Assembly: GCA_000004985.1 (NCBI GenBank)
Contig: GG738848.1
Source: Naegleria gruberi
Lineage: Eukaryota
Length of the DNA: 64,000 nt
Direction: 5' to 3' (one strand)
This document shows, piece after piece, positions 1 to 64,000 of the stretch (position 1 is the first letter of the stretch; every line of letters begins with the position of its first letter). Made by a program: the position numbers and the translations under genes. The notes under the pieces were generated by a model. The model was not told the DNA's origin and made no database searches. It saw only the letters and a list, made by a program, of their open reading frames with translations.

Positions 1-571
1 ACTCTTAACTAAAATTACTAGTATTTTCCAAATCATTCTCGGACTCTTCATGGCCTTGTATCATTTGGCCACAATTATTCCTTGGTATATGAATTCATTG
101 AGTGTTTATGGTACTCATAGTTTGTTCTTAGTGGCGGGAGATTTGTTCATTCTTGGGTTGGGAATATTAGGTGTCTTGATCGGATTCCAAGTTGGAAAGA
201 TTAAGAATGATGAGAGAACAGCAACTTTCATGTACACTGGTGGATGTCTATTTGTCATTCCAACCATTGCTTGGATTTTAGCTGCTCAAGGTGCTGTTGA
301 ATTTTCCTTGACAGTTCTCTATTCAAAAGTTTTAATATTCCCAAAGACCATGACAGCACAAACAAAACTTGCTCTCCTCTATTTGGATCCTGCTTTTTCT
401 TTTGCTTTCATGCTCTTGACAGCTATTGTTGCAATTATTTCACTTGTGGCTGCTGTCAAGAATGTTAAGAGAGCTGTTCCACAACTTTTTGACGGATCAG
501 GTGTATCAAAGAATGTGGAAACATCTGAAGAACATCAAACATCCTATGTTGCCTTTAACAATAAGCAATAA
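1..571 (+). CDS. 3' part of a multi-pass membrane protein gene; the ORF is open to the window start (5' partial)
   Basis: The frame of ORF 50..571 stays open back to nt 2 with no stop, so the gene begins upstream of the window. Hydrophobic helices (ILGLFMALY..., LFILGLGILGVLIGF, CLFVIPTIAWILAA, FAFMLLTAIVAIISLVAAV). TAA stop at 569-571. No family recognised. Confidence 0.5.
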   Translation, partial: LLTKITSIFQIILGLFMALYHLATIIPWYMNSLSVYGTHSLFLVAGDLFILGLGILGVLIGFQVGKIKNDERTATFMYTGGCLFVIPTIAWILAAQGAVEFSLTVLYSKVLIFPKTMTAQTKLALLYLDPAFSFAFMLLTAIVAIISLVAAVKNVKRAVPQLFDGSGVSKNVETSEEHQTSYVAFNNKQ

Positions 572-742
572 ATTAGATTTTAAATTATTGTATTCAACAC
601 TGATGAGTAATTGTGAATTTGACATTTAAAATAAAAATTTGGAGTGATGACATTCCATCAGAAAATTAATGAAATTTGGAATTAAACCAAATGGACAATA
701 AAATGTTATTAAATTGAATTGAATTTATCAAACTGGCCTAAT

Positions 743-1785
743 TTATTTGAAATTATTTTCAAAATCAGCAGCAACCAAATCAGCCAAAGTTCTGGCAGAG
801 GTTGAGCCCAACTTGGCACGAGTTTGAAGCTTCAATTCAATTGGATAGTGATCACTAACTTCAGCAGCTTGAGCTCCAGTGAGAGAAAGAGCAGTATCGA
901 ATCTATAAACACTAACAGAGTTGATTTCAAATGCAGCACCATCGGCAATCTTCTTATCAGCCATACCCTTTGAAACAATAAATCTATCGTATGGACAAGA
1001 AGAAGAAGCAACAGTGGTATCCATATCATCAGTAATCAACCAAGTATACTTTCCATTTCTAAATTTGAGAGCAGCAAGTTGTTTACCAGAAACATATCCA
1101 CATCCAGCATTAAAGTCTCCCATCATGATTGTGTTTTCATAGAACTTTTCATTCTTGAGTTGTTCATAAACTTCTTGCATGTGATTGAGTTCGTTAACAG
1201 CATCAGATGGTTTGATGTGACAGCCCATAATTGCAAATTGGACATTCTTCAACTTGGCATCTGATGTGACCAATTGATAAACAAAAGTGAAAGGAGCACG
1301 TTCAAACCAATTGTTACGTCCTTATATTGCACAGTCTTGCCCATCTTGATAAGATTACTATTGAAAATGACACCATATTGTTCCTTTTGAGTTGGTTCCT
1401 ATCTTTCGCTCAAAACATAACTATAACGTTTATCACCTTCACCCAACAATCTAGCCAAAATGTGGAATGCTTGATCAGAGGAATCTCTCACTTCTTGAAC
1501 GAGAATCAAGTCGTATTGAGATAGAATTTTGGTGAGAGCAGAGGCAACATTTTGCTTTTGCATCTTTTTAGTTCCCAATACTTGAATATTGAAAGAACAA
1601 ATACGAATGCCATTGGAAGTTTTACTCTCCAACACTGCAGTATCTTGTAAGGAACTAACTGAAGTCAATGAATAACCATGATAGTGTCTTTGATAGAGAG
1701 CTTCAGTTGATCCGAACATGAATGAGATCATCAAGGAAGCAATTAAACATGCAACAACTACCAATAAAATGTTTCTTCTCATCAT
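743..1785 (-). CDS. Secreted DNase I-like nuclease, interrupted by an 80-nt non-canonical insertion
   Basis: Two minus-strand ORFs in different frames. The 5' block 1402..1785 starts at the first ATG, 1785 (MMRRNILLVVVACLIASLMISF, a signal peptide), then IRICSFNIQVLG...YDLILVQEV...YSYVLSER. The 3' block 743..1321 reads GRNNWFERAPFTFVYQ...MGDFNAGCGYV...SDHYPIELKL. Together they align colinearly with DNase I (YHYVVSEPLGRNSYKERYLF...SDHYPVEV). Removing exactly 1322..1401 joins R|G in frame, but that 80 nt begins with an in-frame TAG and has no GT..AG boundaries. Confidence 0.6.
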
Positions 1786-2786
1786 CTTGATGTATGGAGT
1801 ATGAATCACCTATTAAAAATATATAATAATATTGTATGATGCGTGATGATAATCCGTTTACAGAAAAGACGATAAAGACTTGTCTGTGTCGCTGTTTTTT
1901 TACTATGATGAAATTAAGCGTTGTTGTTTTTGCCTTCCAATAATAAAAAGATTGTAATCGAAAGGCATGTAACAAAGATTCGGAACATATTGCGAGTTGT
2001 TTCTAGTTTAAAACTGAACAAAGATGACTCACCTAATATTATTGCAACTGTGGTTGAAAGATAATGGTGTAAATAAATATGAGAAGATGATTGTGCTTTC
2101 CGAAGGTGAGCTTTGCAATGAGGAAAAACTTTAACTGAGATTTTTTAAATCTGGACTGTAGATGGATTGTCGGTTTTTTCAAAATATTATATTGAGGCTC
2201 AAGTTGTGGTAATAATTCATTTTATGCAGGTTGGGCAAATGTGATGATTATAAACCCCGACTGAGCTTACTGTGTTTTCCCTCCAAGTAAGGTTCATGGA
2301 AACTTGAAGGTGAATACGACCTAGAAATTAGTTGCCTCATCAAATGGGTTGCACTCTATAATCCAAATCTCAAAATACAATTGAATAGATTAGATTATTA
2401 TCCAATTTTCTCTCAGGCCTGTTTCTACTTCTTACTGCTTGACAAAGAGATTCTTTGCTGCCTTGTCATCATTATTATCCTCACTCAAATTTTTAATACC
2501 CAACATTCCGAGCAGTGTAAGGAACAAGAAATCTTAAAATAGATCAAGAATAAACGTTTACTATCGATATTATCAATTAAAAAACAAAAAAAATCTATTC
2601 ACCACCACTCTTTTGTTGGATTGTGTGATTGACAAATTTTCTCTCAAACGTTCAAGTTGGATAATTCGTGTTTTTGGAAACAATTTATAGTAATATTACG
2701 AGACTATTTGTACGTTTTTTAATTCGACAACACTTGATATTGATTATCGGATTGTATTATTGGATTATAGTTGATTATAAATTACA

Positions 2787-4388
2787 ATGAAAGTAAATAT
2801 TAGATGCTCTAATGGTGATACTTTTGCCGTTAATGATGTTGATCTTAACCAAACTGTTGCTGAATTCAAACAAGTTGTTGCTGACCAATCACAAATTCCT
2901 GCCAGTGACCAACGTTTGATTTATAGAGGTAAGGTGTTGAAGGATCAAGCTACCCTGAAGAGTTATGGAGTTGAAGATGGTCTAACTGTTCACTTGGTGA
3001 GAGGAACACCAAAACCAGCAACAGCCACACCATCAACTACTACTACTAGTACAACAGCCACCACCACTCCTACAACCACCACAACTACAACACCAACTCC
3101 TACAACCACAACACCAACCACAAATACAACTACCTCTACACCAACCTCCACTCCATCAAATAATACTACAAACCAACAACAACAACAAAATCCATTTAAT
3201 ATGTTTGGAGGTATGGGAGGTATGGGTAATATGTTCGGAAATATGGGAAGTGGTGGAATGCCAAATATGGATCCAAATACAATGCAACAAATGATGAATA
3301 ATCCTATGGTTCAAAGCTTAATGAATAATCCTGATTTTATTCGTGAAATTATGGGCACTAATCCACAAATTCAAGAAATTATGAGAAATAATCCTGAAGT
3401 TGGAAGAATGCTCCAAGATCCTGAAATGATCAGAAGAGCTATGGAAATGTCAAGAAATCCTGAACTCATGAGAGAAATGATGAGAAATACTGATTTGGCA
3501 CTCAGCAATATTGAAAATCTTCCTGGTGGATTTGATGCTCTCAGAAGAATGTACAGTGATGTTCAAGAACCTCTTCATGAAGCCACTAGTGAAATGTTGA
3601 GACAACCAAATCAACCAAACACTACTCCAAATCAACCAACAAATAATGTTCCAAGTGGACAACCATTCAACATGTGGGGAAATAACCCACCACCAACAAC
3701 TGGAACTACTACTACCAACACAAATACAACTAGTAATAATAACACTACCACTGGTACTAATCAAAATACTAATCCATTCTCAATGTTTGGAAATATGGGA
3801 GGAATGGGAGGTATGGGAGGAATGGGTGGAATGCCAAATATAAACCCACAACAAGCCCAACAAATGATGAATAATCCATTCATGCAACAAATGATGCAAC
3901 AAATGCTCTCAGATCCTAACACATTGGATCAATTGATTGGTTCTAATCCAATGCTTCAACAAATGTCACAACAAAATCCAATGCTGAGAACCATGTTGGG
4001 TAATCCACAATTTATTCAACAAGTCATGCAATTGCAAGGGTTATTAAATCAAAATCAACCTCCAAATACAACCACTAATACTGGTACAACGCCAACTGGT
4101 ACACCTAATCCATTTGAAAATTTGCAACAAATGATGCAAGGAATGAATTTGGGAGGAAATACAGGAGGTCAAAATCCATTTGCCATGTTTGGTAATCCAT
4201 TTATGGCACCTCAACAACAAACAAACCAACAACCACCTAGAGAACGTTTTGCTACTCAACTGACTCAACTTCAAGAAATGGGCTTTTTCGATGAACAATC
4301 AAACATTGAAGCTTTACTTGTGGCTAATGGTAATGTAAATGCAGCAATTGAATATCTCCTTTCCAATCCTCCTCCAAGCAGAAACTAA
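2787..4388 (+). CDS. Ubiquilin (Dsk2-like): N-terminal ubiquitin-like domain, STI1 repeats, C-terminal UBA domain
   Basis: ATG at 2787 and a single 533-aa ORF. UBL domain MKVNIRCSNGDTFAVNDV...LIYRGKVLKD...VHLVRG. Met/Gly/Asn/Pro/Gln-rich STI1-type repeats (NPMVQSLMNNPDFIREIMGTNPQIQEIMRNNPE). C-terminal UBA domain (QLTQLQEMGFFDEQSNIEALLVANGNVNAAIEYLL). Long poly-Thr and poly-Gln linkers. Confidence 0.9.
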   Translation: MKVNIRCSNGDTFAVNDVDLNQTVAEFKQVVADQSQIPASDQRLIYRGKVLKDQATLKSYGVEDGLTVHLVRGTPKPATATPSTTTTSTTATTTPTTTTTTTPTPTTTTPTTNTTTSTPTSTPSNNTTNQQQQQNPFNMFGGMGGMGNMFGNMGSGGMPNMDPNTMQQMMNNPMVQSLMNNPDFIREIMGTNPQIQEIMRNNPEVGRMLQDPEMIRRAMEMSRNPELMREMMRNTDLALSNIENLPGGFDALRRMYSDVQEPLHEATSEMLRQPNQPNTTPNQPTNNVPSGQPFNMWGNNPPPTTGTTTTNTNTTSNNNTTTGTNQNTNPFSMFGNMGGMGGMGGMGGMPNINPQQAQQMMNNPFMQQMMQQMLSDPNTLDQLIGSNPMLQQMSQQNPMLRTMLGNPQFIQQVMQLQGLLNQNQPPNTTTNTGTTPTGTPNPFENLQQMMQGMNLGGNTGGQNPFAMFGNPFMAPQQQTNQQPPRERFATQLTQLQEMGFFDEQSNIEALLVANGNVNAAIEYLLSNPPPSRN

Positions 4389-4972
4389 TTGTAAACTTAT
4401 CTTGTTCAATAATAAAATTAAAAATATTTGTAAAATAAGATGTGAATAAATGAAAGATTTAGTGAAGACATCAAATTGTAATATTTATTAAAGTTCTTGT
4501 ATCGTAAAGACTTAGAGACGAAATGAACTAATAAACATATATGTTAAATAGAATGAAAAAAAACATTGTTTCAAATAATTAGAAACTCATTCAGTGATTT
4601 TGAAAACACTTCAACATATTCACCAAATAAGGAAGCTTTCAAATTAATTAACAGTTATTTTATTAAGATATTAAGGGATATTCAATATGAATACTAATCA
4701 CTGAATTTTACAATGATCATGATGGAAGTTGTGAACATTATTGTTGGGATGATTGTTTGTTAGAAGGATATGGTTCATGGTCAGCATATTGGCTTTCTGG
4801 TGCAGAGTGGTGGGGATGCTATTCACTAACTTCATACGATTTCATTAAGGAGAGATTTGTTGTGGCCATTGCTTCTACTAGTGATTAAAAGTTTTTTAAA
4901 AGTTTGCATGGAAGAGAATGAAGGGTGTATAAAATTGGGATGCTTAGTAATAAATCTTGTCTGTCCATTATT

Positions 4973-4977
4973 AAAAA
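4973..4977 (-). terminator. Pol III T-run terminator of 5S copy 1
   Basis: TTTTT immediately 3' of the 5S 3' end on the minus strand. Confidence 0.5.
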
Positions 4978-5095
4978 GACTACAGCACCACAGGTTCCCA
5001 AGTTGTCTCCAACCTCAGTACTGATGTGGCTCGAAGATGCTTAACTTCTCAAATCGGACGGGATGAGGTGCATTCATCGTGATATGGCCGTAGCC
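4976..5095 (-). rRNA. 5S ribosomal RNA, copy 1
   Basis: The reverse complement reads GGCTACGGCCATATCACGATGAATGCACCTCATCCCGTCCGATTTGAGAAGTTAAGCATCTTCGAGCCACATCAGTACTGAGGTTGGAGACAACTTGGGAACCTGTGGTGCTGTAGTCTTTTT. This matches the eukaryotic 5S consensus, including the CTGGGAA..GGTGCTGTAG 3' end and a T-run Pol III terminator. Length about 120 nt. Confidence 0.85.
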
Positions 5096-5183
5096 AACAA
5101 TATTCCTTTAATCTTTAATATTAAGGTAACATTAGCCTAATCATGATTAGATAAAGGTTTAGTATTCTGAATAAATAATTTAA

Positions 5184-6213
5184 TTAAAACTTTCTATTGA
5201 TAATCCAATTCTTATACATGTGACCTGCCACAACCTTAATTTGATGATAGAATGAATAAAAATCCAATGTTGTAAAAAGTGCAGAAACGAAAGGATACAT
5301 GGCTCCACCAATAACACCAGGGAAACCTCGTCCATATTCCATCATGTAAGTATGAGGTTGAGATCTGTATGTACAAGCTTCAAATCTTGGCAAGAATGTC
5401 ATATCACCTGGTGTATAATGCAATCCTCTAATATTACCTGGTGTATAAGTTTCGTGATGTCCTGAAATTATATAATCATAAACATCCATCATGTATCTTC
5501 CTGAAAATCCTCCAGCTCCAACAGGTGATCCATAAAGCTGTTTCGAATAAAAAATTATTAAAATTTTGGTTTGGTTAACATACCAAAATATATTCAGTAA
5601 AGGAAAAGTGGAAAATTGCAATTTGTCCAAGAGCTCCCTGTTAATATTATTCACAATAAATAGATTAAATTTGATAATAAAATTACAATAAATTATCCTA
5701 AATCAATTTAAAACTTACTCCACACATATTAAACATCCATTGTTCCTTCATCTTTTTCGAATCAAAAAAGTCCATACTCTTCATGTCTGCACAATATTTT
5801 GGATACTTTTCATGTAATTGTCTCAAAATTTCCTCACATCTCAACTCGAAAATTGCATTTGGATTCTCAGCAGGCTCATTAAACTTTCCATCCATATCAG
5901 GAGTTTCTCGTGTCCATTTTCTTTCTTTGCAACCATCATATTTCAATGTACAAACTGTTGTTTCATCAGAGTGATTTATCTTCATTTCTCCAACTTGGTC
6001 AACTTTGAAATTATCTGGGTACTTTTTGACAGCACTTTTCACAATCTTGTCCAATTCCTTCGGATCAAACACAAATTGTGAAGCAAACAATTTTTCAAAG
6101 AACTTATTCTTGGCAGCCACGTAAAAGAAGAGGAATGTGGCCACGCAAGTGGTGAGGATAAGTGTGAGTGACATTTTTTTGTTGTGAAAAAGATTCTTGA
6201 TGTGGTTGGGCAT
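5184..6213 (-). CDS. Conserved membrane protein of unknown family (about 300 aa), 3 exons
   Basis: Exon 1 is 5719..6213, with ATG at 6213, a signal-anchor (MSLTLILTTCVATFLFFYVAA) and a Cys-containing lumenal domain. It ends ...NMCG at a GTAAGT donor (5713..5718). Intron 1 is 5638..5718 (81 nt, acceptor TTAACAG). Exon 2 is 5584..5637 (GALGQIAIFHFSFTEYIL) and ends at a GTATGT donor. Intron 2 is 5538..5583 (46 nt, acceptor GAAACAG). Exon 3 is 5184..5537 (LYGSPVGAGGFSGRYMMDVYDYIISGHHETYTPG...), ending in TAA. All junctions are in frame. An alternative 2-exon model skipping exon 2 is also in frame. Confidence 0.6.
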
Positions 6214-6793
6214 GCAGCAATCATTGATTTACAGTTTCGATAGGATTCGTATTCCGATGAGTACTTCCTGTAGTTAAGTGCTCGGTATTAACATTGTTAA
6301 GGTATGATGTCAAGTTACTTTCGACTAATTTTGTTTTCCTACTATTACAAAGCTGTATTCAATAGGAATCATGAAGTAGATTATAAGCTTTTTTCATCAT
6401 CCAGACGATGAATATTAAATTTCACATCAAATAGTCACTCGCTAATTCATCTAGCTTCCTTATCCATCTAATCTCCAACTTCTTGCAATGATCATTTCTT
6501 CCTTCGCTATGTGTTATCAATTCTCCATTTTTTTTGTAAATTTGAAAACAAATATTGGCGGCAAAGTCATCAAGGCACCAATTTAGAAATTAAGTAATGG
6601 CTAAAAAAGTTCCCGTTCAACATCCAAATAATAATAATAATTTTTTAATATATTCAGAAAAAAAAAGACAAGACACAGACTTGCAATTTTTTGTAAAGTA
6701 CGTCTCTGATAATTCGTAGGACTTGTTTTTTAACATTTATACAATATTTCTTATCTACTATTGAAAACAGATAACAACAACAATACATTTAAA

Positions 6794-7492
6794 ATGATTA
6801 GAAGAGGATTAAATTTATTGATTAGTCATCAATCATCATCATCTTTAATACAACAACAACAATACATTAAAAGATTTGCTAGTGTAGCTGCCTCTAAACT
6901 TGCAAATTCATTCTATGAATTAAAGGCTCAAGATATCAAAGGAAAAGTAACAGAATTTAAATCATTTGAAGGAAAAGTTTGTTTAATTGTCAATGTTGAT
7001 GAAGATGAATTGATCAGAATGAAGGTCAAGCATCAAATTACACATCCAGAAGAATTTAAACAATTGATGGAACTCAGAGAATTAATTCACAAGTTTGAAA
7101 ATAAGGAATTTTCTATTATTGCCTTCCCAACAAGGGAAGCTGAAGTTACCCATGAACATGTTGCTCCAGAATATACTCTTGATGATGTTTTATTGGATAA
7201 TGACAAAAAAGCTTCAAAAATTATCGGAAAGGATGTTTTCACAGTAATGAGACCTGTTCACTTGAACACAATGAAGGAACACCAAGTTTATGCCTATTTG
7301 AAGTATCAAGCTGAAGAATTAGAAAAGAAGATTGTTAAACATCCAGAAGAATTGAAGGGTGAAGATATTTCAATCAATGAAATGTTTACCAAGTTTTTGA
7401 TTAATAGAAAGGGAGAAGTTGTTGCAAGATTCGGAAAGAATGTTGAACCACAACAATTGGCCTTCTTGATTGAACAATTATTAAAGGAATAA
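6794..7492 (+). CDS. Glutathione-peroxidase-fold protein lacking the catalytic Cys/Sec, Gln and Trp (GPx-like pseudoenzyme), with an N-terminal presequence
   Basis: The first ATG is at 6794; the ORF-track M at 6761 is a TTG. GPx-family colinearity: SFYELKAQDIKGKVTEFKSFEGKVCLIVNV..., ...FSIIAFP..., ...KFLINRKGEVVARF. The NVAS-C-G peroxidatic site is replaced by NVDEDEL, FPCNQF by FPTREA, and WNF by EMF. Confidence 0.7.
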   Translation: MIRRGLNLLISHQSSSSLIQQQQYIKRFASVAASKLANSFYELKAQDIKGKVTEFKSFEGKVCLIVNVDEDELIRMKVKHQITHPEEFKQLMELRELIHKFENKEFSIIAFPTREAEVTHEHVAPEYTLDDVLLDNDKKASKIIGKDVFTVMRPVHLNTMKEHQVYAYLKYQAEELEKKIVKHPEELKGEDISINEMFTKFLINRKGEVVARFGKNVEPQQLAFLIEQLLKE

Positions 7493-7581
7493 ATTTATTA
7501 TTATTTATTTAATTATTAAACAATTACTACTCATTAAAATGTGAAATAGGTTTCAATTTTGATGGGTGAAATTTAATGTTG

Positions 7582-8479
7582 TTACAATTCAAAGACAGTA
7601 TCTTCTTTGTACATGTTATCTGGATCAGTACCTTCAAAAGCAGCTGAAATATAACCCAATTGATTACTCGATATTGGAATTCCATTAAAATTTTGATTTG
7701 AACTATAGTGGGTATGTCCAAAAATCCAATACTTTACAGGATCTTTACATAATTGACTCAAATCTGAGGAGAATGCATGGTTACACAACTTGGTATATTC
7801 ATCCAAATCATCTTTTTCATAAGTTGGTGAACTAACCCCTTTCAATAATGGAGCATGATGAGTGACAATGACAACATTTTTTCCTTGATGCTTTTCCAAT
7901 TCTTCAGTAAGCCATTTCACTGATTGTTCATAAATATTGGCAGTATCATCCACAACTAACTTTCTCTTCTTTTCATTTTCCATAATACTTATCATTTCAT
8001 AATCATTCATGGACTTTCGAATATTTTCATTCAACAATTTCATAATCTCTGTAAAAACTCACCTCTTGAACGACCACTCTAGCCCCCAATGGTACATGAC
8101 TCCACAACAAACATCCAATAAACACAACCTTAACTCCATCAATTTCCACCTCAACCGATCTCTGTTCCAGAAAATGCACATTCTCAAACTCTGCACTCAC
8201 ACTCTCCATTTGCTTCATCACTGTCCAATATTCATTATTATAACACTCATGATTACCAGCCACTACAATTACAATTCTATACTTTTCCGAACACTTCTTT
8301 AGAAAATCCCGATAACTATCCTTCATTGGATTTCCAATATCTCCCGCCAAAACTAAAACTTCTCGTGATGAAGATTTTTCTAGAATGGAGTTTCCGAATT
8401 TGCTCTTGTACTGACTCTCAAAATCATCCAGGTTTCGAAAGTGCTCAATGTGAAGATCACTCATGTATTGAATTTTCAT
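7582..8479 (-). CDS. Calcineurin-like metallophosphoesterase, 2 exons
   Basis: ATG at 8479. Exon 1 is 8063..8479 (SDLHIEH, LAGDIGNP, VAGNHE motifs) and ends ...VVQE at a GTGAGT donor (8057..8062). Exon 2 is 7582..8013 (VIVTHHAP, IFGHTHYS motifs). The preferred intron is 8014..8062 (49 nt, acceptor CGAAAG). The only other in-frame option is a 16-nt intron, 8047..8062. The MPP motif set is split across the two ORF-track ORFs 8027..8479 and 7582..8043. Confidence 0.7.
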
Positions 8480-8680
8480 TTTTTTTATTTTAAAAATCTT
8501 TGCAATATTTGGAAGTTTGAACTTGGTTTACAACACTTTTGTGAGAAACCATAAATGCAAATACGAAACTGAATCCATTATCCTTACAAATTGAAAGACA
8601 ATTTTAACAAGTTAACCATTATTTTTCAAATAATATATCATTATATTTCCATTTTAAGAATAATAAATTTATTAAAAAAA

Positions 8681-10171
8681 ATGAAAAGATCTCTAACAGA
8701 AGAAGTCACTTCCTCACCCACAACTTCCAAGCAAGCAAAATACAATCACGATGAAAAAATTGGAAAATACAAAAATGTTTTTTGCCCTGATGTGTTGAGT
8801 GTCATATTTTCATTCATTCCGGTCATGGATGAAACCTTACTTTCCATAAAATTAGTCTGCCATCTGTGGTATGATAGTTTGAAAGGAGAATTCAGACACA
8901 ATTTGATTCATTCGATTACTGATTATTTGCAAAGTCAATTTGAACTTGATGATGATAGAGAAACCATGACAAGATTGTTGGTTTTGGTAAAGCAGTGGTT
9001 GGGAGCAAGACAATACACAATTAATTTGTTGCAAGAAACTGGTGTGGAAATGGATAAATGTGTACAGAAATTATACAAGAAGAAGAGTTTTCCAAATATT
9101 CAAGTCTTGGCATATGATTCAATAGAGGAATATGAGGATTTTGTGGTGTTGCTTGTTCATTTAGACGCGGACGTTTATATGAAAATGACAATTCTTTACT
9201 CAACTGCTGAGGATTGTTTTACATATGTTGATGTTTTTGGAAATTATGATTGGAAAACTAAATTGAATATTGATCCTTCAATTAAGAGGAATACAGTATT
9301 CAAAATGAATCCTAGTGATGACATGTTTATTACATCTTATGAAATGAATAGAGAGTTTTTCACTTCGCTATGTGAATTACTGGAAATTACTGGAATATCA
9401 GAAAAAGACCTACTGTTCAATATCTTGTGGGGTCCAAGAACTGAATATAGAAGTGTTGAAGGAGGTGATATACCAATCAAAGATGTAGAATTTGAAAAGA
9501 ATGTTGAGATTTCAGACGAAAGAATGAACTATTTATATGAACGATTCAACTTGAAATTATTGAACGAGCCTGAGGTTATTAAAATGGCTTGGAGAAATGC
9601 CACAAAGGCATTTACATCTGTCATGGAGAAGAAACTAACTAGTAGAGAAACTATTCCAGAAATACTAGTCTCGAACGTTACAGGAAGTTTCTGTTCATTC
9701 GATTTGACAGCTAATCCCAGAAGATGTGTGGAATCAACATTTGATTTGCTATATAAGGGTCATGAATTTGAAGTTACCTTTTTCCTTGTTCAAAGCTTCT
9801 TCTATGGTCATGATTCTATGGATGAACCTCCAAGGTTTGAGTGCAAATCCAAAACGAATGGTTCCATCTTTGAGTTTATGTGCTATGTAGACGATTCTTA
9901 TCTTCATTTTGATGAAATGCCTTTTCATCAAATGGTGCCACCAGATATTCCAAAAACATACCACACCTTTAAGGAATACAAACCAGATCTACTCTGTATT
10001 TTTTCTCAGTGGTTAGAGTTGGTTCCTAGATATCATTTATTGAGTGGCAGTGCTACTCTATTTATTGAGGATGATAACTCTCTGAAATTCCTAATTGATC
10101 ACAATAATAATAGATGGCATCAAGGAGAAGTAGATAGGATTGAGGAAACTAAATGTGATGATGAGTATTAA
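8681..10171 (+). CDS. F-box-like protein
   Basis: The first ATG is at 8681 (MKRSLTEE); the ORF-track start at 8591 is a TTG. F-box-like N-terminus: FCPDVLSVIFSFIPVMDETLLSIKLVCHLWYDSL. The remainder is unrecognised. Confidence 0.55.
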   Translation: MKRSLTEEVTSSPTTSKQAKYNHDEKIGKYKNVFCPDVLSVIFSFIPVMDETLLSIKLVCHLWYDSLKGEFRHNLIHSITDYLQSQFELDDDRETMTRLLVLVKQWLGARQYTINLLQETGVEMDKCVQKLYKKKSFPNIQVLAYDSIEEYEDFVVLLVHLDADVYMKMTILYSTAEDCFTYVDVFGNYDWKTKLNIDPSIKRNTVFKMNPSDDMFITSYEMNREFFTSLCELLEITGISEKDLLFNILWGPRTEYRSVEGGDIPIKDVEFEKNVEISDERMNYLYERFNLKLLNEPEVIKMAWRNATKAFTSVMEKKLTSRETIPEILVSNVTGSFCSFDLTANPRRCVESTFDLLYKGHEFEVTFFLVQSFFYGHDSMDEPPRFECKSKTNGSIFEFMCYVDDSYLHFDEMPFHQMVPPDIPKTYHTFKEYKPDLLCIFSQWLELVPRYHLLSGSATLFIEDDNSLKFLIDHNNNRWHQGEVDRIEETKCDDEY

Positions 10172-10367
10172 CATTGATTCCCATTTCGAAAACAACTATG
10201 TACAACTATGTGAGTTTCTGTTTGGTTGAAAGAACCAGAATTGAGGAATAATTTGCTGTAAACGATTAACATTTGTGCGCGCAAGGATTAAATTACAAAT
10301 GCACATTTTTTTGACTTGATAAAATTGGCGCCAAAATAGCAAGTTCATTTTTCAAAATTGAAAAAAA

Positions 10368-11860
10368 ATGTTCCACTTGCTGGCAAATCTCGTCTTGTTG
10401 AATCGGATCATTCCCTCATTGATTTTCTTATCGGAATCAGTGTTGGGAATTTTAATCCCTCACCTCTATTATAAATATGTAAAGAAGGAAGAGTTGTCTA
10501 GGTTTTTCTATGCAGTGTTTATTATTCAGATCATATTTTCGAATGTTTATTGTAATTTTGTGGGGAATTTTCCAATATTTCCGTTTATTGTACATTGTTA
10601 TTTCAATTTGACTTGTATTGTGCATAATTGTGTGTTAATTCGTTGGCAAGAGTTGAAACCAAAGTGGTATTTGTACTTGATTAGTTTGCCTTCTGCTTGG
10701 TATTTGGGATATTCTGCTATTGGAACAGTTGTAGCAAGTCCAATTCTTATTATAACAACAAGTACATGGAGCGCAGGATTGCAAGATTATGTTCTTTCTT
10801 GGGCAAGGATGGATATTTTGGGATTGAATTTAATAGTATTGATTGTTTCAATTCATTCGTTTTATATTTCTTTGAAGAGTCCTACTTTTTGTAAGGAAGT
10901 TGTGCATTTGGATTTGACAGCCAATAGAGAGGATTGTGGCGATCAAGTTAAGGAGTTGGAATCAAAAATTGAGATACATCAAGATGAAAGCAAAATTTTA
11001 AGAGTTTTCCAATTGACTGGTAGGTTGATTTTTCAATGTAAAACTGAACTCAAACAATTCAGATGTACATTTGGGACCATTCATGTCCAAACAAAAACTC
11101 TTTACCTTATGTGAAAAAATTGCCAAGGATCCAAGAATTGATCTTGTACTGATTACTGGAGATATGGAAACGTGAGTATTTATTCTTTATTGGAATAATT
11201 AATTGTTTTTCATAGATTTGACTGTGCAGAAGATATGAATGGATTGAAGGAAGCTCTTACACCTCTAAAGGAAATTTCAAATAGAGTTGTGGCATGTTTG
11301 GGAAAGTATGTACATTTTATTCTTGATGAATGAATTAAAAAAACAAAATTAGTCACGATTATGAGGTTTATGAAAAGGTTAAGGAAGCATACAGAGAGAA
11401 TAACATTCCTTTACTGGAAGATGAGGAAATGCTTGTCACCATTCCTCGTTGGTCAAAACTATTGAACAAGACAGTTCAGGTTCAAGTGGTTGGTTCTCTC
11501 TTCTCTTACAATCACGATCAGGCAGCCAACATGACAGATGCTTTATTCAAAAAGTATCCAAGAAAGGCAGCCGATGTAAAGAGAATATTCCTCATTCACA
11601 ACCCAGCCATGTTATCTTGCATTCCTTTGGCTGATTCTTGTGATATTGTATTTTCTGGACATCTTCATGGAGGTCAGATCAGAGTGGGTTGGAAGAGAAG
11701 ATGGACAATTGTAAAGTTTGCTCAAAAATTGCTTAAATTACTGGGAAGAGAAAAGAGATTCTTCAGAGTGCCATTCCCAGATCAAGGCCTTTATGGAAGA
11801 GGTATGATACGGTTGTATAGTCATAGAGGAACTGGTCATTATGGTTTTCCATGTAAGTAG
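10368..11860 (+). CDS. Transmembrane metallophosphoesterase (TMPPE-like), 4 exons
   Basis: Exon 1 is 10368..11019: ATG, a multi-helix N-terminal membrane region, then ...ILRVFQLT. Intron 1 is 11020..11062 (GTAGGT...TTCAG, 43 nt). Exon 2 is 11063..11171 and restores the motif QLTDVHLGPF...LVLITGDMET. Intron 2 is 11172..11215 (GTGAGT...CATAG). Exon 3 is 11216..11305. Intron 3 is 11306..11352 (GTATGT...AATTAG). Exon 4 is 11353..11860 (HDYEVYEK...FSGHLHGGQIRV...GTGHYGF) and ends in TAG. The exon lengths sum to 1359 nt, which is 453 codons. Confidence 0.7.
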
Positions 11861-12378
11861 TGAGATTTGTGAAACTTGAAACATTGAATTTAATTAATCA
11901 GTGCGGATTGGAATTCCATCAGAACATTCTTTAATTCAATTATATTTTTAAAAACATTGGCTTTCATATTGCAATTGGAGAGATTTATGAAGAATGGGAT
12001 TTTGACAACGGTTTATTATCAAGTTATGACCTAGAATATTCAACTAATGGATTATTATTTAGTGTTCAAATAAGTGTAATTCAATAGGTATTCCTTCGCT
12101 TTTTGATTTAGTGTTGATTGGTTTTTTTCGAAAAAAGATCAGAAACGCAACAACACTGGACTTTAGCGAGTTCTATATACTCCAACACCTTATTTTGGAA
12201 TGCCTATATTAGTATCAAGTTAAACGCACAGTAATGTTCACAGATGGAACAAGGTTACGACCACCCAAATAGTGCCACACAACCACCACTTCTACAGTAT
12301 TGCTTGTTTAACAAGGGCGTTAAAAGTACACACAACATTGTCTTAGTAACTGTAGTGCATTAATTTGAAAGAAAAAAT

Positions 12379-13034
12379 ATGACCAGTACAAAAGCTAAAG
12401 CTTCCTTAATTATTCTCAGGTAGGTTTGTGAATTTTTCACATTTCAATTCACCACCAAGGTTCATAGCTCTATCGGAATTGTTTCAGCTGCCACATTCTT
12501 GTTCAATCTCGGAATGGGAATTTGGGGATGTAAGTTTTCATATTATTAAAATATACTTAAATTTTAATAACATCAGTTGTTGTCCAAAGTGAAATTAAAT
12601 CTGAGAAGAATGATGAAAAGTGCTCAGCCTCTCTTGTGTCTGATTTGATGCTCACCTATTCAATTCTATTGATTATTTCTGCTGTTGGTGCAGTTTGTCA
12701 TTTCCTTGCTGCCAGTACTGACCAATGCTTATTCCACTTGAGTGAATCTTCTACTCCAAACAAAGCAAAACCATGCTATTCCCTCTCACAGTGTTGCTTC
12801 TCTGTTATTGGAGTTGCTGCTATTGGAGTTTTGATTGCCATGACTGTCTATCTCTATAAGGATTCATGTAAGGATTTGAGAGGGACAATGTATCAACTTG
12901 CAAGTCCCTATGTGATTACTCAATATGTTGCATTTTTCATTTTCAATTTGTGTTCTGTCTGTATCATGTCATGCATTCAATGTTGTGGTATTTTTGGAGT
13001 TACAATGTCTGACAGTAGATTTGAAAAGGTTTAA
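12379..13034 (+). CDS. Small 4-TM membrane protein with paired Cys-Cys motifs (tetraspanin-like CCG at the C-terminus), 3 exons
   Basis: Exon 1 is 12379..12419 (ATG; MTSTKAKASLIIL). Intron 1 is 12420..12467 (GTAGGT...CATAG). Exon 2 is 12468..12529 (SSIGIVSAATFLFNLGMGIWG). Intron 2 is 12530..12576 (GTAAGT...ATCAG). Exon 3 is 12577..13034 and runs in frame into ORF 12636..13034 (LMLTYSILLIISAVGAV...SQCCFSVIG...SCIQCCGIFGV), ending in TAA. Confidence 0.55.
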
Positions 13035-13424
13035 TAAATTTCCAATACTCTAAAAACTCTGAGCAACATGAAATAGCTACATGTAACAAGTGAGCATAAG
13101 GGAATCCCAAGGTTCACATGCCAACATTAACATATCAACATGCACATGGTGATGAGTAATTGTGGTGAGTGGGGTTGATATGCGCCTTGCCAATGTGTCA
13201 TATACAAGATTTCTTGCGTGGTGCATTAGAAAATGGCTTCCAAAGTTTTTAAATTGGAGCTTAATGACTGTTTGAAATTCTTATTAATCTATTGCAGGTT
13301 TCAAGGACTAGAGTTTGAATTTGATGAGATTTGAATCATACTCATTCGTTATAAAGAGGAATATTGTTGTCAATTGTAATTTATTAAGAATATCGTTATT
13401 GTTACATAATCAGAAAGGTATTAT

Positions 13425-14885
13425 TTACAATCTTTCAGACCAAACACCACCAGAAAATTTAAAGCTGTCTCTTTGAACCTTTTTAGAAAAGTAAGTTCCA
13501 TAATCTTCTTCAGTTAATTCTTCACATTCACTGATTTTAGTGCACTCATTCAATAATGTTAAGGACATGAATGGAAGATCGTCCAAAAACAATGCTTCTA
13601 CTTCTTGATATTTATCAATTCTCCAATTTCCAGAGCTCTTCTTGTATGAAACTCTTGGATAACCAGCATCATAATCTTCACTTATATCACATTTCAAATA
13701 TTTGAAAGAATTATTTTCTCTCAAAACCAAATCGTACAATTCTGTATCATGATTGTATTTTGAATGCTCACCAACATCCAATGCTAATCTATAAGTACCA
13801 ACCAATTTACTTTCTGCGCCCAATTTTGAGAGAACCACGAATGCTTCTTGATCATTCAATAGAGCTGCCTCAATAACTTGTTCGTCGTGTCTCAATAACT
13901 TTGAAGCATATCTAATTGATTTACCAGTATGGGACACAGCTTTCATTACTACTTGCTTATCATCTCTCAACTCTTCACTTAACAATGACAAGTTATTACC
14001 GTCCTTCATTGCTGCCAATGCAATTTCTTTTTCCTTTCTTTGTTCGACAGGTAATAACCTGAACAAAGATGGCACAAGCTCCAACATCTTACCAATAAAG
14101 TCCACATTATTCTTTAAGGAATCATCGATAAATTGATACTTTTCACAGTCTCTACACAAAACTTGGGTTACAATTTCTTCATCAGCTGTGAAACTCTTAT
14201 CGACAAGATTAAACACATTATATCCAGAATAGTAAGTCAAATGAGCTTTCACAATATCTCTATCCATTTTCAAATATTCTGGAAAAGAGTAGCCACTACT
14301 CTTTTGAGTATGAATGATCTCTAAACATAATTCCTTCGATAAAATTCTTGGAGCTGTGTGGGCAAATAAATAGATATCTGAAGCAGCTGCTAACATTAAT
14401 AATTCATCATCCATTTTCAATCTTTCTGAAATAAATTGAAATTGTGATCCATCAGAAGAGAGAATTCTCTTTACAATTTCCTTATCATCCCTCAATTCAA
14501 GTGGAAAATGTTCAAGACTTGGACGAAGTGGAATTATTCCTTCTATAAATTCCTTATCTTCCCAAAGTTCCTTTGCTACCAAACGAAGCATGGAAATTCT
14601 CTTCTTACAAACAGCCAAAACAAATTCCTTATCATTCTTTCGTAAGGTGATCAATTTTTCTTCCGGACAATGCTTGGAGAGTGCAAGTAAGGCCAAATCA
14701 CGATCCCTCTCAAACACAACGGAAGGAATCTTATTAAAGATGTAACTTCCCATCACATTGAGGGCCATTCTAACAATATCGGCATCTTCCTTCAATTCAT
14801 CAGAAATGTTGGAAAAGACAGCATAGTTGGACTTTTGTATCGCTGCGAGAGCTGTTTCCTTATCCATTGTTGGTGTTGCTTGCAT
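13425..14885 (-). CDS. DUF4116-repeat protein
   Basis: The first ATG is at 14885 (MQATPTMDKE...). It carries repeated DUF4116-type helical units (EIALAAMKDGNNLSLLSEELRDDKQVVMKAVSHTGKSIRYASKLLRHDEQVIEAAL; LRKNDKEFVLAVCKKRISMLRLVAKELWEDKEFI). Confidence 0.7.
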   Translation of the reverse strand: MQATPTMDKETALAAIQKSNYAVFSNISDELKEDADIVRMALNVMGSYIFNKIPSVVFERDRDLALLALSKHCPEEKLITLRKNDKEFVLAVCKKRISMLRLVAKELWEDKEFIEGIIPLRPSLEHFPLELRDDKEIVKRILSSDGSQFQFISERLKMDDELLMLAAASDIYLFAHTAPRILSKELCLEIIHTQKSSGYSFPEYLKMDRDIVKAHLTYYSGYNVFNLVDKSFTADEEIVTQVLCRDCEKYQFIDDSLKNNVDFIGKMLELVPSLFRLLPVEQRKEKEIALAAMKDGNNLSLLSEELRDDKQVVMKAVSHTGKSIRYASKLLRHDEQVIEAALLNDQEAFVVLSKLGAESKLVGTYRLALDVGEHSKYNHDTELYDLVLRENNSFKYLKCDISEDYDAGYPRVSYKKSSGNWRIDKYQEVEALFLDDLPFMSLTLLNECTKISECEELTEEDYGTYFSKKVQRDSFKFSGGVWSERL

Positions 14886-15315
14886 TATGGTTGGGTGCAG
14901 TGGTGTTGTTGGATTTTTTTCTAGTTTAAATAAGGGTTGTTTGGAGTTGGAGTGTACTTGTGTACTTGTGATGTGCACAGCTGTGGTTTGCGCCCTTAGT
15001 AAAAGAGTTCTCTACCAAGAACCACAGTTAATTCTTGCTCTCTCTTTTTATTTCTATTCTTGGATAGATAAAGTTGGGATGATGTTGCGCTTGTGTAGAT
15101 TAATGAACACCATTTTCTTTCAATACCATCGTTCAAGAAAGACATTTCTAACTCAATTCTGAACTTTTAGGTCAGGTTATTCAGTTGTGGTGATGATTTG
15201 AATATCGGTCAATAATTCCCTCAGATATATGTTATACAGAGTTGTTGCCATCCTATTTATAATAGGAATTAAACAAGGAGAAATAAAAGGAGTGGTAATC
15301 TTATCAAATATTAGT

Positions 15316-15480
15316 TCAACAACTGATCTTACTTCCTCTTCTGAAGTTTCTGGTTGTAATTCTTTGAACAGATCGTAAAAATGTTGATTTAGCAGAATGG
15401 GACGATCCTAGTATTAGAATCTTGTTGAGAGTTGCATCATGATGTTGTCCTCGCTTGTAAATCGATTGGAATAAACCCAT
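15316..15480 (-). other. Short ORF resembling a G-alpha N-terminus with a degenerate P-loop; possible remnant or 5' exon
   Basis: ATG at 15480. MGLFQSIYKRGQHHDATLNKILILGSSHSAKSTFLRSVQRIT... has an N-myristoylation-type start (MGxxxS) and a G-alpha-like KLLLLGAGESGKST block with the glycines lost. It ends at RRGS directly before a GTAAGA. I could not find an in-frame downstream exon. Confidence 0.25.
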
Positions 15481-15600
15481 TTTTATGATTAATATTTTGA
15501 TTAGTAGGTGGTTTATCATAAACTTTAGTTCTACCTGGAAAATGCTATCATATTGAAAAATAGTTTAGAATATTGATTTTATAAGATCTATCTTGTTTTA

Positions 15601-16836
15601 TCAGAGTGTTGAAAGGAAAATATCAGACAACCTCTCTGAATTAATCATTGTCAAAAGTTTAGTTTGACTCTCGCTCAAATGATACAAATCATTGAAATGT
15701 TTACATTGAAACCTTTCATTTCCTACATTCAATTTGAATGTCAGAGTTGAGTTTCCATTAACTAGTCCACTCATTGCAATCATAAATTCATTAGAATTCG
15801 AAACTCTACAATTCGTCTTGTAATCTATAAATTGTCCATTCTTTGTAAAGTATACCATTCCACTTTTTGTTGAATTCAAATCCCAATAAACTCCAATCGT
15901 ATCTCCCTTCTTAATTTGTGGACCTCCAACTCTATACGAAGAGTTTCGTTGTGAGTTTCGTAATCTTTGGTCGTCCGTATGGAATGCAACACTCTCACAG
16001 AACCATCCAATATGATTTTGCAAGTCATTGTCAGCTTTACCAAATCCTAAACAAATGGTAGGATTCGAATTGTTTTCAGTTTCTAATAGTGTCACTTCAT
16101 AATAACAGGCATGATTCATTGCAGAGATTGGTAGGGAACTGTAGAGATGGAAATTTGAGGAGTCATTGTCTTGATTCTTCAGTGTGAACAAATTGCTGGA
16201 ATAGTTTGCATTCCCAATTAGTTGTGTTTCCAATAAAATCGATTGCATACATCGGACCATTGTCGACGATTCGTCCACAATATAAGTATTTACATGATGA
16301 GGATTGAGGCTTCCAAATTCTTTACTATTTAGCAAGGAAAAATTCCTCTTGGAAAATTGTTTTCTTTTTTTTAATACAAAACTAGTAATATCCCTGTTTG
16401 GTTGCATACTATTTATGGAAGAATGGTCAACCTTGTAGGTCCTCCACTGTGGAACCATTTCACTACTTGAAGAAACTTGTTGGTGTGTTGAATGATGATC
16501 AAATGTAGTTATCACATCTTCAATGGAGGAAACAAGTTGTAGATTATTTCTTGGTGAAGTTGATGATTGATTATTAGAAAGGTTTCCAATAGTATTTTCT
16601 ATGGATTGTGTTTTTAGTTGAGGCAGTTGCTGTTGCTGCTGCTGTTGTTTTGTACTGTCTGTCATGGATTCATTTAAGTTATTTTTGTCTCCACCAGCAA
16701 TCCAAAAGGCAAAGAGTGAGCTTACTATCGAGTTCATATTATTAGTGTGATGTTGTTTTTTTTGTTTCGAATAAGAGCTTGCCTCTTCGTTTTGTCTCTT
16801 GAAAAGGAAAAGACAGTCTTCATGTAGGAAATACAT
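15601..16836 (-). CDS. SPRY (B30.2) domain protein with an N-terminal poly-Gln/Ser region
   Basis: ATG at 16836; an alternative ATG at 16737 gives MNSIVSS. SPRY core: ...ACYYEVTLLETENNSNPTICLGFGKADN...IGWFCESVAFHTDDQRL...GDTIGVYWDLNSTKSGMVYFTKNGQFI. Contains a QQQQQQQ tract. Confidence 0.7.
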   Translation of the reverse strand: MYFLHEDCLFLFKRQNEEASSYSKQKKQHHTNNMNSIVSSLFAFWIAGGDKNNLNESMTDSTKQQQQQQQLPQLKTQSIENTIGNLSNNQSSTSPRNNLQLVSSIEDVITTFDHHSTHQQVSSSSEMVPQWRTYKVDHSSINSMQPNRDITSFVLKKRKQFSKRNFSLLNSKEFGSLNPHHVNTYIVDESSTMVRCMQSILLETQLIGNANYSSNLFTLKNQDNDSSNFHLYSSLPISAMNHACYYEVTLLETENNSNPTICLGFGKADNDLQNHIGWFCESVAFHTDDQRLRNSQRNSSYRVGGPQIKKGDTIGVYWDLNSTKSGMVYFTKNGQFIDYKTNCRVSNSNEFMIAMSGLVNGNSTLTFKLNVGNERFQCKHFNDLYHLSESQTKLLTMINSERLSDIFLSTL

Positions 16837-16923
16837 TTATTGGACGAATTGTAAACAGTGCGCTCAAACAAGACTAAAAATACACAAACAGAAGTAAACA
16901 TTACATTTGGAAAGCACATTAAT

Positions 16924-18195
16924 TTAATGATTATTTTCTGTAGATGATGGAGCAATGGTCGAAATAGTTTCCTTCTCATTCAGTCCGACATGGAGTTCTG
17001 TAGAATCACGATTGTTATTCGAATCAACTACAGTTGCAGCATTTTGTAACTTTTCCACCTTATCCTTATATTGCTTTCTGTGTGAATAGTAAATAATTTG
17101 ACAGAAAATAAAAGTATCCAAGCAAACATTCAAATGAGTTTCGGCTAACCAAGGTAATCTAGTTAATAAATATTCACCATCACTAGAAAAAAGCCAAATT
17201 GAAATAAGGTAGAATAAATTACCAAAGATTGCCAAAATGAAAAAGACCTTTGAGAGACCTTCTGTGGATTGTCTCTTAAAGTTTTTGTAAATTTGAGGCC
17301 ACCTAGAGAACATGTACATGACTGAACAAATGCAACCAATAATGAAACCAACCATGGAAATGGTAGTGTTTGGAGGAAAGACAAAATCATTATGTTTTGG
17401 AACACCTTCTTGACCCTTAACAATCATCATGTGTTCTGGTTTGAGTGATTGTAATTTTCTACCAGTATTTTGATGAACAATTTGATTGTTGAGCTCATTT
17501 CTATTGGAAAGAACAAGGAATGAAATAACAAATATAACACTTGCCAGAATGGTAATGGTTGCAACTTTCAGCTTGGACTTGCTTTGACTATTGGGTAATA
17601 GGGAAACTTGATGAGAGGCATGTGAATCCTCATGATGTTGTTCATCATCGGAAAATATGATATGTTCCTCATCAGCAGCAGCATGGGTATCATTCAATTC
17701 AATAGTATTCACAAGATTTTCATCCTTCTTCTTCTTTGAAAACCACTTCTTCCAAAATCCCATATGCAACAGTGAGTAAAAGATGTATTGTCCAATAATT
17801 ACAACATCAACCATGACAAAATAAGTAGCCACAAATATCTGTGTCATTAATTGTCCAGACAATATACAAGCAATCATATTACAAGTATCTCCTATCGTTG
17901 ATGGTATCAAAAATCCAATAGAAAGCGAACTGGCATCCTTGTTTTTAAAATTGGCTATTATTTGTGGTAAAAGTGCTAAAATCCAACAAAATAACGATAA
18001 CATTCCAATGTAGAATGAAGCCTGTTCACGAGCACTATGTACACACTCTCCAAAAACAATGTAAATCCACTTGATGTATTGTATTCCTTCGGGATCAAAT
18101 TCTAAACATGATGCTGTTTCATTCAGCACGGATGATGAATTTTCGGCTATTGTTTGTTGGAGCCATGTTAGTATTGGTTCTTCAAGATGATTCAT
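16924..18195 (-). CDS. PQ-loop repeat transporter (PQLC2/Ypq-like lysosomal/vacuolar cationic amino-acid exporter family)
   Basis: ATG at 18195. There are two PQ-loop motifs (LLPQIIANFKNKDASSLS and SRWPQIYKNFKRQSTEGLS), each inside a 3-helix bundle, with a cytosolic His-rich loop between them. Confidence 0.85.
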   Translation of the reverse strand: MNHLEEPILTWLQQTIAENSSSVLNETASCLEFDPEGIQYIKWIYIVFGECVHSAREQASFYIGMLSLFCWILALLPQIIANFKNKDASSLSIGFLIPSTIGDTCNMIACILSGQLMTQIFVATYFVMVDVVIIGQYIFYSLLHMGFWKKWFSKKKKDENLVNTIELNDTHAAADEEHIIFSDDEQHHEDSHASHQVSLLPNSQSKSKLKVATITILASVIFVISFLVLSNRNELNNQIVHQNTGRKLQSLKPEHMMIVKGQEGVPKHNDFVFPPNTTISMVGFIIGCICSVMYMFSRWPQIYKNFKRQSTEGLSKVFFILAIFGNLFYLISIWLFSSDGEYLLTRLPWLAETHLNVCLDTFIFCQIIYYSHRKQYKDKVEKLQNAATVVDSNNNRDSTELHVGLNEKETISTIAPSSTENNH

Positions 18196-18423
18196 TTCTT
18201 TTCAGCTACTATTAATGAAAATTTTGGGTATTGAAAATATCAGCAAATGCTCAAAGATATTTTTTTTAAAGAATTTAATGAATTGTCTCATTTTGGAAAG
18301 GTAAAAAATCAATACGGGAATTGTTGAGAGGACCTTTTTTGGAGAATGGGTTTATTTTCGTTAGCCAATTGCTTTTTTGTTAATAATTAAATAGATTTTA
18401 TATACAGATAAAAATGATTGGAT

Positions 18424-21400
18424 TTATTTATTACTACTAATTTGCATACTTAAATGTCGATAAACTTCAAATAGATGGCATGTTTTGAATTCATCTGATA
18501 ATTGTAGTAACCATTCATAATCGCCTAATTTGTTTCCTTCTTGTGATTTGGCTCCTATGGCAGGAGTGATTTCAAGCATTTGTTTGAGAGGAATTTCAGA
18601 ATCGAGAGTTTCACTTGTAAAGTAGGAGAGAAGTAATTCTTTCATGGATGAAACTAGCATTGAACAATCGTCTGGAGAGAGGATATTCTTGAATTCATCG
18701 AGTTTTTGAACTAGCTCAGCAGGTAGAACCTTCTTGTACTTGTTGGCAATGGAGGAAGATTCAATAGAAGCACCTGGTGAGAGTTCATTCTCTAAGAGGG
18801 ACCACAAGGATACCAAATGGCATAACTTGACATGGACAATGATAGTATAACTCTTGGCAAGTGTTTGCTTTGTTACTTTTGGATCTACTAGAAGAATATT
18901 TTGAAGGTAGTCAATAATTGACATCTTTTCAACTTCCTCCAAATTGTTGGAACCAGAGATTGCTTGTAAGAATGAAATACACTCTTCAATTTGTCTAATG
19001 CAAGATTGGAACAAATCGAGTGAAGTCTCTCCACCTCTTAACTCTGAAACTATAGCTTGTTTCATATCTGTTGGTAATTCAACTTGTTTAATCTTGGACT
19101 TGAGCTCAGAAACTGGTCCTCCTACTTGGCCAAATCCACTTGAATATCTAGTTTCGTTAAGGAAGGTGAAATTCTCCAATTCCAATTTGATTTTCGGTTT
19201 TCCAGAAAGGTACTTGTTAACAATAAATTGTTCCACTCTTTGATAGTCAAACTTGTAAGAATTTTGCTTGTTGGTATCTTGGTCGAGTTCTGAATCAGTA
19301 ATGACAGGCATCACCTCTTCTTCAATATTAAAACTCACAAGATGATGTTTGCTAATGAAACGGCTAGAAATTTCAATTGGAGAAGATTCAGTGGACGTCT
19401 TGTTCAATAACTTGCCAGCTCTATCAATAATATCATTGTGCTTATCGACTAGGAATTGAATGAGAGCCAATGCACAAATTCCTTCATCTTGCTCATCTGG
19501 AATAGAGAAGGAAAGAGGTGTATCCTTACTCATACTAACATTCTTACACCATGCAGGCAGAGGTAAACATTGGTATCTTTCAATATATTTCCAACTGTGA
19601 TTGAATGATTTAGCCCAACCATCAAAGATCTTTTCAATAGATGCCTTCTCAGCTCCAAGTTGGAAGTGAATTGGTGACAAGGAAAGTGATGACATGAATT
19701 CTGAAAAGACATCTCTAACAGTTCTTGTTCTAGCATAGTGACGATCGATTCTTCTCGAGAAGGTATTGGTTACCAATTTTTGCCATTTCACAACATGAGG
19801 AATATATCTTGTTGGATAGAGTAAATGTTCATTTCTAATAAAGAGGCTCAAAATTGGATACTTTCTTTCTGCCTTATCTGCAATAAAGTATGATTTGAAT
19901 TGATCATAGGTAATTGGTGGCTTGATATTCCAAATTTGACTAATTGGATCAGAAAGTGGGAGAATAGGTTGTTTCAATTCTTGAGGTGCACCAGCTGAGG
20001 AAAAGAGTAGAATATTGGTTATTACATCATTGCCCTTCTTTTGGATGGAATCAAGTTGTTTGTAGTAGAGTTGATATTTCTTTGCAGCATTTTCTGTTAT
20101 CATTGTTACACATCCATTGAAGTGAGTTTCCCATCCAGATCTTCCTGCCTTTGTAGAAATGTCACGACTTGTGTATGGAAGTTTTGGATTGGTTCGTTTC
20201 TTTGTCTCCAACTGCTTGGAAGAGTAACTAAAGAATTCCAAAATATTAAACAAGAGAACACTGGCTTTCTCTTCATTTTGTCCTCCCAACAATTCACACA
20301 GAATACTCCAATCGTTCTTGATATGCCCGAGTAAGAATTCATTGAGATTGTCAACACTTGACATGGTCTTGTGGAAAACTTGTCTGTATTCCTCTTCTCT
20401 TTCTGGGAAGATTGAATTACCAACCAGTAAGAGGGAATGAATAATAAGTCTGATAATTCTGAACGATACTGGAGAAATTTCTCTTACTGTTGCAGCCAAG
20501 TCTCTTTCCTTAAAATGCTCATAAACAGCATAGCCCGTAGGTGCAATATCCTCATCCTGTTTAATCTTGTCGTTGGAGAAGTGAGGAACATGGTCAAATC
20601 CACCAATAGGTAATCCACACTCTGGACACATTGCAAATTCAGTTGGATATCCACAAGAATCGACTACATAAACATGGTTATTTGCACACTTGTACCAGGA
20701 GACAGTGCCATTATCAATTGTATTGATGACTTGTGTTCTGGCATCATCGGTAACACTTGGTAAGTATTTGTCTTTCAATGAAGATGGGTCGAACAATAAG
20801 AGCCACCAAAATTGATCTGTTACATAATTAGATAAGGCAACAGAACAAATGTGGTGAATAACGTGGACGAGTGTCAGATTTTCCAAAGTAGTATTCTCAT
20901 TAAGGAAGAAGAAACTATCCTCATTGAATGCATTGGAGGCAAACTTGATGGTCATGTGTACTTCCTTATCATCCCTCAAGACATGTTTGAGAAGGAAATT
21001 CTTGAGTTTGGTAATATCGATTGGACATGACTGAGTATTGACTTCATCCTCGGAGGTTAAAATCTTGGTGAATTTGTCCTTGTTAGAATTTTCAGAACAA
21101 TAGGACAAGTAGCACTTATCAACTACAGCAAGATAGCACAACTTCTTCAACGAATGAATATCTATTTGTTGTCCAGTATTGATGATTGCTTCTAGGGAGG
21201 CCTTGAGTTTGATAATAGACTCAGTCTTACTGTTGTAATCTCCTTGTTGTCTGAGACTCATAATCATGTCTACACAAGAGGCTAATTCTTCCAATCCATT
21301 CAACACGTGCATGAGTACATTTTGTGGAATATTGTCAGTGTACTTGAAACCTTGCAAGAGTGAAGAGACCCAAGGGAATTGTGGAGAAGCTCTAGAACGG

Positions 21401-24400
21401 AAAGTCTTGAGCAGGAATACTCTACCCTTTCTCTCAACAACTAATCTCAAAAGAACCATTTTGAGGAAGGAAAAGTTTGGTCTCTCAAATAAAGATAATA
21501 ATTGACGAGCTATTGGGCTAGATGAAATAAAATCCCTAATGGAATCACCTCTCTCCACTACTAGAATCAGTCTCTTTGAGAAGGTAGACATGGCACATCG
21601 TATTGCTGCTAGTAAATGGACATCCTTGATAATGTCTTTCCAAGAGGCAACGTCAACAAAATTGTCAGAGACAGATTCTAAAAGTTTAGATAATTGTTCT
21701 TCTGGTATGTTTTGAAGCACGGACTCATAAATAGACAAGTAGCTGATGAGTGTGCTTTGATCCAGAGATTCTGTCTTTGGACTGAGTTCTACTTTGAAAA
21801 TTTCCTTCAACTCTTCATTAACAAGTGGCTTGGTATTCTTATTGAGTAGGAGCTTTTTGAGAATGCTAACTTTGAGGTTTTGTGTTGCCTGCTTCATTAA
21901 TTGATTGAATTTTTCATTCTCTCCCTTGATAAGACCCATCAGTGCTCCAACAAGAGGTTTTTCAATGTCATCCTCTTTTCCAATTCTCCTCACAAGGAAT
22001 TTAGCTGTGAACATTTCAAAGAATCTAGTAATGTTGGTCTTTTTTCTACTTTCATCTGATTGGTTGGTTTTGTCGTTTTGAATATTATCTCCAATCTTGT
22101 TAACCAAATCTAAAAAGTATAATATCAAATCCAAACTACTTTGAGATGACAAACTCTTGGTTTTCATATTTTGCCATAAAATCATGGATATTTCCCTTAC
22201 AATACCGAGAGGAATTGCAATTTCTTGGAGGTACTCCTTGTAGAATTGAAGTTTTTGCCATTTTTCATGAATGTATCCAATATTCTTCAACATTGAACTT
22301 CTTGGGCCACCTGTCAAGTTTATAGTAGTACTGTGAATGAGAGTGATGAGTACTTCTACTGGGCTCTTAATATCTGTCAGTGTTTTGACCCAAATATTTC
22401 TTCTCTGGTTTGCAACAGTAATATCATGAGAGGTTTCAATATTTCTTGGATCCAAGTTATGATAAATAACACTAAAGAGCAGCATGTCAATCTCTTCAAT
22501 GGAAGATATTCTCAATGAAGGAACAAGAAGTTTTTGAAGGAACTTTCTCTGAAGAACAGACTTTGGGAAGGTTTCAAACAAGACATAATATGATTGAAGT
22601 CTTCTCTCCTGTCTCCAATAGAATGAAAGTATTTTAGCAATATTTGATCCTTCAGAAGGGTCTGCATCTAACATCTTTTTGATAATCTCATATTGTACCT
22701 CATTAGTTAACACTGTACACTGAACACCACAGATACACATGTAATCATAGAGGAAAAATTCAGAATATTCTCTTGGCAAGTTGTTCATGAAAGGATAGAT
22801 CATGTCAATATGCTTTTGTAAGGCCTCATAAACTCCCAATCTAGAACTTTCACATACACTTCTCCAGCTATGTAGATTTCTACAAACTTCGTAACTGAAA
22901 GGATATCTTGCTTGGAAAATTCTATTGTTATTACCATCACTCTTGACTTCTATTGGTTTCCATCTGAGTAGCTCAGCCATCGAAGATATTGTCTGTTCAT
23001 TTCGTGTTAACATGTGATTCACTGAAGGTCTCTTCAGGTCATCCAAAAGTTTAATCCACAAGTTTGTGCCTTCAGTTCTGTTGGTACTCTTGTATTCAAA
23101 GAAGAGTCTCAAATTGTCGTTTCTATCAATTTCAGCCAAAAGGAATGTAAATGATTTGATTAATATTCTCTCGACACAGTATTGAATAGCTGAGTGGTAT
23201 GTATTCACAACAAGGAAGTATTCGTTAATGTGGTTGGCTACATAGGTTGAGTAGAAGTTAATTTGATTTTGAGAAAAGTAGTCATGACAAATCTCCAAAA
23301 CCTTCTTGTTAATAACTTTCCAACATTCATCAGAATCAATGAGTTCGTTTGTTCTTGAAATTAAAAGAGTAATGTCATTAATTTTGGTATTGAATTTTCT
23401 TAGCATTGCCAGAGAGGTACGGAAGTTACTCTTAATAACTTGTCTCACATTAGTAGTTTGAATTTGTTCGGTGAATGGTCTGTTCAAAATTTCATAAATT
23501 GTAGTTTCTGTTGGTCTTATTTCATCAATAAATGCAAACTTCCATGGAATGTCAAATTCAATCAAGTGCTGACTGTTAATTGATTTTCCTGGAACAACAT
23601 TGATTAAGAGTAAAATGTTCTTTCCGACACTCTCACTAGGTGAGATACACTTTCTGTGCTTTTGGATTATAAACTTGGTTTGGTTCAAAAGGTCCAAATT
23701 CATATTTTCACATTGCAAAACAAGCAAGTGTTGTCCATTTGCTGAGGTAATTTTCTTTCCAAAGAATTGTTTTACAAGCTCTATTAATTCCATCTCTGAT
23801 TTGAGCTCAGCCATAGAAACAACAGAATGGTATTCTATGCTTGCTCCAATCTCTCTGGATGCCTGAATCAAGTTATCAATATTAATAGATACAGATGAAT
23901 AGGTAAGTAAACAAAGTTGGAAATATCCATAATAAATTAAGGAATTTGAAGACAGACCATTTTGAGATTGCTCTTGCAAAGAACCGAGCAAGAAATGAAG
24001 TAAATGAGGAAGGTCTCTGTGCTCTTGCTTTTCAAAATATGTTTTCAGATATTCCCTTGTTCTACTATTGTTGATAGAGGACATTCTAACCACAGCATCT
24101 GCAGTTGTAATCCACAATAGAGCATTCTTACAAATATCCAACAAGTAGTCATGGAGAGAAGGATCCTCAATTTGCTTGGTATCTAGTGATAAAACAAGCG
24201 ATTGAAGGAGTGATTTGTGAGTATTAACAAATGGTTTTTCATCATCACCAAAGGTTGTCTTGACCCACGATTGCAATCTACTGCACAAGTTCTTTACATT
24301 AACAGAGGCAGATTTGTCAAAGAGATCATCTCTGTGAAGTGTTTGCTTCTCAAATCTGTTGAGGAGTGGCTTGGCAAGTCGTGAGTAGGCATCGTCCTGA

Positions 24401-27400
24401 TCCACAATAACAATAACTCTAAAGTTCTTGTGAACAGAACAAATTCTACTGTATGTACCAAGTGAAATACCAACCACTCTATTCTCATCATACTCTATGT
24501 ATTGCAAATTGAACAAGTCGTAGAGACTTTCATATAATTGTTCACAATTTACCAAGACTACTGTTTTACCAGTTGACATGGCATTCTTAATTCTTTGAAT
24601 ATCCATACAAACCTGAAGTTCTTTAGTACTGTTAGGGAAGTTTGGACCAAAGACAACTTCTGCTTTATCATATGCAAGTAATTGTTTAAATTCTGAGAAG
24701 AGAATAGAGAGGGCAGCATTATTCTTTGTGAGTAGCATTAAATGTCTTGCCTTGGTATCGTTCAAATTTTCAGAAATATAATCCAACTTTGACTTCCTAT
24801 TGCTGATAATATTCATACCAACACAGGAGAAGAAGATATTCAAAACTCGAAGGAACTCTTCATTATTTGATCCTCCAAAGTTTCTGGCAAGAGCATCTGT
24901 GAGTAGCTCTGGTGAGAGTGTACCGTCAAAGTTTCTGTTAATAAACTTGACAGTGTGGTAAAAATCTCTCAATCCGAAAAAGTCCTTTCTTTGTTGACCA
25001 TTATATACATCATGGTAAGCCTTGGCCAAAGAATAGAGAGTACTGTCTAAATGCACAGAATTTACAATACCAGACAAGGTAGTTTTGAGTTCAAATGTTG
25101 AAGGTGAAGGTCTGGTCAAATAGACTGCTCTATTGATAAGGTTAGGATCCAATGTCCAGTTAGAAAGACCAATCACAGAGACAGAGCAATCCTCTTCCAA
25201 TTCCTTATTGACAACTTTGAGTGGATGGGAAGAACTATGTTCTAACAAGCCAACCTCGTTCAATAAAACTATGGCAATAGAATTTGGAGAATTCTTCTGA
25301 TATCTCTTGGCAGATTCAAAGCAACTCTTGACGCTCTCAGGTGTGGAAATTTGTGAACATTGATAAGTGAATATTTCAAGAGAAGGCAATGAGCGTAAAA
25401 AACTATTGACACTGGCTGTTCCATTGAGATTAGTGCTCAAAATCTCTAAACTCAATGACTTGGAAGAGCCACTCTTGCCATTGATGAATATTGGAATCCT
25501 ATTCAGTACACAAACAAGGGTCATGAAAATATTTTCTCGCAGAGCATGATTAAGTGCCACTCCCTTTGGAATGTTCAAGTGCATCGTGTAGTATCTTTGT
25601 TCTTCTGTGAGAGTATTGATAAAGTCACCCTTTTGATAGGAAAAGTAGGAAGCAATTTTGCTTCTTGAAGAGGTGAATAAATCTTCCAACTCCTTCACAA
25701 ATTCATCACGCTTGGAACTCAATCTGTGGTAATAACAATGTCCAAGAGAAAGTATGATAGAGTTCTTGATAATAAAGTTTGATTCCTCTAGGAAAAAGGT
25801 AGGATCAATACCATTTCTCTTTGAGAGTGATTGATAAAAGCTCTTGAATAAGTTAATGCAACGTTTAACATCTCTCAGATTCACAGCACTTCTTTCCATA
25901 TAAACCTTTCTAATGAATGATTGAGAGGCAAATATGAGCTCTGTAAAGCAATCAAAGAAGAGTCCAGACTTTCCGATATCCTCAACATTGATTTCCATGA
26001 GTAGAATGGCTCTAATGTATAACTGTTCAATAATAGGATTCAAAGAGCCAAAGTTAAATACATGATCCAAAATAGAGACAGGCATTGGATATACCTTATA
26101 GATAAGACATTGTGAAAAAACTTGAATATCCAAACCTGTGGTTCTTTGGAGGGCTCTAATATTGTCTTTCAAAATATCAGATTTTTGACCAGAGGAACCA
26201 TATTCAATGTCTGTTCCAGCATATCTTCTCAGTCTGTATGGATTACAGGAGGCAACAATCTTCAAATTTCTAGGTAGCACCTTATTATGAACACAATTGT
26301 CACAAATTAATTCTTTAAATAATCCTAAATTATTAGAGGTGTTTACCTTGTCAAAGAAGGCTATAATCTCCTTCTTTGGATTGAGTCTGGCTTCTGCAAT
26401 GAGCGGATTCAACCAATTCAAAATATCATTAGATGTGTGACCTTCATTCACAGCAAATCTCTTCAACTTTATACCAAGAACAGAGCACAAGTATTTGGTT
26501 AGTTCTGATTTACCAACACCACTATCACCACAAAGAATTGTAGGTAAATTGTATTTCATCTTGTGATAAATCATCAATACCTTGCTCAAATTATCTACAG
26601 TGAGAACGTAATTATTGCTGATTTTCTTTTCATTGGTTTCATCCTGTTTCAAGCCAGCAACATTTCTAATAATTTCTTGAGCCCTATCATGAGATAAATC
26701 TCTTGGGGTCTCCAAGTCTATACCATTACATGAAAGAGAGTATTTTAACTCTTCATTAAGTTCGAGCTTGTCAGTATTGATACCAATAAGATCAATTCCT
26801 GTTATTTCATTAATGTTACTTCTATAGAAAACAACTAGAGGATGTTGAGATGCTTGCTCCTCCCACTTGCTTAATCTATGTTCAAACATTTCGACATATT
26901 GGAGAAGTAAAATCTCAGTGTATGGTTTTCCTTCATACTTCTTAGCAAGCGAAATAATAAAGTCCTTTTCAACAGAAATAGCTGTTAAATCCCTTGCTGA
27001 CTTGATCATTAAATCAATCATGGCGTGTTTGAATAATTGCATGCTTCCTTCCATAACACAATTTTTAAAGCAAACATATCTAGAAGTGCTCAAAAATTGC
27101 CCATACAAGAATCGTACAAAATTGTTCACCACAGAGAAGGAGGCATTGTCAGGTTTGAATCCAGTGTACTTGCACAACAGCTTGAAGCAAGCTTTCAGAC
27201 TCAAGTCTGGTGCCTTTACAGGATCAAAATCTGGTACGCTAGGAGCTGCATTCTTGAATACATTCTCCTCGAAGGCTTTCAAAAATTTACAAACATATTG
27301 TACCTTATTATCATCTGTGCACATAATATCAATACTATCATCTTCCATGTTAATAAGTTCATAGTTTACCAATTCCAGACTTGATTCATCTGTAGTTATT

Positions 27401-30400
27401 TCTTCAATTGGCAAAGCAGTGCAAAAGTAAACAAATTCACTCAAAATTGGCACACAAAGACTATTTGGAATCTCGATATAGAATTGGATATTTGGAACAA
27501 TATGGAAAACACTTGCAGTTTCTCTGTCTCTAACACAACCAAGATAGAACAATTCAAATAACAAGGAATTCATGTGCTTTGGTATTATGTTACAGAGAGC
27601 AAGATGGAAAGCAATTTCTTTTCCTTGATTTTGATTTGTTGTTTTCCAGAGTAGGCCAACTATTTCTTTCACTGTTGAATCTTCTAATACAGTTACTCTA
27701 CTGTATTTCTTCTTATTCAAATAGATATCCTTCAGGATAAATCTAGACTTTCCTGCACCAGTTCTATTGGAGGTAACACATTTGACATTGGATCCTTGGT
27801 ATGATTTCATTATATTTACAATATACTTCTTTGGAAGAGTTTTGAAGGACTTGTCAACATAGTTTGAAAATTCCAACAAGAGACGAGCATTGTTGTTATC
27901 TGAACCACCAATAAGAACTAGTTTTCCAGTATTTTCCTTTTTAGAGAGGGATGAAAGAATTTCCTGTATCTTGAGAAGCATTTTAGATTGAACAATGTAT
28001 GGAAGTTCTTGAATATTGGCAATGCAATACATGTTATCACGCTTTTCTTTCACCTTGGAGTTTAACCATCTATTCAAAATCAACTCGATATCCTCCATAT
28101 CAGTGCTAAAAGAGTTGCACAGCAAAACTTCCTCACTCAAAGGAAGTCTTCCACGTAGTGAGTATAAGGAAATGATAGCATCCATAACTTCCTTCTCCTT
28201 TTGAAGTTTGATAATCTTGAAAACTCCATCAAATGTATTTAACGAATATTTAGATTGGACATTGGTTGGCAATTCATACTGCGATTTTCTATAAGAATTT
28301 TCTCTTCTAGAAAAGATGCTTTCAATAAAGGAGCATAACTTTCTCATCTTCTCTTCAGCTGCACAATCGGTAACAAAGTCCAAATTGAGAACGGTAATGC
28401 AGTTTTCAATGTCAGACAGCTCTAGGTTATGATCACCAAGTTTAAGAATGGATAACAAATCATAGATGGATGATCTCTCAGAATCTTGTTGATATTTCTT
28501 AAGTAATTCGTAGACTCTCAAAGATTCCTTTGCTCTAAAAAGATTCATATAGTAATTTCCATTCCTCGAGTTCTCTGTTATCTTCTTCCATTTTTCTAAT
28601 TTTTCTAGTAATTCAGCATGATACTTTTGAATATATTCAGGAGAACACTCTGAAGCTCTTATGGCCTTGAAGTAGTTTTCTTGGAATTCAAAGTGAGCTT
28701 GTTTGCATAAATCCAGCAAGGATGCCTTGATATCCAACATTAGAGTAATACATCTTACAAAAAGATTAATCCTAGAATTAACATCATCCAACGTTTTGAT
28801 ATTGTCTGGTATTTCGCTCAACATTAACTTATTTCTCAACTCTACAAGTCCATCAATAGTCATAACCTGTTGTTGTAAACTTAATCTTCTTATTTGGGAG
28901 GTATTCATAATTGGATGTGATGGCATAATCTTACATAGAATGACACTAGGATCAGCCAAATTAAATTCATACTGTCCTCTTTCTGTAATAGCTGCAAGAT
29001 CGTAGAGAGCCTGAACACCTCCACTTCTTGTTTTCTCTTCAAACATGCTGAGGAGAAGTGTGAAATTCTTCTTCAAGTTACTCAACTGAGACAAGTCATC
29101 ATTACTAATTTCCAACTTGGTCATTGAATTCTTAAAATTTTCCAAGCTAATAAAATTAATATTTGCATGGTCAACTTGATTCGAATAGATAAAGTCAGAA
29201 ATACAATCCCTGACAACCACCAAACTTTTCAAGGATTGTAAAATCTTTACCGAGTCAGTATAACTCTTACAAATCTCTACAAGGTTATCAAATTCAGAAT
29301 TGGATTTGTAATTTAATAGCCAGTCTATAATAGAAAATCCTGTACTATCACATAGTAATTTCATGAAGGAAAGTTGATTATCGTTAAATCCTTTAAAAAA
29401 TCTAGTAAACAAGAGTAGGTTAAAGTTACTCTTTTGGTCTTCAAACATTGCCAATGTTTGGCTTTCAAGCATACTTTGTTGATTGAGAGTGTTGGACTCT
29501 TTCTTTAATTGAATATAATCAGTGTCTTTCTTTAAATCAATAGTAAAGTACGGCTCAAAATGTTCAACTAATAAGAGAAGAGAAGGTAAATAGGATCTAT
29601 AGAGATTAATCTTTTCGAAGCTATTGATAATATTCAACCTCTTGGATACCCATTCAAGATCTTCCTTGTTAGGAGTTCTATCTGACGATTTTCCATTAAA
29701 GGTCATTCTCACACTCAGCAACTCTTCTTGATATTGGACATTAGTGCTGGATAGTAAACTGTCAACTCTATTCTCATATCTACACTTTCTCAGGATTGAA
29801 TAAAACTCGTTCAATTTGATTGAGAGAGAATCGATTGACTTGTAAAATCCCAGCCACTTATTCTTTACATCTGGAACCAACTTATTCTTGATAGAATCGA
29901 TGGTGTGTTTTTCATTATTGGAAGCTTTTGTGTAGAGATCCCTCCACAAAACAAGGAAAAACTCTGAGGTTCTCAACTCGTAGAAGAAAGCCAACTCTTC
30001 AAATCCAAATGGAATGAGCTCGGATACTTGCTTTTGAATCTTTTTAAATACCATTTCTCCCATATTTCTTCTAATTTTGATGATGGTATCTAACACTAGA
30101 CTAGTATCAAAAAAGTTTGGATCATCAGCAAACATGGTCAAGAAATTCTGGGCTGCATCAAGAGTAGTCTTGAAAGAAAGCAACTCTTGTCTCAATTGTT
30201 TTACATGAGATTCATTGAATCCAACATCTCCCATCAAGTATACCAATTTCATGAACTGAGCTTCGTGTTTCAAGACCATGTGAAGAGTTGATATGGTGCA
30301 TGTCTTGTCCAATAATTGGAACACAAGTTTGAAGTAAATGTCCATCAGGGCGGAAACTTCTGTTTGGATCTTGGTAAAGTTCTCATTGCCCGAATTCTTT

Positions 30401-33072
30401 TCAGTATTCTTGATAAACTTGAAAAAGTGGTAGCACAGAGGATTTTTAACGATGGTCTCATAGCTTTGTTGTAAGTTAGAAGACAATAGCAATGTCTTTA
30501 GGAAAACCAAACTAATGTCCTCATCTACAACATGAGTAATAATCTCGAACAGTAGGACGGCCTCCTTGCTGGTTGCACTCTGAGTGATGAATTGGCAACA
30601 CTTATCAATAATGTAACTCTTCAGAGTGTTGGAAAACATGCTTCCCTTGAATCTTCCCATAAATTCTATATATTCAAAAGCAGAGAGGGAAACAAAGAAT
30701 GGTGTCAACATTAATTCGTCAAGCAAGACATGTACATATTCCTTCAAAAAGTTTAACTTGACCAATCTATCAATAAAGAGTAGGAAATTCTCTAACTTCA
30801 TTGTGTTCTGTTGACTTTGAAGAAGGAACAAGAGTGAGGTGGAATTTCTTTTTGATTGGCTGCTGGTGACTTCTTTAGAATCACTTGACTCCACAATTCT
30901 GATGTTGTGGGTAAAGATGTGAATGAGCCAACGTTTTGTTCCATCAAATAATCTGAAGTATCCTTGGATTGAATTGGCTTGATTGATGTTCATTTGAATA
31001 TTTTCTAATAGATTGGCAATCTCATTCAAATCATTTTCGGTATTGATTTCTGCAACCACTGGAGATTGAATCATACAATAAATAATCTCTTCATTTGGGA
31101 GCAAGTTACACATTTGAAATATGGTATCCAAGTCTCTTCTAGTGTTAACCAAATCTGAATTAAAGCTCTGAAGTTGATACCTGTTATTGAGTTCCTTGAT
31201 CTTTTTCTTTAAACATTGAAAAACTGTTGATCTGATCTTTTGTGAATTGTCATGATAAATTAATGAATGGTCCTTCATCTTCTTTATCAATGCCAAGAGA
31301 GATTGGAAGCTTGGAGCATTTGAAATTAATCTTTGAATATCTAGAGAAATTTTCTTTTCCTTCTCTGAATTAAAAATTTCCTTCTCAAAAACTTCATTCA
31401 TTTGCTCAATATTTTCACAACTTGTATAGTCAATCATGTTTTCAGAGGAATTCTTTTCAGAGCTGAATAATTCTTCGTCAGATGAAGAGTTTGAATCAGA
31501 TGTTACAACATCTTCCTCTAGAATAGGTTTTGATTTGACTTTTGGAAGTTGTTTTGGAGAAGCTGTAATCATTCTATCCCTTGAACGAGCATCCTTCTCA
31601 GAGGGAGAACTTGGTGGAGTATTTGGCGATTGATATCCAGTCGTGTTATTATTGTTATTGGAAGGAAATGGATGAAATTGATTTCCAGCCACTGTAGTTG
31701 GTGTATTAGATCCAAAATATCCACTATAATCCTCCATAGATGTACTAGTTGTGTTGGTAGAGATGGATCCAGTTGTGGAAATTTCAATTTCCTCCTCACT
31801 TGTTGTGTAAATAAATGGAATATTCATATCTAGGTTATGAGTGAAAGAACCCTTAAATGATCCACTACTACTCGTTGATGAGAACATTTTGATTGGAAGT
31901 GTCGATTGTTGATGGCCACTGTGCAATAAGCTGTCTCCAAAAATACCCTCTCCACTGTGTTGCATTCCCTGTGATGATGTTGGGAATATAAATCCACTAT
32001 TGTCACTGTCCAATAAATCTTCCATCGATTGTTCAATAGAGGAGAGTAAATCCTCAGCAATAATGGTATCTTTCTTTTCTGAATTATTGTCAAGTGATTT
32101 TTGCTTCATTTTGTGACGTTTCACAACAGAAGGAGCAAGAGCAAATGTTGGAGATTCTAGAGATGGATACTCTTCCTCATCATAGAATTCATCATATCGA
32201 TCATGATGATTCTCATCGAGGAGAGAAAATGAATTGATAGAATTTGTGGTTGTCTGATTCAATAATGGATTATTTGCTGTGAAAGACAAGGAAGAAGAAC
32301 TCGAGCCACTTTTTCTCAATTTTTTCTTTCTCTCACTTGAAAAGGTTCCTCCTCCACTGCCACTAACATTGATAAGACCATCATCTGATAAAGTATCCTT
32401 CCTGAATGCAGGTGGAGAATGTGGTGACTTGATGGATTCATTCTCTCCCAATTGAATGTTTGCTCTTCCTTGATTGATGGCAAGATTGGGTATTGCCTTA
32501 TTGTTTGGACTTGAATTGTTACTACCACTGCTGCTGCTGCTACTAGAGTTATTACTATTGACAGAATTTGTGCTGTTATTATAACTGTTTTTGAAGGGTG
32601 TGTTGGTAGTGTTGGAGCTTGATGCTCCTTTTCCGAATTTTGAAAAGATGGTTTCATCATCATCGTCCAAAATTACTCCACTCTTTGAGATGCCTGAAGA
32701 ACCAGAATTTGAAATGATAGATGAAGTATAATTGAATCTGGAAATGGAATAGATTGAGTTTTGAGAAGTGGTTGATTGTTTGTTGCTATTGTTTGGAGGT
32801 GTTGATGATGGTTTGGTTCCTGATGTTGGTAATGTTGGTGGAGGTGAATTGCTACTACTCGTGCTACTACCATTCGATGAATTGCCACTACTACTACTAT
32901 TATTAGTAACTGATGAAGATTGTTGTTGATTATTACCAGTTGCTGCAAATCTATTGAAAAGTTGATTATTTACATGAGTTTGAATGGGAGTTGGGAGAGG
33001 TTTCTTTGTGGGAGTGGAAGGTAGAGCCGTTGCAGGAGGCTTTTTAGTATTACTATTGTTAAATTGATGCAT
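18424..33072 (-). CDS. Giant (about 4,880 aa) intronless P-loop NTPase with a C-terminal RZ-type zinc finger; RNF213 (mysterin)-like
   Basis: A single uninterrupted 14.6-kb ORF; the first ATG is at 33072. About 520 aa of N-terminal Ser/Asn/Thr low complexity. At least three Walker-A sites (NRTGAGKSRFI; CGDSGVGKSELTKYL; INGKSGSSKSLSLEIL). RZ finger WYKCANNHVYVVDSCGYPTEFAMCPECGLPIGGFDHVPHF about 800 aa from the C-terminus. I found no C3HC4 RING. TAA stop at 18424-18426. Confidence 0.8.
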   Translation of the reverse strand: MHQFNNSNTKKPPATALPSTPTKKPLPTPIQTHVNNQLFNRFAATGNNQQQSSSVTNNSSSSGNSSNGSSTSSSNSPPPTLPTSGTKPSSTPPNNSNKQSTTSQNSIYSISRFNYTSSIISNSGSSGISKSGVILDDDDETIFSKFGKGASSSNTTNTPFKNSYNNSTNSVNSNNSSSSSSSGSNNSSPNNKAIPNLAINQGRANIQLGENESIKSPHSPPAFRKDTLSDDGLINVSGSGGGTFSSERKKKLRKSGSSSSSLSFTANNPLLNQTTTNSINSFSLLDENHHDRYDEFYDEEEYPSLESPTFALAPSVVKRHKMKQKSLDNNSEKKDTIIAEDLLSSIEQSMEDLLDSDNSGFIFPTSSQGMQHSGEGIFGDSLLHSGHQQSTLPIKMFSSTSSSGSFKGSFTHNLDMNIPFIYTTSEEEIEISTTGSISTNTTSTSMEDYSGYFGSNTPTTVAGNQFHPFPSNNNNNTTGYQSPNTPPSSPSEKDARSRDRMITASPKQLPKVKSKPILEEDVVTSDSNSSSDEELFSSEKNSSENMIDYTSCENIEQMNEVFEKEIFNSEKEKKISLDIQRLISNAPSFQSLLALIKKMKDHSLIYHDNSQKIRSTVFQCLKKKIKELNNRYQLQSFNSDLVNTRRDLDTIFQMCNLLPNEEIIYCMIQSPVVAEINTENDLNEIANLLENIQMNINQANSIQGYFRLFDGTKRWLIHIFTHNIRIVESSDSKEVTSSQSKRNSTSLLFLLQSQQNTMKLENFLLFIDRLVKLNFLKEYVHVLLDELMLTPFFVSLSAFEYIEFMGRFKGSMFSNTLKSYIIDKCCQFITQSATSKEAVLLFEIITHVVDEDISLVFLKTLLLSSNLQQSYETIVKNPLCYHFFKFIKNTEKNSGNENFTKIQTEVSALMDIYFKLVFQLLDKTCTISTLHMVLKHEAQFMKLVYLMGDVGFNESHVKQLRQELLSFKTTLDAAQNFLTMFADDPNFFDTSLVLDTIIKIRRNMGEMVFKKIQKQVSELIPFGFEELAFFYELRTSEFFLVLWRDLYTKASNNEKHTIDSIKNKLVPDVKNKWLGFYKSIDSLSIKLNEFYSILRKCRYENRVDSLLSSTNVQYQEELLSVRMTFNGKSSDRTPNKEDLEWVSKRLNIINSFEKINLYRSYLPSLLLLVEHFEPYFTIDLKKDTDYIQLKKESNTLNQQSMLESQTLAMFEDQKSNFNLLLFTRFFKGFNDNQLSFMKLLCDSTGFSIIDWLLNYKSNSEFDNLVEICKSYTDSVKILQSLKSLVVVRDCISDFIYSNQVDHANINFISLENFKNSMTKLEISNDDLSQLSNLKKNFTLLLSMFEEKTRSGGVQALYDLAAITERGQYEFNLADPSVILCKIMPSHPIMNTSQIRRLSLQQQVMTIDGLVELRNKLMLSEIPDNIKTLDDVNSRINLFVRCITLMLDIKASLLDLCKQAHFEFQENYFKAIRASECSPEYIQKYHAELLEKLEKWKKITENSRNGNYYMNLFRAKESLRVYELLKKYQQDSERSSIYDLLSILKLGDHNLELSDIENCITVLNLDFVTDCAAEEKMRKLCSFIESIFSRRENSYRKSQYELPTNVQSKYSLNTFDGVFKIIKLQKEKEVMDAIISLYSLRGRLPLSEEVLLCNSFSTDMEDIELILNRWLNSKVKEKRDNMYCIANIQELPYIVQSKMLLKIQEILSSLSKKENTGKLVLIGGSDNNNARLLLEFSNYVDKSFKTLPKKYIVNIMKSYQGSNVKCVTSNRTGAGKSRFILKDIYLNKKKYSRVTVLEDSTVKEIVGLLWKTTNQNQGKEIAFHLALCNIIPKHMNSLLFELFYLGCVRDRETASVFHIVPNIQFYIEIPNSLCVPILSEFVYFCTALPIEEITTDESSLELVNYELINMEDDSIDIMCTDDNKVQYVCKFLKAFEENVFKNAAPSVPDFDPVKAPDLSLKACFKLLCKYTGFKPDNASFSVVNNFVRFLYGQFLSTSRYVCFKNCVMEGSMQLFKHAMIDLMIKSARDLTAISVEKDFIISLAKKYEGKPYTEILLLQYVEMFEHRLSKWEEQASQHPLVVFYRSNINEITGIDLIGINTDKLELNEELKYSLSCNGIDLETPRDLSHDRAQEIIRNVAGLKQDETNEKKISNNYVLTVDNLSKVLMIYHKMKYNLPTILCGDSGVGKSELTKYLCSVLGIKLKRFAVNEGHTSNDILNWLNPLIAEARLNPKKEIIAFFDKVNTSNNLGLFKELICDNCVHNKVLPRNLKIVASCNPYRLRRYAGTDIEYGSSGQKSDILKDNIRALQRTTGLDIQVFSQCLIYKVYPMPVSILDHVFNFGSLNPIIEQLYIRAILLMEINVEDIGKSGLFFDCFTELIFASQSFIRKVYMERSAVNLRDVKRCINLFKSFYQSLSKRNGIDPTFFLEESNFIIKNSIILSLGHCYYHRLSSKRDEFVKELEDLFTSSRSKIASYFSYQKGDFINTLTEEQRYYTMHLNIPKGVALNHALRENIFMTLVCVLNRIPIFINGKSGSSKSLSLEILSTNLNGTASVNSFLRSLPSLEIFTYQCSQISTPESVKSCFESAKRYQKNSPNSIAIVLLNEVGLLEHSSSHPLKVVNKELEEDCSVSVIGLSNWTLDPNLINRAVYLTRPSPSTFELKTTLSGIVNSVHLDSTLYSLAKAYHDVYNGQQRKDFFGLRDFYHTVKFINRNFDGTLSPELLTDALARNFGGSNNEEFLRVLNIFFSCVGMNIISNRKSKLDYISENLNDTKARHLMLLTKNNAALSILFSEFKQLLAYDKAEVVFGPNFPNSTKELQVCMDIQRIKNAMSTGKTVVLVNCEQLYESLYDLFNLQYIEYDENRVVGISLGTYSRICSVHKNFRVIVIVDQDDAYSRLAKPLLNRFEKQTLHRDDLFDKSASVNVKNLCSRLQSWVKTTFGDDEKPFVNTHKSLLQSLVLSLDTKQIEDPSLHDYLLDICKNALLWITTADAVVRMSSINNSRTREYLKTYFEKQEHRDLPHLLHFLLGSLQEQSQNGLSSNSLIYYGYFQLCLLTYSSVSINIDNLIQASREIGASIEYHSVVSMAELKSEMELIELVKQFFGKKITSANGQHLLVLQCENMNLDLLNQTKFIIQKHRKCISPSESVGKNILLLINVVPGKSINSQHLIEFDIPWKFAFIDEIRPTETTIYEILNRPFTEQIQTTNVRQVIKSNFRTSLAMLRKFNTKINDITLLISRTNELIDSDECWKVINKKVLEICHDYFSQNQINFYSTYVANHINEYFLVVNTYHSAIQYCVERILIKSFTFLLAEIDRNDNLRLFFEYKSTNRTEGTNLWIKLLDDLKRPSVNHMLTRNEQTISSMAELLRWKPIEVKSDGNNNRIFQARYPFSYEVCRNLHSWRSVCESSRLGVYEALQKHIDMIYPFMNNLPREYSEFFLYDYMCICGVQCTVLTNEVQYEIIKKMLDADPSEGSNIAKILSFYWRQERRLQSYYVLFETFPKSVLQRKFLQKLLVPSLRISSIEEIDMLLFSVIYHNLDPRNIETSHDITVANQRRNIWVKTLTDIKSPVEVLITLIHSTTINLTGGPRSSMLKNIGYIHEKWQKLQFYKEYLQEIAIPLGIVREISMILWQNMKTKSLSSQSSLDLILYFLDLVNKIGDNIQNDKTNQSDESRKKTNITRFFEMFTAKFLVRRIGKEDDIEKPLVGALMGLIKGENEKFNQLMKQATQNLKVSILKKLLLNKNTKPLVNEELKEIFKVELSPKTESLDQSTLISYLSIYESVLQNIPEEQLSKLLESVSDNFVDVASWKDIIKDVHLLAAIRCAMSTFSKRLILVVERGDSIRDFISSSPIARQLLSLFERPNFSFLKMVLLRLVVERKGRVFLLKTFRSRASPQFPWVSSLLQGFKYTDNIPQNVLMHVLNGLEELASCVDMIMSLRQQGDYNSKTESIIKLKASLEAIINTGQQIDIHSLKKLCYLAVVDKCYLSYCSENSNKDKFTKILTSEDEVNTQSCPIDITKLKNFLLKHVLRDDKEVHMTIKFASNAFNEDSFFFLNENTTLENLTLVHVIHHICSVALSNYVTDQFWWLLLFDPSSLKDKYLPSVTDDARTQVINTIDNGTVSWYKCANNHVYVVDSCGYPTEFAMCPECGLPIGGFDHVPHFSNDKIKQDEDIAPTGYAVYEHFKERDLAATVREISPVSFRIIRLIIHSLLLVGNSIFPEREEEYRQVFHKTMSSVDNLNEFLLGHIKNDWSILCELLGGQNEEKASVLLFNILEFFSYSSKQLETKKRTNPKLPYTSRDISTKAGRSGWETHFNGCVTMITENAAKKYQLYYKQLDSIQKKGNDVITNILLFSSAGAPQELKQPILPLSDPISQIWNIKPPITYDQFKSYFIADKAERKYPILSLFIRNEHLLYPTRYIPHVVKWQKLVTNTFSRRIDRHYARTRTVRDVFSEFMSSLSLSPIHFQLGAEKASIEKIFDGWAKSFNHSWKYIERYQCLPLPAWCKNVSMSKDTPLSFSIPDEQDEGICALALIQFLVDKHNDIIDRAGKLLNKTSTESSPIEISSRFISKHHLVSFNIEEEVMPVITDSELDQDTNKQNSYKFDYQRVEQFIVNKYLSGKPKIKLELENFTFLNETRYSSGFGQVGGPVSELKSKIKQVELPTDMKQAIVSELRGGETSLDLFQSCIRQIEECISFLQAISGSNNLEEVEKMSIIDYLQNILLVDPKVTKQTLAKSYTIIVHVKLCHLVSLWSLLENELSPGASIESSSIANKYKKVLPAELVQKLDEFKNILSPDDCSMLVSSMKELLLSYFTSETLDSEIPLKQMLEITPAIGAKSQEGNKLGDYEWLLQLSDEFKTCHLFEVYRHLSMQISSNK

Positions 33073-33619
33073 GATTAATATTCGGATCAAGCAATCAATT
33101 AATATTGATTAATATTATTATTCTAATGAATACAGTGTTGATTAATGTACAGGAGAAGACTCGATTTGAGTATATTTACAATATATATCTACCACGAGTA
33201 GGAAATTTACTGTACAGTTCGATTGAGAGTTTCAATCAAAATTCGAGAGTTGATCAAGCAAGAAGATATGGAATCGGAAAAGGCTTTTTTTGTTGTTTGA
33301 TGACCAACTAATAATAGAGGTCAAGAAGTGGTTTGAAACATATTGTTGTACAGTAACGGTATGATGGCTTCCATCATGACCTCAGATCCATGTATTTCAA
33401 CTTTCCATCCATGTTAATATATTACAGCATCACTAACTTATTGGAAGGTGTCAAGGTTAAATATCATGTTGAAGATTATTCTCAATAAATTTATTAAAAA
33501 CTTTGCAGGTTAAAAATATTCATTGTAAAATATCACTCAGCCAAGAAATATTTTAAATTTCGTTTGAAAAAAAAAACTTTTAAGTGCGAGCACCCCGTTG
33601 TTTTGACCACCACATAAAA

Positions 33620-34054
33620 ATGTCATCTCAAATTGAAGTCGTTGACCAACTCCTCACCCAAGAACCAAAGGAAGAACTTAACTTGAACACTGCTATCAAG
33701 AGAGTCTTGAAGACTGCCTCTGCTAACAGATCTGTTGCTCGTGGTTTGAGAGAAGTCTGTAGAACTTTGGCTAAGGATAAGGCTCAATTGTGCGTCCTCG
33801 CTGACGACTGTGACAAGGATCAATACAAGAAGTTGATCAAGGCTTTCTGTGCCTACAAGAAGGTTGATCTCTTGGAAGTCCCATCTAAGAGACAATTGGG
33901 TGAATGGGTTGGTCTTGCTAAGTATGATAAGCAAATGAGAACCAGAAGAGTCCAAAAGTGTGCTGTTGCCGTCATTACTGATTTGAGCGGTTTCGGTGAA
34001 GAACAAGATGAAGCTTTGAACTTTGTCTTGAAGCATTTGGGCAAGTCTGATTAA
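33620..34054 (+). CDS. RPS12: 40S ribosomal protein S12 (L7Ae fold)
   Basis: ATG at 33620 (MSSQIEVV...). Clear RPS12 colinearity (ALQEVLKTA...GLREVCRTLAKDKAQLCVLADDCDKDQYKKLIKAFC...GEWVGL). Codon usage is visibly biased toward AAG, TTG, GTC, TCT, GCT, GGT, as in a highly expressed gene. Confidence 0.9.
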   Translation: MSSQIEVVDQLLTQEPKEELNLNTAIKRVLKTASANRSVARGLREVCRTLAKDKAQLCVLADDCDKDQYKKLIKAFCAYKKVDLLEVPSKRQLGEWVGLAKYDKQMRTRRVQKCAVAVITDLSGFGEEQDEALNFVLKHLGKSD

Positions 34055-34262
34055 ATTTGCATCATATGAACGAATAAAATTTAAAATTTATTTAAAAAGT
34101 AATTTTGAATGTGTTAATATTTTAATGTTGTGAAAAGATAGCTTACCATACCACTTGAAAGATGGTATGATTTTTGGTGAATTATCACTTGCAAGTTGTG
34201 ACTTCAATCAAGGAATAACGGAAAAGGTTGAAGCCACAAAGAGAAATTAAAATTACAAAAAA

Positions 34263-35195
34263 ATGTCCTTCATCATTAAACCAACCCGTATCTTGTCAAA
34301 CTCTTTGAGATCAAAGAAGATTTGCTCTCCTCTTTTCCAACAACAACAAATCATCACTAGACAACAATACAATTTTTCATCATGTCTTCGTTCTATGCAA
34401 CAACAAATCACTTATCCAACCAATCTTGAAAATATTCTCTTTGAAAAGAAGGATTCCGGAGTTGCCATCATCACTTTGAACAGACCAAAAGCTTTGAATG
34501 CATTGTGTAAACAACTTGTTCAAGAATTGGGACAAGTTGTCTCCTTGTGCGAAAAGGATCCATCTGTTAGAGTAATGATCATTACAGGAAGTCAAAAGGC
34601 TTTTGCTGCTGGAGCTGACATTAAGGAAATGAGCACCATGACTGCTATGCAAGTTTATAATGAAAATTTATTTGGAGAACTTGATGCTGTTTCTAAAGCT
34701 AGAAAGCCAGTTATTGCTGCTGTTAATGGATTTGCTTTGGGTGGTGGATGTGAACTTGCCATGATGTGTGACTTTATTGTTGCTGGTGAAAATGCCAAGT
34801 TTGGTCAACCAGAAATTAAGCTTGGTACTATTCCAGGTATTGGTGGTACTCAAAGACTTACTAAAGCTATTGGTAAGGCAAAGGCTATGGAATGGAATTT
34901 GACTGGAGATCTCCATGATGCTGTTGAAGCTGAAAAGGCTGGTTTAGTTTCTCGTATTGTCAAGACTGAACAACTCCTTGAAGAAACTCTCAAGATTGCT
35001 GAAAAGATTGCTTCATACAGTCAACCTATTGCTGCATTGGCTAAGGAATGTGTTAATAAGGCTCATGAAACTGGTTTGCAAGAAGGTTTAGTTTTCGAAA
35101 GAAGAGTTTTCATGTCCACTTTTGCTTCAAAGGATCAAAAGGAAGGTATGAGTGCTTTTGCTGAAAAGAGAACTCCAAAGTTTGTTGATGAATAA
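34263..35195 (+). CDS. Enoyl-CoA hydratase (crotonase), mitochondrial type
   Basis: ATG at 34263. A basic, hydroxyl-rich presequence, then the crotonase core ...VAIITLNRPKALNAL...ITGSQKAFAAGADIKEM...GGGCELAMMCDFIVAG... Confidence 0.9.
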   Translation: MSFIIKPTRILSNSLRSKKICSPLFQQQQIITRQQYNFSSCLRSMQQQITYPTNLENILFEKKDSGVAIITLNRPKALNALCKQLVQELGQVVSLCEKDPSVRVMIITGSQKAFAAGADIKEMSTMTAMQVYNENLFGELDAVSKARKPVIAAVNGFALGGGCELAMMCDFIVAGENAKFGQPEIKLGTIPGIGGTQRLTKAIGKAKAMEWNLTGDLHDAVEAEKAGLVSRIVKTEQLLEETLKIAEKIASYSQPIAALAKECVNKAHETGLQEGLVFERRVFMSTFASKDQKEGMSAFAEKRTPKFVDE

Positions 35196-35356
35196 ATTTC
35201 CAAGTTGTGTGAAATCTCTCAATTTATCTCTCTGAGTTTATAAAATGGAAACAAATTGTAATAAAGATATTTCACACGAGTCCTCAATGAGGACTGTAAA
35301 GTAAGGCGCGCAATTTCTGCAATTCCACAAACGCTTAATCAAAGTAGAAGAAAAAA

Positions 35357-36052
35357 ATGATCAAACCAATTAATATTGCACTATATTGTTTTCTAGCAAT
35401 ATTGCTAATGGTTATCAATCATTCACTTGCTCTCATTACTCCTCGTGTTACTCTTCCGAGAATGGTGAGCACAAAGCAAGGAGAGGAATCATGTTGTTTA
35501 CCTCGAAAGATTTCCCTTCAGGGCTCTATTTTCCAAGTAAGCTATGAAGGAAATATGACCAATACCTTCTTTGGTACATGGATACTCAATAATGATCTTG
35601 ATAATGGAAAGGCAAGATCTGATTTGGTGTCCTCCAACTCGGGACCGAATGTCACCACAGTATCATATAGAAATGGGCAAAATACTTTTACCTATACCTA
35701 CATTCCAGGTCAAACATGTTATTGTGTTAAAATAATCAATGCAGATTGGAATAGAAACTATTGCACAAGTAGTGGAAGACTTTTGGAACAATCGAATGTC
35801 GGATTCAATAAGGCAAACAAGTATGGCTTTGAGAATGTTGTGGCTGGAAACAAGTATATTGACGCTAGTTATTATTGGACTATACCAGTTGATCAAAAGA
35901 CATGTATCTTCGTGAGTAATGTTGAAGCAATTGCGCAATCAATTGGAACTTTCTCAAAGAATACTCAATTCTATGGAGCCAGTTATCAAGTAGATCCAAA
36001 ACTATTTGTTATTCCACAATATTGTCCACCAGAAAGTCAATGTCCACTTTAA
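35357..36052 (+). CDS. Secreted cysteine-containing protein; possibly ependymin-related
   Basis: ATG at 35357. A signal peptide (IALYCFLAILLMVINHSLA) and conserved Cys pairs (CCLP near the N-terminus; YCPPESQCP at the C-terminus). The family call is tentative. Confidence 0.45.
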   Translation: MIKPINIALYCFLAILLMVINHSLALITPRVTLPRMVSTKQGEESCCLPRKISLQGSIFQVSYEGNMTNTFFGTWILNNDLDNGKARSDLVSSNSGPNVTTVSYRNGQNTFTYTYIPGQTCYCVKIINADWNRNYCTSSGRLLEQSNVGFNKANKYGFENVVAGNKYIDASYYWTIPVDQKTCIFVSNVEAIAQSIGTFSKNTQFYGASYQVDPKLFVIPQYCPPESQCPL

Positions 36053-36394
36053 CAATAAAACTATGTTTATCATTTTATGATCAATAAATATCAGTGGTGA
36101 TAATAGACTTGTTGAATCACTCCTACATTGAACCCAAGATTCGTATAGAACTCTTGCCTTCACTGTTCATACAGTCAAAGACTGTAGCGGGATTGTCGCC
36201 ATATTCCTGGCAGGCTTCCTGTCTTGTCAATTTAAAAGAATGTGAAATATTTGAATGTGCCGTTTCAATGAAGTTATAGATTTGCCTTGTAGGATTGAAC
36301 CTCATAATCTTGATTCAGAAGCAATAAGCGATTCATTATTAAATTGGTAAGAAGGAAATAACTGAAAAATGATTTTGTTTTCCTTAAATTCAAT

Positions 36395-36485
36395 GGTGAG
36401 TTGGTCGAGTGGTCTAAGACGACACGTTAAGGTATGATTAATACCGTGTTCCGCAAGGGCGTGGGTTCAAATCCCACACTCATCA
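36395..36485 (+). tRNA. tRNA-Leu (AAG) with an 11-12 nt anticodon-loop intron
   Basis: Acceptor GGTGAGT/ACTCATC. D-arm GTC..GAGTGGTCTAA..GAC. Anticodon stem ACACG/CGTGT, loop TTAAGG[TATGATTAATA]C. Long variable arm. T-arm GTGGG TTCAAAT CCCAC. A GTTTTTTT terminator follows. Confidence 0.85.
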
Positions 36486-36486
36486 G

Positions 36487-36493
36487 TTTTTTA
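36487..36493 (+). terminator. Pol III T-run terminator after tRNA-Leu
   Basis: TTTTTTT immediately 3' of the tRNA. Confidence 0.55.
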
Positions 36494-36596
36494 GATTCAC
36501 CTTTTTCATCCCTTAATGGAAAGGTGAAAAACAAGCAAATAATTGTGTTCACTAATACTTTGGTTATAAAACAATGACAAGTTTAATGAATGTGCT

Positions 36597-36667
36597 CGTC
36601 TCGTGGTGTAATGGTAGCATAGTGGACTTTGAATCCATTGACGGAGGTTCGATTCCTCCCGAGACGG
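36597..36667 (+). tRNA. tRNA-Gln (TTG)
   Basis: Acceptor CGTCTCG/CGAGACG. Anticodon stem GTGGA/TCCAT, loop CTTTGAA. T-arm GGAGG TTCGATT CCTCC. The ORF-track entry 36574..36891 overlapping it is spurious. Confidence 0.8.
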
Positions 36668-37217
36668 TAACGTGGCGAGCCATGAAATTTTTATGTATAT
36701 TTTTATTTATATTAATGACAATTTGGATTTCTAAAGTAAGAGTTGCTTCAAAGAGATGGAACTGTGCTGACTTGACAATTACACCATCATATTTCAATAA
36801 AGAGTTGAACTGTTGCATCTTTTTTTTCCATAAGAGAAGATTATGGATTGTCCACATGGATATTAAATGTTCTTGTAAGCATAAGAATTAAAGATAATTA
36901 ATTCTGTTACGAGAGCACAAAAGAAGTTTTCAAAGTATCTAAATTATATTTGATTTTATTTACAATTAGATTCAATAATTTCAAAGATTTATATGAATTT
37001 TCCATCATGATATTCTTCAAAAGCATGTTCGATTTCCTCTCTAGTATTCATAACAAAAGGTTCACATGTACAAAATCAAAAGTTGATCTTCTGAAGTTTC
37101 AGAAAAGAGAAATCTGCCTTGAGTCAAGACTCTACTTCCCTCAATGACATATACGGATACAACATTTTCAAATCCCTTCTTCGCCAAATCATTACATTAA
37201 ATCATAGTCATATGAAA

Positions 37218-37288
37218 TCGGGTGTGGTATAGTGGTAGCATTCCAGACTGTCACTCTGGCGACCCGGGTTCAATTCCCGGCACTCGAG
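37218..37288 (+). tRNA. tRNA-Asp (GTC)
   Basis: Acceptor TCGGGTG/CACTCGA. Anticodon stem CCAGA/TCTGG, loop CTGTCAC. T-arm CCGGG TTCAATT CCCGG. A TTTTT run lies 6 nt downstream. ORF 37222..37410 is spurious. Confidence 0.85.
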
Positions 37289-37684
37289 ATAAATTTTTGA
37301 TAATATCCCAATGTTTGAGTTTTACTTTTTTCATCATAGGAGGAATGAAATGCAATCTAGCTATTTATCAATTTTCAAAGTTTCATCTCTTAAAACCATC
37401 GAGAAAATAATCAAAGATTTGACACTCTCCATTTTTCAAAAAAAAATTCCTTTTGAAAAAGTTCCAAGTTCCTTGCCTATCTTTCAAATTATTTCCGCTT
37501 ATCAATCAAACTCGAAACAATTCTATTGGTTGATTCACCACCAATCTTTCAAAATTGTCTCCTTTCTGCACCCAAATTGCAACAAGTCCACTTCAAAATA
37601 AATATAAATATTTCCATTGTGTTCTAAACTTTTGAAAAACAACAACAAAACAAATATCTAAACAACTAAACAACTCAAAACAAA

Positions 37685-37873
37685 ATGATGCTTAATTGCC
37701 AATTCAGTGATGAAATTATCAAAACCTATGAAGAAATGAGAATGGGAAAGGGTTCTAATAAGGATAAAAAGTTTCTAGTATTGAAAATGCAAGAAAGTTC
37801 CATTCAAATAGATCATGATTTGAGTCAACTCTCTTCATTGGATGAATTGACTTCAAATCTCCCAGATCCCTAA
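37685..37873 (+). pseudogene. Truncated ADF-H (cofilin/actin-depolymerising-factor) N-terminal fragment, 62 aa
   Basis: MMLNCQFSDEIIKTYEEMRMGKGSNKDKKFLVLKMQESSIQIDHD...LTSNLPDP aligns with the first half of cofilin ([27 protein letters not shown]...EKLPEND). A TAA follows directly, and no splice donor is present before it to reach a second half. Confidence 0.4.
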
Positions 37874-37929
37874 TTAATCAAAATCCTTTCAATTTCCAAT
37901 CTTATATGTAAATAATAATAAATATGCAT

Positions 37930-38517
37930 TTAATTATGTTGTGGAGTAACATTTTGATAAGCAACAGCTTCAATTTCAACAACACCACCCTTTGGCAAAG
38001 CCTTAACAGCAAAAGTAGCTCTTGCAGGCTTATTATTTGGGAAATATGATTCATAAATCTTATTGACAACTTCAAAGTGAGCCATATCAGTCAAAAGAAT
38101 AGTAGTCTTCAAAACATTATCCATTGAACTACCAGCATCTTCCAAAATAGCAGACATATTCTTCAAAGCTTGATGACATTGAGCATCGAGACCTTCAGCC
38201 AAAGCACCAGTCTTTGGATCAAGACCAAGTTGTCCACTAACAAAAACAAGTCTTTCATTGAGAATGGTAGCTTGACTGTATGGTCCAATAGCCTTTGGTC
38301 CTCTTTCAGTGTTGAACAATTTGTGAGAATTGTTAGTTGGTGGACAAGTTGGAGTGAGACAAATGTTTTGACATGTTGAGAAACATTGAATAGCAGCTGG
38401 AGTATTCTTTCTCATCAATGAAAGAAGAGAAGAAGCCTTCTTGGTGGTGGTGGAACGAACAGATCTGATCATTTTCTTTAAATATATTATTATAATAATA
38501 ACATTATCATCATTCAT
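37930..38517 (-). CDS. RidA/YjgF/UK114 reactive-intermediate deaminase, probably mitochondrial
   Basis: Core GPYSQATILNERLVFVSGQLGLDP...LKNMSAILEDAGSSMDNVLKTTILLTDMAHF...ATFAVKALPKGGVVEIEAVA. There are two candidate ATGs, at 38517 and 38472. The latter gives MIRSVRSTTTKKASSLLSLMRKN, which is presequence-like. Confidence 0.85.
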   Translation of the reverse strand: MNDDNVIIIIIYLKKMIRSVRSTTTKKASSLLSLMRKNTPAAIQCFSTCQNICLTPTCPPTNNSHKLFNTERGPKAIGPYSQATILNERLVFVSGQLGLDPKTGALAEGLDAQCHQALKNMSAILEDAGSSMDNVLKTTILLTDMAHFEVVNKIYESYFPNNKPARATFAVKALPKGGVVEIEAVAYQNVTPQHN

Positions 38518-38940
38518 TAAATCACATCATCATTATTGTATTCATCATCATTCCGAAATAATTATTGTTGTTGATCAACAACATCATCAATGTCCAATTA
38601 TAATAGTAATTCGCATAAATTGCCAATGTGTTGAGTGTTCAAGAAGTAACAACACAACACCATCATCATCAAGAAATAATAAAAATGTTAAGCTTGTTGT
38701 TGTGCACAAAGAAAAACAAACCTTTTAAAATATTTTTTTTTGATATAATTTTTGTAGTTCTATTTCAACAACATCTACAAGGTTAATAAGTTCATGATCA
38801 AGCTATCTTAATTATCATTTCACAAATACTATTCGAAACAAGTAATGTCTCATCTTTCTAAACCAAATGAGATTTGAATCTAGATTACTTGTTAGATGAT
38901 TTGAGGAGTCTCCACTGAGTATCAAAATTTGAGAAGGTTG

Positions 38941-40578
38941 TTAAAACATGGATTGGTCATTTAGTTTGGTCAATTTGGGAAATAGTTTAAAATTTTCATG
39001 TTGTAGGGCACAATTCACTTTCAACAATTCCAAACTTTTAAAATTTTCTGGATTATTTGCAATGCAATTAATATTCGTAATGACAGGTTCATCCAAAGTC
39101 AATTTTGTCAATTGTTCTGTTTTCCCACATTCAGCAAATATTCTAATATCGTTACCCGAAAGTATACACCATTCCAAAGAAAGGTCAGTAATATTTGGAA
39201 GAAAACTGCAAGCCACAAGTACTTTCATATCTATTGAACAGTTTTCTAGCCTGAGACTTCTCAAATTGCATGCAAACTTATCCAGAGACCTAAAGTCAAT
39301 TCCTGAAAAGTAAGCCAAATCCAAATAAATTAAATGTTTCAAAAATTTACAATTTTCCAAATTAAAAAAGGTTTTTTGTAAAGAATCAAAATCAAGTTTT
39401 AGAGTTGTCAGATTATCAAATATTGGCTTTCTTAGGAAGCTGTTGTCTGCAAAGTAATCAAATACCTTTAGTGTCTTGATGTTTAACATGGAATCATTGT
39501 CAAATAGTTCAATAAATGTTGGAGTGACATCTTTAAAATCATTAATCACCATAACGATAGAGTTTAAATTATTCGTGGTGGGATTGTTCATCACAATTTC
39601 GTAGAGTTTAACCTCATCTGTTCTGTTAAAGAAAAATTGAAAATTCGTTAGATTATTAAATATTGGTTTTTCAAAGAAGGAAGTTGACTGTTCAGTAATA
39701 TAATTCATGCTAATGTCTAAACTGGTTAAATTTCTCAAACTTTCAACTTTCAGTAAATCTTCATCTCTTAAACAATTTCTTCCATAGTTGAGATCTTTCA
39801 GATTTTGAAATGTGGATAAAATTCTTGTGAAATATTGGGATATTCCCTGAGTAAATTCATTGAATTCAGGACTGCAAGAGTTCATATTTAAACTTGTCAA
39901 TGATTCGGCAAACTTGCTAGTCAATATCAATTCGCATCCATCTTCCTCTAAAATATTACTAGAAATATCCAAAGCTGTCAAATTTTTCAAAACTTCACTA
40001 GAAGTAAGATGCTCCACTTGAAATCTCACTAAATTAATTGATTTCAACTCTAAAACTTGCAAATTACTCAAACTTGAGCTATTTGCAATGGATTTTACCA
40101 ATTCTTCACCAAGTTTCACTTCATTCAAACGAAACCTCTTCAATTTTGGATAATTCCAAACAAAATGATCATCCTCATCCTCTTTTCTCTCATCCCCCCA
40201 TCCAGATTCTATACAAATATTAAATTTCGAGTATGAAAAATCCAACTCTTCCACATTTTCAAATTCCTTCCTCGAATTTAATAATTTAAAACTTGAATCT
40301 TTCATGTAATGTGCCTTCACTGATCTAATTTTTAAATCTCTTATTTCCACTTGATCTTTTCTTTCAAAAGCAAACAATTCTTCATGTTGCTGATCATCAT
40401 CAAAATAAATAAAAGTATTTAACATTTTCCGATTGTAGAATGAAATAGCTAAAGGAATATTCCGAGATTGTAAAAGCCACTGTTTGGACACAAGACTTGT
40501 CGAGTGGATAAGTGATGGCGTTGGAAGGAAGGAGAGAATTTCATACAGCTCATCATTATTGAATAGTTGTTGAGACAT
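38941..40578 (-). CDS. F-box / leucine-rich-repeat protein
   Basis: ATG at 40578. F-box LYEILSFLPTPSLIHSTSLVSKQWL, followed by about 15 LRR units (L..L..L.L..N.I). Confidence 0.75.
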   Translation of the reverse strand: MSQQLFNNDELYEILSFLPTPSLIHSTSLVSKQWLLQSRNIPLAISFYNRKMLNTFIYFDDDQQHEELFAFERKDQVEIRDLKIRSVKAHYMKDSSFKLLNSRKEFENVEELDFSYSKFNICIESGWGDERKEDEDDHFVWNYPKLKRFRLNEVKLGEELVKSIANSSSLSNLQVLELKSINLVRFQVEHLTSSEVLKNLTALDISSNILEEDGCELILTSKFAESLTSLNMNSCSPEFNEFTQGISQYFTRILSTFQNLKDLNYGRNCLRDEDLLKVESLRNLTSLDISMNYITEQSTSFFEKPIFNNLTNFQFFFNRTDEVKLYEIVMNNPTTNNLNSIVMVINDFKDVTPTFIELFDNDSMLNIKTLKVFDYFADNSFLRKPIFDNLTTLKLDFDSLQKTFFNLENCKFLKHLIYLDLAYFSGIDFRSLDKFACNLRSLRLENCSIDMKVLVACSFLPNITDLSLEWCILSGNDIRIFAECGKTEQLTKLTLDEPVITNINCIANNPENFKSLELLKVNCALQHENFKLFPKLTKLNDQSMF

Positions 40579-40712
40579 TTTTTAATCTATTGTATTTGTT
40601 ACAAACCTTTCGAAAACAAAAAATCAACAGATTATTCAATTAATTACAAGGTCTAAAATAATTCACACATGATTTGTAATCATAAGTATTTATTATTTTA
40701 ACTTGATGTGAA

Positions 40713-40793
40713 GCGGTCTTGACCGAGTGGTTAAGGTGATTGACTAGAAATCAATTGGGGCGACCCGCACAGGTTCGAATCCTGTAGTCCGCG
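40713..40793 (+). tRNA. tRNA-Ser (AGA)
   Basis: Acceptor GCGGTCT/AGTCCGC with one T-T mismatch at 5:68. D-arm ACC..GAGTGGTTAAG..GGT. Anticodon stem ATTGA/TCAAT, loop CTAGAAA. Long variable arm. T-arm ACAGG TTCGAAT CCTGT. T-runs lie downstream. Confidence 0.75.
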
Positions 40794-40895
40794 AAATTTT
40801 ACCTTTTTGTGATCTTAAAAATGAGTTCACATTTTCACCAATAACACACTTATACTTGCTAATTAGAAACAGTTTCTTCTTTTATTGCTATTGTT

Positions 40896-41789
40896 TTACT
40901 CGTATGAAGTAGAACTCAAAAAGCTATCGCAATCATCATCAGCTCCACCTTGAGCAGAATTCGATGGATGTAAGTTACCATTCAATTGATATTGTTGATC
41001 TTCCACAAACCAACAATCAATTGCATTACTAGTTGATTGACAATTCAATAATGGTTGCATGTTTCGTATTCTATTTTCTGTTTGCATGTTAGGCATCAAT
41101 GTTGGAAAGGTTTGAGATGGAATATTGTTCGAAGGTAGAACACTATTCATATTAGTTTCAAAGGGAGGGCAAGGTAGCTGACCCACAGATGAACAGCTCG
41201 ATGAAGAATTGATCAACATTGAGTCTTTCTGTAGTAAGTTTTGAGAATAGTTTCCAATAACTTTTTGCATGTAGTGTAGACATGCATGAAGGTTACTGTT
41301 TGAATAAGATGTTGGAGGATCAATGGAGGTATTACTCGATGATGATGAATTTGGTGTAGAGAATCTATGTTCTGAGTAGTAACTATCAGATGAAACTAAA
41401 CTATTCTTCCTGTTAGTTTCTTTGACTTGAACCTTCTCTGAAGTAACCACTCGATTCTTCTTTGATGGATTTCTTACACCTCTATTACATGTCCTTATCT
41501 GATCATGCTTTGGATTAGTACCAGAATCTAATAGATTAGTTTCATTTCTATCTGCATGTACTAAAGGTGGAGTAACAATCTTGTACACAGTAAGATCGCC
41601 ACCAGAGGGAGCACTCTTATCCCATTCAAAATAGTTTTCTAATAACTTGTCGTGTTGCAAAGTCTGTCTCAATCTGGTGTTTCGAATATTCAGTTGATGG
41701 TTTCGTTTCATAACCTTCACTTTGGCTTTAATATTCTTGGTTTCGTCAACGAAAGAGAATGAGTTGTTGTTGTTGTTTTGATTCTTCAT
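40896..41789 (-). CDS. Hypothetical protein rich in Asn/Ser low complexity
   Basis: ATG at 41789 and a 297-aa ORF. Basic N-terminal region (KAKVKVMKRNHQLNIRNTRLRQ), then poly-Ser. No domain recognised. Confidence 0.45.
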   Translation of the reverse strand: MKNQNNNNNSFSFVDETKNIKAKVKVMKRNHQLNIRNTRLRQTLQHDKLLENYFEWDKSAPSGGDLTVYKIVTPPLVHADRNETNLLDSGTNPKHDQIRTCNRGVRNPSKKNRVVTSEKVQVKETNRKNSLVSSDSYYSEHRFSTPNSSSSSNTSIDPPTSYSNSNLHACLHYMQKVIGNYSQNLLQKDSMLINSSSSCSSVGQLPCPPFETNMNSVLPSNNIPSQTFPTLMPNMQTENRIRNMQPLLNCQSTSNAIDCWFVEDQQYQLNGNLHPSNSAQGGADDDCDSFLSSTSYE

Positions 41790-42307
41790 TGTTGCTTCTT
41801 TTTTTTAAACGATTCTTCTTCTTTCTAATAATTAACAAAAACTAATTGGACTCACCAATCAGACAGTACCACTTTCGAATAATAGGTAAAAAATAAAACC
41901 TACATAATTCATCCGTAGTAACACAACTTTGTGTGCGCAATTTTCACATGAACCACTGAAAAACAGAACAAAACTATTAATTAAACGTTTTTTTAATATT
42001 TTGATATTCTGAATATTTACACAATGAACCCAGTTAAACCGCATCCAAACGCTTAAATTCGATTTGACCCCTCAATCATAATTCTACTCATTTCAGACAT
42101 TGACTAAAGTGGACTAAGCGAAGAGAGATCTACATTATCTGAAATGCCAGATAACTGCACTTTTAACAAGCTAGCTCCAATTTAACAATTATGTACCATA
42201 TTAGCAAAGAGACATGAAACAAGTACCTTCTTAATTACTAAACTCGAATTCAAAATGAAGTACTAATTGGAACTATTTGTGCTTGTTTGCTTCAAATGGA
42301 ATTTGCT

Positions 42308-43519
42308 TTACATTTTCATATTTCGCTTAAATTTTCTATGAATTTTCACCAATTCTTCGCATAGACAGGCTTCCATTTCTCTGAATAAATCAAATCTCAA
42401 GAGTTGAGTTGATTCCTGCTCATGGAGTAAATAATTTTCTTGAATTTCTTTGCAAATGGAAGCAATCAAGCTCTTGCTGACATACTTGTATGGTTGTTTC
42501 TTAATGGAATCTTTTAGATAGTTTCGATAAATGGAAAGTGCTTGCTCTCTTTTAGCTTCATCATTTTGTAAAGTGTTAAATGTGATAATTTCTTGTAAAA
42601 GTGCAAAAACATGTTCAACATTTTGAACTTTGCATGCTTGTTTGAAATATTTGGACAGGTTTGGATTCCTAATTGTATCCAACATTTGCATAGTTTTGGA
42701 ATTGTTCAATGTTTCGGATACAACAGATTCTCTCTTTAGATTAATGAGTGTCATTCCCAAAACAATTGGAAGGACAATTGCCAAGCAAGCACCAACAACT
42801 GCAAGGTTAGTAGTTGAGGCATCATAGACCTTATCATCCTTTCCTCTTCCTTCATTCTTAATAGTACCAAAGAATGAACCTTGTTGTTTCGACCAGTTTC
42901 CAATAGCATTCTGATAAATTTGACCCTTGTACAAATCCTTAGCACGCGCATAATTGCCATTCTCTAACTCTTTTATAATCTCTTCCATCAATGGTAATGT
43001 ATACATATCACTTCCATTCTTACTTGCATGATTGAAATTTGTGGAATTTGTGGTTGACTCAATATTTGCAAAGATTCTATTGAGAGCTTCGACCATTTGA
43101 TCCCTGTAGACGTACCACAGCTTGGTTTCTTCATTACTTCCTGATAGTGCGCCTACTCTCACAATATCCAACAAGAGCTCACCAGTATTGAGCGCGTCAC
43201 CTCTTGCAATTAATGTTCTGACAGCTGGCTGATTGGAAATTTGAAACATGTTGATTGTTATACCGGCAACAATAATAAAAGCAGCAACATTGATCAACAA
43301 ACTAACAATTGAAAACAATCTCAAACAATCCAACTCTAAAATGCCACAACAAATTTTGACTTTGACGTTTAAAGTAGAGATGGTTGTCTTGGAGAAACGA
43401 GATGTTCTAGAGGTTTTCGAGTTGGTTCTGGATATTATGGATTTAGTTTCAGCTATTGTTGGTACAGAATTTGAAGTTGCGTCAAGAATTGCAACTTTTT
43501 TGAGTTGTTTGTTTTCCAT
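42308..43519 (-). CDS. Two-TM receptor-like protein with a C-terminal RGS-like helical domain (paralog A)
   Basis: The first ATG is near 43519; the ORF-track start is a GTG. The order is a cytosolic N-terminus, TM1 (LFSIVSLLINVAAFIIVAGITI), an extracellular domain of about 170 aa, TM2 (LAVVGACLAIVLPIVLGMTLI), then FKQACKVQNVEHVFALLQEIITF...REQALSIYRNYL...LLRFDLFREME. That last block is consistent with an RGS fold, but the call is tentative. Confidence 0.6.
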   Translation of the reverse strand: MENKQLKKVAILDATSNSVPTIAETKSIISRTNSKTSRTSRFSKTTISTLNVKVKICCGILELDCLRLFSIVSLLINVAAFIIVAGITINMFQISNQPAVRTLIARGDALNTGELLLDIVRVGALSGSNEETKLWYVYRDQMVEALNRIFANIESTTNSTNFNHASKNGSDMYTLPLMEEIIKELENGNYARAKDLYKGQIYQNAIGNWSKQQGSFFGTIKNEGRGKDDKVYDASTTNLAVVGACLAIVLPIVLGMTLINLKRESVVSETLNNSKTMQMLDTIRNPNLSKYFKQACKVQNVEHVFALLQEIITFNTLQNDEAKREQALSIYRNYLKDSIKKQPYKYVSKSLIASICKEIQENYLLHEQESTQLLRFDLFREMEACLCEELVKIHRKFKRNMKM

Positions 43520-43964
43520 TTGAGTTTTGACTTTTTTTTTTTGATTATACAGAGATTGAACAGTTGATATCAGATTTCTTCTGTTTGACACCTATTGAAA
43601 TGTTTGATAAGAATGGATTGTTTCAGAAGCTAGTTTCTCAAAGATAAGACAGTTGACTTGACTTGACAAGAAATTCGCAAATGTTCATTCCCTTCGAACA
43701 AATGAAAGTTATGAAACATAGAAGAGTCCCCACCATTTAATACACGCATGCCATTTGAACATCATCATTGGTTCCCTTGTTACAACAATTTTCAAACCAT
43801 ACCTTCTATATTTAGTAACAAGTAATGAAATCAAAAAAAAAGAGACGTTAGATTTAATATTTTTATTGTTTAGTAGGTTCCAATTTTGAGTTTGGTTCAT
43901 AGGGGGAAGGAGGCATCAAAGATAATCAAATGGCGATATTGAAAAAACAAACAGAAAAAAAAAG
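43520..43964. promoter_or_regulatory. Divergent intergenic region between the two RGS-like paralogs (putative bidirectional promoter)
   Basis: About 445 bp separate the two divergently transcribed start codons. It contains a 12-T run. Confidence 0.3.
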
Positions 43965-45431
43965 ATGACACTTGGTGCTGAAGAGACAATAGACGAAAGA
44001 TTGGACGAAAGTCCACCACAAGAAGAGTTCAACTCGGTGCAGATGCAGGAAATACAGATACAGGAAAATGCATGCAAGAAAGTGGTGACACTGATGGAAG
44101 AACATGATGGTCATGTTGTAGTGTTCAAGAGAGATTCGTCTGAAGAAGAGGATAACGATTCGTCTACTGATGTAGATTCTAATATTGCCATCGATGAATT
44201 TGAGATTGAATTACCAGATATCAGAGACGTTACTAGTTTGACATCTGCCACACCAATTTCAGCCAAAAGTCCAGTTGGAAATCCAGATCTGCCACTTGTC
44301 AGTTCACAATCTCAACAACCTAACAAGAAAAAATTCAAGATCAAATGCAATGCCTTTCGTTTGATCACATTAGCCAGTTTACTTTTCAACATTGTTGCAT
44401 TCCTTGCCCTCATTGGCCTCACAATCAATACCTATCTCAGTTCGAATAATACTTCAGTTGAGATTCTAATAGCTCGTGGTGATACGAATTATTATAATAC
44501 GGTACTTTGGGACACTGCCAAGTTGGCAGTCTTGACAAATGACAGTTCCACAACCAGTCGTTACACAACCAATGCCAAGAATTTTAGAAATTCATTGAAA
44601 AATATCCTTAATGGACTTCCGTCTGGTTTCCAATGGAAAATTTTGGATGGAACGAATGCGACCTCAAAAGCTCCAATGTTTCCTTATTATGACAGATTAT
44701 TCAATTTGACAACTGCCAAGAAATGGACAGAAGCAAGACAACTCTATTTTTCAACTGATTATCAGTCAACCTTAACACAATGGAATATTGATTATCAACA
44801 ATTTCATGAATCCATTACAAAAGTAGGTCAAGGATTAGATGACTATGTATTTGCCTCAAGTATTGCCAATTTGGTGATTATTGGTATTTCTTTGGCTATT
44901 GTTGTGCCAGTAATTGTCTTTGTTTTCGTATTGATGGTTAGAAAGGATGGAATGGCTAAGAGTTCATTGCAATCACTCAATTCTGAAATGATTTTAGAAA
45001 CGATGAGAAATGAACAGATGAGAGAAGATTTTAAGAATCATTGTATGGCAAGTAATATGTATGAATATTACTCTATATTGGAAAAGATGGTTATTTATTC
45101 TGAAATTTGTGGTCAAATTGCAGAGTTGACTAAACATGGTAAAGCCAGTGAACAAGTTCAGTTGTTGGAAAAGACAAAGATTGAAATTGCTTTTGAAATC
45201 ATTGCTGATGTCCAAGAAAGTAATAGCTCAGTACTCGATGAAAATACACGAAACTACATTAGTTCAACCGTTGATGAAGTGAATAATTCACTGAATGAGA
45301 GAGAAGATCTTGAGCAGAATAATCTTTCACCAACTCTATTCCACGACTTGGAAAAGGAAATCCAAGATCAACTTCTTTATGTACACTATGTCTTTAAACA
45401 CCAAAACACAAAAGTAATAAACACAGTGTAA
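43965..45431 (+). CDS. Two-TM receptor-like protein with a C-terminal RGS-like helical domain (paralog B)
   Basis: ATG at 43965. Same architecture as paralog A: an acidic cytosolic N-terminus, TM1 (LITLASLLFNIVAFLALIGLTI), an ectodomain with N-glycosylation sequons, TM2 (LVIIGISLAIVVPVIVFVFVLM), then FKNHCMASNMYEYYSILEKMVIYSEI... Collinear similarity to paralog A (ILIARGD, the TM segments). Confidence 0.6.
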   Translation: MTLGAEETIDERLDESPPQEEFNSVQMQEIQIQENACKKVVTLMEEHDGHVVVFKRDSSEEEDNDSSTDVDSNIAIDEFEIELPDIRDVTSLTSATPISAKSPVGNPDLPLVSSQSQQPNKKKFKIKCNAFRLITLASLLFNIVAFLALIGLTINTYLSSNNTSVEILIARGDTNYYNTVLWDTAKLAVLTNDSSTTSRYTTNAKNFRNSLKNILNGLPSGFQWKILDGTNATSKAPMFPYYDRLFNLTTAKKWTEARQLYFSTDYQSTLTQWNIDYQQFHESITKVGQGLDDYVFASSIANLVIIGISLAIVVPVIVFVFVLMVRKDGMAKSSLQSLNSEMILETMRNEQMREDFKNHCMASNMYEYYSILEKMVIYSEICGQIAELTKHGKASEQVQLLEKTKIEIAFEIIADVQESNSSVLDENTRNYISSTVDEVNNSLNEREDLEQNNLSPTLFHDLEKEIQDQLLYVHYVFKHQNTKVINTV

Positions 45432-45462
45432 AGATTTAGATAAATCCAAAATATCAAAACAA

Positions 45463-45549
45463 TCCGATGAGACGGAATCGAACCGCCGACCACAGGATGA
45501 CAGTTTTTCTTGCTACAGTCCCATGCTCTACCAGCTGAGCTATCATCGG
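45463..45549 (-). tRNA. tRNA-Tyr (GTA) with a 14-nt intron
   Basis: Reverse complement: CCGATGA TA GCTC AGCTGGTA GAGC A TGGGA CTGTAG[CAAGAAAAACTGTC]A TCCTG TGGTC GGCGG TTCGATT CCGTC TCATCGG A. The acceptor stem is perfect and the discriminator is A73. Confidence 0.85.
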
Positions 45550-45696
45550 TTACAGAAATTGAATCAATGAAAACTTTTTGTATTAATAAATTCCTAGGAG
45601 AAAGGATCTATCAGATGAAATCAAAAAAGTGAAAATAATGACACTGTTGAAAATATAGTGTTTACTCTTTCATCACCAAATGGCTTCCTTTTCCGG

Positions 45697-47469
45697 TCAT
45701 TCATTGCAAGAGTAATAATATCTGGAAATACTGAAGGTACCTAATGATGCTACATTATCATGGGAATCATAAAACTCTTTGATAGACCTGTGATCGGCAG
45801 CTTGAATGTCACCATTAGGTCTTGGGTCTGTATTTGTTTCAACCACCACATATTTCAATGTTTTTGATACTTGACTCAATCTAGATGTGAATTCAGTCAT
45901 ATTTAACCATCCATTTGTGTGTCTTGAATTGTAATCAAATACAATATCAATATTATACAGCTGTTTGAGAAAATCTATTTGATGAAATAGATATTCATTT
46001 TCATGAAATCCTGATAAGACCAGATATTTCAAGTTAGGCATAACTTTGCATGATAACATGGATTCTAAAATTGTTCTACTGGTTTTTCCTATTTTCATTA
46101 CTGATTCATTATCTCTATACCCATCATCATCTTCAACAACGATTCTCAAATATTTCACTCCTGGAAATGTACATCCATTGAAAAATGAACCCCACCTATT
46201 CTGAGGATGCTTACTGTATGCGCTTAAATTATTATATTCAATGGAAAGAAATCTGATATTTGAAGGGAATTCGAAATCTTTCAAAGGATCCAAATAAAGA
46301 AGATTGATTAAACTTAGGCATATTGATCCTAACAATCTTTCCTTCAATTCGTTTAGGTTAACAGTTTCGTCTATCTCCTTATTAGTTGATTCCTTTTCTT
46401 CATCAATTTGCAAATTTGTCTCAACGTTGTCTCCATTGGAAACTTGAGTAAAGTCTTCATTTTTCAGTAATAGTAATAGAGGTGAGGCCAAAAGAGAGTA
46501 AACGTTCCAATAGGAAAGTAAGGCAATTGTCAAAAGGCCGGCATACATTATTCCATCATTGCTTTGAATATTTCTTGATAGTTCTTTGGGATGCATTCCT
46601 GTGAATGGCATTTGTTTTTCAATATTCTTTACAAAATATTCCCAACCAATAGATGATTCAATTCTAATTCCAAGACTTTTTCCGCTCTGTTTCCTTCCAA
46701 TAACTACACTTTTAACCCTTGATGAGAATGACTTGATAGGCCAGTTCTCGACATGGTTTTCAGAAAGTAGGAAATTCTCTCCAACAGACCAATAGTCAGA
46801 CAAAGATTCTGTATGCATGTATTTGTACATTTCAAGTGAGAGCATTAGTGACTGTGTGAGAAACATTTCAAAAGCATGCTCCTTATTTTTGTAATATAGC
46901 TCATAATCCTCAAATGAAATGTTAAATCTATTCAATCTTGATTGAATCATCTCCTTACAAGCATCCTCATCACAATAATCATTCATATGCAATGGATCTG
47001 TAATAATACTGCTTATTGTATCAAAATCCAGTTTTTGACTTGTTTTTCCTCTCTCAATAGCTCCAATCATTACCTCAAGTCGAAGAGCTTCATCCATCTC
47101 AGTGGTATTCAAATCTCCTTGGCACAAATCCAAAGAATCAAAAGAGTTTGTTCTAATCCAGTACATGATTTTCTGATGAAAAACAAATCCTTTCAACCAA
47201 AACCTCTCAAAAGCCTCATCTCCATTCCCCACTATCATTTCCCTCAACCTTCTCGTAATGGATCCGAATCGGATCACTGATTTAATATTTTCAAAAGGTG
47301 GTATGTAATTTTCTACCTGACTAACCAATCTCATATCCACCCTATCATCATGTAACCTATCGAGATCACCAACCAGATACGAAATAATCTCCAAAATAAG
47401 TTCCTTCGGTATTGATTGAAAATTGTAAGTCGAATAATCTCTTTCTAAATATCTTTGATTTGATATCAT
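45697..47469 (-). CDS. F-box / LRR-like protein
   Basis: The first ATG is at 47469 (MISNQRYLERDY...). F-box IPKELILEIISYLVGDLDRL. The C-terminal half has irregular LRR-like units (LKYLVLSGF, NIRFLSIEYNNL). Confidence 0.7.
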   Translation of the reverse strand: MISNQRYLERDYSTYNFQSIPKELILEIISYLVGDLDRLHDDRVDMRLVSQVENYIPPFENIKSVIRFGSITRRLREMIVGNGDEAFERFWLKGFVFHQKIMYWIRTNSFDSLDLCQGDLNTTEMDEALRLEVMIGAIERGKTSQKLDFDTISSIITDPLHMNDYCDEDACKEMIQSRLNRFNISFEDYELYYKNKEHAFEMFLTQSLMLSLEMYKYMHTESLSDYWSVGENFLLSENHVENWPIKSFSSRVKSVVIGRKQSGKSLGIRIESSIGWEYFVKNIEKQMPFTGMHPKELSRNIQSNDGIMYAGLLTIALLSYWNVYSLLASPLLLLLKNEDFTQVSNGDNVETNLQIDEEKESTNKEIDETVNLNELKERLLGSICLSLINLLYLDPLKDFEFPSNIRFLSIEYNNLSAYSKHPQNRWGSFFNGCTFPGVKYLRIVVEDDDGYRDNESVMKIGKTSRTILESMLSCKVMPNLKYLVLSGFHENEYLFHQIDFLKQLYNIDIVFDYNSRHTNGWLNMTEFTSRLSQVSKTLKYVVVETNTDPRPNGDIQAADHRSIKEFYDSHDNVASLGTFSISRYYYSCNE

Positions 47470-47620
47470 TTTTTTGAAATATTTAATTTTCTTTTTTTTT
47501 GTAAATATCAAAATTGCACACAAATCTCAAATATTGTTAAAACTCATTGAGTCAATTCTTCATCCCGATTTTTATAATCAATTATCGGGATTGAATGCTA
47601 ATCAGGTTCCAAAAAGAAAA
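47470..47620. promoter_or_regulatory. About 150-bp divergent intergenic region shared by the F-box gene and the DHNA gene
   Basis: The start codons at 47469 (minus) and 47621 (plus) are only about 150 bp apart. Confidence 0.3.
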
Positions 47621-48052
47621 ATGCCACCTTATTCCCTTCACGATAATCAAGTCTCTACCTCTTCATCATCAGAAAGGAGAAATATTGCTAGTATCGGAGT
47701 GTTGGAACATCGTGTTAATTGTATTATTGGAGTGAATCCAGAGGAGAGAGTCAATACACAAGATATTCTGATTGATATTGAAGTACAATATGATATTAGT
47801 CAAGCTGCTGCATCGGACAATGTTGTGGATACGTTCAGTTATGTGGATTTGAGAGATTTAGCAACAGAATTGGCTACTACGAGAAAGTACCAATTATTGG
47901 AAACTTTCTGTGTTGAATTCATTGATAGAGTTGAGAAGGATTACATCTCCAAGGGAGTCTTGAGTTGTTTTATCCAAATTAAAAAGCCAGAAGTGATGAA
48001 AACCACCAAATACCCATACGTTGCTCTGAAGAGAAATTTTGTCCAATTCTAA
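47621..48052 (+). CDS. folB: 7,8-dihydroneopterin aldolase (FolB), stand-alone
   Basis: The first ATG is at 47621 (MPPYSL...); the ORF-track start at 47474 is a TTG. FolB colinearity: IGVLEHRVNCIIGVNPEERVNTQDILIDIEV..DISQAAASDNVVDTFSYVDL..., ...LLETFCVEFIDRV.....VLSCFIQIKKP. Confidence 0.8.
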   Translation: MPPYSLHDNQVSTSSSSERRNIASIGVLEHRVNCIIGVNPEERVNTQDILIDIEVQYDISQAAASDNVVDTFSYVDLRDLATELATTRKYQLLETFCVEFIDRVEKDYISKGVLSCFIQIKKPEVMKTTKYPYVALKRNFVQF

Positions 48053-48423
48053 ATCATCATCTACTACTTTCAATGAACACAACAACATGACATTTGTTTT
48101 TGCCATCATGATGGTGATGACTTTTAAATAATATTGTTTGTGTAACGGCTAGTTTTTTAATTTTCTTCAATAACGTTCTTCAACAATACAAATGAATGCA
48201 TACGGAAGATTTAAATTCTCACTTTTTATTAAAATTACAATGTAATATATTTGTTGTTTTTGTTGTTGTTTTATACCTAGGGTCTATTCTCTCGCTCCAT
48301 TTGTAATATATTGAGAGAAAATTCAACTCTTCTCTCTCAAATATATTGAAAATAATAATAATACATAATAGTAGTAGTGGTAGCATATCATTATCATGCA
48401 ATATTTTCGATACGGATGATATT

Positions 48424-48963
48424 CTATTGAGAGGTAGTAGCAATAATACTTGTTCCATTGCTCAAATTGCTAAAGATTGGAATGTAAACAAGTGACAAGA
48501 CAAACAAGGCAACCATACAAATAGTAATGATAGAACCATTCAATACAAATGAAGCAAAGTTAAATCCAACACTGCCATTATTGTTTGATGATTGTTGTTG
48601 CTTCTTTTTCGAAGTGTTATTAGAATTACCTTCATTGCCAGTAGTAGATGAAGAAGAAGAAGTGAAAGAAGCCAAAACAATCCAAGCCAAACCAGTCAAG
48701 GCATGAAGTGCCAAACTTGCAAGATAATAAACCTTCAAATTCATGAGGAGTTTCCATTGAAAGAATTTGACGTGATTCAAACCGATTGTTCCCAGAAATG
48801 TGTGAACAAGTCCAAGGATGAAATGTTCTGAATAGAGTTCGTGGATAACTCTTGGATCATCGACTGCTGTTGCATATTTTGCTCGATCGAAACCTATCAG
48901 GAAGAAGGAAAGAAGAACACCTGAGGAGGCAAGGAGAAGGAGGTTAAGATCGAATTTTTGCAT
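48424..48963 (-). CDS. Hypothetical 4-TM membrane protein
   Basis: The first ATG is at 48963 (MQKFDLNLLLLASSGVLLSFFLIGF...). Four hydrophobic helices, with a Ser/Asn/Gln-rich loop. Confidence 0.5.
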   Translation of the reverse strand: MQKFDLNLLLLASSGVLLSFFLIGFDRAKYATAVDDPRVIHELYSEHFILGLVHTFLGTIGLNHVKFFQWKLLMNLKVYYLASLALHALTGLAWIVLASFTSSSSSTTGNEGNSNNTSKKKQQQSSNNNGSVGFNFASFVLNGSIITICMVALFVLSLVYIPIFSNLSNGTSIIATTSQ

Positions 48964-49318
48964 TTTTTTTAATGATGTGCTGCTTGTGTAAAACACGTCA
49001 GAAATCAACTTTTCCACATGTCAAACTTGTGTGAAGGCGGTTGAAATTTAGAAGTGAATTTCCTCAAGGTTGATTTTCAAAGAATAACAATTCCATAAAT
49101 ATGGGACTAAGGAACTCTTTTTTAGCGCATTTCCACCTTACTACAATTGTAATGCAAATGAAGTATCAGAATTGTAACATTTCCACATGTTTCATTTAAT
49201 GTTTTACAACAATTAGTCGGTCTCTCAACAAGGTGCGACCAATATGATAATTTGGCATGGTGACCATAATTTCCTAAGTACCTCAGTTGAGTTGACCCAT
49301 GTTGTAAATTGCAAAAGT

Positions 49319-50803
49319 TTACAGTTTGAAAATCTTATTGACATTTTCCCTTGTCTTGGTGAGATAGAAATCTGGATCTTTTGGACTATAGTCAAGGTAG
49401 GCAGATGCAATATTATCAAATTGGTCAGAGTTTGGATTATTAACGGTTATTGGGATGGCTGGCTCTATTTGGGTACCTTCATGCCATTCATTATAGGATG
49501 TTATGGTAATGTATTGAGGGAAATGCTTTAGATTGAGAACAGCATCAAACATTCTTTGATAATATTGACCATTCTCTCTTCCTTTGGTGTTTTGCTTGTT
49601 CCATGGTCTAATCTTTTCATCTATATAACCAGGTGCTATTGAGGGTATGAATAACAAGTTATTATTATGAGCCCATTCACTAATTTCCTGCCACTTTGAG
49701 CATGTAGACCCTTCTGTGAATTGATCTGCAGCGAAGTATGTATAAAACCCATCCATAAACGAATTCTTAATATTATCCCTCATTCCTGAATTTAAATATA
49801 GTCCAATAATTATAGAATCGTACTTTGTGTTTCTGATGGTGTCCTTTCCATTTGGTGATAGAATAGTTTTCCACTCTTCTGCTGATAAAATGTATGAATC
49901 ATACATATAAAATAATGGTTTTCCATTATGTCTAAAGAATGCCTTTGAATTTCCATACTTATCAATGACATATTTGATATCTCTCTTGACACTGGCAGCA
50001 TTTCTTCCTTTGTAAGGTTCCATATGGAAAATAACCTGCAATCCAGCTTCCTCAGCACATTCCATAAAGAATGGTGTTATCAATTCAGTATTGCTTCCAT
50101 TCTCATCAGCTTCTGAAACGCCCCACCAGCTCAATACTATAACATGCACATTGGCCTTATTTTTAATTTCCAAAAATTGTTCCATCACCACATCCTTATC
50201 AGTGGAAGAATATGCTCCTCTACTTGGATAGAAATTAGTTGCCAATTGTTTCAGTTTAGGATCATGTTCCTTTCCAACAAGATGTTTATATTGTTCATTT
50301 GTACTTGCAGTCCAGTGAGGTAAAACTTTGTGATTCCAATGTTCATACTTTTTATCATGTTTCTCATTCTTATACCATGCATAGTAAAAGATGTGAGCAA
50401 AGGGATGAAAATTATTTCCTCCACTATTTGATTGTGTTACATTGGATGGTAAAGTTTTATCGGATGATGAATTTTCTTCCAATTGATTATTATTATTGTC
50501 AATATTACTACGTCCTGAATTTAATTTCATATTATTATTGTTCTGATGATGATTATCCAAATTACTCGTTAATGATTCAATAATTTCCTTTGCAGAGTGA
50601 TGACGAAGAGAAACCAACGAATGTTGATACAATGAAAAGATTAAAAACAAGAGAAATCCAGCCAAGACTGTATACCACAGAAATCTTCTCTTACCAAAAA
50701 ACAAACTCGGAATGAATGTACTTCTTCCCTTGGATGATGATGAAGATGTTGTAGAATAAGAAGGGGCAATAGGAGAATCAAAGGCGACTTCTTCAATGCC
50801 CAT
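49319..50803 (-). CDS. Glycoprotein endo-alpha-1,2-mannosidase (GH99; MANEA-like), type II membrane protein
   Basis: The first ATG is at 50803 (MGIEEV...), followed by a signal anchor (FLWYTVLAGFLLFLIFSLY). Strong GH99 colinearity: FHPFAHIFYYAWYKN...HWNHKVLPHW...YPSRGAYSS...VLSWWG...FHMEPY...DKYGNSKAFFR...FIPSIAPGYID..IRPWN.QNT..R.NG.YY...ITITSYNEWHEGTQIE. Confidence 0.85.
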   Translation of the reverse strand: MGIEEVAFDSPIAPSYSTTSSSSSKGRSTFIPSLFFGKRRFLWYTVLAGFLLFLIFSLYQHSLVSLRHHSAKEIIESLTSNLDNHHQNNNNMKLNSGRSNIDNNNNQLEENSSSDKTLPSNVTQSNSGGNNFHPFAHIFYYAWYKNEKHDKKYEHWNHKVLPHWTASTNEQYKHLVGKEHDPKLKQLATNFYPSRGAYSSTDKDVVMEQFLEIKNKANVHVIVLSWWGVSEADENGSNTELITPFFMECAEEAGLQVIFHMEPYKGRNAASVKRDIKYVIDKYGNSKAFFRHNGKPLFYMYDSYILSAEEWKTILSPNGKDTIRNTKYDSIIIGLYLNSGMRDNIKNSFMDGFYTYFAADQFTEGSTCSKWQEISEWAHNNNLLFIPSIAPGYIDEKIRPWNKQNTKGRENGQYYQRMFDAVLNLKHFPQYITITSYNEWHEGTQIEPAIPITVNNPNSDQFDNIASAYLDYSPKDPDFYLTKTRENVNKIFKL

Positions 50804-51113
50804 AGAATTAAATTGTTGCAATTTTTTGATCTGATTTCAAGTCCTTCTCCTCCGAAGAAACACGTGTTCGTTGATAAAGAGTTGAATAATTCTTCTTGCA
50901 CGATAATGTGCCTATTCACTAGGGAAGAAGCAACATTTTCTTATTGAGAAAATTTGATGTTGAAAAGTGTGGCGCCTTAATTTTACTTCTTAAAAAAAAT
51001 ACAAATTCTTCATCATACCACTCGTTCTTAAGAGTTACTCCCGAGAGCAGTTGCTGTTGTTTTTAAAGATTTGATCAACAAATTTTGTACTTTAAATTGT
51101 ATAATAGAGAGAA

Positions 51114-51845
51114 ATGAATATGCAACCGGGTGTTCCTTTTCCTAATAACAATTATAATGCTATGAGGCCTCAATCATCTGGAAATGTTCAACCAAACACT
51201 TTTAATTATCATCCAAACATGATGAATACTCCTTTAAATTTACAGAATAATCAGGTTCTCCCAGAATCGATAACGTATCAATTAATGGAAATGATAAATT
51301 CAGCAATATTCCAACTTCAACAACAATCCCAGAGTCCTCAATTCATAATGCCATCTCCATCAGTGCAGAATCCACCTGTTCCACAACCATCAAATGTACA
51401 CACATCACTAAATGATGCTTCAATAGCCCTCACTGAAGATGTGGAATATCTCTATCAAGAGTTTGAGAAAATTCAAAAACAACATGCAAAACAAAAGGAA
51501 GTCAACAAATCTGTGGAATTTATTGTTAGGGAGAAGTATCAAACACACAAAAAGGAGGAAAGAGAAAAGAAATTGAAAAAGGAGATTGCACAGAAATATC
51601 AGAATCCATCGAATAGGCAACATAGTGCTGCAATTAAAATACAAAGGTGGTTCAGACAAGAATTATCGAAAAAGAAGGATAAGAAAATAACTACTTTAAA
51701 ACGAGAAGTCGACATGTTGAAATACCAGGTTCAAAGATTACAAATAGATCAAAAAACAACGTTACAATTGGTTAGATTGCTATTTGAGCAGGTGCAATTA
51801 CTTACAAGAGAAGTTAGGGAGAGGGATAGTAGCGAAGATCAGTAA
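51114..51845 (+). CDS. IQ-motif coiled-coil protein
   Basis: ATG at 51114. Pro/Gln/Asn-rich N-terminus, IQ motif AAIKIQRWFRQELSKKK, then a heptad-repeat coiled coil. Confidence 0.55.
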   Translation: MNMQPGVPFPNNNYNAMRPQSSGNVQPNTFNYHPNMMNTPLNLQNNQVLPESITYQLMEMINSAIFQLQQQSQSPQFIMPSPSVQNPPVPQPSNVHTSLNDASIALTEDVEYLYQEFEKIQKQHAKQKEVNKSVEFIVREKYQTHKKEEREKKLKKEIAQKYQNPSNRQHSAAIKIQRWFRQELSKKKDKKITTLKREVDMLKYQVQRLQIDQKTTLQLVRLLFEQVQLLTREVRERDSSEDQ

Positions 51846-52041
51846 CTTTGGAAGGATTTTTGAAAAGTTAACTTAACATTTCTAATTAACTTGAAATAAA
51901 TCTCTTCCACATGGAATTGGTAGATTTCCACTTGTGTATAAGCAGGTAACTGACAACCAGATCATTTACTTTCATTGTTTTTTGAGATTCTCATATGACC
52001 AAACCAGTTGACCAAAAAACATGGACTGTTGACCAAAAAAA

Positions 52042-53856
52042 ATGTCAAGACAACTAGTTGAACTTCCCACCGATATTCTTTCCAATATTTTTGTATTTCT
52101 CTGTGATGATCAAGGTGAAAATAATTTAAATTCCATATTTGCACTCCTCCGAACATGTAAAACATTTCGATATGTGATAAGGAATGATAATTATCAATTG
52201 TGGGGATTTTTCACGTTCAATTTTCCGTTTTTCAATAGAAAAATTGTGGATGGAAGATGGATGAGAAAAGTCAGTGATGAGCCACTTGAAGAGGTTAGCT
52301 TGATGATTTATGAAAAGTTTATGAAATTTGTAGAGTTGCTTTGTGGAGATTCGAAAATGGTTGGACGATTGGATGTCACATTGTTTGGCAAGGAAGATTG
52401 TGGATGGTTGGTGAGGAGTATTGAGAGGGATTTTGTAAATTTAAAAACGTTAACAGTGAAAACGAATATCGAAAAAATTATTCAACATGATTTGAGATTT
52501 CCATATTTGCAAGAATTGATATTGCAATGTCGGTGGCCATTGTTAATTTCAAATCATGAATCAACTTTGAGAAGAATAGAAATTTATTATAGTGAAAGTA
52601 TTTCTAGATTGTGTGAAATTTGCAATTTTCCTAAATTACAATCAATTAAGGCTCCTTGTCGTAATCGATTGAAATCAGGAGATTGTGATCCAATTCTTGA
52701 AAAATTGGAATACTACACTGCAAGTTCCATAGATCTGCTTCCTAAACTTGTAGCAGCCAAGAAATTCTCCATTTCTTGTGATTGCCTCATTCTGAAACAA
52801 AATGAACTGATCAAAAACTTGACAATATTGAATATTGAATGTGAAGTAACGGAACTATGTAATATTAATTTTCAAAATTTGAAATATTTTAGCTTCATTG
52901 TGAAGAAGTTTTCAATTGAAAATGTTAAATTTCCAAAATTAACTAATCTTGATGTAAAATTGGATGACTATGAGAAATTATTTGAAATTATACCGTGTCA
53001 TCAGATTTGTGACCTTTCATTTGATGGAAATTCAGCCAAGGTCATTCATCTCAAAGAAGATAAGTGGAAGTCATTGAGGAATATTCAACTTATGTATGTT
53101 CTAGATGGCAGCTCAATTGAGTTTAGTAGCTTGCATTTTGTAACCACAAGTGGAAGTAACGTTATATTTAGAGGTACTAAGAAATCACCTCTCCTCATTG
53201 ACGCTCTATTTGTAACTTCAATTGATGAAATAATTATTGAAGAGAAGGGAGAGTTACTACAAGTTAATTATTTAGTATTAGACTATTCCTATCATTTATA
53301 CACATTGAGAGACAAAATTTCAAAGATTGACGATCTATATATTAGCTATGGGTATTATTACACGGTTAACTCGGACTTCATGGCCATAGACATGATTAGC
53401 ATGTATTCACTCTGTCCTGATATTCGTACAGGCGGAAAGAAATTGAGAAATATGAATATTGAACTGTCTTGCAATTTCACAATTTCACTACATGGATTGC
53501 ACATCCCATATGAACCTACCTATCCTCTGTTGTCGACCCTTACACTGTTGGAGCTCACTGGATGCCTTATTGAGGAATTGGATTTATCTTTATTACCAAA
53601 ACTAGAAAATTTTTCTATTAGCGATTCCACTTTAAATAATTTTATAATAGCAAAATCAGAGAATTGTCATGAATCTCTAAAATATTGCTACATTTACAAG
53701 TTGAATAATATAAGAATCAAATTGCATTTAAACGCTCCTAATTTAAAGGTGTTTATAGTTTGTGATTGTGCGAATTTGAATTCTGATAATTGTGAAATTG
53801 AGTTGGTAAACTCTCCATGTTTAAGCCTGTCCTGTTTACCCAAATTTCTTCTTTAG
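52042..53856 (+). CDS. F-box / LRR protein
   Basis: ATG at 52042. F-box LPTDILSNIFVFLCDD...LLRTCKTFRYVI, followed by LRR-like units through the C-terminus. Confidence 0.7.
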   Translation: MSRQLVELPTDILSNIFVFLCDDQGENNLNSIFALLRTCKTFRYVIRNDNYQLWGFFTFNFPFFNRKIVDGRWMRKVSDEPLEEVSLMIYEKFMKFVELLCGDSKMVGRLDVTLFGKEDCGWLVRSIERDFVNLKTLTVKTNIEKIIQHDLRFPYLQELILQCRWPLLISNHESTLRRIEIYYSESISRLCEICNFPKLQSIKAPCRNRLKSGDCDPILEKLEYYTASSIDLLPKLVAAKKFSISCDCLILKQNELIKNLTILNIECEVTELCNINFQNLKYFSFIVKKFSIENVKFPKLTNLDVKLDDYEKLFEIIPCHQICDLSFDGNSAKVIHLKEDKWKSLRNIQLMYVLDGSSIEFSSLHFVTTSGSNVIFRGTKKSPLLIDALFVTSIDEIIIEEKGELLQVNYLVLDYSYHLYTLRDKISKIDDLYISYGYYYTVNSDFMAIDMISMYSLCPDIRTGGKKLRNMNIELSCNFTISLHGLHIPYEPTYPLLSTLTLLELTGCLIEELDLSLLPKLENFSISDSTLNNFIIAKSENCHESLKYCYIYKLNNIRIKLHLNAPNLKVFIVCDCANLNSDNCEIELVNSPCLSLSCLPKFLL

Positions 53857-53913
53857 AGTGAAGAATTTATTTACCTTAATTCAAAACCACATTCCTTAGC
53901 ACCTTAACAAGAA

Positions 53914-53984
53914 GCGTCGATGGTTTAGTGGTAGAATACGGCGTTGCCATCGCCGTGACCCGGGTTCAATTCCCGGTCGACGCA
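53914..53984 (+). tRNA. tRNA-Gly (GCC)
   Basis: Acceptor GCGTCGA/TCGACGC. Anticodon stem CGGCG/CGCCG, loop TTGCCAT. T-arm CCGGG TTCAATT CCCGG. A TTTCTTTTT terminator lies downstream. Confidence 0.85.
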
Positions 53985-54214
53985 GCAATTTCTTTTTGAT
54001 TTCATAGTCTTACATTTTCTATTTATCCACTTTTTACCACTGAAACTAGAAATTCATTACTGTCTGTGGTCCAAAAATCACGACTCCAAACACAATACCT
54101 ATCAAGAACGAGCCCACAGTTTTAACTCATTTTTTTTAATTTTTTATTTTTAAAATTCTCCAAATTTATTCTATTACAAAATTTTAAAGAGTTTGGACAA
54201 ACAAAATAATAATT

Positions 54215-55708
54215 TTAATAAAATGTGAAAACTTCAATCTTTTTAACTTCAAAATCAGTTAATTGATCATCAGGTATATTAAATGCACCGTTGTTCATAG
54301 TGGCATACAGATTGTTGGTCGTTGGATTTCTCAATACTGATATTCCACCCAAATCAATAACTTCATCAGCATTTTGCGAATACAGTTTGTGAGGACAAGA
54401 TATTGGATTTTTGATGGTATGTATTTGAAATTCATCAAACAAAATGTCAAATATAAAGTCATACTTGTAATGTTGAGGAGTTCCCTTAGACTTTACGTAG
54501 GCACAAAGAAGAGCTCCATATTTTTTCTCATCGTTTGTTTGAATAATCACAAGTGTTGGATTTTGAGTAAAGAAATAAATGAGAGATTTAGGTGTGGTTA
54601 GAGGAGAAGTTATTGAGCACCCCAAATTCCAAGTACCCGTCTTTAAGAAGGGCATATTCTTCTTGGCAATAAATGATCCCAACACTAATTGTTCCTCTGG
54701 TTCTAAAATAGTACAAAAATCAATAAATAATCCAGGGAGTTGAGAATAGATGGATTGAAGTGAAAGAACGTTGGCTATTTCAGCAAGTCCAAATTTAAAT
54801 GATGCTGGTTTGGATAGAATAGAGCTTGGAACTATTCCAGTATTGATAAAATCCACAATTGGTTTGACATATTCCTCAGGAACTGCATCGAAAATTACTG
54901 GTATTCCTCTCTTATTAACCTTAACTGTAAAGCCCTCTGATGGATCAGCAACTTGTGAGAAGAGTGCAGATCCAGATTCTTTCATTTTTTCAATATTCAA
55001 TGTAACTAGCTTGGAACCTAGCATGCATTGCATATCCTCATCATGCATCTCATTTGATACTTGATGCATTGGAGTATTATCATTACTGCTTGATGCATTG
55101 GCAACAGTTCTAGATGAGGAAGCTGCTTCTTTTTGAGCTCGTCTTGTGGCTTGTTTTTCCAAGGTTGCTTGCTGTTGTTTTTGTAATTTAAGTTTAGCTT
55201 TTTCTTGATTGGTGAGCTTTCTTTCAGGTTGAGAACTCGTTTCATTTGAGATTGGTTCAGATGACACACTTGTCGAGTCACTGTCTGCCACATTTGTAGA
55301 GTTTCCTCCTTCGATCATCACATGATCTGAAACTTCATCCATCATGCTTGTTAATCTTTCATTAGGTTTCGCCTTCTTTTGTTTGTTTCCTTGAAGATTT
55401 GCACTCTTACGAGAACCTTTTGATACAACAGAAACCTTCTCAAAATTATGATTATCCAAATCCACATCCACAATCAATAATTCCAATCCGAAATATTCAG
55501 CAACACATTTCAATCCCAATTTTGAATGATTCATATCGGAAATGTATTTTCCATAAACAATCCAATATGATAATACCTGTAAAACATCTTTGGAACAATT
55601 TATAAAGTATTCATCTCTTTCCAGGGCATTCCAAAAATCTGGATGAGAGTCTGTCTTCCTTCTGATGGTTAATTCACCATCAAAACATTTGATCAAGTGG
55701 AGAGACAT
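54215..55708 (-). CDS. TLDc-domain protein with an N-terminal BTB/T1-like region
   Basis: The first ATG is at 55708 (MSLHLIKCFDGELTIRRK...). The C-terminus is TLDc-like (GTWNLGCSITSPLTTPKSLIYFFTQNPTLVIIQTNDEKKYGALLCAYV). The central region is Ser/Gln-rich low complexity. Confidence 0.55.
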   Translation of the reverse strand: MSLHLIKCFDGELTIRRKTDSHPDFWNALERDEYFINCSKDVLQVLSYWIVYGKYISDMNHSKLGLKCVAEYFGLELLIVDVDLDNHNFEKVSVVSKGSRKSANLQGNKQKKAKPNERLTSMMDEVSDHVMIEGGNSTNVADSDSTSVSSEPISNETSSQPERKLTNQEKAKLKLQKQQQATLEKQATRRAQKEAASSSRTVANASSSNDNTPMHQVSNEMHDEDMQCMLGSKLVTLNIEKMKESGSALFSQVADPSEGFTVKVNKRGIPVIFDAVPEEYVKPIVDFINTGIVPSSILSKPASFKFGLAEIANVLSLQSIYSQLPGLFIDFCTILEPEEQLVLGSFIAKKNMPFLKTGTWNLGCSITSPLTTPKSLIYFFTQNPTLVIIQTNDEKKYGALLCAYVKSKGTPQHYKYDFIFDILFDEFQIHTIKNPISCPHKLYSQNADEVIDLGGISVLRNPTTNNLYATMNNGAFNIPDDQLTDFEVKKIEVFTFY

Positions 55709-55868
55709 TTTTTTTAATGAGATTGATTGTAAATTTGTTGCCGTAATCCATAAATAAAGAATTGAATCATATGCAAGGTTCACCAGGAAACATAGGTGCA
55801 ACCATCTAAAATATCTGGTTGCAGAAATATTAAGGTAATATTGAGAATATTTTCATTCTGAATAAGAT

Positions 55869-55940
55869 TCCCGTGTAGTCCAATGGCTAGGATACCTGGC
55901 TTTCACCCAGGAGGTCCGGGTTCAATTCCCGGCATGGGAG
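55869..55940 (+). tRNA. tRNA-Glu (TTC)
   Basis: Acceptor TCCCGTG/CATGGGA. D-arm GTCC..AATGGCTA..GGAT. Anticodon stem CCTGG/CCAGG, loop CTTTCAC. T-arm CCGGG TTCAATT CCCGG. A TTTTGTTTT run lies downstream. Confidence 0.85.
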
Positions 55941-56052
55941 AATAGTTTTGTTTTAATTTTCAATATCAGGAAAAGATAAAATGGTTTTTTTATTGGATTG
56001 TTCAACAACATTCACTAAGCCACATAAATTTCAACAAAATGACCAGGTCAAA

Positions 56053-56172
56053 AAGACTACAGCACCACAGGTTCCCAAGTTGTCTCCAACCTCAGTACTG
56101 ATGTGGCTCTACGATGCTTAACTTCTCAAATCGGACGGGATGAGGTGCATTCATAGTGATATGGCCGTAGCC
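56053..56172 (-). rRNA. 5S ribosomal RNA, copy 2
   Basis: It is about 97% identical to copy 1, with 3 substitutions inside the RNA. The 5' end is GGCTACGGCCATAT and the 3' end is GTGCTGTAGTCTTTTT. It lies 113 bp from tRNA-Glu on the opposite strand. Confidence 0.85.
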
Positions 56173-57512
56173 ATCCACTATCTTATAGTTATGATTAATA
56201 AGCGATTTCTTTTACAGTAACGTTGGAGGTACTCACATAAAGTCAATTCATTTGAAAATAAATCAACAATTTCAATTTTCCTTACAAACTTTTCAATTTA
56301 TTCTACTGCAACTTGGTTGTGAGTACGAACCACTTGTAAATTATTCAAAGCGAGTTTAATGAAAATTGTTTGTTATCAAGGAACAGACACACAACAATCC
56401 CAATATGAGATTCATTTCCACCAATGTCACATAATGAACCTCAACAATATGCACTCATCAGAACATATCTCTAATAAACAAGTTGACTGTGAACAACAAC
56501 ATGACCTCACTCAATTATAATTTAATTAAAAAAGCAAAATTCTACTCAATTTGAAAGAAATACAAAAGAACTAATAGATGAAGAGATTCTTTGAAGAATC
56601 TTTGAAATGTAGATTGTAGATAAAGAGGTGACCTGATGGAGGTTTGCTTTCTATTCTCAGAAGACATACTCAAATATCATAATTGGGATGCAGAACTCTT
56701 ATAGGAAGTATGATAATCTTCATAGTAATCGTTCCTGAGAAGTGTTCTTCATCAATTCTTTCATTCAAAATTTTAGCATTATCTCGTCTATCAAAAGAAA
56801 TGTTAGATCCTAAATAATGCCAGACATTTGACACTGTTAAATATTTTGTAAAGTATTTTTAGAATTGATAACAAAGACGGGTGATACAACTTTCAAATTA
56901 CAATTTTATTTCCAATTATCATTGCCTACAACCCTTCCTTTTCCACTCCATTTTACTTTTTCCAATAAATACTCAACAACCTGACCATGAATCACTACCA
57001 CTCAAAAACACAAACATAAAAAAAAGCCAAAGCCTTTTGTGCAGCAGCGCCGATAGGAAACACCACACTGAGAATCTTAATAGACATCAACGAGTATCAT
57101 CTCCACCTTGTTATTGTTCATCTCTTGCCAGACAACCATCATCAGCCACTCACCCTTTATTAATTAATTTGATTATTATCCATTTCAGATCAAGGACAAC
57201 CATTGAGTGGAGAACAAATACATCAGCAACAGCACAACACAAATATTGTTCATTGCAGCATTGAGAACTTTGCTTTCATCTAAATTTAAAAACAAATAAC
57301 TGAAAAGCAATAACTGAAAGAGAATCCAGTATTCATCATCAACAACAATACACCAGTGAACACGACGATAGTAGTAGTTAGAAAACAAACTCATTGAAAA
57401 AACAAAACTCATTCTCTTCAATATTAGTAGTATTAATTATAGTAGTATCAAACTCTTCTTGGCCATCTCAAACATTATATTCAATCCAATCAAATAGTAA
57501 CACTTCAACAAC

Positions 57513-57890
57513 ATGTCTAGTAATATTACCATGCATCCACTCCTCAATGATATGTCCAGATCAAGATCAAGATCCTCACCTGCTACAATGATTGGAAATA
57601 GACAATCTCTCTCAAATATTGATAGCACAACAGCCACAACTCCATTCTCCTATCATAAGGATCTTCAAAAGACACCTTCCGTACTCTCTGATTTGATTCA
57701 AAACCAAACCGTTGATGGTAAGAAGGAATTGGATTTTCCAACTCTCTTCTTAATGAAGAAGATGAAACAAAAGGTTGAACAAGTTGGTTTGTCTCCAAGA
57801 AATAGAAGCCAAAGTTTAATCACCATGATGAAACATTCAGGCCAACCAATGCTCTCCTCTGGTGGTAGTAATGAAGATCATTCTCGATAA
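57513..57890 (+). CDS. Hypothetical small Ser/Arg-rich protein (125 aa)
   Basis: ATG at 57513 and an isolated ORF. Contains an RSRSRSSP tract. No family recognised, and it could be non-coding. Confidence 0.3.
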   Translation: MSSNITMHPLLNDMSRSRSRSSPATMIGNRQSLSNIDSTTATTPFSYHKDLQKTPSVLSDLIQNQTVDGKKELDFPTLFLMKKMKQKVEQVGLSPRNRSQSLITMMKHSGQPMLSSGGSNEDHSR

Positions 57891-58703
57891 ATGTACTACA
57901 CAATTTATCAGATTTTCAAGAGTGTTTTGATAGGATATTGAGAATCTGGATAGTGTCTCTCTATCCTTTCAAAATGACTGCACACACCAATTATAACATT
58001 TAATACCGAGTCAATACATACGAGCAACAAACCTTCTAACCTGTTAATAGGGCACAAACATATTCGATGCCTTTTGTACATTAGCTGAATCTTTCGATTC
58101 TTGTATTATTATTTCTCAAATCTTCTAACTGTGTAAAATAAACGTAATATCAAACCGGTTTAGGGACTTTTGTAATTGAATCATTCCAATATAAGACACT
58201 TTAACGAAAATTGAGTCAACCTCCACCACTTATTCACCACTCAATTTTCGAGATAGGCTAATTTTAAAAATGCACGAGGCTGTTATCCTTTCTGGAACTG
58301 CTCTATTTAAAGAATAGTACCACTCCTATTTGTTATGGAAAAATCAATCCATATTGCTCCATCCAGGGTATATTGTCATTGTATCCGCATTGGACCACTT
58401 CACTTCTCATTAGCAACGTAATAATTGAATGATTTGGAGATTTCAATGAATCGTATATTCACATCTACATGATTTATTCAAAAATCTCCAAATCATTCAA
58501 TTTCCTTGTTCGATTCATTTCAACCAAAGTTGAACACATCTCTCAAGAATCTTTTAAGATTTTTGCTTGAATTCCTTATTGCTTATTTTCTTCCTTAAAC
58601 AAGTCGTTGAGAAGTGTTTGGCGCTTTGTCCATAAGCACTTTTTTAGCAACCGGTCCGATCCTACAAGCGCGAAATGATTAACACGACAAGAAGAATAAA
58701 AAA

Positions 58704-60812
58704 ATGACTCAACATCACTGTGATTCTGTACTATCCACATCGTCACCCATATCATCCTCATTCTCTTCTGTGGAGTCTCTTGCCGGCAAGGAATTGGAAA
58801 ATCATTCTTCCTCCAGTGTTGGTGTTGGTGCCGAATCAGATATTCAATATAATAATAACCAACAAGTACAACATGAATCATTGTCTAATAACATGCATCC
58901 AAATCATCATCATAATACCACAACTACCACTAGTAATGTCGACGAGCCAATACATAGACCATCACTGAGGAAAAATAGTACAACGGACGAATTTTTTCTA
59001 CCACTTTCATATATTCACTTTTCAGGTTCTTCGAGTATACCTGATTATTGGAAACCATTCATGTCATTACAAAGCTTTTTATTGGTGGGAATTGTTTATT
59101 TTGCTTACTTTTTGAATATATTATACTGTTTTCATAGTGGTGGAATGACTAATGGACTGTTGATGTTGCTGGTGAATGCATCAACAGTGGGTGTTAATTT
59201 TTATTGGTTTTTCTATACTGTGAATCCAAATGTGAAAGTTTTGATTTTCAATTTATTAATGTTTACATGCAGATTTTCACTAGTTCATAACAAAATGATG
59301 GTTCTGCCCAGTGTCTTTTCAACAATAACTACAACTTCAAAGGGAAGTTTAAATAGTCCTTTTAAAGCATTCTTTCCAATAGTATACACATGTGCTCATT
59401 ATTTTATTTGGGGTATGGCAAAGTATGAATTTAACTTGATGGACATGGATTCACTGTTAGAGTTTTTATTTCATTATGGAACTTTGATAATTTCCGCATT
59501 GCTTTTTGGAATTTATAATTTATACTTGATGATTCAGTTATCATCAGAGTGTAAGGCAATGAAGGAGGCAACTAGAAAAATTCAAACAGCACTCGATGTT
59601 AAATCAGATTTCCTCAGTCACATCACTCACGAGTTTAGAGTCCCTTGTTTATCAAGTTTGGGTTCGATATCACTGCTTAAGGAAACTGAATTGGCACCAC
59701 AACAATTGGATTTCATTGCCACTATAGAATCTGCCAACAACATTTTGTTATCACTTATTGAGGACATTTTACTTTTTGCCAAGACAGAACATGATGTAAA
59801 TCATCCACCTAAGGAAACCAGCTACATATCTTTCAGCTTGTTCAACTCCATCAATTCACTCTACTCTCTCACAAAGGGCTATGCCACCAACTTTAAAGTG
59901 GATGTGAAATTTTACATTGATAAGAATATTCAAAATATGAAAGTTTTCTTCAATCACACCAAATTGCAGCAGTGCCTATCCAATCTTCTCACAAATGCCA
60001 TCAAGGCCTCAAAACCAAACGATACAGTGCAATTAAAATGTGAAATCCTAGGCAATGGCCAAAATGAGGGAGAAACCATTTTCCAATTCCAAGTTATTGA
60101 TCATGGAATTGGTATTCCTAAAGAAAGACAAAAAGATTTATTCGTTCCATTTGCTCAATTGCATCAAATCAATGAAGATTTGGTTCCTAGCTCTGGACTC
60201 GGATTGGTAACATGTCTCAATATTGTAAAATCCGTGAATGGAACAATTGATCTATTTTCTGAGAATGGAACAACAATATTTACTGTACAAATTCCAATGA
60301 AAGCTAGCAATATCGAACAAGAAGATATACTTAACTTTTTTGAAGAACCATCCAAACTGAATACTTCTCTCAAGAGACAACTACAAGTTCACACAGATTA
60401 TCTGTACAGAATGGAACAAGATAAGAAAATTTTAACAAACAGAGAATCTAATCCTAATAGCTCCTTACCAAAAATTATCCTAGCAGAAGACAATTTTGTC
60501 AACAGAAAAGTCCTCATTAAATTATTCGAAAGTTTGGGGCAGAGTTTAGATTCTGTGCGAGATGGAAAGGAATTAGTTGATTCATTCAAACCTGAACAAC
60601 ACAAATTAATTATCACCGATATGCACATGCCTATCCTTAATGGTTTAGAAGCATCCAAAGTTATCAGAGAAAAACATCCCAATTCAAAAATTGTAATGAT
60701 TACAGCTGATGCTCTAATTAATATTTCTTCCTATTTGGAAGTTGTTGATAAAGTTATCAGCAAACCTTGCAGCAAGGATGATTTGAAGAAAGTAATTAGT
60801 GAGTATCTCTAA
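58704..60812 (+). CDS. Membrane-bound hybrid histidine kinase (HisKA + HATPase_c + receiver domain)
   Basis: ATG at 58704. Ser/His-rich N-terminus (HPNHHHNTTTT) and 5-6 predicted TM helices. H-box FLSHITHEFRVP, N-box LLTNAIKAS, G1 VIDHGIGIP, F-box FVPFAQ, G2 GLGLVTCLNIV. Receiver domain ILLAEDNFVNRKV...LIITDMHMPILNG...IVMITADA. Ends in TAATAA. Confidence 0.85.
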   Translation: MTQHHCDSVLSTSSPISSSFSSVESLAGKELENHSSSSVGVGAESDIQYNNNQQVQHESLSNNMHPNHHHNTTTTTSNVDEPIHRPSLRKNSTTDEFFLPLSYIHFSGSSSIPDYWKPFMSLQSFLLVGIVYFAYFLNILYCFHSGGMTNGLLMLLVNASTVGVNFYWFFYTVNPNVKVLIFNLLMFTCRFSLVHNKMMVLPSVFSTITTTSKGSLNSPFKAFFPIVYTCAHYFIWGMAKYEFNLMDMDSLLEFLFHYGTLIISALLFGIYNLYLMIQLSSECKAMKEATRKIQTALDVKSDFLSHITHEFRVPCLSSLGSISLLKETELAPQQLDFIATIESANNILLSLIEDILLFAKTEHDVNHPPKETSYISFSLFNSINSLYSLTKGYATNFKVDVKFYIDKNIQNMKVFFNHTKLQQCLSNLLTNAIKASKPNDTVQLKCEILGNGQNEGETIFQFQVIDHGIGIPKERQKDLFVPFAQLHQINEDLVPSSGLGLVTCLNIVKSVNGTIDLFSENGTTIFTVQIPMKASNIEQEDILNFFEEPSKLNTSLKRQLQVHTDYLYRMEQDKKILTNRESNPNSSLPKIILAEDNFVNRKVLIKLFESLGQSLDSVRDGKELVDSFKPEQHKLIITDMHMPILNGLEASKVIREKHPNSKIVMITADALINISSYLEVVDKVISKPCSKDDLKKVISEYL

Positions 60813-60896
60813 TAAAACAATCATCTTAACAGAACAAAAGATTCCACAACTATCTATTCACAAGAAATTTTTTCTAGTTAAACGAAGGCTAAACAT

Positions 60897-62411
60897 TTAT
60901 TTACAAGTAAAAGTTAAATCTGAAAAGTTTCCCTGTTCCATACCTTGCCTTAAGGATTTGAAAAATGATAACAAATCCAAAGACATTTCCATTTTTAAAA
61001 CACAACCAAAATCAAATCGATTTGGATATAAATGCAATTTTCCAAATATTCTTTCATCTAATGAGAGTAAAATTTCAACCTGTTGTTTAACTTGATCAAT
61101 AAATCTTTCCTGCGCTAAATATTTTTTAACCCAATTTGGTCTATAGCCAGTTGTATCTATTTTTCTTTTTCCAACTACATGTACCTTTCTATCTTTTGTA
61201 ATAACAAGCAAATATAATTGACCAAGACTAAATAATTGATCAATTTCGCCATCTAATGGATAAATATCACCAACTGAAATAATTTCAGTACCATTTTCAT
61301 CAAAATATTTTCCACACATCAATAATTTCTTATCTTTTGTTAAAAAAATACATCTTTCATCATATCCAATTGGATAAACGTGTTGAATTTCATATTTCTC
61401 ATCAATTAAATCACATTTACATGCTGGATATGAATGAAATTGGCCAACGTCTGATGCAATATAATCATATATTTCCTGCTTTGTTTTACCTTCTGAACAT
61501 CCAAGAACATAATTGGAATTCACACCTGATGCATATAATGCACCACTTTCAGTAATGAAATGGGTTTTATATGGACCTGGCATTACCTTTTTAATAGGTA
61601 AAGAATCAAATGAAATATCTGATAAAAATTCAATGATATTATCATCTTCACCATCTAAATTTAATTGACGATATGTATTATATCCATATCCATAAACTTT
61701 ACCACTTTTAGTTGTAAATACAGAATGTCCATTACAATCAAAATCAACTATTTCATCATTAAAATTATCAATATATTTAACTTTCTTTTCAACAAGTAAT
61801 ACATTGTAATGTGTATCATCAAATATTAAATGTTCCAATATATTATTATTAATACTAATTACTGAACCAGTAATATCCCAAATCGAATTCAAATTAGTTT
61901 TCATTAAAGTACCACTTGTATCAATTTTGATAACATGTTCATTCTTTCTAAATTGGAATGGTAATAATTTCAAATATTCATTCTGAATTCCAATAAAATC
62001 TTTCGAATCATTGAATAAATCATGACCAATTATTTTTTTAGCTTGTTCAGCAGGCCTGATAAATTTACTTGCATTTTCCATTTTAGAATAATTTAAATAA
62101 TATAAATAGTTAATACCATAAATGTCAATTAAAAATACTGCCAGATATGAACAATGCTGTGAATGCTCTATTTGTTTAATATTAAACAAATTTGATTCCG
62201 AATTAAATTTCAACATTCTAAATTCACCACCAACAAAGTCCTCCTCCTCATCAATATCCAAATTATAATACAAACACAATTGTTTACTATTTTGATGATC
62301 GGATAATTTAGTATTGGACATTATATCACAAAAATTAAATACTCCTTCAATGATGGTTGCACCATTTGATGTTGATGCAGTGGAATGATCATTGACATGA
62401 TGTTGAGACAT
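60897..62411 (-). CDS. RCC1-like repeat (beta-propeller) protein
   Basis: ATG at 62411. Repeats of RCC1 type (CNGHSVFTTKSGKVYGYGYNTYRQLN; THFITESGALYASGVNSNYVLG; CIFLTKDKKLLMCGKY; LLVITKDRKVHVVGK). The 3' end converges on the histidine-kinase gene with an 84-nt gap. Confidence 0.65.
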   Translation of the reverse strand: MSQHHVNDHSTASTSNGATIIEGVFNFCDIMSNTKLSDHQNSKQLCLYYNLDIDEEEDFVGGEFRMLKFNSESNLFNIKQIEHSQHCSYLAVFLIDIYGINYLYYLNYSKMENASKFIRPAEQAKKIIGHDLFNDSKDFIGIQNEYLKLLPFQFRKNEHVIKIDTSGTLMKTNLNSIWDITGSVISINNNILEHLIFDDTHYNVLLVEKKVKYIDNFNDEIVDFDCNGHSVFTTKSGKVYGYGYNTYRQLNLDGEDDNIIEFLSDISFDSLPIKKVMPGPYKTHFITESGALYASGVNSNYVLGCSEGKTKQEIYDYIASDVGQFHSYPACKCDLIDEKYEIQHVYPIGYDERCIFLTKDKKLLMCGKYFDENGTEIISVGDIYPLDGEIDQLFSLGQLYLLVITKDRKVHVVGKRKIDTTGYRPNWVKKYLAQERFIDQVKQQVEILLSLDERIFGKLHLYPNRFDFGCVLKMEMSLDLLSFFKSLRQGMEQGNFSDLTFTCK

Positions 62412-62751
62412 TTTTTTTGCTTGGTTGTGAGAAGTTGATTGTAATGTTGAAAAATCTTTTCTTATTCATGGATGTGGTGTTACATTGGAGATGGTGAAAA
62501 AGCGAATCAATAATGATGATATTCTTGAAGGAGGTCTTCAAAAATTCATTGTAAACATTAGCAAGGTTACATTTTGAAACAGAACACAATTATCTCAACA
62601 AGAAGATGAAATTTTTAATCTATTTTTCTAATGATTATGAACACAAAGGGAAATGATTCATAATATTGTTGAATTCAACATCTATATGATTCAGAATTAT
62701 TAATAGTTCTTAATGAGAGACTATTTTTTAATGGTTAATGTTACAAAAAAA

Positions 62752-64000
62752 ATGACGAACAATCAAAACCAGAGAAGTTATTCATCCTCATCAAATAATA
62801 ATAATAATAATAAGAATAGTGGTAATAATAGACGACAGAATCAGCAACAGCAGCATAATAATCAATCCAAGAAGAGGAAGCAAGATCAAACAATAAGCAA
62901 TAATTCAAATAATGATCATCATCGGAAACGAAAGTCTTCTCCAGAGGATATGGATAGTAAAATTGCAAGAATTCTCGGAGTAAATAATAATAATCAAAAT
63001 CAGCAACAATTTGCAAGTGCTTCTTCCTCTTCAACGACTTCTCATTCTACTGGAAGGAATAAATCCAAACAGAATAATAGAATAACATCACAAAAATCAA
63101 ACAATACAATTGCATCAGCATCATCTTCTGGGAATGCATTGCCAGGCTTTTATTTTGATAGTAAGGCGAATAGGTATTTTCCAATTCCAAAGAATGGACT
63201 TGAATGTTCTCTATTGGTAGGAAATTCGGAGGATAGAATGGTAGAGTTGGAAACCCACAAGATGAGTCAATTGAAGATTAGAAAGAAAATTGAAGTCCCA
63301 TCTACGAGTAGTCGCACAATTCAGTCAAATGTTGTGAAATATCAATCCTCTACATTATTGAATCATGATAGGAAGAATCAATTTTACACTCATATCAAAT
63401 CGAGAATGATTCATCCTTCAGATAATAGGTTGTACAATAAGCATGTTGTAAATAGAATGGAAAATTTCAAATTGTTAAATAATCTTTCGAATATTGATGA
63501 ATGGGAACAAAATGATGAGATTTTAAAATATCAAGATGTGCAGTCTAACATTCAAATTACGAGTTGTTCGTTAGTGAATAGAAATCAACAAGTTGTAAAT
63601 AGAAATATCATGACATCAATTCATAATGACATACTCTGTATTGGAGAATTTAAACTCCAAAAAGAGGATAATTATCAAGACATTATTCATTTATCATTCA
63701 GTGGAAAACCAATTTATTCCATCTCGATTAAGAAAAATAATAGAGGATCACATCTACATTTCATAGTGACTCCAAAACAGACCAGTAATTTATTCATTAT
63801 TCGATTTAGTTCATATGATGAACCAATCCATGAAAAATTCGCCCTTTCTAAGAATAAGACTGTATTCTCCCAATCCATTCATCCAAACAATAGGTGGTGT
63901 GCCATAGGGCTCAATAAGGGTGGCATTATCATTGATTTGAATTCTCTTATATCAAAATCTGCTCCAAACATTAAGGCATCTACAATAGCTTTTATTTCGA
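62752..64000 (+). CDS. Hypothetical protein, 3' partial (the ORF runs off the window end)
   Basis: ATG at 62752 and no stop through nt 64000 in frame 1 (I checked codon by codon); it is absent from the ORF track. Asn/Gln/Ser-rich N-terminus with basic KKRK/RKRK motifs, then non-repetitive sequence (GFYFDSKANRYFPIPKNG...RWCAIGLNKGGIIIDLNS). Confidence 0.55.
   Translation, partial: MTNNQNQRSYSSSSNNNNNNKNSGNNRRQNQQQQHNNQSKKRKQDQTISNNSNNDHHRKRKSSPEDMDSKIARILGVNNNNQNQQQFASASSSSTTSHSTGRNKSKQNNRITSQKSNNTIASASSSGNALPGFYFDSKANRYFPIPKNGLECSLLVGNSEDRMVELETHKMSQLKIRKKIEVPSTSSRTIQSNVVKYQSSTLLNHDRKNQFYTHIKSRMIHPSDNRLYNKHVVNRMENFKLLNNLSNIDEWEQNDEILKYQDVQSNIQITSCSLVNRNQQVVNRNIMTSIHNDILCIGEFKLQKEDNYQDIIHLSFSGKPIYSISIKKNNRGSHLHFIVTPKQTSNLFIIRFSSYDEPIHEKFALSKNKTVFSQSIHPNNRWCAIGLNKGGIIIDLNSLISKSAPNIKASTIAFIS

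What the first reader, a model, noticed from the sequence alone, without database searches (positions are those of the whole stretch)
18424..33072. Giant intronless RNF213-like NTPase with an RZ finger but no RING
A single 14.6-kb ORF of about 4,880 aa, in a genome where small neighbouring genes carry 1-3 introns. It has at least three Walker-A P-loops and an RZ-type zinc finger (W-x-C-x3-H...C-G-x-P...C-P-E-C-G-x-x-I-G-G). That motif is known only from the RNF213 and ZNFX1 families, which are large innate-immunity/nucleic-acid-surveillance ATPases. I found no C3HC4 RING. It begins with about 500 aa of Ser/Asn/Thr low complexity. An RNF213-like protein in an AT-rich protist-like genome would matter taxonomically and functionally.
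Basis: partly seen in the sequence, partly recalled or inferred. Interest (0 to 1): 0.7.

Follow-up and report, generated by a model that had tools for sequence, protein, structure and literature searches.

The report
RING-less RNF213 relative in Naegleria
This 14.6-kb uninterrupted gene of the amoeba Naegleria gruberi encodes a genuine relative of the human immune and Moyamoya-disease ubiquitin ligase RNF213 that keeps the catalytic RZ zinc finger but lacks the RING domain and has naturally altered ATP-hydrolysis residues.

Summary
Window 18424-33072 (-) is one open frame of 4,882 aa. It is identical to the public N. gruberi model XP_002682051.1 / D2V1H3, which is uncharacterised and auto-labelled 'RZ-type domain-containing protein'.

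It is an RNF213 homologue (PDB phmmer E=8e-166), collinear from about aa 906 to 4844: proximal stalk, AAA core, hinge and E3 shell, RZ finger, CTD.

All six functional RZ residues are conserved. These are Zn ligands C4129, H4133, C4149 and C4152, nucleophile C4140 and base H4161.

No RING exists. In alignments the animal RING falls into a clean gap at aa 3667|3668. Brown-alga-type relatives carry a U-box in exactly that slot, so the Naegleria clade probably lost it.

New here: the Walker A lysines of AAA3 and AAA4 are kept, but both Walker B motifs are altered (DE to DK, DE to NE). The three closest relatives share this (DQ and NE); none of 42 other homologues does. The protein therefore resembles the engineered 'WB3/WB4' ATP-trapped, E3-active RNF213.

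An independent environmental contig differs at 18 synonymous sites and 1 non-synonymous site, so the gene is under purifying selection.

Verdict: real, a new variant of a known kind, moderately interesting. Function is inferred, not shown.

The parts
18424..33072 (-). Complete CDS (4,882 aa plus TAA stop). Single exon. Identical to N. gruberi XP_002682051.1 / D2V1H3.
31393..33072 (-). aa 1-560: Ser/Asn/Thr-rich low-complexity N-terminus (57% SNTGPQ), with no homologue detected. It is in frame and open (chance about 4e-19), so it is probably a translated disordered region.
30358..31392 (-). aa 561-905: distal N-arm, conserved only with the closest relative P0049. It has no counterpart in vertebrate RNF213, and no CBM20 was detected.
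28192..30357 (-). aa 906-1627: proximal stalk/linker. The block aa 906-1781 is homologous to primate RNF213 aa ~1078-1999 (hhalign Prob 99.9, E=9e-32).
23995..28191 (-). aa 1628-3026: dynein-like AAA core, aligned to human RNF213 chain residues 1879-3341 (i-Evalue 5e-120).
27745..27768 (-). AAA2 P-loop NRTGAGKS (human SERAGVGKS). In mouse RNF213 this is the site that binds ATP as a structural glue.
   Evidence: PMC7311170
26506..26529 (-). AAA3 Walker A GDSGVGKS. K2188 corresponds to human K2426. Intact.
26347..26364 (-). AAA3 Walker B IAFFDK. The catalytic Glu (human E2488) is replaced by Lys2242 (codon AAG, 26347-26349). The three closest relatives have Gln here. All 42 other homologues have Glu.
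25456..25479 (-). AAA4 Walker A GKSGSSKS. K2538 corresponds to human K2775. The lysine is intact, but the family-invariant Pro is Ser2534.
25255..25269 (-). AAA4 Walker B VLLNE. The Mg-coordinating Asp is replaced by Asn2605 (codon AAC) and Glu2606 (human E2845) is kept. P0049, P0050 and P0051 share this change.
20803..23994 (-). aa 3027-4090: hinge plus E3 shell. The shell alone (aa 3387-4081) aligns to primate RNF213 aa 3698-4445 (hhalign Prob 99.3, E=7e-21). An AF2 model of aa 3000-4170 hits only RNF213 in the PDB.
22069..22074 (-). Empty RING/U-box slot, between Asp3667 and Lys3668. The animal RING and the stramenopile-type U-box align into a clean gap here.
20572..20712 (-). RZ finger, aa 4121-4167. 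Zn ligands are C4129, H4133, C4149 and C4152. The predicted nucleophile is C4140 (codon 20653-20655, human C4516) and the predicted general base is H4161 (codon 20590-20592, human H4537).
   Evidence: residue roles from PMC11549300
18427..20571 (-). aa 4168-4882: C-terminal domain. The block aa 4091-4799 is homologous to the RNF213 CTD (i-Evalue 2.4e-43).

Best explanation
NAEGRDRAFT_56792 is a single-exon gene for a divergent member of the RNF213 family of giant AAA-E3 machines. Shown by sequence: it keeps the proximal stalk, the six-module dynein-like AAA core, the hinge and E3 shell, the RZ finger and the CTD in RNF213 order. It lacks the RING and the distal N-arm, where the human protein has CBM20. 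The RZ finger keeps all four zinc ligands and the Cys/His catalytic dyad.

Inferred mechanism: like mammalian RNF213, whose RING is dispensable, it takes ubiquitin from an E2~Ub thioester onto Cys4140 of the RZ finger (transthiolation). It then passes ubiquitin to a substrate with help from His4161. E2 docking would rely on the E3 shell and CTD, because there is no RING or U-box.

The AAA ring keeps the P-loop lysines of AAA2, AAA3 and AAA4. It has lost the Walker B catalytic Glu of AAA3 (Lys) and the Walker B Asp of AAA4 (Asn), together with several other residues in the AAA3-AAA5 segment that are invariant elsewhere in the family. I therefore infer that the ring works as an ATP-binding allosteric switch or structural glue that licenses the E3, and not as a hydrolysing motor. 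It would be a natural analogue of the engineered WB3/WB4 mouse RNF213, which stays E3-active and ATP-trapped.

The biological role is speculative. The likeliest guess is ubiquitin tagging in cell-autonomous surveillance, for example of intracellular microbes or lipid and membrane surfaces, in this bacterivorous amoeba.
For: Family membership: phmmer against PDB matches only RNF213 (E=8e-166, two collinear blocks). hhalign extends homology to the stalk (E=9e-32) and the E3 shell (E=7e-21). Foldseek with the AF2 model gives only RNF213 at E<=1e-3 (4e-14 to 1e-11).

RZ finger: Pfam E=3.5e-15. The alignment to human RNF213 is gapless across the finger, with C4505, H4509, C4516, C4525, C4528 and H4537 all conserved. 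Their roles come from PMC11549300 and PMC12075652.

RING absence. The RING is dispensable for mammalian RNF213 auto-ubiquitylation and LPS ubiquitylation (PMC11549300, PMC12075652).

ATP sites: Walker A is intact and Walker B altered. The change is shared by all four clade members, Ng, P0049, P0050 and P0051 (K/Q/Q/Q at AAA3, N/N/N/N at AAA4), and by 0 of 42 other homologues at AAA3. Of 121 family-invariant columns, 18 are changed in at least 2 of the 3 clade members scored. Besides the two Walker B residues these include N2277, P2534, H2622, K2645 and R2648, which lie in conserved blocks downstream of the AAA3 and AAA4 Walker motifs.

Published biochemistry: Walker A mutants lose E3 activity, Walker B E-to-Q mutants keep it and show sustained activation, and hydrolysis counteracts activation (PMC12075652). 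AAA2 of mouse RNF213 is already a bind-only 'glue' site (PMC7311170).

The gene is functional: an independent metagenome contig (98.8% nucleotide identity) differs in the last 5,721 nt of the CDS at 19 sites, 18 synonymous and 1 non-synonymous, against 105 differences in 4,564 nt outside it.
Against: No biochemical or expression data exist for this protein or any non-animal RNF213-like protein that I could find.

[quoted passage not shown] A hydrolysis-poor ring may therefore not support that activity.

Lys in place of the Walker B Glu is not isosteric with Gln and could disturb nucleotide binding as well as hydrolysis. Asn for the Walker B Asp may weaken Mg-ATP binding.

The AF2 model is only moderate (mean pLDDT 61, pTM 0.43) and poor over the RZ, and the Foldseek TM-score is about 0.3. 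Structure adds little beyond the sequence evidence.

The genomic neighbourhood is housekeeping and gives no functional hint. The immune role is analogy only.
Confidence: 0.65

Rival explanations
1. It is a conventional RNF213-type motor. AAA3 and/or AAA4 still hydrolyse ATP, because other residues (Glu2606 kept in AAA4, neighbouring acidic residues, or trans-acting elements) compensate for the Walker B changes. The protein would then behave like vertebrate RNF213 minus the RING.
For: AAA4 keeps the catalytic Glu2606. Walker A motifs and most of the 121 invariant columns (103 of 121) are retained. Purifying selection is evident, at least over the C-terminal 1,906 aa.
Against: The AAA3 catalytic Glu is 100% invariant in 42 other homologues and is Lys or Gln in all four clade members. 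Gln is the classic hydrolysis-dead substitution. The Walker B Asp of AAA4, and H2622, K2645 and R2648 downstream of it, are also replaced clade-wide.
Confidence: 0.2
2. It is a catalytically inert scaffold, a pseudo-enzyme in both modules. The RZ finger would be kept only for zinc-dependent folding or ubiquitin binding, and the AAA ring only as a rigid platform.
For: Both ATPase sites are degenerate. There is no RING or U-box to recruit an E2. The RZ region is modelled with low confidence.
Against: The non-structural catalytic dyad (C4140 and H4161), which is not needed for zinc binding, is conserved in Ng and its relatives. The substitution pattern of 18 synonymous to 1 non-synonymous shows constraint across the shell, RZ and CTD. 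Mammalian RNF213 needs no RING for RZ-dependent activity.
Confidence: 0.1
3. It is an annotation or assembly artefact: a fusion of several genes, a pseudogene, or a gene whose RING exon was lost through misassembly.
For: None beyond the unusual size and the low-complexity N-terminus, which has no homologue.
Against: The frame is open for 4,888 codons (chance about 1e-161). Homology to RNF213 is collinear over about 3,900 aa. The closest relatives, P0049 (14.3 kb) and P0003 (12.9 kb), are also single uninterrupted ORFs on independent eukaryotic contigs. An independent assembly reproduces the 3' 5.7 kb, including the empty RING slot. The RING gap is shared by P0049 and P0050.
Confidence: 0.03
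4. It is a ZNFX1-type nucleic-acid surveillance helicase and not an RNF213 relative.
For: It shares the RZ finger.
Against: No SF1 helicase or NFX1-type zinc-finger Pfam hit. PDB sequence and fold hits are exclusively RNF213. The P-loops lie in dynein-like AAA modules.
Confidence: 0.01

Closest known systems
Vertebrate RNF213 (mysterin), human Q63HN8 and mouse; PDB 8S24, 6TAX, 7OIK
   Same: Same order of modules from the proximal stalk to the CTD. About 27% identity over the AAA core. AAA2, AAA3 and AAA4 P-loops are present. The E3 shell is present. The RZ finger has identical spacing and all six functional residues. The CTD is present.
   Different: No RING; there is a clean gap at aa 3667|3668. 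No detectable CBM20 or distal N-arm; a 560-aa low-complexity N-terminus sits there instead. The AAA3 Walker B Glu is Lys and the AAA4 Walker B Asp is Asn, and further invariant residues in the AAA3-AAA5 segment are changed.
Engineered mouse RNF213 WB3/WB4 double Walker B mutant (E2449Q/E2806Q; PDB 9I1I, 'WB3/WB4 + ATP')
   Same: Walker A is intact and hydrolysis residues are removed in both AAA3 and AAA4. The clade relatives P0049, P0050 and P0051 carry exactly E-to-Q at AAA3. The single Walker B mutants WB3 and WB4 keep E3 activity and show sustained ATP-dependent activation (PMC12075652).
   Different: This is a natural, not an engineered, state. Naegleria has Lys, not Gln, at AAA3. At AAA4 the Asp is changed, not the Glu. 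Behaviour here is inferred, not measured.
Ectocarpus fasciculatus CAM9257784.1 (P0082) and metagenomic P0064: U-box-bearing RNF213-like proteins
   Same: They group with the Naegleria clade in the rough NJ tree. They share the AAA core, E3 shell, RZ and CTD.
   Different: They carry a Pfam U-box (E=5e-8 and 6e-14) about 510 aa upstream of the RZ, in the same alignment columns as the animal RING. Their Walker B motifs are canonical DE. P0082 also has a UBA domain in the N-arm.
N. gruberi paralogue NAEGRDRAFT_80150 (P0015, 3,300 aa)
   Same: Same genome. It is an RNF213-like AAA core plus RZ finger without a RING.
   Different: About 27% identity. It has canonical DE Walker B in both AAA3 and AAA4 and falls in a different subgroup with Rhizophagus, Mesostigma and Lineus.
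ZNFX1
   Same: It has an RZ finger with the same Cys/His dyad. It is an ATP-binding giant coupled to a transthiolating E3. In ZNFX1 a Miz (RING/U-box-like) domain hands E2~Ub to the RZ (bioRxiv 10.1101/2025.10.14.682297).
   Different: ZNFX1 has an SF1 helicase and NFX1 fingers in place of a dynein-like AAA ring. None of these is present here.

Membership tests
RNF213 family | Dynein-like six-module AAA core collinear with RNF213 | tested here: met
   phmmer block aa 1628-3026 against human chain 1879-3341, i-Evalue 5e-120. The AAA3-AAA4 segment alone gives E=4e-76.
RNF213 family | Nucleotide-binding P-loops in AAA2, AAA3 (human K2426) and AAA4 (human K2775) | tested here: met
   NRTGAGKS, GDSGVGKS (K2188) and GKSGSSKS (K2538).
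RNF213 family | Catalytically competent Walker B (D-E) in AAA3 (human E2488) and AAA4 (human E2845) | tested here: not met
   AAA3 reads FFDK (K2242). AAA4 reads LLNE (N2605). The change is clade-conserved and absent from 42 other homologues.
RNF213 family | Helical E3 shell between the AAA core and the RZ | tested here: met
   hhalign on the shell only: Prob 99.3, E=7e-21, 621 columns. With the 3-sequence clade profile only the part upstream of the slot is significant (E=1.8e-5). Foldseek with a moderate AF2 model hits only RNF213.
RNF213 family | C3HC4 RING inside the E3 shell (human aa ~3997-4035) | tested here: not met
   No Pfam RING or U-box at E<=1. Regex negative, with 8 of 8 positive controls. 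The family RING HMM finds nothing at E<=10. The RING columns fall in a gap at aa 3667|3668.
RNF213 family | RZ finger with four Zn ligands and the Cys/His catalytic dyad | tested here: met
   PF20173 E=3.5e-15. Gapless alignment with C4129, H4133, C4140, C4149, C4152 and H4161 matching human C4505, H4509, C4516, C4525, C4528 and H4537.
RNF213 family | C-terminal domain following the RZ | tested here: met
   phmmer block aa 4091-4799 against human chain 4507-5165, i-Evalue 2.4e-43. BLAST E=1.7e-42 to primate RNF213.
RNF213 family | N-arm stalk with a CBM20 carbohydrate-binding domain (human aa 378-515) | tested here: inconclusive
   The proximal stalk/linker is homologous (aa 906-1781, E=9e-32). 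Nothing in aa 1-905 matches vertebrate aa 1-1077, and there is no CBM Pfam hit. A fold-level search of aa 561-905 was not done.
RNF213 family | ATP-gated, RING-independent transthiolation E3 activity with UBE2L3-type E2 | not testable with these tools
   Requires biochemistry. Inferred from conserved residues and from PMC12075652.
ZNFX1 family | SF1 (UPF1-like) RNA helicase core and NFX1-type zinc fingers upstream of the RZ | tested here: not met
   No helicase or NFX1 family above noise in Pfam (ResIII E=0.34 only). No ZNFX1 chain appears among the PDB hits.
RING / U-box E3 ligases | Cross-brace RING or U-box E2-docking domain | tested here: not met
   The same tests are positive in animal RNF213 (RING) and in P0064 and P0082 (U-box).
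Dynein / midasin-type AAA motors | AAA_5/AAA_7 modules plus a motor-specific output (microtubule-binding stalk or MIDAS domain) | tested here: inconclusive
   AAA_7 (22.6 bits, cutoff 25.8) and AAA_5 (18.1 bits, cutoff 22) are below their cutoffs. Dynein appears only as a weak fold hit (E about 8e-3). There is no MIDAS or other output-domain hit.

The most novel reading that the evidence does not exclude
The Naegleria clade (this protein, P0049, P0050 and P0051) would be a naturally 'ATP-locked', RING-less form of RNF213. Its AAA ring would have become a pure ATP-binding licence for an RZ-only transthiolating E3. Together with the U-box found in the same slot in brown-alga-type relatives, this would mean two things. 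First, the AAA-ring + (RING/U-box) + RZ ubiquitin-relay machine long predates animals. Second, its E2-docking and motor functions are separable modules that lineages have shed. On this reading, ubiquitin coating of microbes or membranes could be an ancient eukaryotic cell-autonomous defence operating in a free-living amoeba.
Probability: 0.25. Interest if true: 0.75.

Novelty: new variant of a known kind. Interest (0 to 1): 0.55.

Why it matters
The literature I could search treats RNF213 as a vertebrate protein ('expressed in all vertebrates', PMC7311170). I found no paper on non-animal homologues.

This locus shows that the complete architecture minus the RING exists in a heterolobosean amoeba and is under purifying selection. 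It offers natural experiments on three open questions in the field:
- Is the RING needed? Here it is cleanly absent, and in a related group it is a U-box.
- Is ATP binding or ATP hydrolysis the signal that licenses the RZ ligase? Here both hydrolysis sites are naturally disabled while the P-loops are kept.
- What was the ancestral job of the machine, before interferon-driven immunity existed?

The gene model itself is already public and auto-labelled as RZ-containing, and the family is widespread in databases. The novelty lies in the variant features and the evolutionary reading, not in a new kind of system.

Tried and rejected
- BLASTP of the N-terminus (aa 1-560), N-arm (561-1627) and middle region (3027-4090) against the first 46 homologues found essentially nothing. 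Profile-profile comparison was needed.
- An exact look-up of the full protein in the contig index returned 'not on record', although the sequence is in NCBI and UniProt.
- Synteny: tblastx of the window flanks against the flanks of P0049 (L003) and P0003 (L001) found no shared neighbours. The organisms behind the closest relatives stay unidentified (JGI 3300062347, ENA ERZ25074310, Logan).
- Neither protein search returned a relative closer than 34% identity, and in particular no N. fowleri or N. lovaniensis protein. The 50% clustering of the exhaustive library could hide closer orthologues, so absence is not proven.
- Four of the literature searches were aimed at non-animal RNF213 homologues or RZ evolution, and none found such a paper. 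One further search was malformed and one was uninformative because the key term was optional.
- The AF2 model of aa 3000-4170, built from a 6-sequence alignment, is only moderate (pLDDT 61) and poor over the RZ. The Foldseek hits to RNF213 are significant, but TM is about 0.3 and rmsd about 24 A. I use them only as weak support.
- The NJ tree uses a simple distance method on one segment. I use it only for the 100%-supported clades, not for deep branching.
- I considered sequencing error as the cause of the Walker B changes and rejected it, because three independent relatives share them.
- I considered a ZNFX1-type helicase and a gene fusion or pseudogene and rejected both (see the rival explanations).
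Full report
**1. The observation**

Window 18424-33090 (-) is a single open reading frame of 4,888 codons. The first ATG is at 33072. An in-frame TAA lies 13 codons upstream, and the frame ends in TAA at 18424-18426. At this base composition (about 34-35% GC), the chance of 4,888 stop-free codons is about 1e-161.

The 4,882-aa product is identical to Naegleria gruberi EFC49307.1 / XP_002682051.1 / UniProt D2V1H3. Those records call it 'hypothetical protein NAEGRDRAFT_56792' and 'RZ-type domain-containing protein'. So the window is N. gruberi, and the public gene model is the same intronless ORF.

Pfam finds the RZ-type zinc finger at aa 4121-4167 (E=3.5e-15, 55.8 bits against a cutoff of 27), weak dynein-type AAA hits around aa 2147-2230, and no RING or U-box at E<=1.

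Three P-loops are present: NRTGAGKS at 1769-1776, GDSGVGKS at 2182-2189 and GKSGSSKS at 2532-2539. The one exception is the remark about introns in neighbouring genes, which I did not test.

**2. What it is**

A phmmer search of all PDB sequences matches only RNF213 chains (E=8e-166). The match has two collinear blocks. The AAA core is aa 1628-3026 against human chain 1879-3341 (i-Evalue 5e-120). The RZ plus CTD is aa 4091-4799 against chain 4507-5165 (2.4e-43).

BLAST could not bridge the N-arm or the 1,065-aa middle region. I therefore ran an exhaustive HMMER search of the middle region against 1.84 billion representatives. It returned only 34 hits. Two cover the whole middle region: P0049 (4,768 aa, 34% identical to this protein over aa 579-4844) and the fragment P0050. 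A third close relative, P0051, covers its first half.

Profile-profile comparison then closed the gaps:
- The proximal stalk/linker (aa 906-1781) aligns to primate RNF213 aa 1078-1999 (Prob 99.9, E=9e-32).
- The E3 shell alone (aa 3387-4081, with no RZ and no hinge) aligns to primate aa 3698-4445 (Prob 99.3, E=7e-21, 621 columns).
- With only the three clade sequences as query, the part upstream of the RING slot is significant (E=1.8e-5) and the downstream part is collinear but weak.

An AlphaFold2 model of aa 3000-4170 is of moderate quality (pLDDT 61, pTM 0.43). In a Foldseek search of the PDB, its only hits at E<=1e-3 are four RNF213 structures (4e-14 to 1e-11), with low TM (about 0.3). I count that as weak structural support.

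Overall the protein is homologous to RNF213 from about aa 906 to about aa 4844. It is not ZNFX1-like, because no SF1 helicase or NFX1 finger is present.

**3. The RZ finger**

The alignment to human RNF213 is gapless across the finger. The correspondences are:
- Human Zn ligands C4505, H4509, C4525, C4528 match C4129, H4133, C4149, C4152.
- The nucleophile C4516 matches C4140.
- The general base H4537 matches H4161.

The residue roles are taken from PMC11549300 and PMC12075652.

**4. The missing RING**

A C3HC4/C3H2C3 regex finds the RING about 490-530 aa upstream of the RZ in all seven vertebrate homologues and in the mollusc Batillaria. It finds nothing in this protein or in any non-animal homologue. 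An HMM built from those eight RINGs and run with filters off finds nothing here even at E<=10.

In the profile-profile alignment, the primate RING (CPICLGDAQDPVCLPCDHMYCRRCLEAWLVSGQMICPFC) falls entirely into a gap of the Naegleria profile, while the helices on both sides align.

While preparing sequences I noticed that two related proteins carry a classic U-box at that position: Ectocarpus fasciculatus CAM9257784.1 (P0082) and the metagenomic P0064. Pfam confirms it (PF04564, E=5e-8 and 6e-14), about 510 aa upstream of their RZ.

In a joint 24-sequence alignment, the U-box and the RING occupy the same columns. Naegleria, P0049 and P0050 show a clean gap there, between Asp3667 and Lys3668. P0049 and P0050 also have no RING or U-box by Pfam.

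RING and U-box share a fold. In a rough NJ tree, the U-box-bearing proteins group with the Naegleria clade, and that assemblage sits next to the animal clade. The simplest reading is an old RING/U-box slot that the Naegleria clade lost. That is an inference and needs a proper phylogeny.

**5. An unreported feature: both hydrolysis sites are altered**

Aligned to human RNF213:
- AAA3 Walker A is intact (K2188, human K2426).
- AAA3 Walker B reads IAFFDK against human ILFFDE. The catalytic Glu (human E2488) is Lys2242.
- AAA4 Walker A keeps its lysine (K2538, human K2775).
- AAA4 Walker B reads VLLNE against human VVLDE. The Asp is Asn2605.

In an alignment of 41 homologues, every other sequence has D-E at AAA3, and all but one have D-E at AAA4. 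That includes the second N. gruberi paralogue P0015.

The three closest relatives share the change. P0049, P0050 and P0051 have FFDQ, YFDQ and FIDQ at AAA3, and all three have NEVGL at AAA4. It is therefore a conserved trait of the clade and not a sequencing error.

Of 121 columns that are at least 90% invariant among 42 other homologues, 18 are changed in at least two of the three clade members scored. Besides E2242 and D2605 these include N2277, P2534, H2622, K2645 and R2648, which sit in conserved blocks downstream of the AAA3 and AAA4 Walker motifs. I did not map these five residues to named AAA+ motifs.

Published work shows three relevant things for mouse RNF213 (PMC12075652). Walker A mutations abolish E3 activity. 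Walker B E-to-Q mutations leave it intact and give sustained activation. Hydrolysis counteracts activation. In addition, AAA2 already binds ATP as a non-hydrolysed 'glue' (PMC7311170).

The Naegleria clade thus looks like a natural version of the engineered WB3/WB4 protein (PDB 9I1I). In mammalian cells, however, hydrolysis is needed for coat formation on pathogens (PMC11549300). A hydrolysis-poor ring may therefore imply a different mode of action in the cell.

**6. Is the gene functional?**

An independent metagenome contig (ENA ERZ929261, 10.3 kb) carries the last 1,906 codons together with the same PQ-loop neighbour. Its nucleotide identity to the window is 98.8%.

Within the 5,721-nt coding stretch there are 19 differences. 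Seventeen are at third codon positions, and only one changes an amino acid. Outside that stretch there are 105 differences in 4,564 nt. This is clear purifying selection on the shell, RZ and CTD. The contig also independently confirms the empty RING slot.

The closest relatives, P0049 and P0003, are likewise single uninterrupted ORFs of 14.3 kb and 12.9 kb on eukaryotic contigs.

**7. Context and distribution**

The neighbours are ordinary: a PQ-loop transporter, a SPRY protein, a DUF4116 repeat protein, an L7Ae/L30e-family ribosomal protein and an enoyl-CoA hydratase. They give no functional hint.

RZ-bearing RNF213-like giants occur in Rhizophagus, Ectocarpus, Mesostigma, Anaeramoeba, Clydonella (Amoebozoa), hemichordates, molluscs and other animals. 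The family is therefore old and widespread in eukaryotes.

The literature I could search treats RNF213 as a vertebrate protein and holds nothing on Naegleria or other non-animal homologues. [quoted passage not shown]

**8. Mechanism, with what is shown and what is inferred**

Shown by sequence: the RNF213 architecture minus the RING and the distal N-arm; an intact RZ catalytic dyad; intact P-loops; altered hydrolysis residues; and purifying selection.

Inferred:
- An E2~Ub thioester is discharged onto Cys4140 and passed to substrate with His4161, with the E2 docking on the shell and CTD, as in RING-deleted mammalian RNF213.
- ATP binding to AAA2, AAA3 and AAA4 licenses this step, with little or no hydrolysis.

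Speculative: a role in cell-autonomous surveillance in a bacterivorous amoeba.

**9. Verdict**

Three things together make it a new variant of a known kind, of moderate interest (0.55): the clean loss of the RING/U-box slot, the clade-conserved natural Walker B substitutions in both active AAA modules, and the U-box-for-RING equivalence in relatives. All of the functional statements await biochemistry.

Noticed in passing
P0082 aa 3690-3749 (Ectocarpus fasciculatus CAM9257784.1); P0064 aa 1876-1938; fragment P0076 aa ~379: RNF213-like proteins from a brown alga and from metagenomes carry a Pfam U-box (E=5e-8 and 6e-14) in exactly the alignment columns where animal RNF213 has its RING, about 510 aa upstream of the RZ finger. 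I found no mention of U-box-type RNF213 relatives in the literature searched.
   Followed up: yes
P0082 aa 1327-1365: The Ectocarpus RNF213-like protein has a UBA (ubiquitin-associated) domain in its N-arm (PF00627, E=1.6e-6). This suggests that N-arm recognition modules differ between lineages: CBM20 in human, UBA here, and a low-complexity region in Naegleria.
   Followed up: no
L002 (ENA ERZ28614175, STEW19-1 scaffold_5187, 14,990 bp), and the similar P0029-P0048: Dozens of contigs of about 14.6-15.3 kb, very AT-rich where read (L002 is 22.8% GC), each consist of essentially one ORF of 4,800-4,990 aa. The ORFs are RNF213-like with canonical Walker motifs and only a weak RZ-like motif. They might be gene-sized chromosomes of ciliates, judging by the sample name, which I did not verify. 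No telomeric repeats were seen at the ends of L002.
   Followed up: partly
P0015 (N. gruberi NAEGRDRAFT_80150, 3,300 aa; not in this window): N. gruberi has a second, distantly related RNF213-like paralogue (about 27% identity) with an RZ finger, no RING and canonical DE Walker B motifs. The genome therefore holds both a 'hydrolysis-competent' and a 'hydrolysis-altered' version.
   Followed up: partly
L004 (ENA ERZ929261, run ERR1078381, PRJEB11402) = window 13888-24149: A metagenome contig is 98.8% identical to this N. gruberi locus over 10.3 kb. A close N. gruberi strain or relative was therefore present in that sample. It allowed the count of 18 synonymous and 1 non-synonymous differences.
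   Followed up: yes
window 13425-14978 (-), 15601-16836 (-), 16924-18195 (-), 33584-34054 (+), 34263-35195 (+): The neighbouring ORFs encode a DUF4116 repeat protein (six repeats, E=2.5e-47), a SPRY-domain protein, a PQ-loop transporter, an L7Ae/L30e-family ribosomal protein (divergent, about 500 bp upstream of the big gene's ATG) and an enoyl-CoA hydratase. Their exon structure was not examined.
   Followed up: partly
window 26867-27364 (+), 27037-27384 (+), 32316-32663 (-): Short ORFs of 115-165 aa lie inside the giant gene, either antisense or out of frame. They are most likely chance ORFs and were not analysed.
   Followed up: no
Joint alignment: P0011 (Glandiceps) and P0020 (Anaeramoeba): At the RING/U-box slot, the hemichordate homologue shows a degenerate RING-like stretch and the Anaeramoeba homologue shows a 'CPICFEE' fragment. 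These are possible intermediate states of decay or gain of the E2-docking domain.
   Followed up: no

What the first reader, a model, noticed from the sequence alone, without database searches (positions are those of the whole stretch)
42308..45431. Head-to-head pair of paralogous two-TM receptor-like genes with RGS-like tails
Two genes of 404 and 488 aa are transcribed divergently from a roughly 445-bp spacer. They share the same topology: a cytosolic N-terminus, TM1, an ectodomain of 150-180 aa with glycosylation sequons, TM2, and a C-terminal helical domain that resembles an RGS box in one copy and more weakly in the other. A membrane protein with an ectodomain fused directly to a G-protein GAP domain would be a compact receptor-regulator. 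The inverted duplication suggests co-regulation from a bidirectional promoter.
Basis: partly seen in the sequence, partly recalled or inferred. Interest (0 to 1): 0.6.

Follow-up and report, generated by a model that had tools for sequence, protein, structure and literature searches.

The report
Amoeba receptor genes: bacterial sensor plus RGS
These are two neighbouring Naegleria gruberi genes from a large amoeba-specific family that joins a bacterial-type extracellular sensor domain, through two membrane helices, to a G-protein-regulator (RGS) domain, although these two copies have lost the residues an RGS domain normally uses to switch G proteins off.

Summary

New findings:
- They belong to a family of at least 90 clusters (50% identity). 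Every named member sampled comes from Naegleria or Willaertia.
- The ectodomain is homologous to an unannotated bacterial periplasmic four-helix-bundle sensor domain (hhalign 99.4%, E=1e-21). In bacteria that domain precedes histidine kinase, MCP, GGDEF, PAS and STAS modules.
- About half of the family keeps the RGS4-type Gα-contact residues. Both window genes have lost nearly all of them, so canonical GAP activity is doubtful for these two.
- The two genes are not each other's closest paralogues. No DNA similarity remains between them, and a 445-bp divergent spacer is typical for this window. This is therefore not a recent inverted duplication, and a special bidirectional promoter is untested.

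Verdict: this is a receptor-type RGS architecture (bacterial 4HB sensor, 2TM, RGS) that I did not find described. It is a new variant of the known receptor-GAP theme. The function is inferred, not shown.

The parts
42308..43519 (-). Gene A, NAEGRDRAFT_78141, 403 aa plus stop; 2TM sensor-RGS family member of the A-type subfamily
   Evidence: ORF. 100% identity and coverage to P0001. Full-family profile score 639 bits.
43325..43519 (-). Gene A cytosolic N-terminus (aa 1-65), Ser/Thr/Lys-rich, predicted disordered
   Evidence: pLDDT below 50 for aa 1-63.
43244..43318 (-). Gene A TM1 (aa about 68-92)
   Evidence: Kyte-Doolittle peak of 2.63. Helix 61-95 in the model.
42806..43243 (-). Gene A ectodomain (aa about 93-238): four-helix-bundle sensor domain with 3 N-glycosylation sequons
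42737..42805 (-). Gene A TM2 (aa about 239-261), predicted as one continuous helix (aa 200-284) running from the last ectodomain helix into the cytosol
   Evidence: Kyte-Doolittle peak of 2.65. Model helix 200-284.
42311..42697 (-). Gene A C-terminal RGS-fold domain (aa about 275-403) with a degenerate G-alpha contact surface
43520..43964 (.). 445-bp divergent intergenic spacer with A-rich leaders just upstream of both ATGs
   Evidence: Sequence. Only short A/T-run inverted matches. Spacer size is typical for the window.
43965..45431 (+). Gene B, NAEGRDRAFT_78142, 488 aa plus stop; 2TM sensor-RGS family member of the B-type subfamily
   Evidence: ORF. 100% identity and coverage to P0004. Full-family profile score 575 bits.
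43965..44360 (+). Gene B acidic, mostly low-confidence (probably disordered) cytosolic N-terminus (aa 1-132)
   Evidence: pLDDT below 50 for aa 1-25 and 36-130, with one low-confidence predicted helix at aa 20-46.
44361..44435 (+). Gene B TM1 (aa about 133-157)
   Evidence: Kyte-Doolittle peak of 2.43.
44436..44870 (+). Gene B ectodomain (aa about 158-302): four-helix-bundle sensor domain with 4-5 sequons
   Evidence: Ectodomain-only HMM score 113.7 bits. Foldseek hits to the MCP2201 ligand-binding domain (prob 0.99, TM 0.56-0.61), Vc1313, Tsr and NarQ.
44871..44939 (+). Gene B TM2 (aa about 303-325)
   Evidence: Kyte-Doolittle peak of 3.17.
44976..45416 (+). Gene B C-terminal divergent RGS-fold domain (aa about 338-484)
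   Evidence: No PF00615 hit in B itself. Aligns end to end with the RGS-positive relatives P0007 and P0008, E=1e-39 and 3e-36. Foldseek to the SNX13 RGS domain, prob 0.99, TM 0.58.

Best explanation
The window holds two adjacent but only distantly related members of a multigene family. All named members come from vahlkampfiid amoebae (Naegleria gruberi, N. fowleri, N. lovaniensis, Willaertia magna).

Architecture. Each protein has a cytosolic, mostly low-confidence (probably disordered) N-terminus and TM1. These are followed by an N-glycosylated extracellular four-helix bundle of about 145 aa, then TM2, and about 14 residues later an RGS-fold domain sitting just under the membrane. The ectodomain is homologous to a widespread bacterial periplasmic sensor domain. 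That bacterial domain has no Pfam or NCBIfam model in the copies searched. In bacteria it sits between two TM helices, upstream of histidine-kinase, chemoreceptor, diguanylate-cyclase, PAS/GAF or STAS outputs. The amoeba family is therefore a chimera of a bacterial-type transmembrane sensor module and a eukaryotic RGS output. The sensor was most parsimoniously acquired by horizontal transfer and then expanded.

Inferred mechanism for the family. A ligand binds to the extracellular bundle, which probably acts as a dimer like bacterial 4HB sensors. The signal passes along the continuous helix formed by the last bundle helix, TM2 and the linker. This changes the availability or orientation of the RGS domain. 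The protein would thus act as a ligand-controlled GTPase-accelerating 'receptor-GAP' for Naegleria's self-activating G-alpha subunits, analogous to the 7TM-RGS proteins.

The two window genes. Nearly all G-alpha contact residues are replaced, so they are most likely non-canonical. They could be poor or inactive GAPs that act as scaffolds or decoys, or as partners in heterodimers with catalytically competent family members.

Shown: gene structure, paralogy, topology signals, fold, homology of both domains, the residue substitutions, and family distribution. Inferred: surface localisation, ligand sensing, signal coupling, G-alpha targets, loss of GAP activity, and direction of transfer.

The confidence of 0.6 is a blend. 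It is about 0.9 for the architecture and the two domain homologies, and about 0.4-0.45 for the proposed mechanism and the non-catalytic reading of the two window genes.
For: Identity and paralogy.

Family size and taxa:
- 95 representatives at E<=1e-3, 74 at <=1e-10, most matching over full length.
- All named members sampled are Naegleria or Willaertia.

RGS domain:
- PF00615 is found in 54 of 98 sequences, best E=4e-15.
- The paralogues P0002 and P0003 and the relatives P0007, P0008 and P0013 exceed the gathering score.

Ectodomain:
- The same HMM scores 26 further bacterial proteins at 37-105 bits, median 55. These were found independently through bacterial sequence motifs. Reversed controls score at most 3.5 bits.
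- hhalign gives 99.4%, E=1.1e-21 over 123 columns.
- At least 132 bacterial loci across many phyla encode the domain, with diverse cytoplasmic outputs.

Extracellular location: sequon density in the ectodomain is 2.45 per 100 aa, against 1.2 expected from composition (z=10). Density is 1.13 per 100 aa in the C-terminal domain and 0 in the bacterial homologues.

Residue loss (RGS4 numbering verified against 1agr_E):
- Family majority: E87 in 42/87, N88 in 42/87, N128 in 43/83, D163 in 43/83, R167 in 42/83.
- Gene A has H, V, K, K, K at these five positions.
- Gene B has E, Y, gap, Y, V.

Biological context: Naegleria G-alpha subunits are self-activating and are deactivated by 7TM-RGS proteins (PMC9283941). 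N. gruberi has 229 RGS proteins, and TM-linked RGS proteins occur in many lineages (PMC3971589).
Against: - There is no experimental or expression data for these genes.
- The structural models are of moderate confidence (mean pLDDT 69 and 64, from 5-sequence alignments). Foldseek E-values for the full-length models are weak (0.2-1) even though probabilities are high.
- Four-helix bundles are easy to match structurally, so the sensor assignment rests mainly on the sequence-profile evidence.
- Gene A and gene B themselves do not reach the Pfam RGS gathering score.
- Loss of RGS4-type contact residues does not prove loss of G-alpha binding. rgRGS domains bind G-alpha12/13 differently.
- The mapping of the second half of the RGS domain depends on a MAFFT alignment with a one-residue shift near helix 8.
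- The direction of transfer (bacteria to amoeba) is argued from distribution only, with no phylogeny.
- I could not read Anantharaman et al. 2011 (Gene 475:63), which surveyed RGS architectures and may already mention this one.
Confidence: 0.6

Rival explanations
1. Both window proteins are fully active receptor-GAPs. Their RGS domains use a divergent interface matched to lineage-specific Naegleria G-alpha subunits, so the missing RGS4-type residues are irrelevant.
For: - The RGS fold is retained.
- The A-type and B-type subfamilies each keep conserved C-terminal positions: F379, E383, H394 and F397 are invariant in 5 sequences.
- Naegleria has 13 divergent G-alpha subunits with selective RGS pairing (PMC9283941).
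Against: - Half of the same family retains the canonical E87/N88/N128/D163/R167 set, so the ancestral interface was canonical and these copies departed from it.
- Substitutions such as N128 to K or a gap, and D163 to K or Y, change charge or remove the side chain at positions central to the RGS4-Gi-alpha1 interface. That role is established knowledge from the 1AGR complex.
Confidence: 0.2
2. The ectodomain is not a ligand sensor in the amoeba. It is only a glycosylated spacer, dimerisation or adhesion module that anchors an RGS domain at the membrane, so the protein acts as a constitutive membrane-tethered RGS.
For: - No ligand-binding residues can be identified, and no solved relative exists by sequence.
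- Many TM-RGS proteins in other lineages have no recognisable sensor (PMC3971589).
Against: - The domain is homologous to a bacterial module found only in the TM1-sensor-TM2 position of signal-transduction proteins with at least six kinds of output. That pattern is the signature of a sensor.
- The predicted continuous helix from the bundle through TM2 to the RGS domain matches the coupling geometry of bacterial 4HB receptors.
- The ectodomain has diversified extensively (12-57% identity between members in the ectodomain alignment, mostly 10-26%), as expected for ligand-specificity evolution.
Confidence: 0.2
3. The pair is an inverted tandem duplication whose two copies are co-regulated from one bidirectional promoter and work together.
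For: - The genes are head to head with a 445-bp spacer.
- The family shows other local clusters: NAEGRDRAFT_58095 and 67794 lie on one scaffold with gene-index numbers four apart. Adjacency through local duplication is therefore plausible.
- 4HB sensors work as dimers, so a co-expressed A/B heterodimer is conceivable.
Against: - A and B share only 25% identity. Each has closer relatives elsewhere in the genome and in other species: 57301 and 79971 lie on other scaffolds, and B ranks only 12th in A's BLAST hit list, self-hit included.
- No inverted DNA repeat joins the two genes.
- The spacer length is typical of divergent pairs in this compact genome.
- Co-expression was not testable here.
Confidence: 0.15
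4. The two genes are decaying, functionless members of an over-expanded family.
For: - The RGS motifs are degenerate.
- There is no significant Pfam RGS hit in B or in its paralogue P0005, which scores E=0.54.
Against: - Both ORFs are intact over 403 and 488 codons.
- Each has a paralogue at 49-54% identity that shares the same substitutions. A further A-type sequence, P0002, comes from an environmental assembly. The divergent state is therefore old and maintained.
- TM helices, the LIARGD motif and the C-terminal F/E/H/F positions are invariant across the five sequences.
Confidence: 0.08

Closest known systems
7TM-RGS receptor-GAPs (Arabidopsis AtRGS1; the 28 Naegleria fowleri 7TM-RGS proteins; Bosch et al. 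2022, PMC9283941)
   Same: - An integral membrane protein with an extracellular-facing part and a C-terminal cytosolic RGS domain.
- Found in an organism whose G-alpha subunits self-activate, so a regulated GAP can play the receptor role.
- Part of a lineage-specific expansion.
   Different: - Two TM helices instead of seven.
- The extracellular part is a discrete four-helix-bundle domain of bacterial type rather than a GPCR-like heptahelical bundle with EGF, lectin or GPS modules.
- The two window copies lack the canonical G-alpha contact residues.
Bacterial four-helix-bundle transmembrane sensors (Tar/Tsr, MCP2201, PcaY, Vc1313 chemoreceptors; NarX/NarQ, TorS, HK9, QseE kinases)
   Same: - TM1, periplasmic antiparallel helical bundle of about 125-145 aa, then TM2, with the last bundle helix continuous with TM2.
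- Direct sequence-profile homology to one bacterial sensor family that occurs with HK, MCP, GGDEF, PAS, GAF and STAS outputs.
   Different: - The output is a eukaryotic RGS domain, with no HAMP, HisKA or MCP signalling domain.
- The ectodomain has acquired N-glycosylation sequons.
- No match to the Pfam 4HB_MCP, TarH or other sensor models.
Non-GAP RGS-homology domains (axin, SNX13/14/25, GRK2, p115-RhoGEF rgRGS)
   Same: - RGS fold with the canonical switch-contact residues replaced.
- SNX25, axin and SNX13 are among the best structural matches.
- SNX13/14/25 are also two-TM, membrane-anchored RGS-homology proteins (from my own knowledge of the SNX-RGS family).
   Different: - No PX, PXA, DIX, kinase or DH-PH modules.
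- The region between the TM helices is a large sensor-type ectodomain.
- No sequence relationship beyond the RGS fold.
Bacterial extracytoplasmic sensors captured by eukaryotic signalling proteins, for example the Cache domain in a Naegleria bacterial-type adenylate cyclase and in fungal and plant histidine kinases (Upadhyay et al. 2016, PMC4822843)
   Same: A bacterial extracellular sensor domain is present in a eukaryotic membrane signalling protein, with horizontal transfer as the likely source.
   Different: In those cases the whole bacterial-type protein, sensor plus bacterial-type output, was taken over. Here the bacterial sensor is joined to a purely eukaryotic output domain (RGS) and then expanded into a large family.

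Membership tests
RGS domain (Pfam PF00615) | Profile match at or above the curated gathering score (23.9 bits) | tested here: not met
   Gene A scores 20.7 bits, E=5.8e-4. Gene B has no hit. The threshold is met by close paralogues P0002 (25.1) and P0003 (30.7), by relatives P0007, P0008 and P0013 (about 35 bits), and PF00615 matches 54 of 98 family sequences at E<=0.01. UniRef names both proteins 'RGS domain-containing protein'.
RGS domain (Pfam PF00615) | All-helical RGS-box fold | tested here: met
RGS domain (Pfam PF00615) | G-alpha switch-contact residues of catalytically active RGS boxes (RGS4 S85, E87, N88, N128, D163, S164, R167) | tested here: not met
   At these seven positions A has V, H, V, K, K, I, K, and B has M, E, Y, gap, Y, V, V. 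The family majority retains S/E/N/N/D/T/R. RGS4 numbering was verified against 1agr_E.
RGS domain (Pfam PF00615) | GTPase-accelerating activity on a G-alpha subunit | not testable with these tools
   Requires biochemical assay.
7TM-RGS receptor-GAPs (AtRGS1-like) | Seven-transmembrane N-terminal domain preceding the RGS box | tested here: not met
   Only two hydrophobic segments per protein. The models show two membrane-length helices.
Bacterial 4HB extracytoplasmic sensor domains | Location between two TM helices, with the last helix continuous with TM2 | tested here: met
   The bacterial homologues have the same layout (sequences).
Bacterial 4HB extracytoplasmic sensor domains | Antiparallel four-helix-bundle fold | tested here: met
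Bacterial 4HB extracytoplasmic sensor domains | Sequence homology to a sensor domain that combines with diverse bacterial signalling outputs | tested here: met
   Eukaryote-only, TM-free HMM against bacterial proteins: 37-105 bits for 26 of 26, reversed controls at most 3.5 bits. hhalign 99.4%, E=1.1e-21. Outputs seen: HisKA/HATPase_c with or without REC, PAS, GGDEF, GAF, STAS, MCPsignal.
Bacterial 4HB extracytoplasmic sensor domains | Match to a named Pfam or NCBIfam sensor model (4HB_MCP_1, TarH, CHASE3, PilJ, NIT and others) | tested here: not met
   No such hit in the amoeba proteins or in the sensor region of the bacterial homologues. No PDB relative by sequence.
Bacterial 4HB extracytoplasmic sensor domains | Ligand binding | not testable with these tools
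   No ligand is known for the bacterial homologues either.

The most novel reading that the evidence does not exclude
Vahlkampfiid amoebae built a new class of cell-surface receptor. They fused a horizontally acquired bacterial periplasmic four-helix-bundle sensor, together with its two flanking TM helices, directly to the eukaryotic RGS domain. The sensor belongs to a domain family with no Pfam or NCBIfam model in the copies searched. They then expanded this into dozens of paralogues. The resulting proteins would act as ligand-gated GAPs for self-activating G-alpha subunits and use the bacterial mode of transmembrane signalling along the helix that is continuous with TM2. The head-to-head pair in this window would be a catalytically dead subtype that modulates signalling, for example by heterodimerising with active members.
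Probability: 0.4. Interest if true: 0.72.

Novelty: new variant of a known kind. Interest (0 to 1): 0.55.

Why it matters
Receptor-GAPs such as AtRGS1 and the Naegleria 7TM-RGS proteins are the proposed alternative to GPCRs in organisms whose G-alpha subunits load GTP spontaneously. A second, structurally unrelated receptor-GAP design would show that eukaryotic G-protein control can be wired to prokaryotic transmembrane sensing hardware.

It would also offer a simple two-helix system for asking how an extracellular signal changes RGS activity. It adds a clear case of a bacterial sensor domain joined to a purely eukaryotic output.

In addition, it points to an unannotated, widespread bacterial sensor domain that deserves a family definition. 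Because N. fowleri has members of the family, the ectodomains are potential surface targets in a lethal pathogen.

The two window genes are probably the less informative members, since their RGS surfaces are degenerate.

Tried and rejected
1. Synteny of paralogues. The look-up of encoding contigs for P0003 and P0005 returned nothing. I therefore could not test whether A-type and B-type genes are adjacent elsewhere.
2. A solved relative of the ectodomain by sequence. The PDB profile search gave only weak TPR and de-novo-protein noise.
3. A name for the sensor domain. Pfam and NCBIfam scans of the bacterial homologues hit only cytoplasmic output domains.
4. Word-index homologue searches found only 5 close relatives. 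The exhaustive representative search was needed to find the family.
5. A global hmmalign of RGS4 to the family model misplaced the second half of RGS4 into the low-complexity insert. I replaced it with a MAFFT alignment of that half only.
6. The 5-sequence C-terminal profile alone does not detect RGS4. Only the 87-sequence profile aligns the two conserved RGS blocks, and it does so weakly (E=0.2).
7. I considered that the bacterial hits were driven by the TM helices. This is rejected because a TM-free HMM gives higher scores.
8. I looked for further family members in the window and found none.
9. I looked for a DNA-level inverted repeat or shared promoter motif in the spacer. Only A/T runs were found.
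10. Anantharaman et al. 2011 (PMC3396428) is not held in the library. Literature searches found no description of this architecture.
Full report
**What is there**

The window is Naegleria gruberi DNA, about 34% GC and densely packed with intronless ORFs.

- Gene A runs 42308-43519 on the minus strand and encodes 403 aa from its first ATG.
- Gene B runs 43965-45431 on the plus strand and encodes 488 aa.
- Both are 100% identical over full length to NAEGRDRAFT_78141 and NAEGRDRAFT_78142. UniRef labels both 'RGS domain-containing protein' by automatic annotation.
- The genes are head to head across a 445-bp spacer, 43520-43964.

**Checking the observation**

- The two proteins are homologous: BLASTP E=5e-27, 25% identity over 273 aa.
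- Each has exactly two strong hydrophobic segments. In A these lie at about 68-92 and 239-261. In B they lie at about 133-157 and 303-325.
- Basic residues flank the cytosolic sides, and about 145 aa lie between the two segments.
- Sequons fall in that loop, 3 in A and 4-5 in B.
- Pfam gives a sub-threshold RGS hit in A (20.7 bits against a gathering score of 23.9; E=5.8e-4) and none in B.

The description is therefore accurate apart from small numerical details.

**The family**

Word-index searches found only three further close relatives. These are an A-type paralogue (NAEGRDRAFT_57301, 49%), a B-type paralogue (NAEGRDRAFT_79971, 54%) and an environmental A-type sequence.

An exhaustive profile search of 1.84 billion cluster representatives found 95 hits at E<=1e-3. 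Of these, 74 were at <=1e-10, and most covered the ectodomain plus the C-terminal domain. Every named hit among the 30 sampled belongs to N. gruberi, N. lovaniensis, N. fowleri or Willaertia magna. The unnamed ones come from environmental assemblies. No function beyond 'RGS domain-containing' or 'hypothetical' is annotated.

**C-terminal domain**

- PF00615 matches 54 of the 98 sequences, best E=4e-15.
- The A-type paralogues (25.1 and 30.7 bits) and the B-like relatives P0007, P0008 and P0013 (about 35 bits) exceed the gathering score.
- B aligns with P0007 and P0008 across its whole C-terminal domain, E=1e-39 and 3e-36. B is therefore an RGS homologue by transitivity.
- The AF2 model of A has mean pLDDT 69, and about 80-89 across most of the two folded domains.
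- The model of B matches the SNX13 RGS domain with Foldseek probability 0.99.

The RGS-fold claim stands for both genes.

**Are they GAPs?**

I aligned the family to RGS4. Its sequence and numbering were checked against 1agr_E. I then read off the residues that, in the RGS4-Gi-alpha1 structure, contact the G-alpha switch regions. The roles of these residues are established knowledge from the 1AGR complex.

| RGS4 residue | Family members keeping it | Gene A | Gene B |
|---|---|---|---|
| E87 | 42/87 | H | E |
| N88 | 42/87 | V | Y |
| N128 | 43/83 | K | gap |
| D163 | 43/83 | K | Y |
| R167 | 42/83 | K | V |

 In an ungapped reading, N128 corresponds to Y in A and L in B.

Their own paralogues share these substitutions, so the divergent state is old. 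The two window genes therefore resemble non-GAP RGS-homology domains such as axin and SNX13/25 more than active RGS boxes. This is an inference from sequence, and only an assay can settle it.

**Ectodomain**

Both models predict an antiparallel helical bundle whose last helix runs unbroken through TM2 into the cytosol (A helix 200-284).

Structural matches are bacterial four-helix-bundle sensor domains:
- For B: MCP2201 (prob 0.99), Tsr, Vc1313 and NarQ.

Helical bundles match easily, so I looked for sequence evidence.

- The tail of the exhaustive search contained three bacterial proteins aligned to the region from TM1 to TM2. These were a Desulfobacterales methyl-accepting chemotaxis protein, a histidine kinase and a STAS-domain protein.
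- Profile-profile comparison gave 99.4% probability, E=1.1e-21 over 123 columns.
- A scan of one genome per bacterial species, using motifs of the bacterial proteins, found 132 confirmed loci. They span Cyanobacteria, Planctomycetota, Verrucomicrobiota, Desulfobacterota, Omnitrophota, Chloroflexota, Acidobacteriota and others.
- All 26 proteins I extracted from those loci score 37-105 bits (median 55) against the eukaryote-only HMM. Their reversed sequences score at most 3.5 bits.
- In these bacteria the domain sits between two TM helices, sometimes duplicated in tandem. It precedes HisKA/HATPase_c with or without REC, PAS, GGDEF, GAF, STAS or MCP signalling domains. That is the pattern of a promiscuous extracytoplasmic sensor.
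- No Pfam, NCBIfam or PDB sequence match covers the domain.

In the amoebae the domain carries 2.45 sequons per 100 aa. That is twice the composition-matched expectation (z=10), against 1.13 in the C-terminal domain and none in the bacterial homologues. This supports a luminal or extracellular location.

**Gene arrangement**

- Only these two family members lie in the 64-kb window. The neighbours are unrelated: an F-box/LRR-like protein, two proteins with no Pfam family match, and FolB.
- A and B are not sister genes. At least eight other cluster representatives are more similar to A than B is, and five are more similar to B than A is.
- No inverted DNA repeat links the two genes. The spacer shows only A/T runs near both start codons.
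- Divergent ORF pairs in this window are separated by 201-2995 bp, so 445 bp is unremarkable.
- Other family members also cluster locally in N. gruberi: NAEGRDRAFT_58095 and 67794 share one scaffold with gene indices four apart.

An old local duplication is the likeliest origin of the adjacency. Co-regulation is untested.

**Mechanism proposed**

Naegleria G-alpha subunits exchange nucleotide spontaneously and are switched off by 7TM-RGS proteins (PMC9283941). N. gruberi has 229 RGS proteins, and TM-linked RGS proteins are noted as of special interest (PMC3971589).

I propose that the family is a second type of receptor-GAP. Ligand binding to the dimeric extracellular bundle would be transmitted along the helix continuous with TM2, as in bacterial 4HB receptors. 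The RGS domain begins about 14 residues after TM2. This would alter its access to G-alpha-GTP.

For 78141 and 78142, the loss of contact residues suggests non-catalytic roles, such as decoy, scaffold or heterodimer partner. Domain homologies, topology signals and residue states are shown. Ligand sensing, coupling, G-alpha targets and the horizontal-transfer direction are inferred.

**Novelty**

The genes and their RGS label already exist in databases, and receptor-type and TM-linked RGS proteins are known. I did not find any description of the two-TM architecture with a bacterial-type sensor ectodomain, or of the bacterial sensor family itself.

I therefore rate this a new variant of a known kind, of moderate interest. 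The interest lies in the family-level finding. The specific pair in the window is probably a degenerate subtype.

Noticed in passing
window 18424-33072 (-): A single uninterrupted ORF of 4882 aa. Its only Pfam match is an RZ-type zinc finger (PF20173, E=3.5e-15, aa 4121-4167). That domain is known to me from giant RNF213/ZNFX1-type proteins. Found.
   Followed up: partly
L001-L080 (bacterial genome loci), e.g. L072:2321-3895, L052:2300-3520, L074:2333-3748: A widespread bacterial periplasmic helical sensor domain of about 125 aa. Conserved motifs are 'DEVLTMSARMA..TGD..W..RY', 'P.LD.AI.E' and 'G...EA...LFS.EYE..K..Y..G'. It is found with HK, PAS, GGDEF, GAF, STAS and MCP outputs in at least 132 species genomes. 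It has no Pfam, NCBIfam or PDB sequence match.
   Followed up: partly
L002, L003, L049, L067: Some bacterial proteins carry two tandem copies of this sensor domain before the second TM helix.
   Followed up: no
family members P0013, P0014, P0031 and others (not in the window): Most canonical family members have a Ser/Thr/Asn/Lys-rich low-complexity insert of about 20-100 aa inside the RGS domain. It lies between the conserved block aligning to RGS4 residues 74-102 and the block aligning to residues 110-163, in an aligned position where RGS4 has only about 7 residues. The A-type proteins lack it.
   Followed up: no
window 47621-48049 (+): A dihydroneopterin aldolase (FolB, PF02152, E=1.1e-21) lies just downstream of the neighbouring 590-aa gene.
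   Followed up: no
window 38941-40578 (-) and 45697-47469 (-): The flanking genes include proteins rich in leucine-rich-repeat-like sequence. The first has weak F-box and LRR hits, both below threshold. The second has no Pfam match.
   Followed up: no
N. gruberi scaffold of 747,259 bp (not in the window): Family members NAEGRDRAFT_58095 and NAEGRDRAFT_67794 lie on the same scaffold with EukProt gene indices 9082 and 9086. This suggests further local clusters of the family.
   Followed up: no
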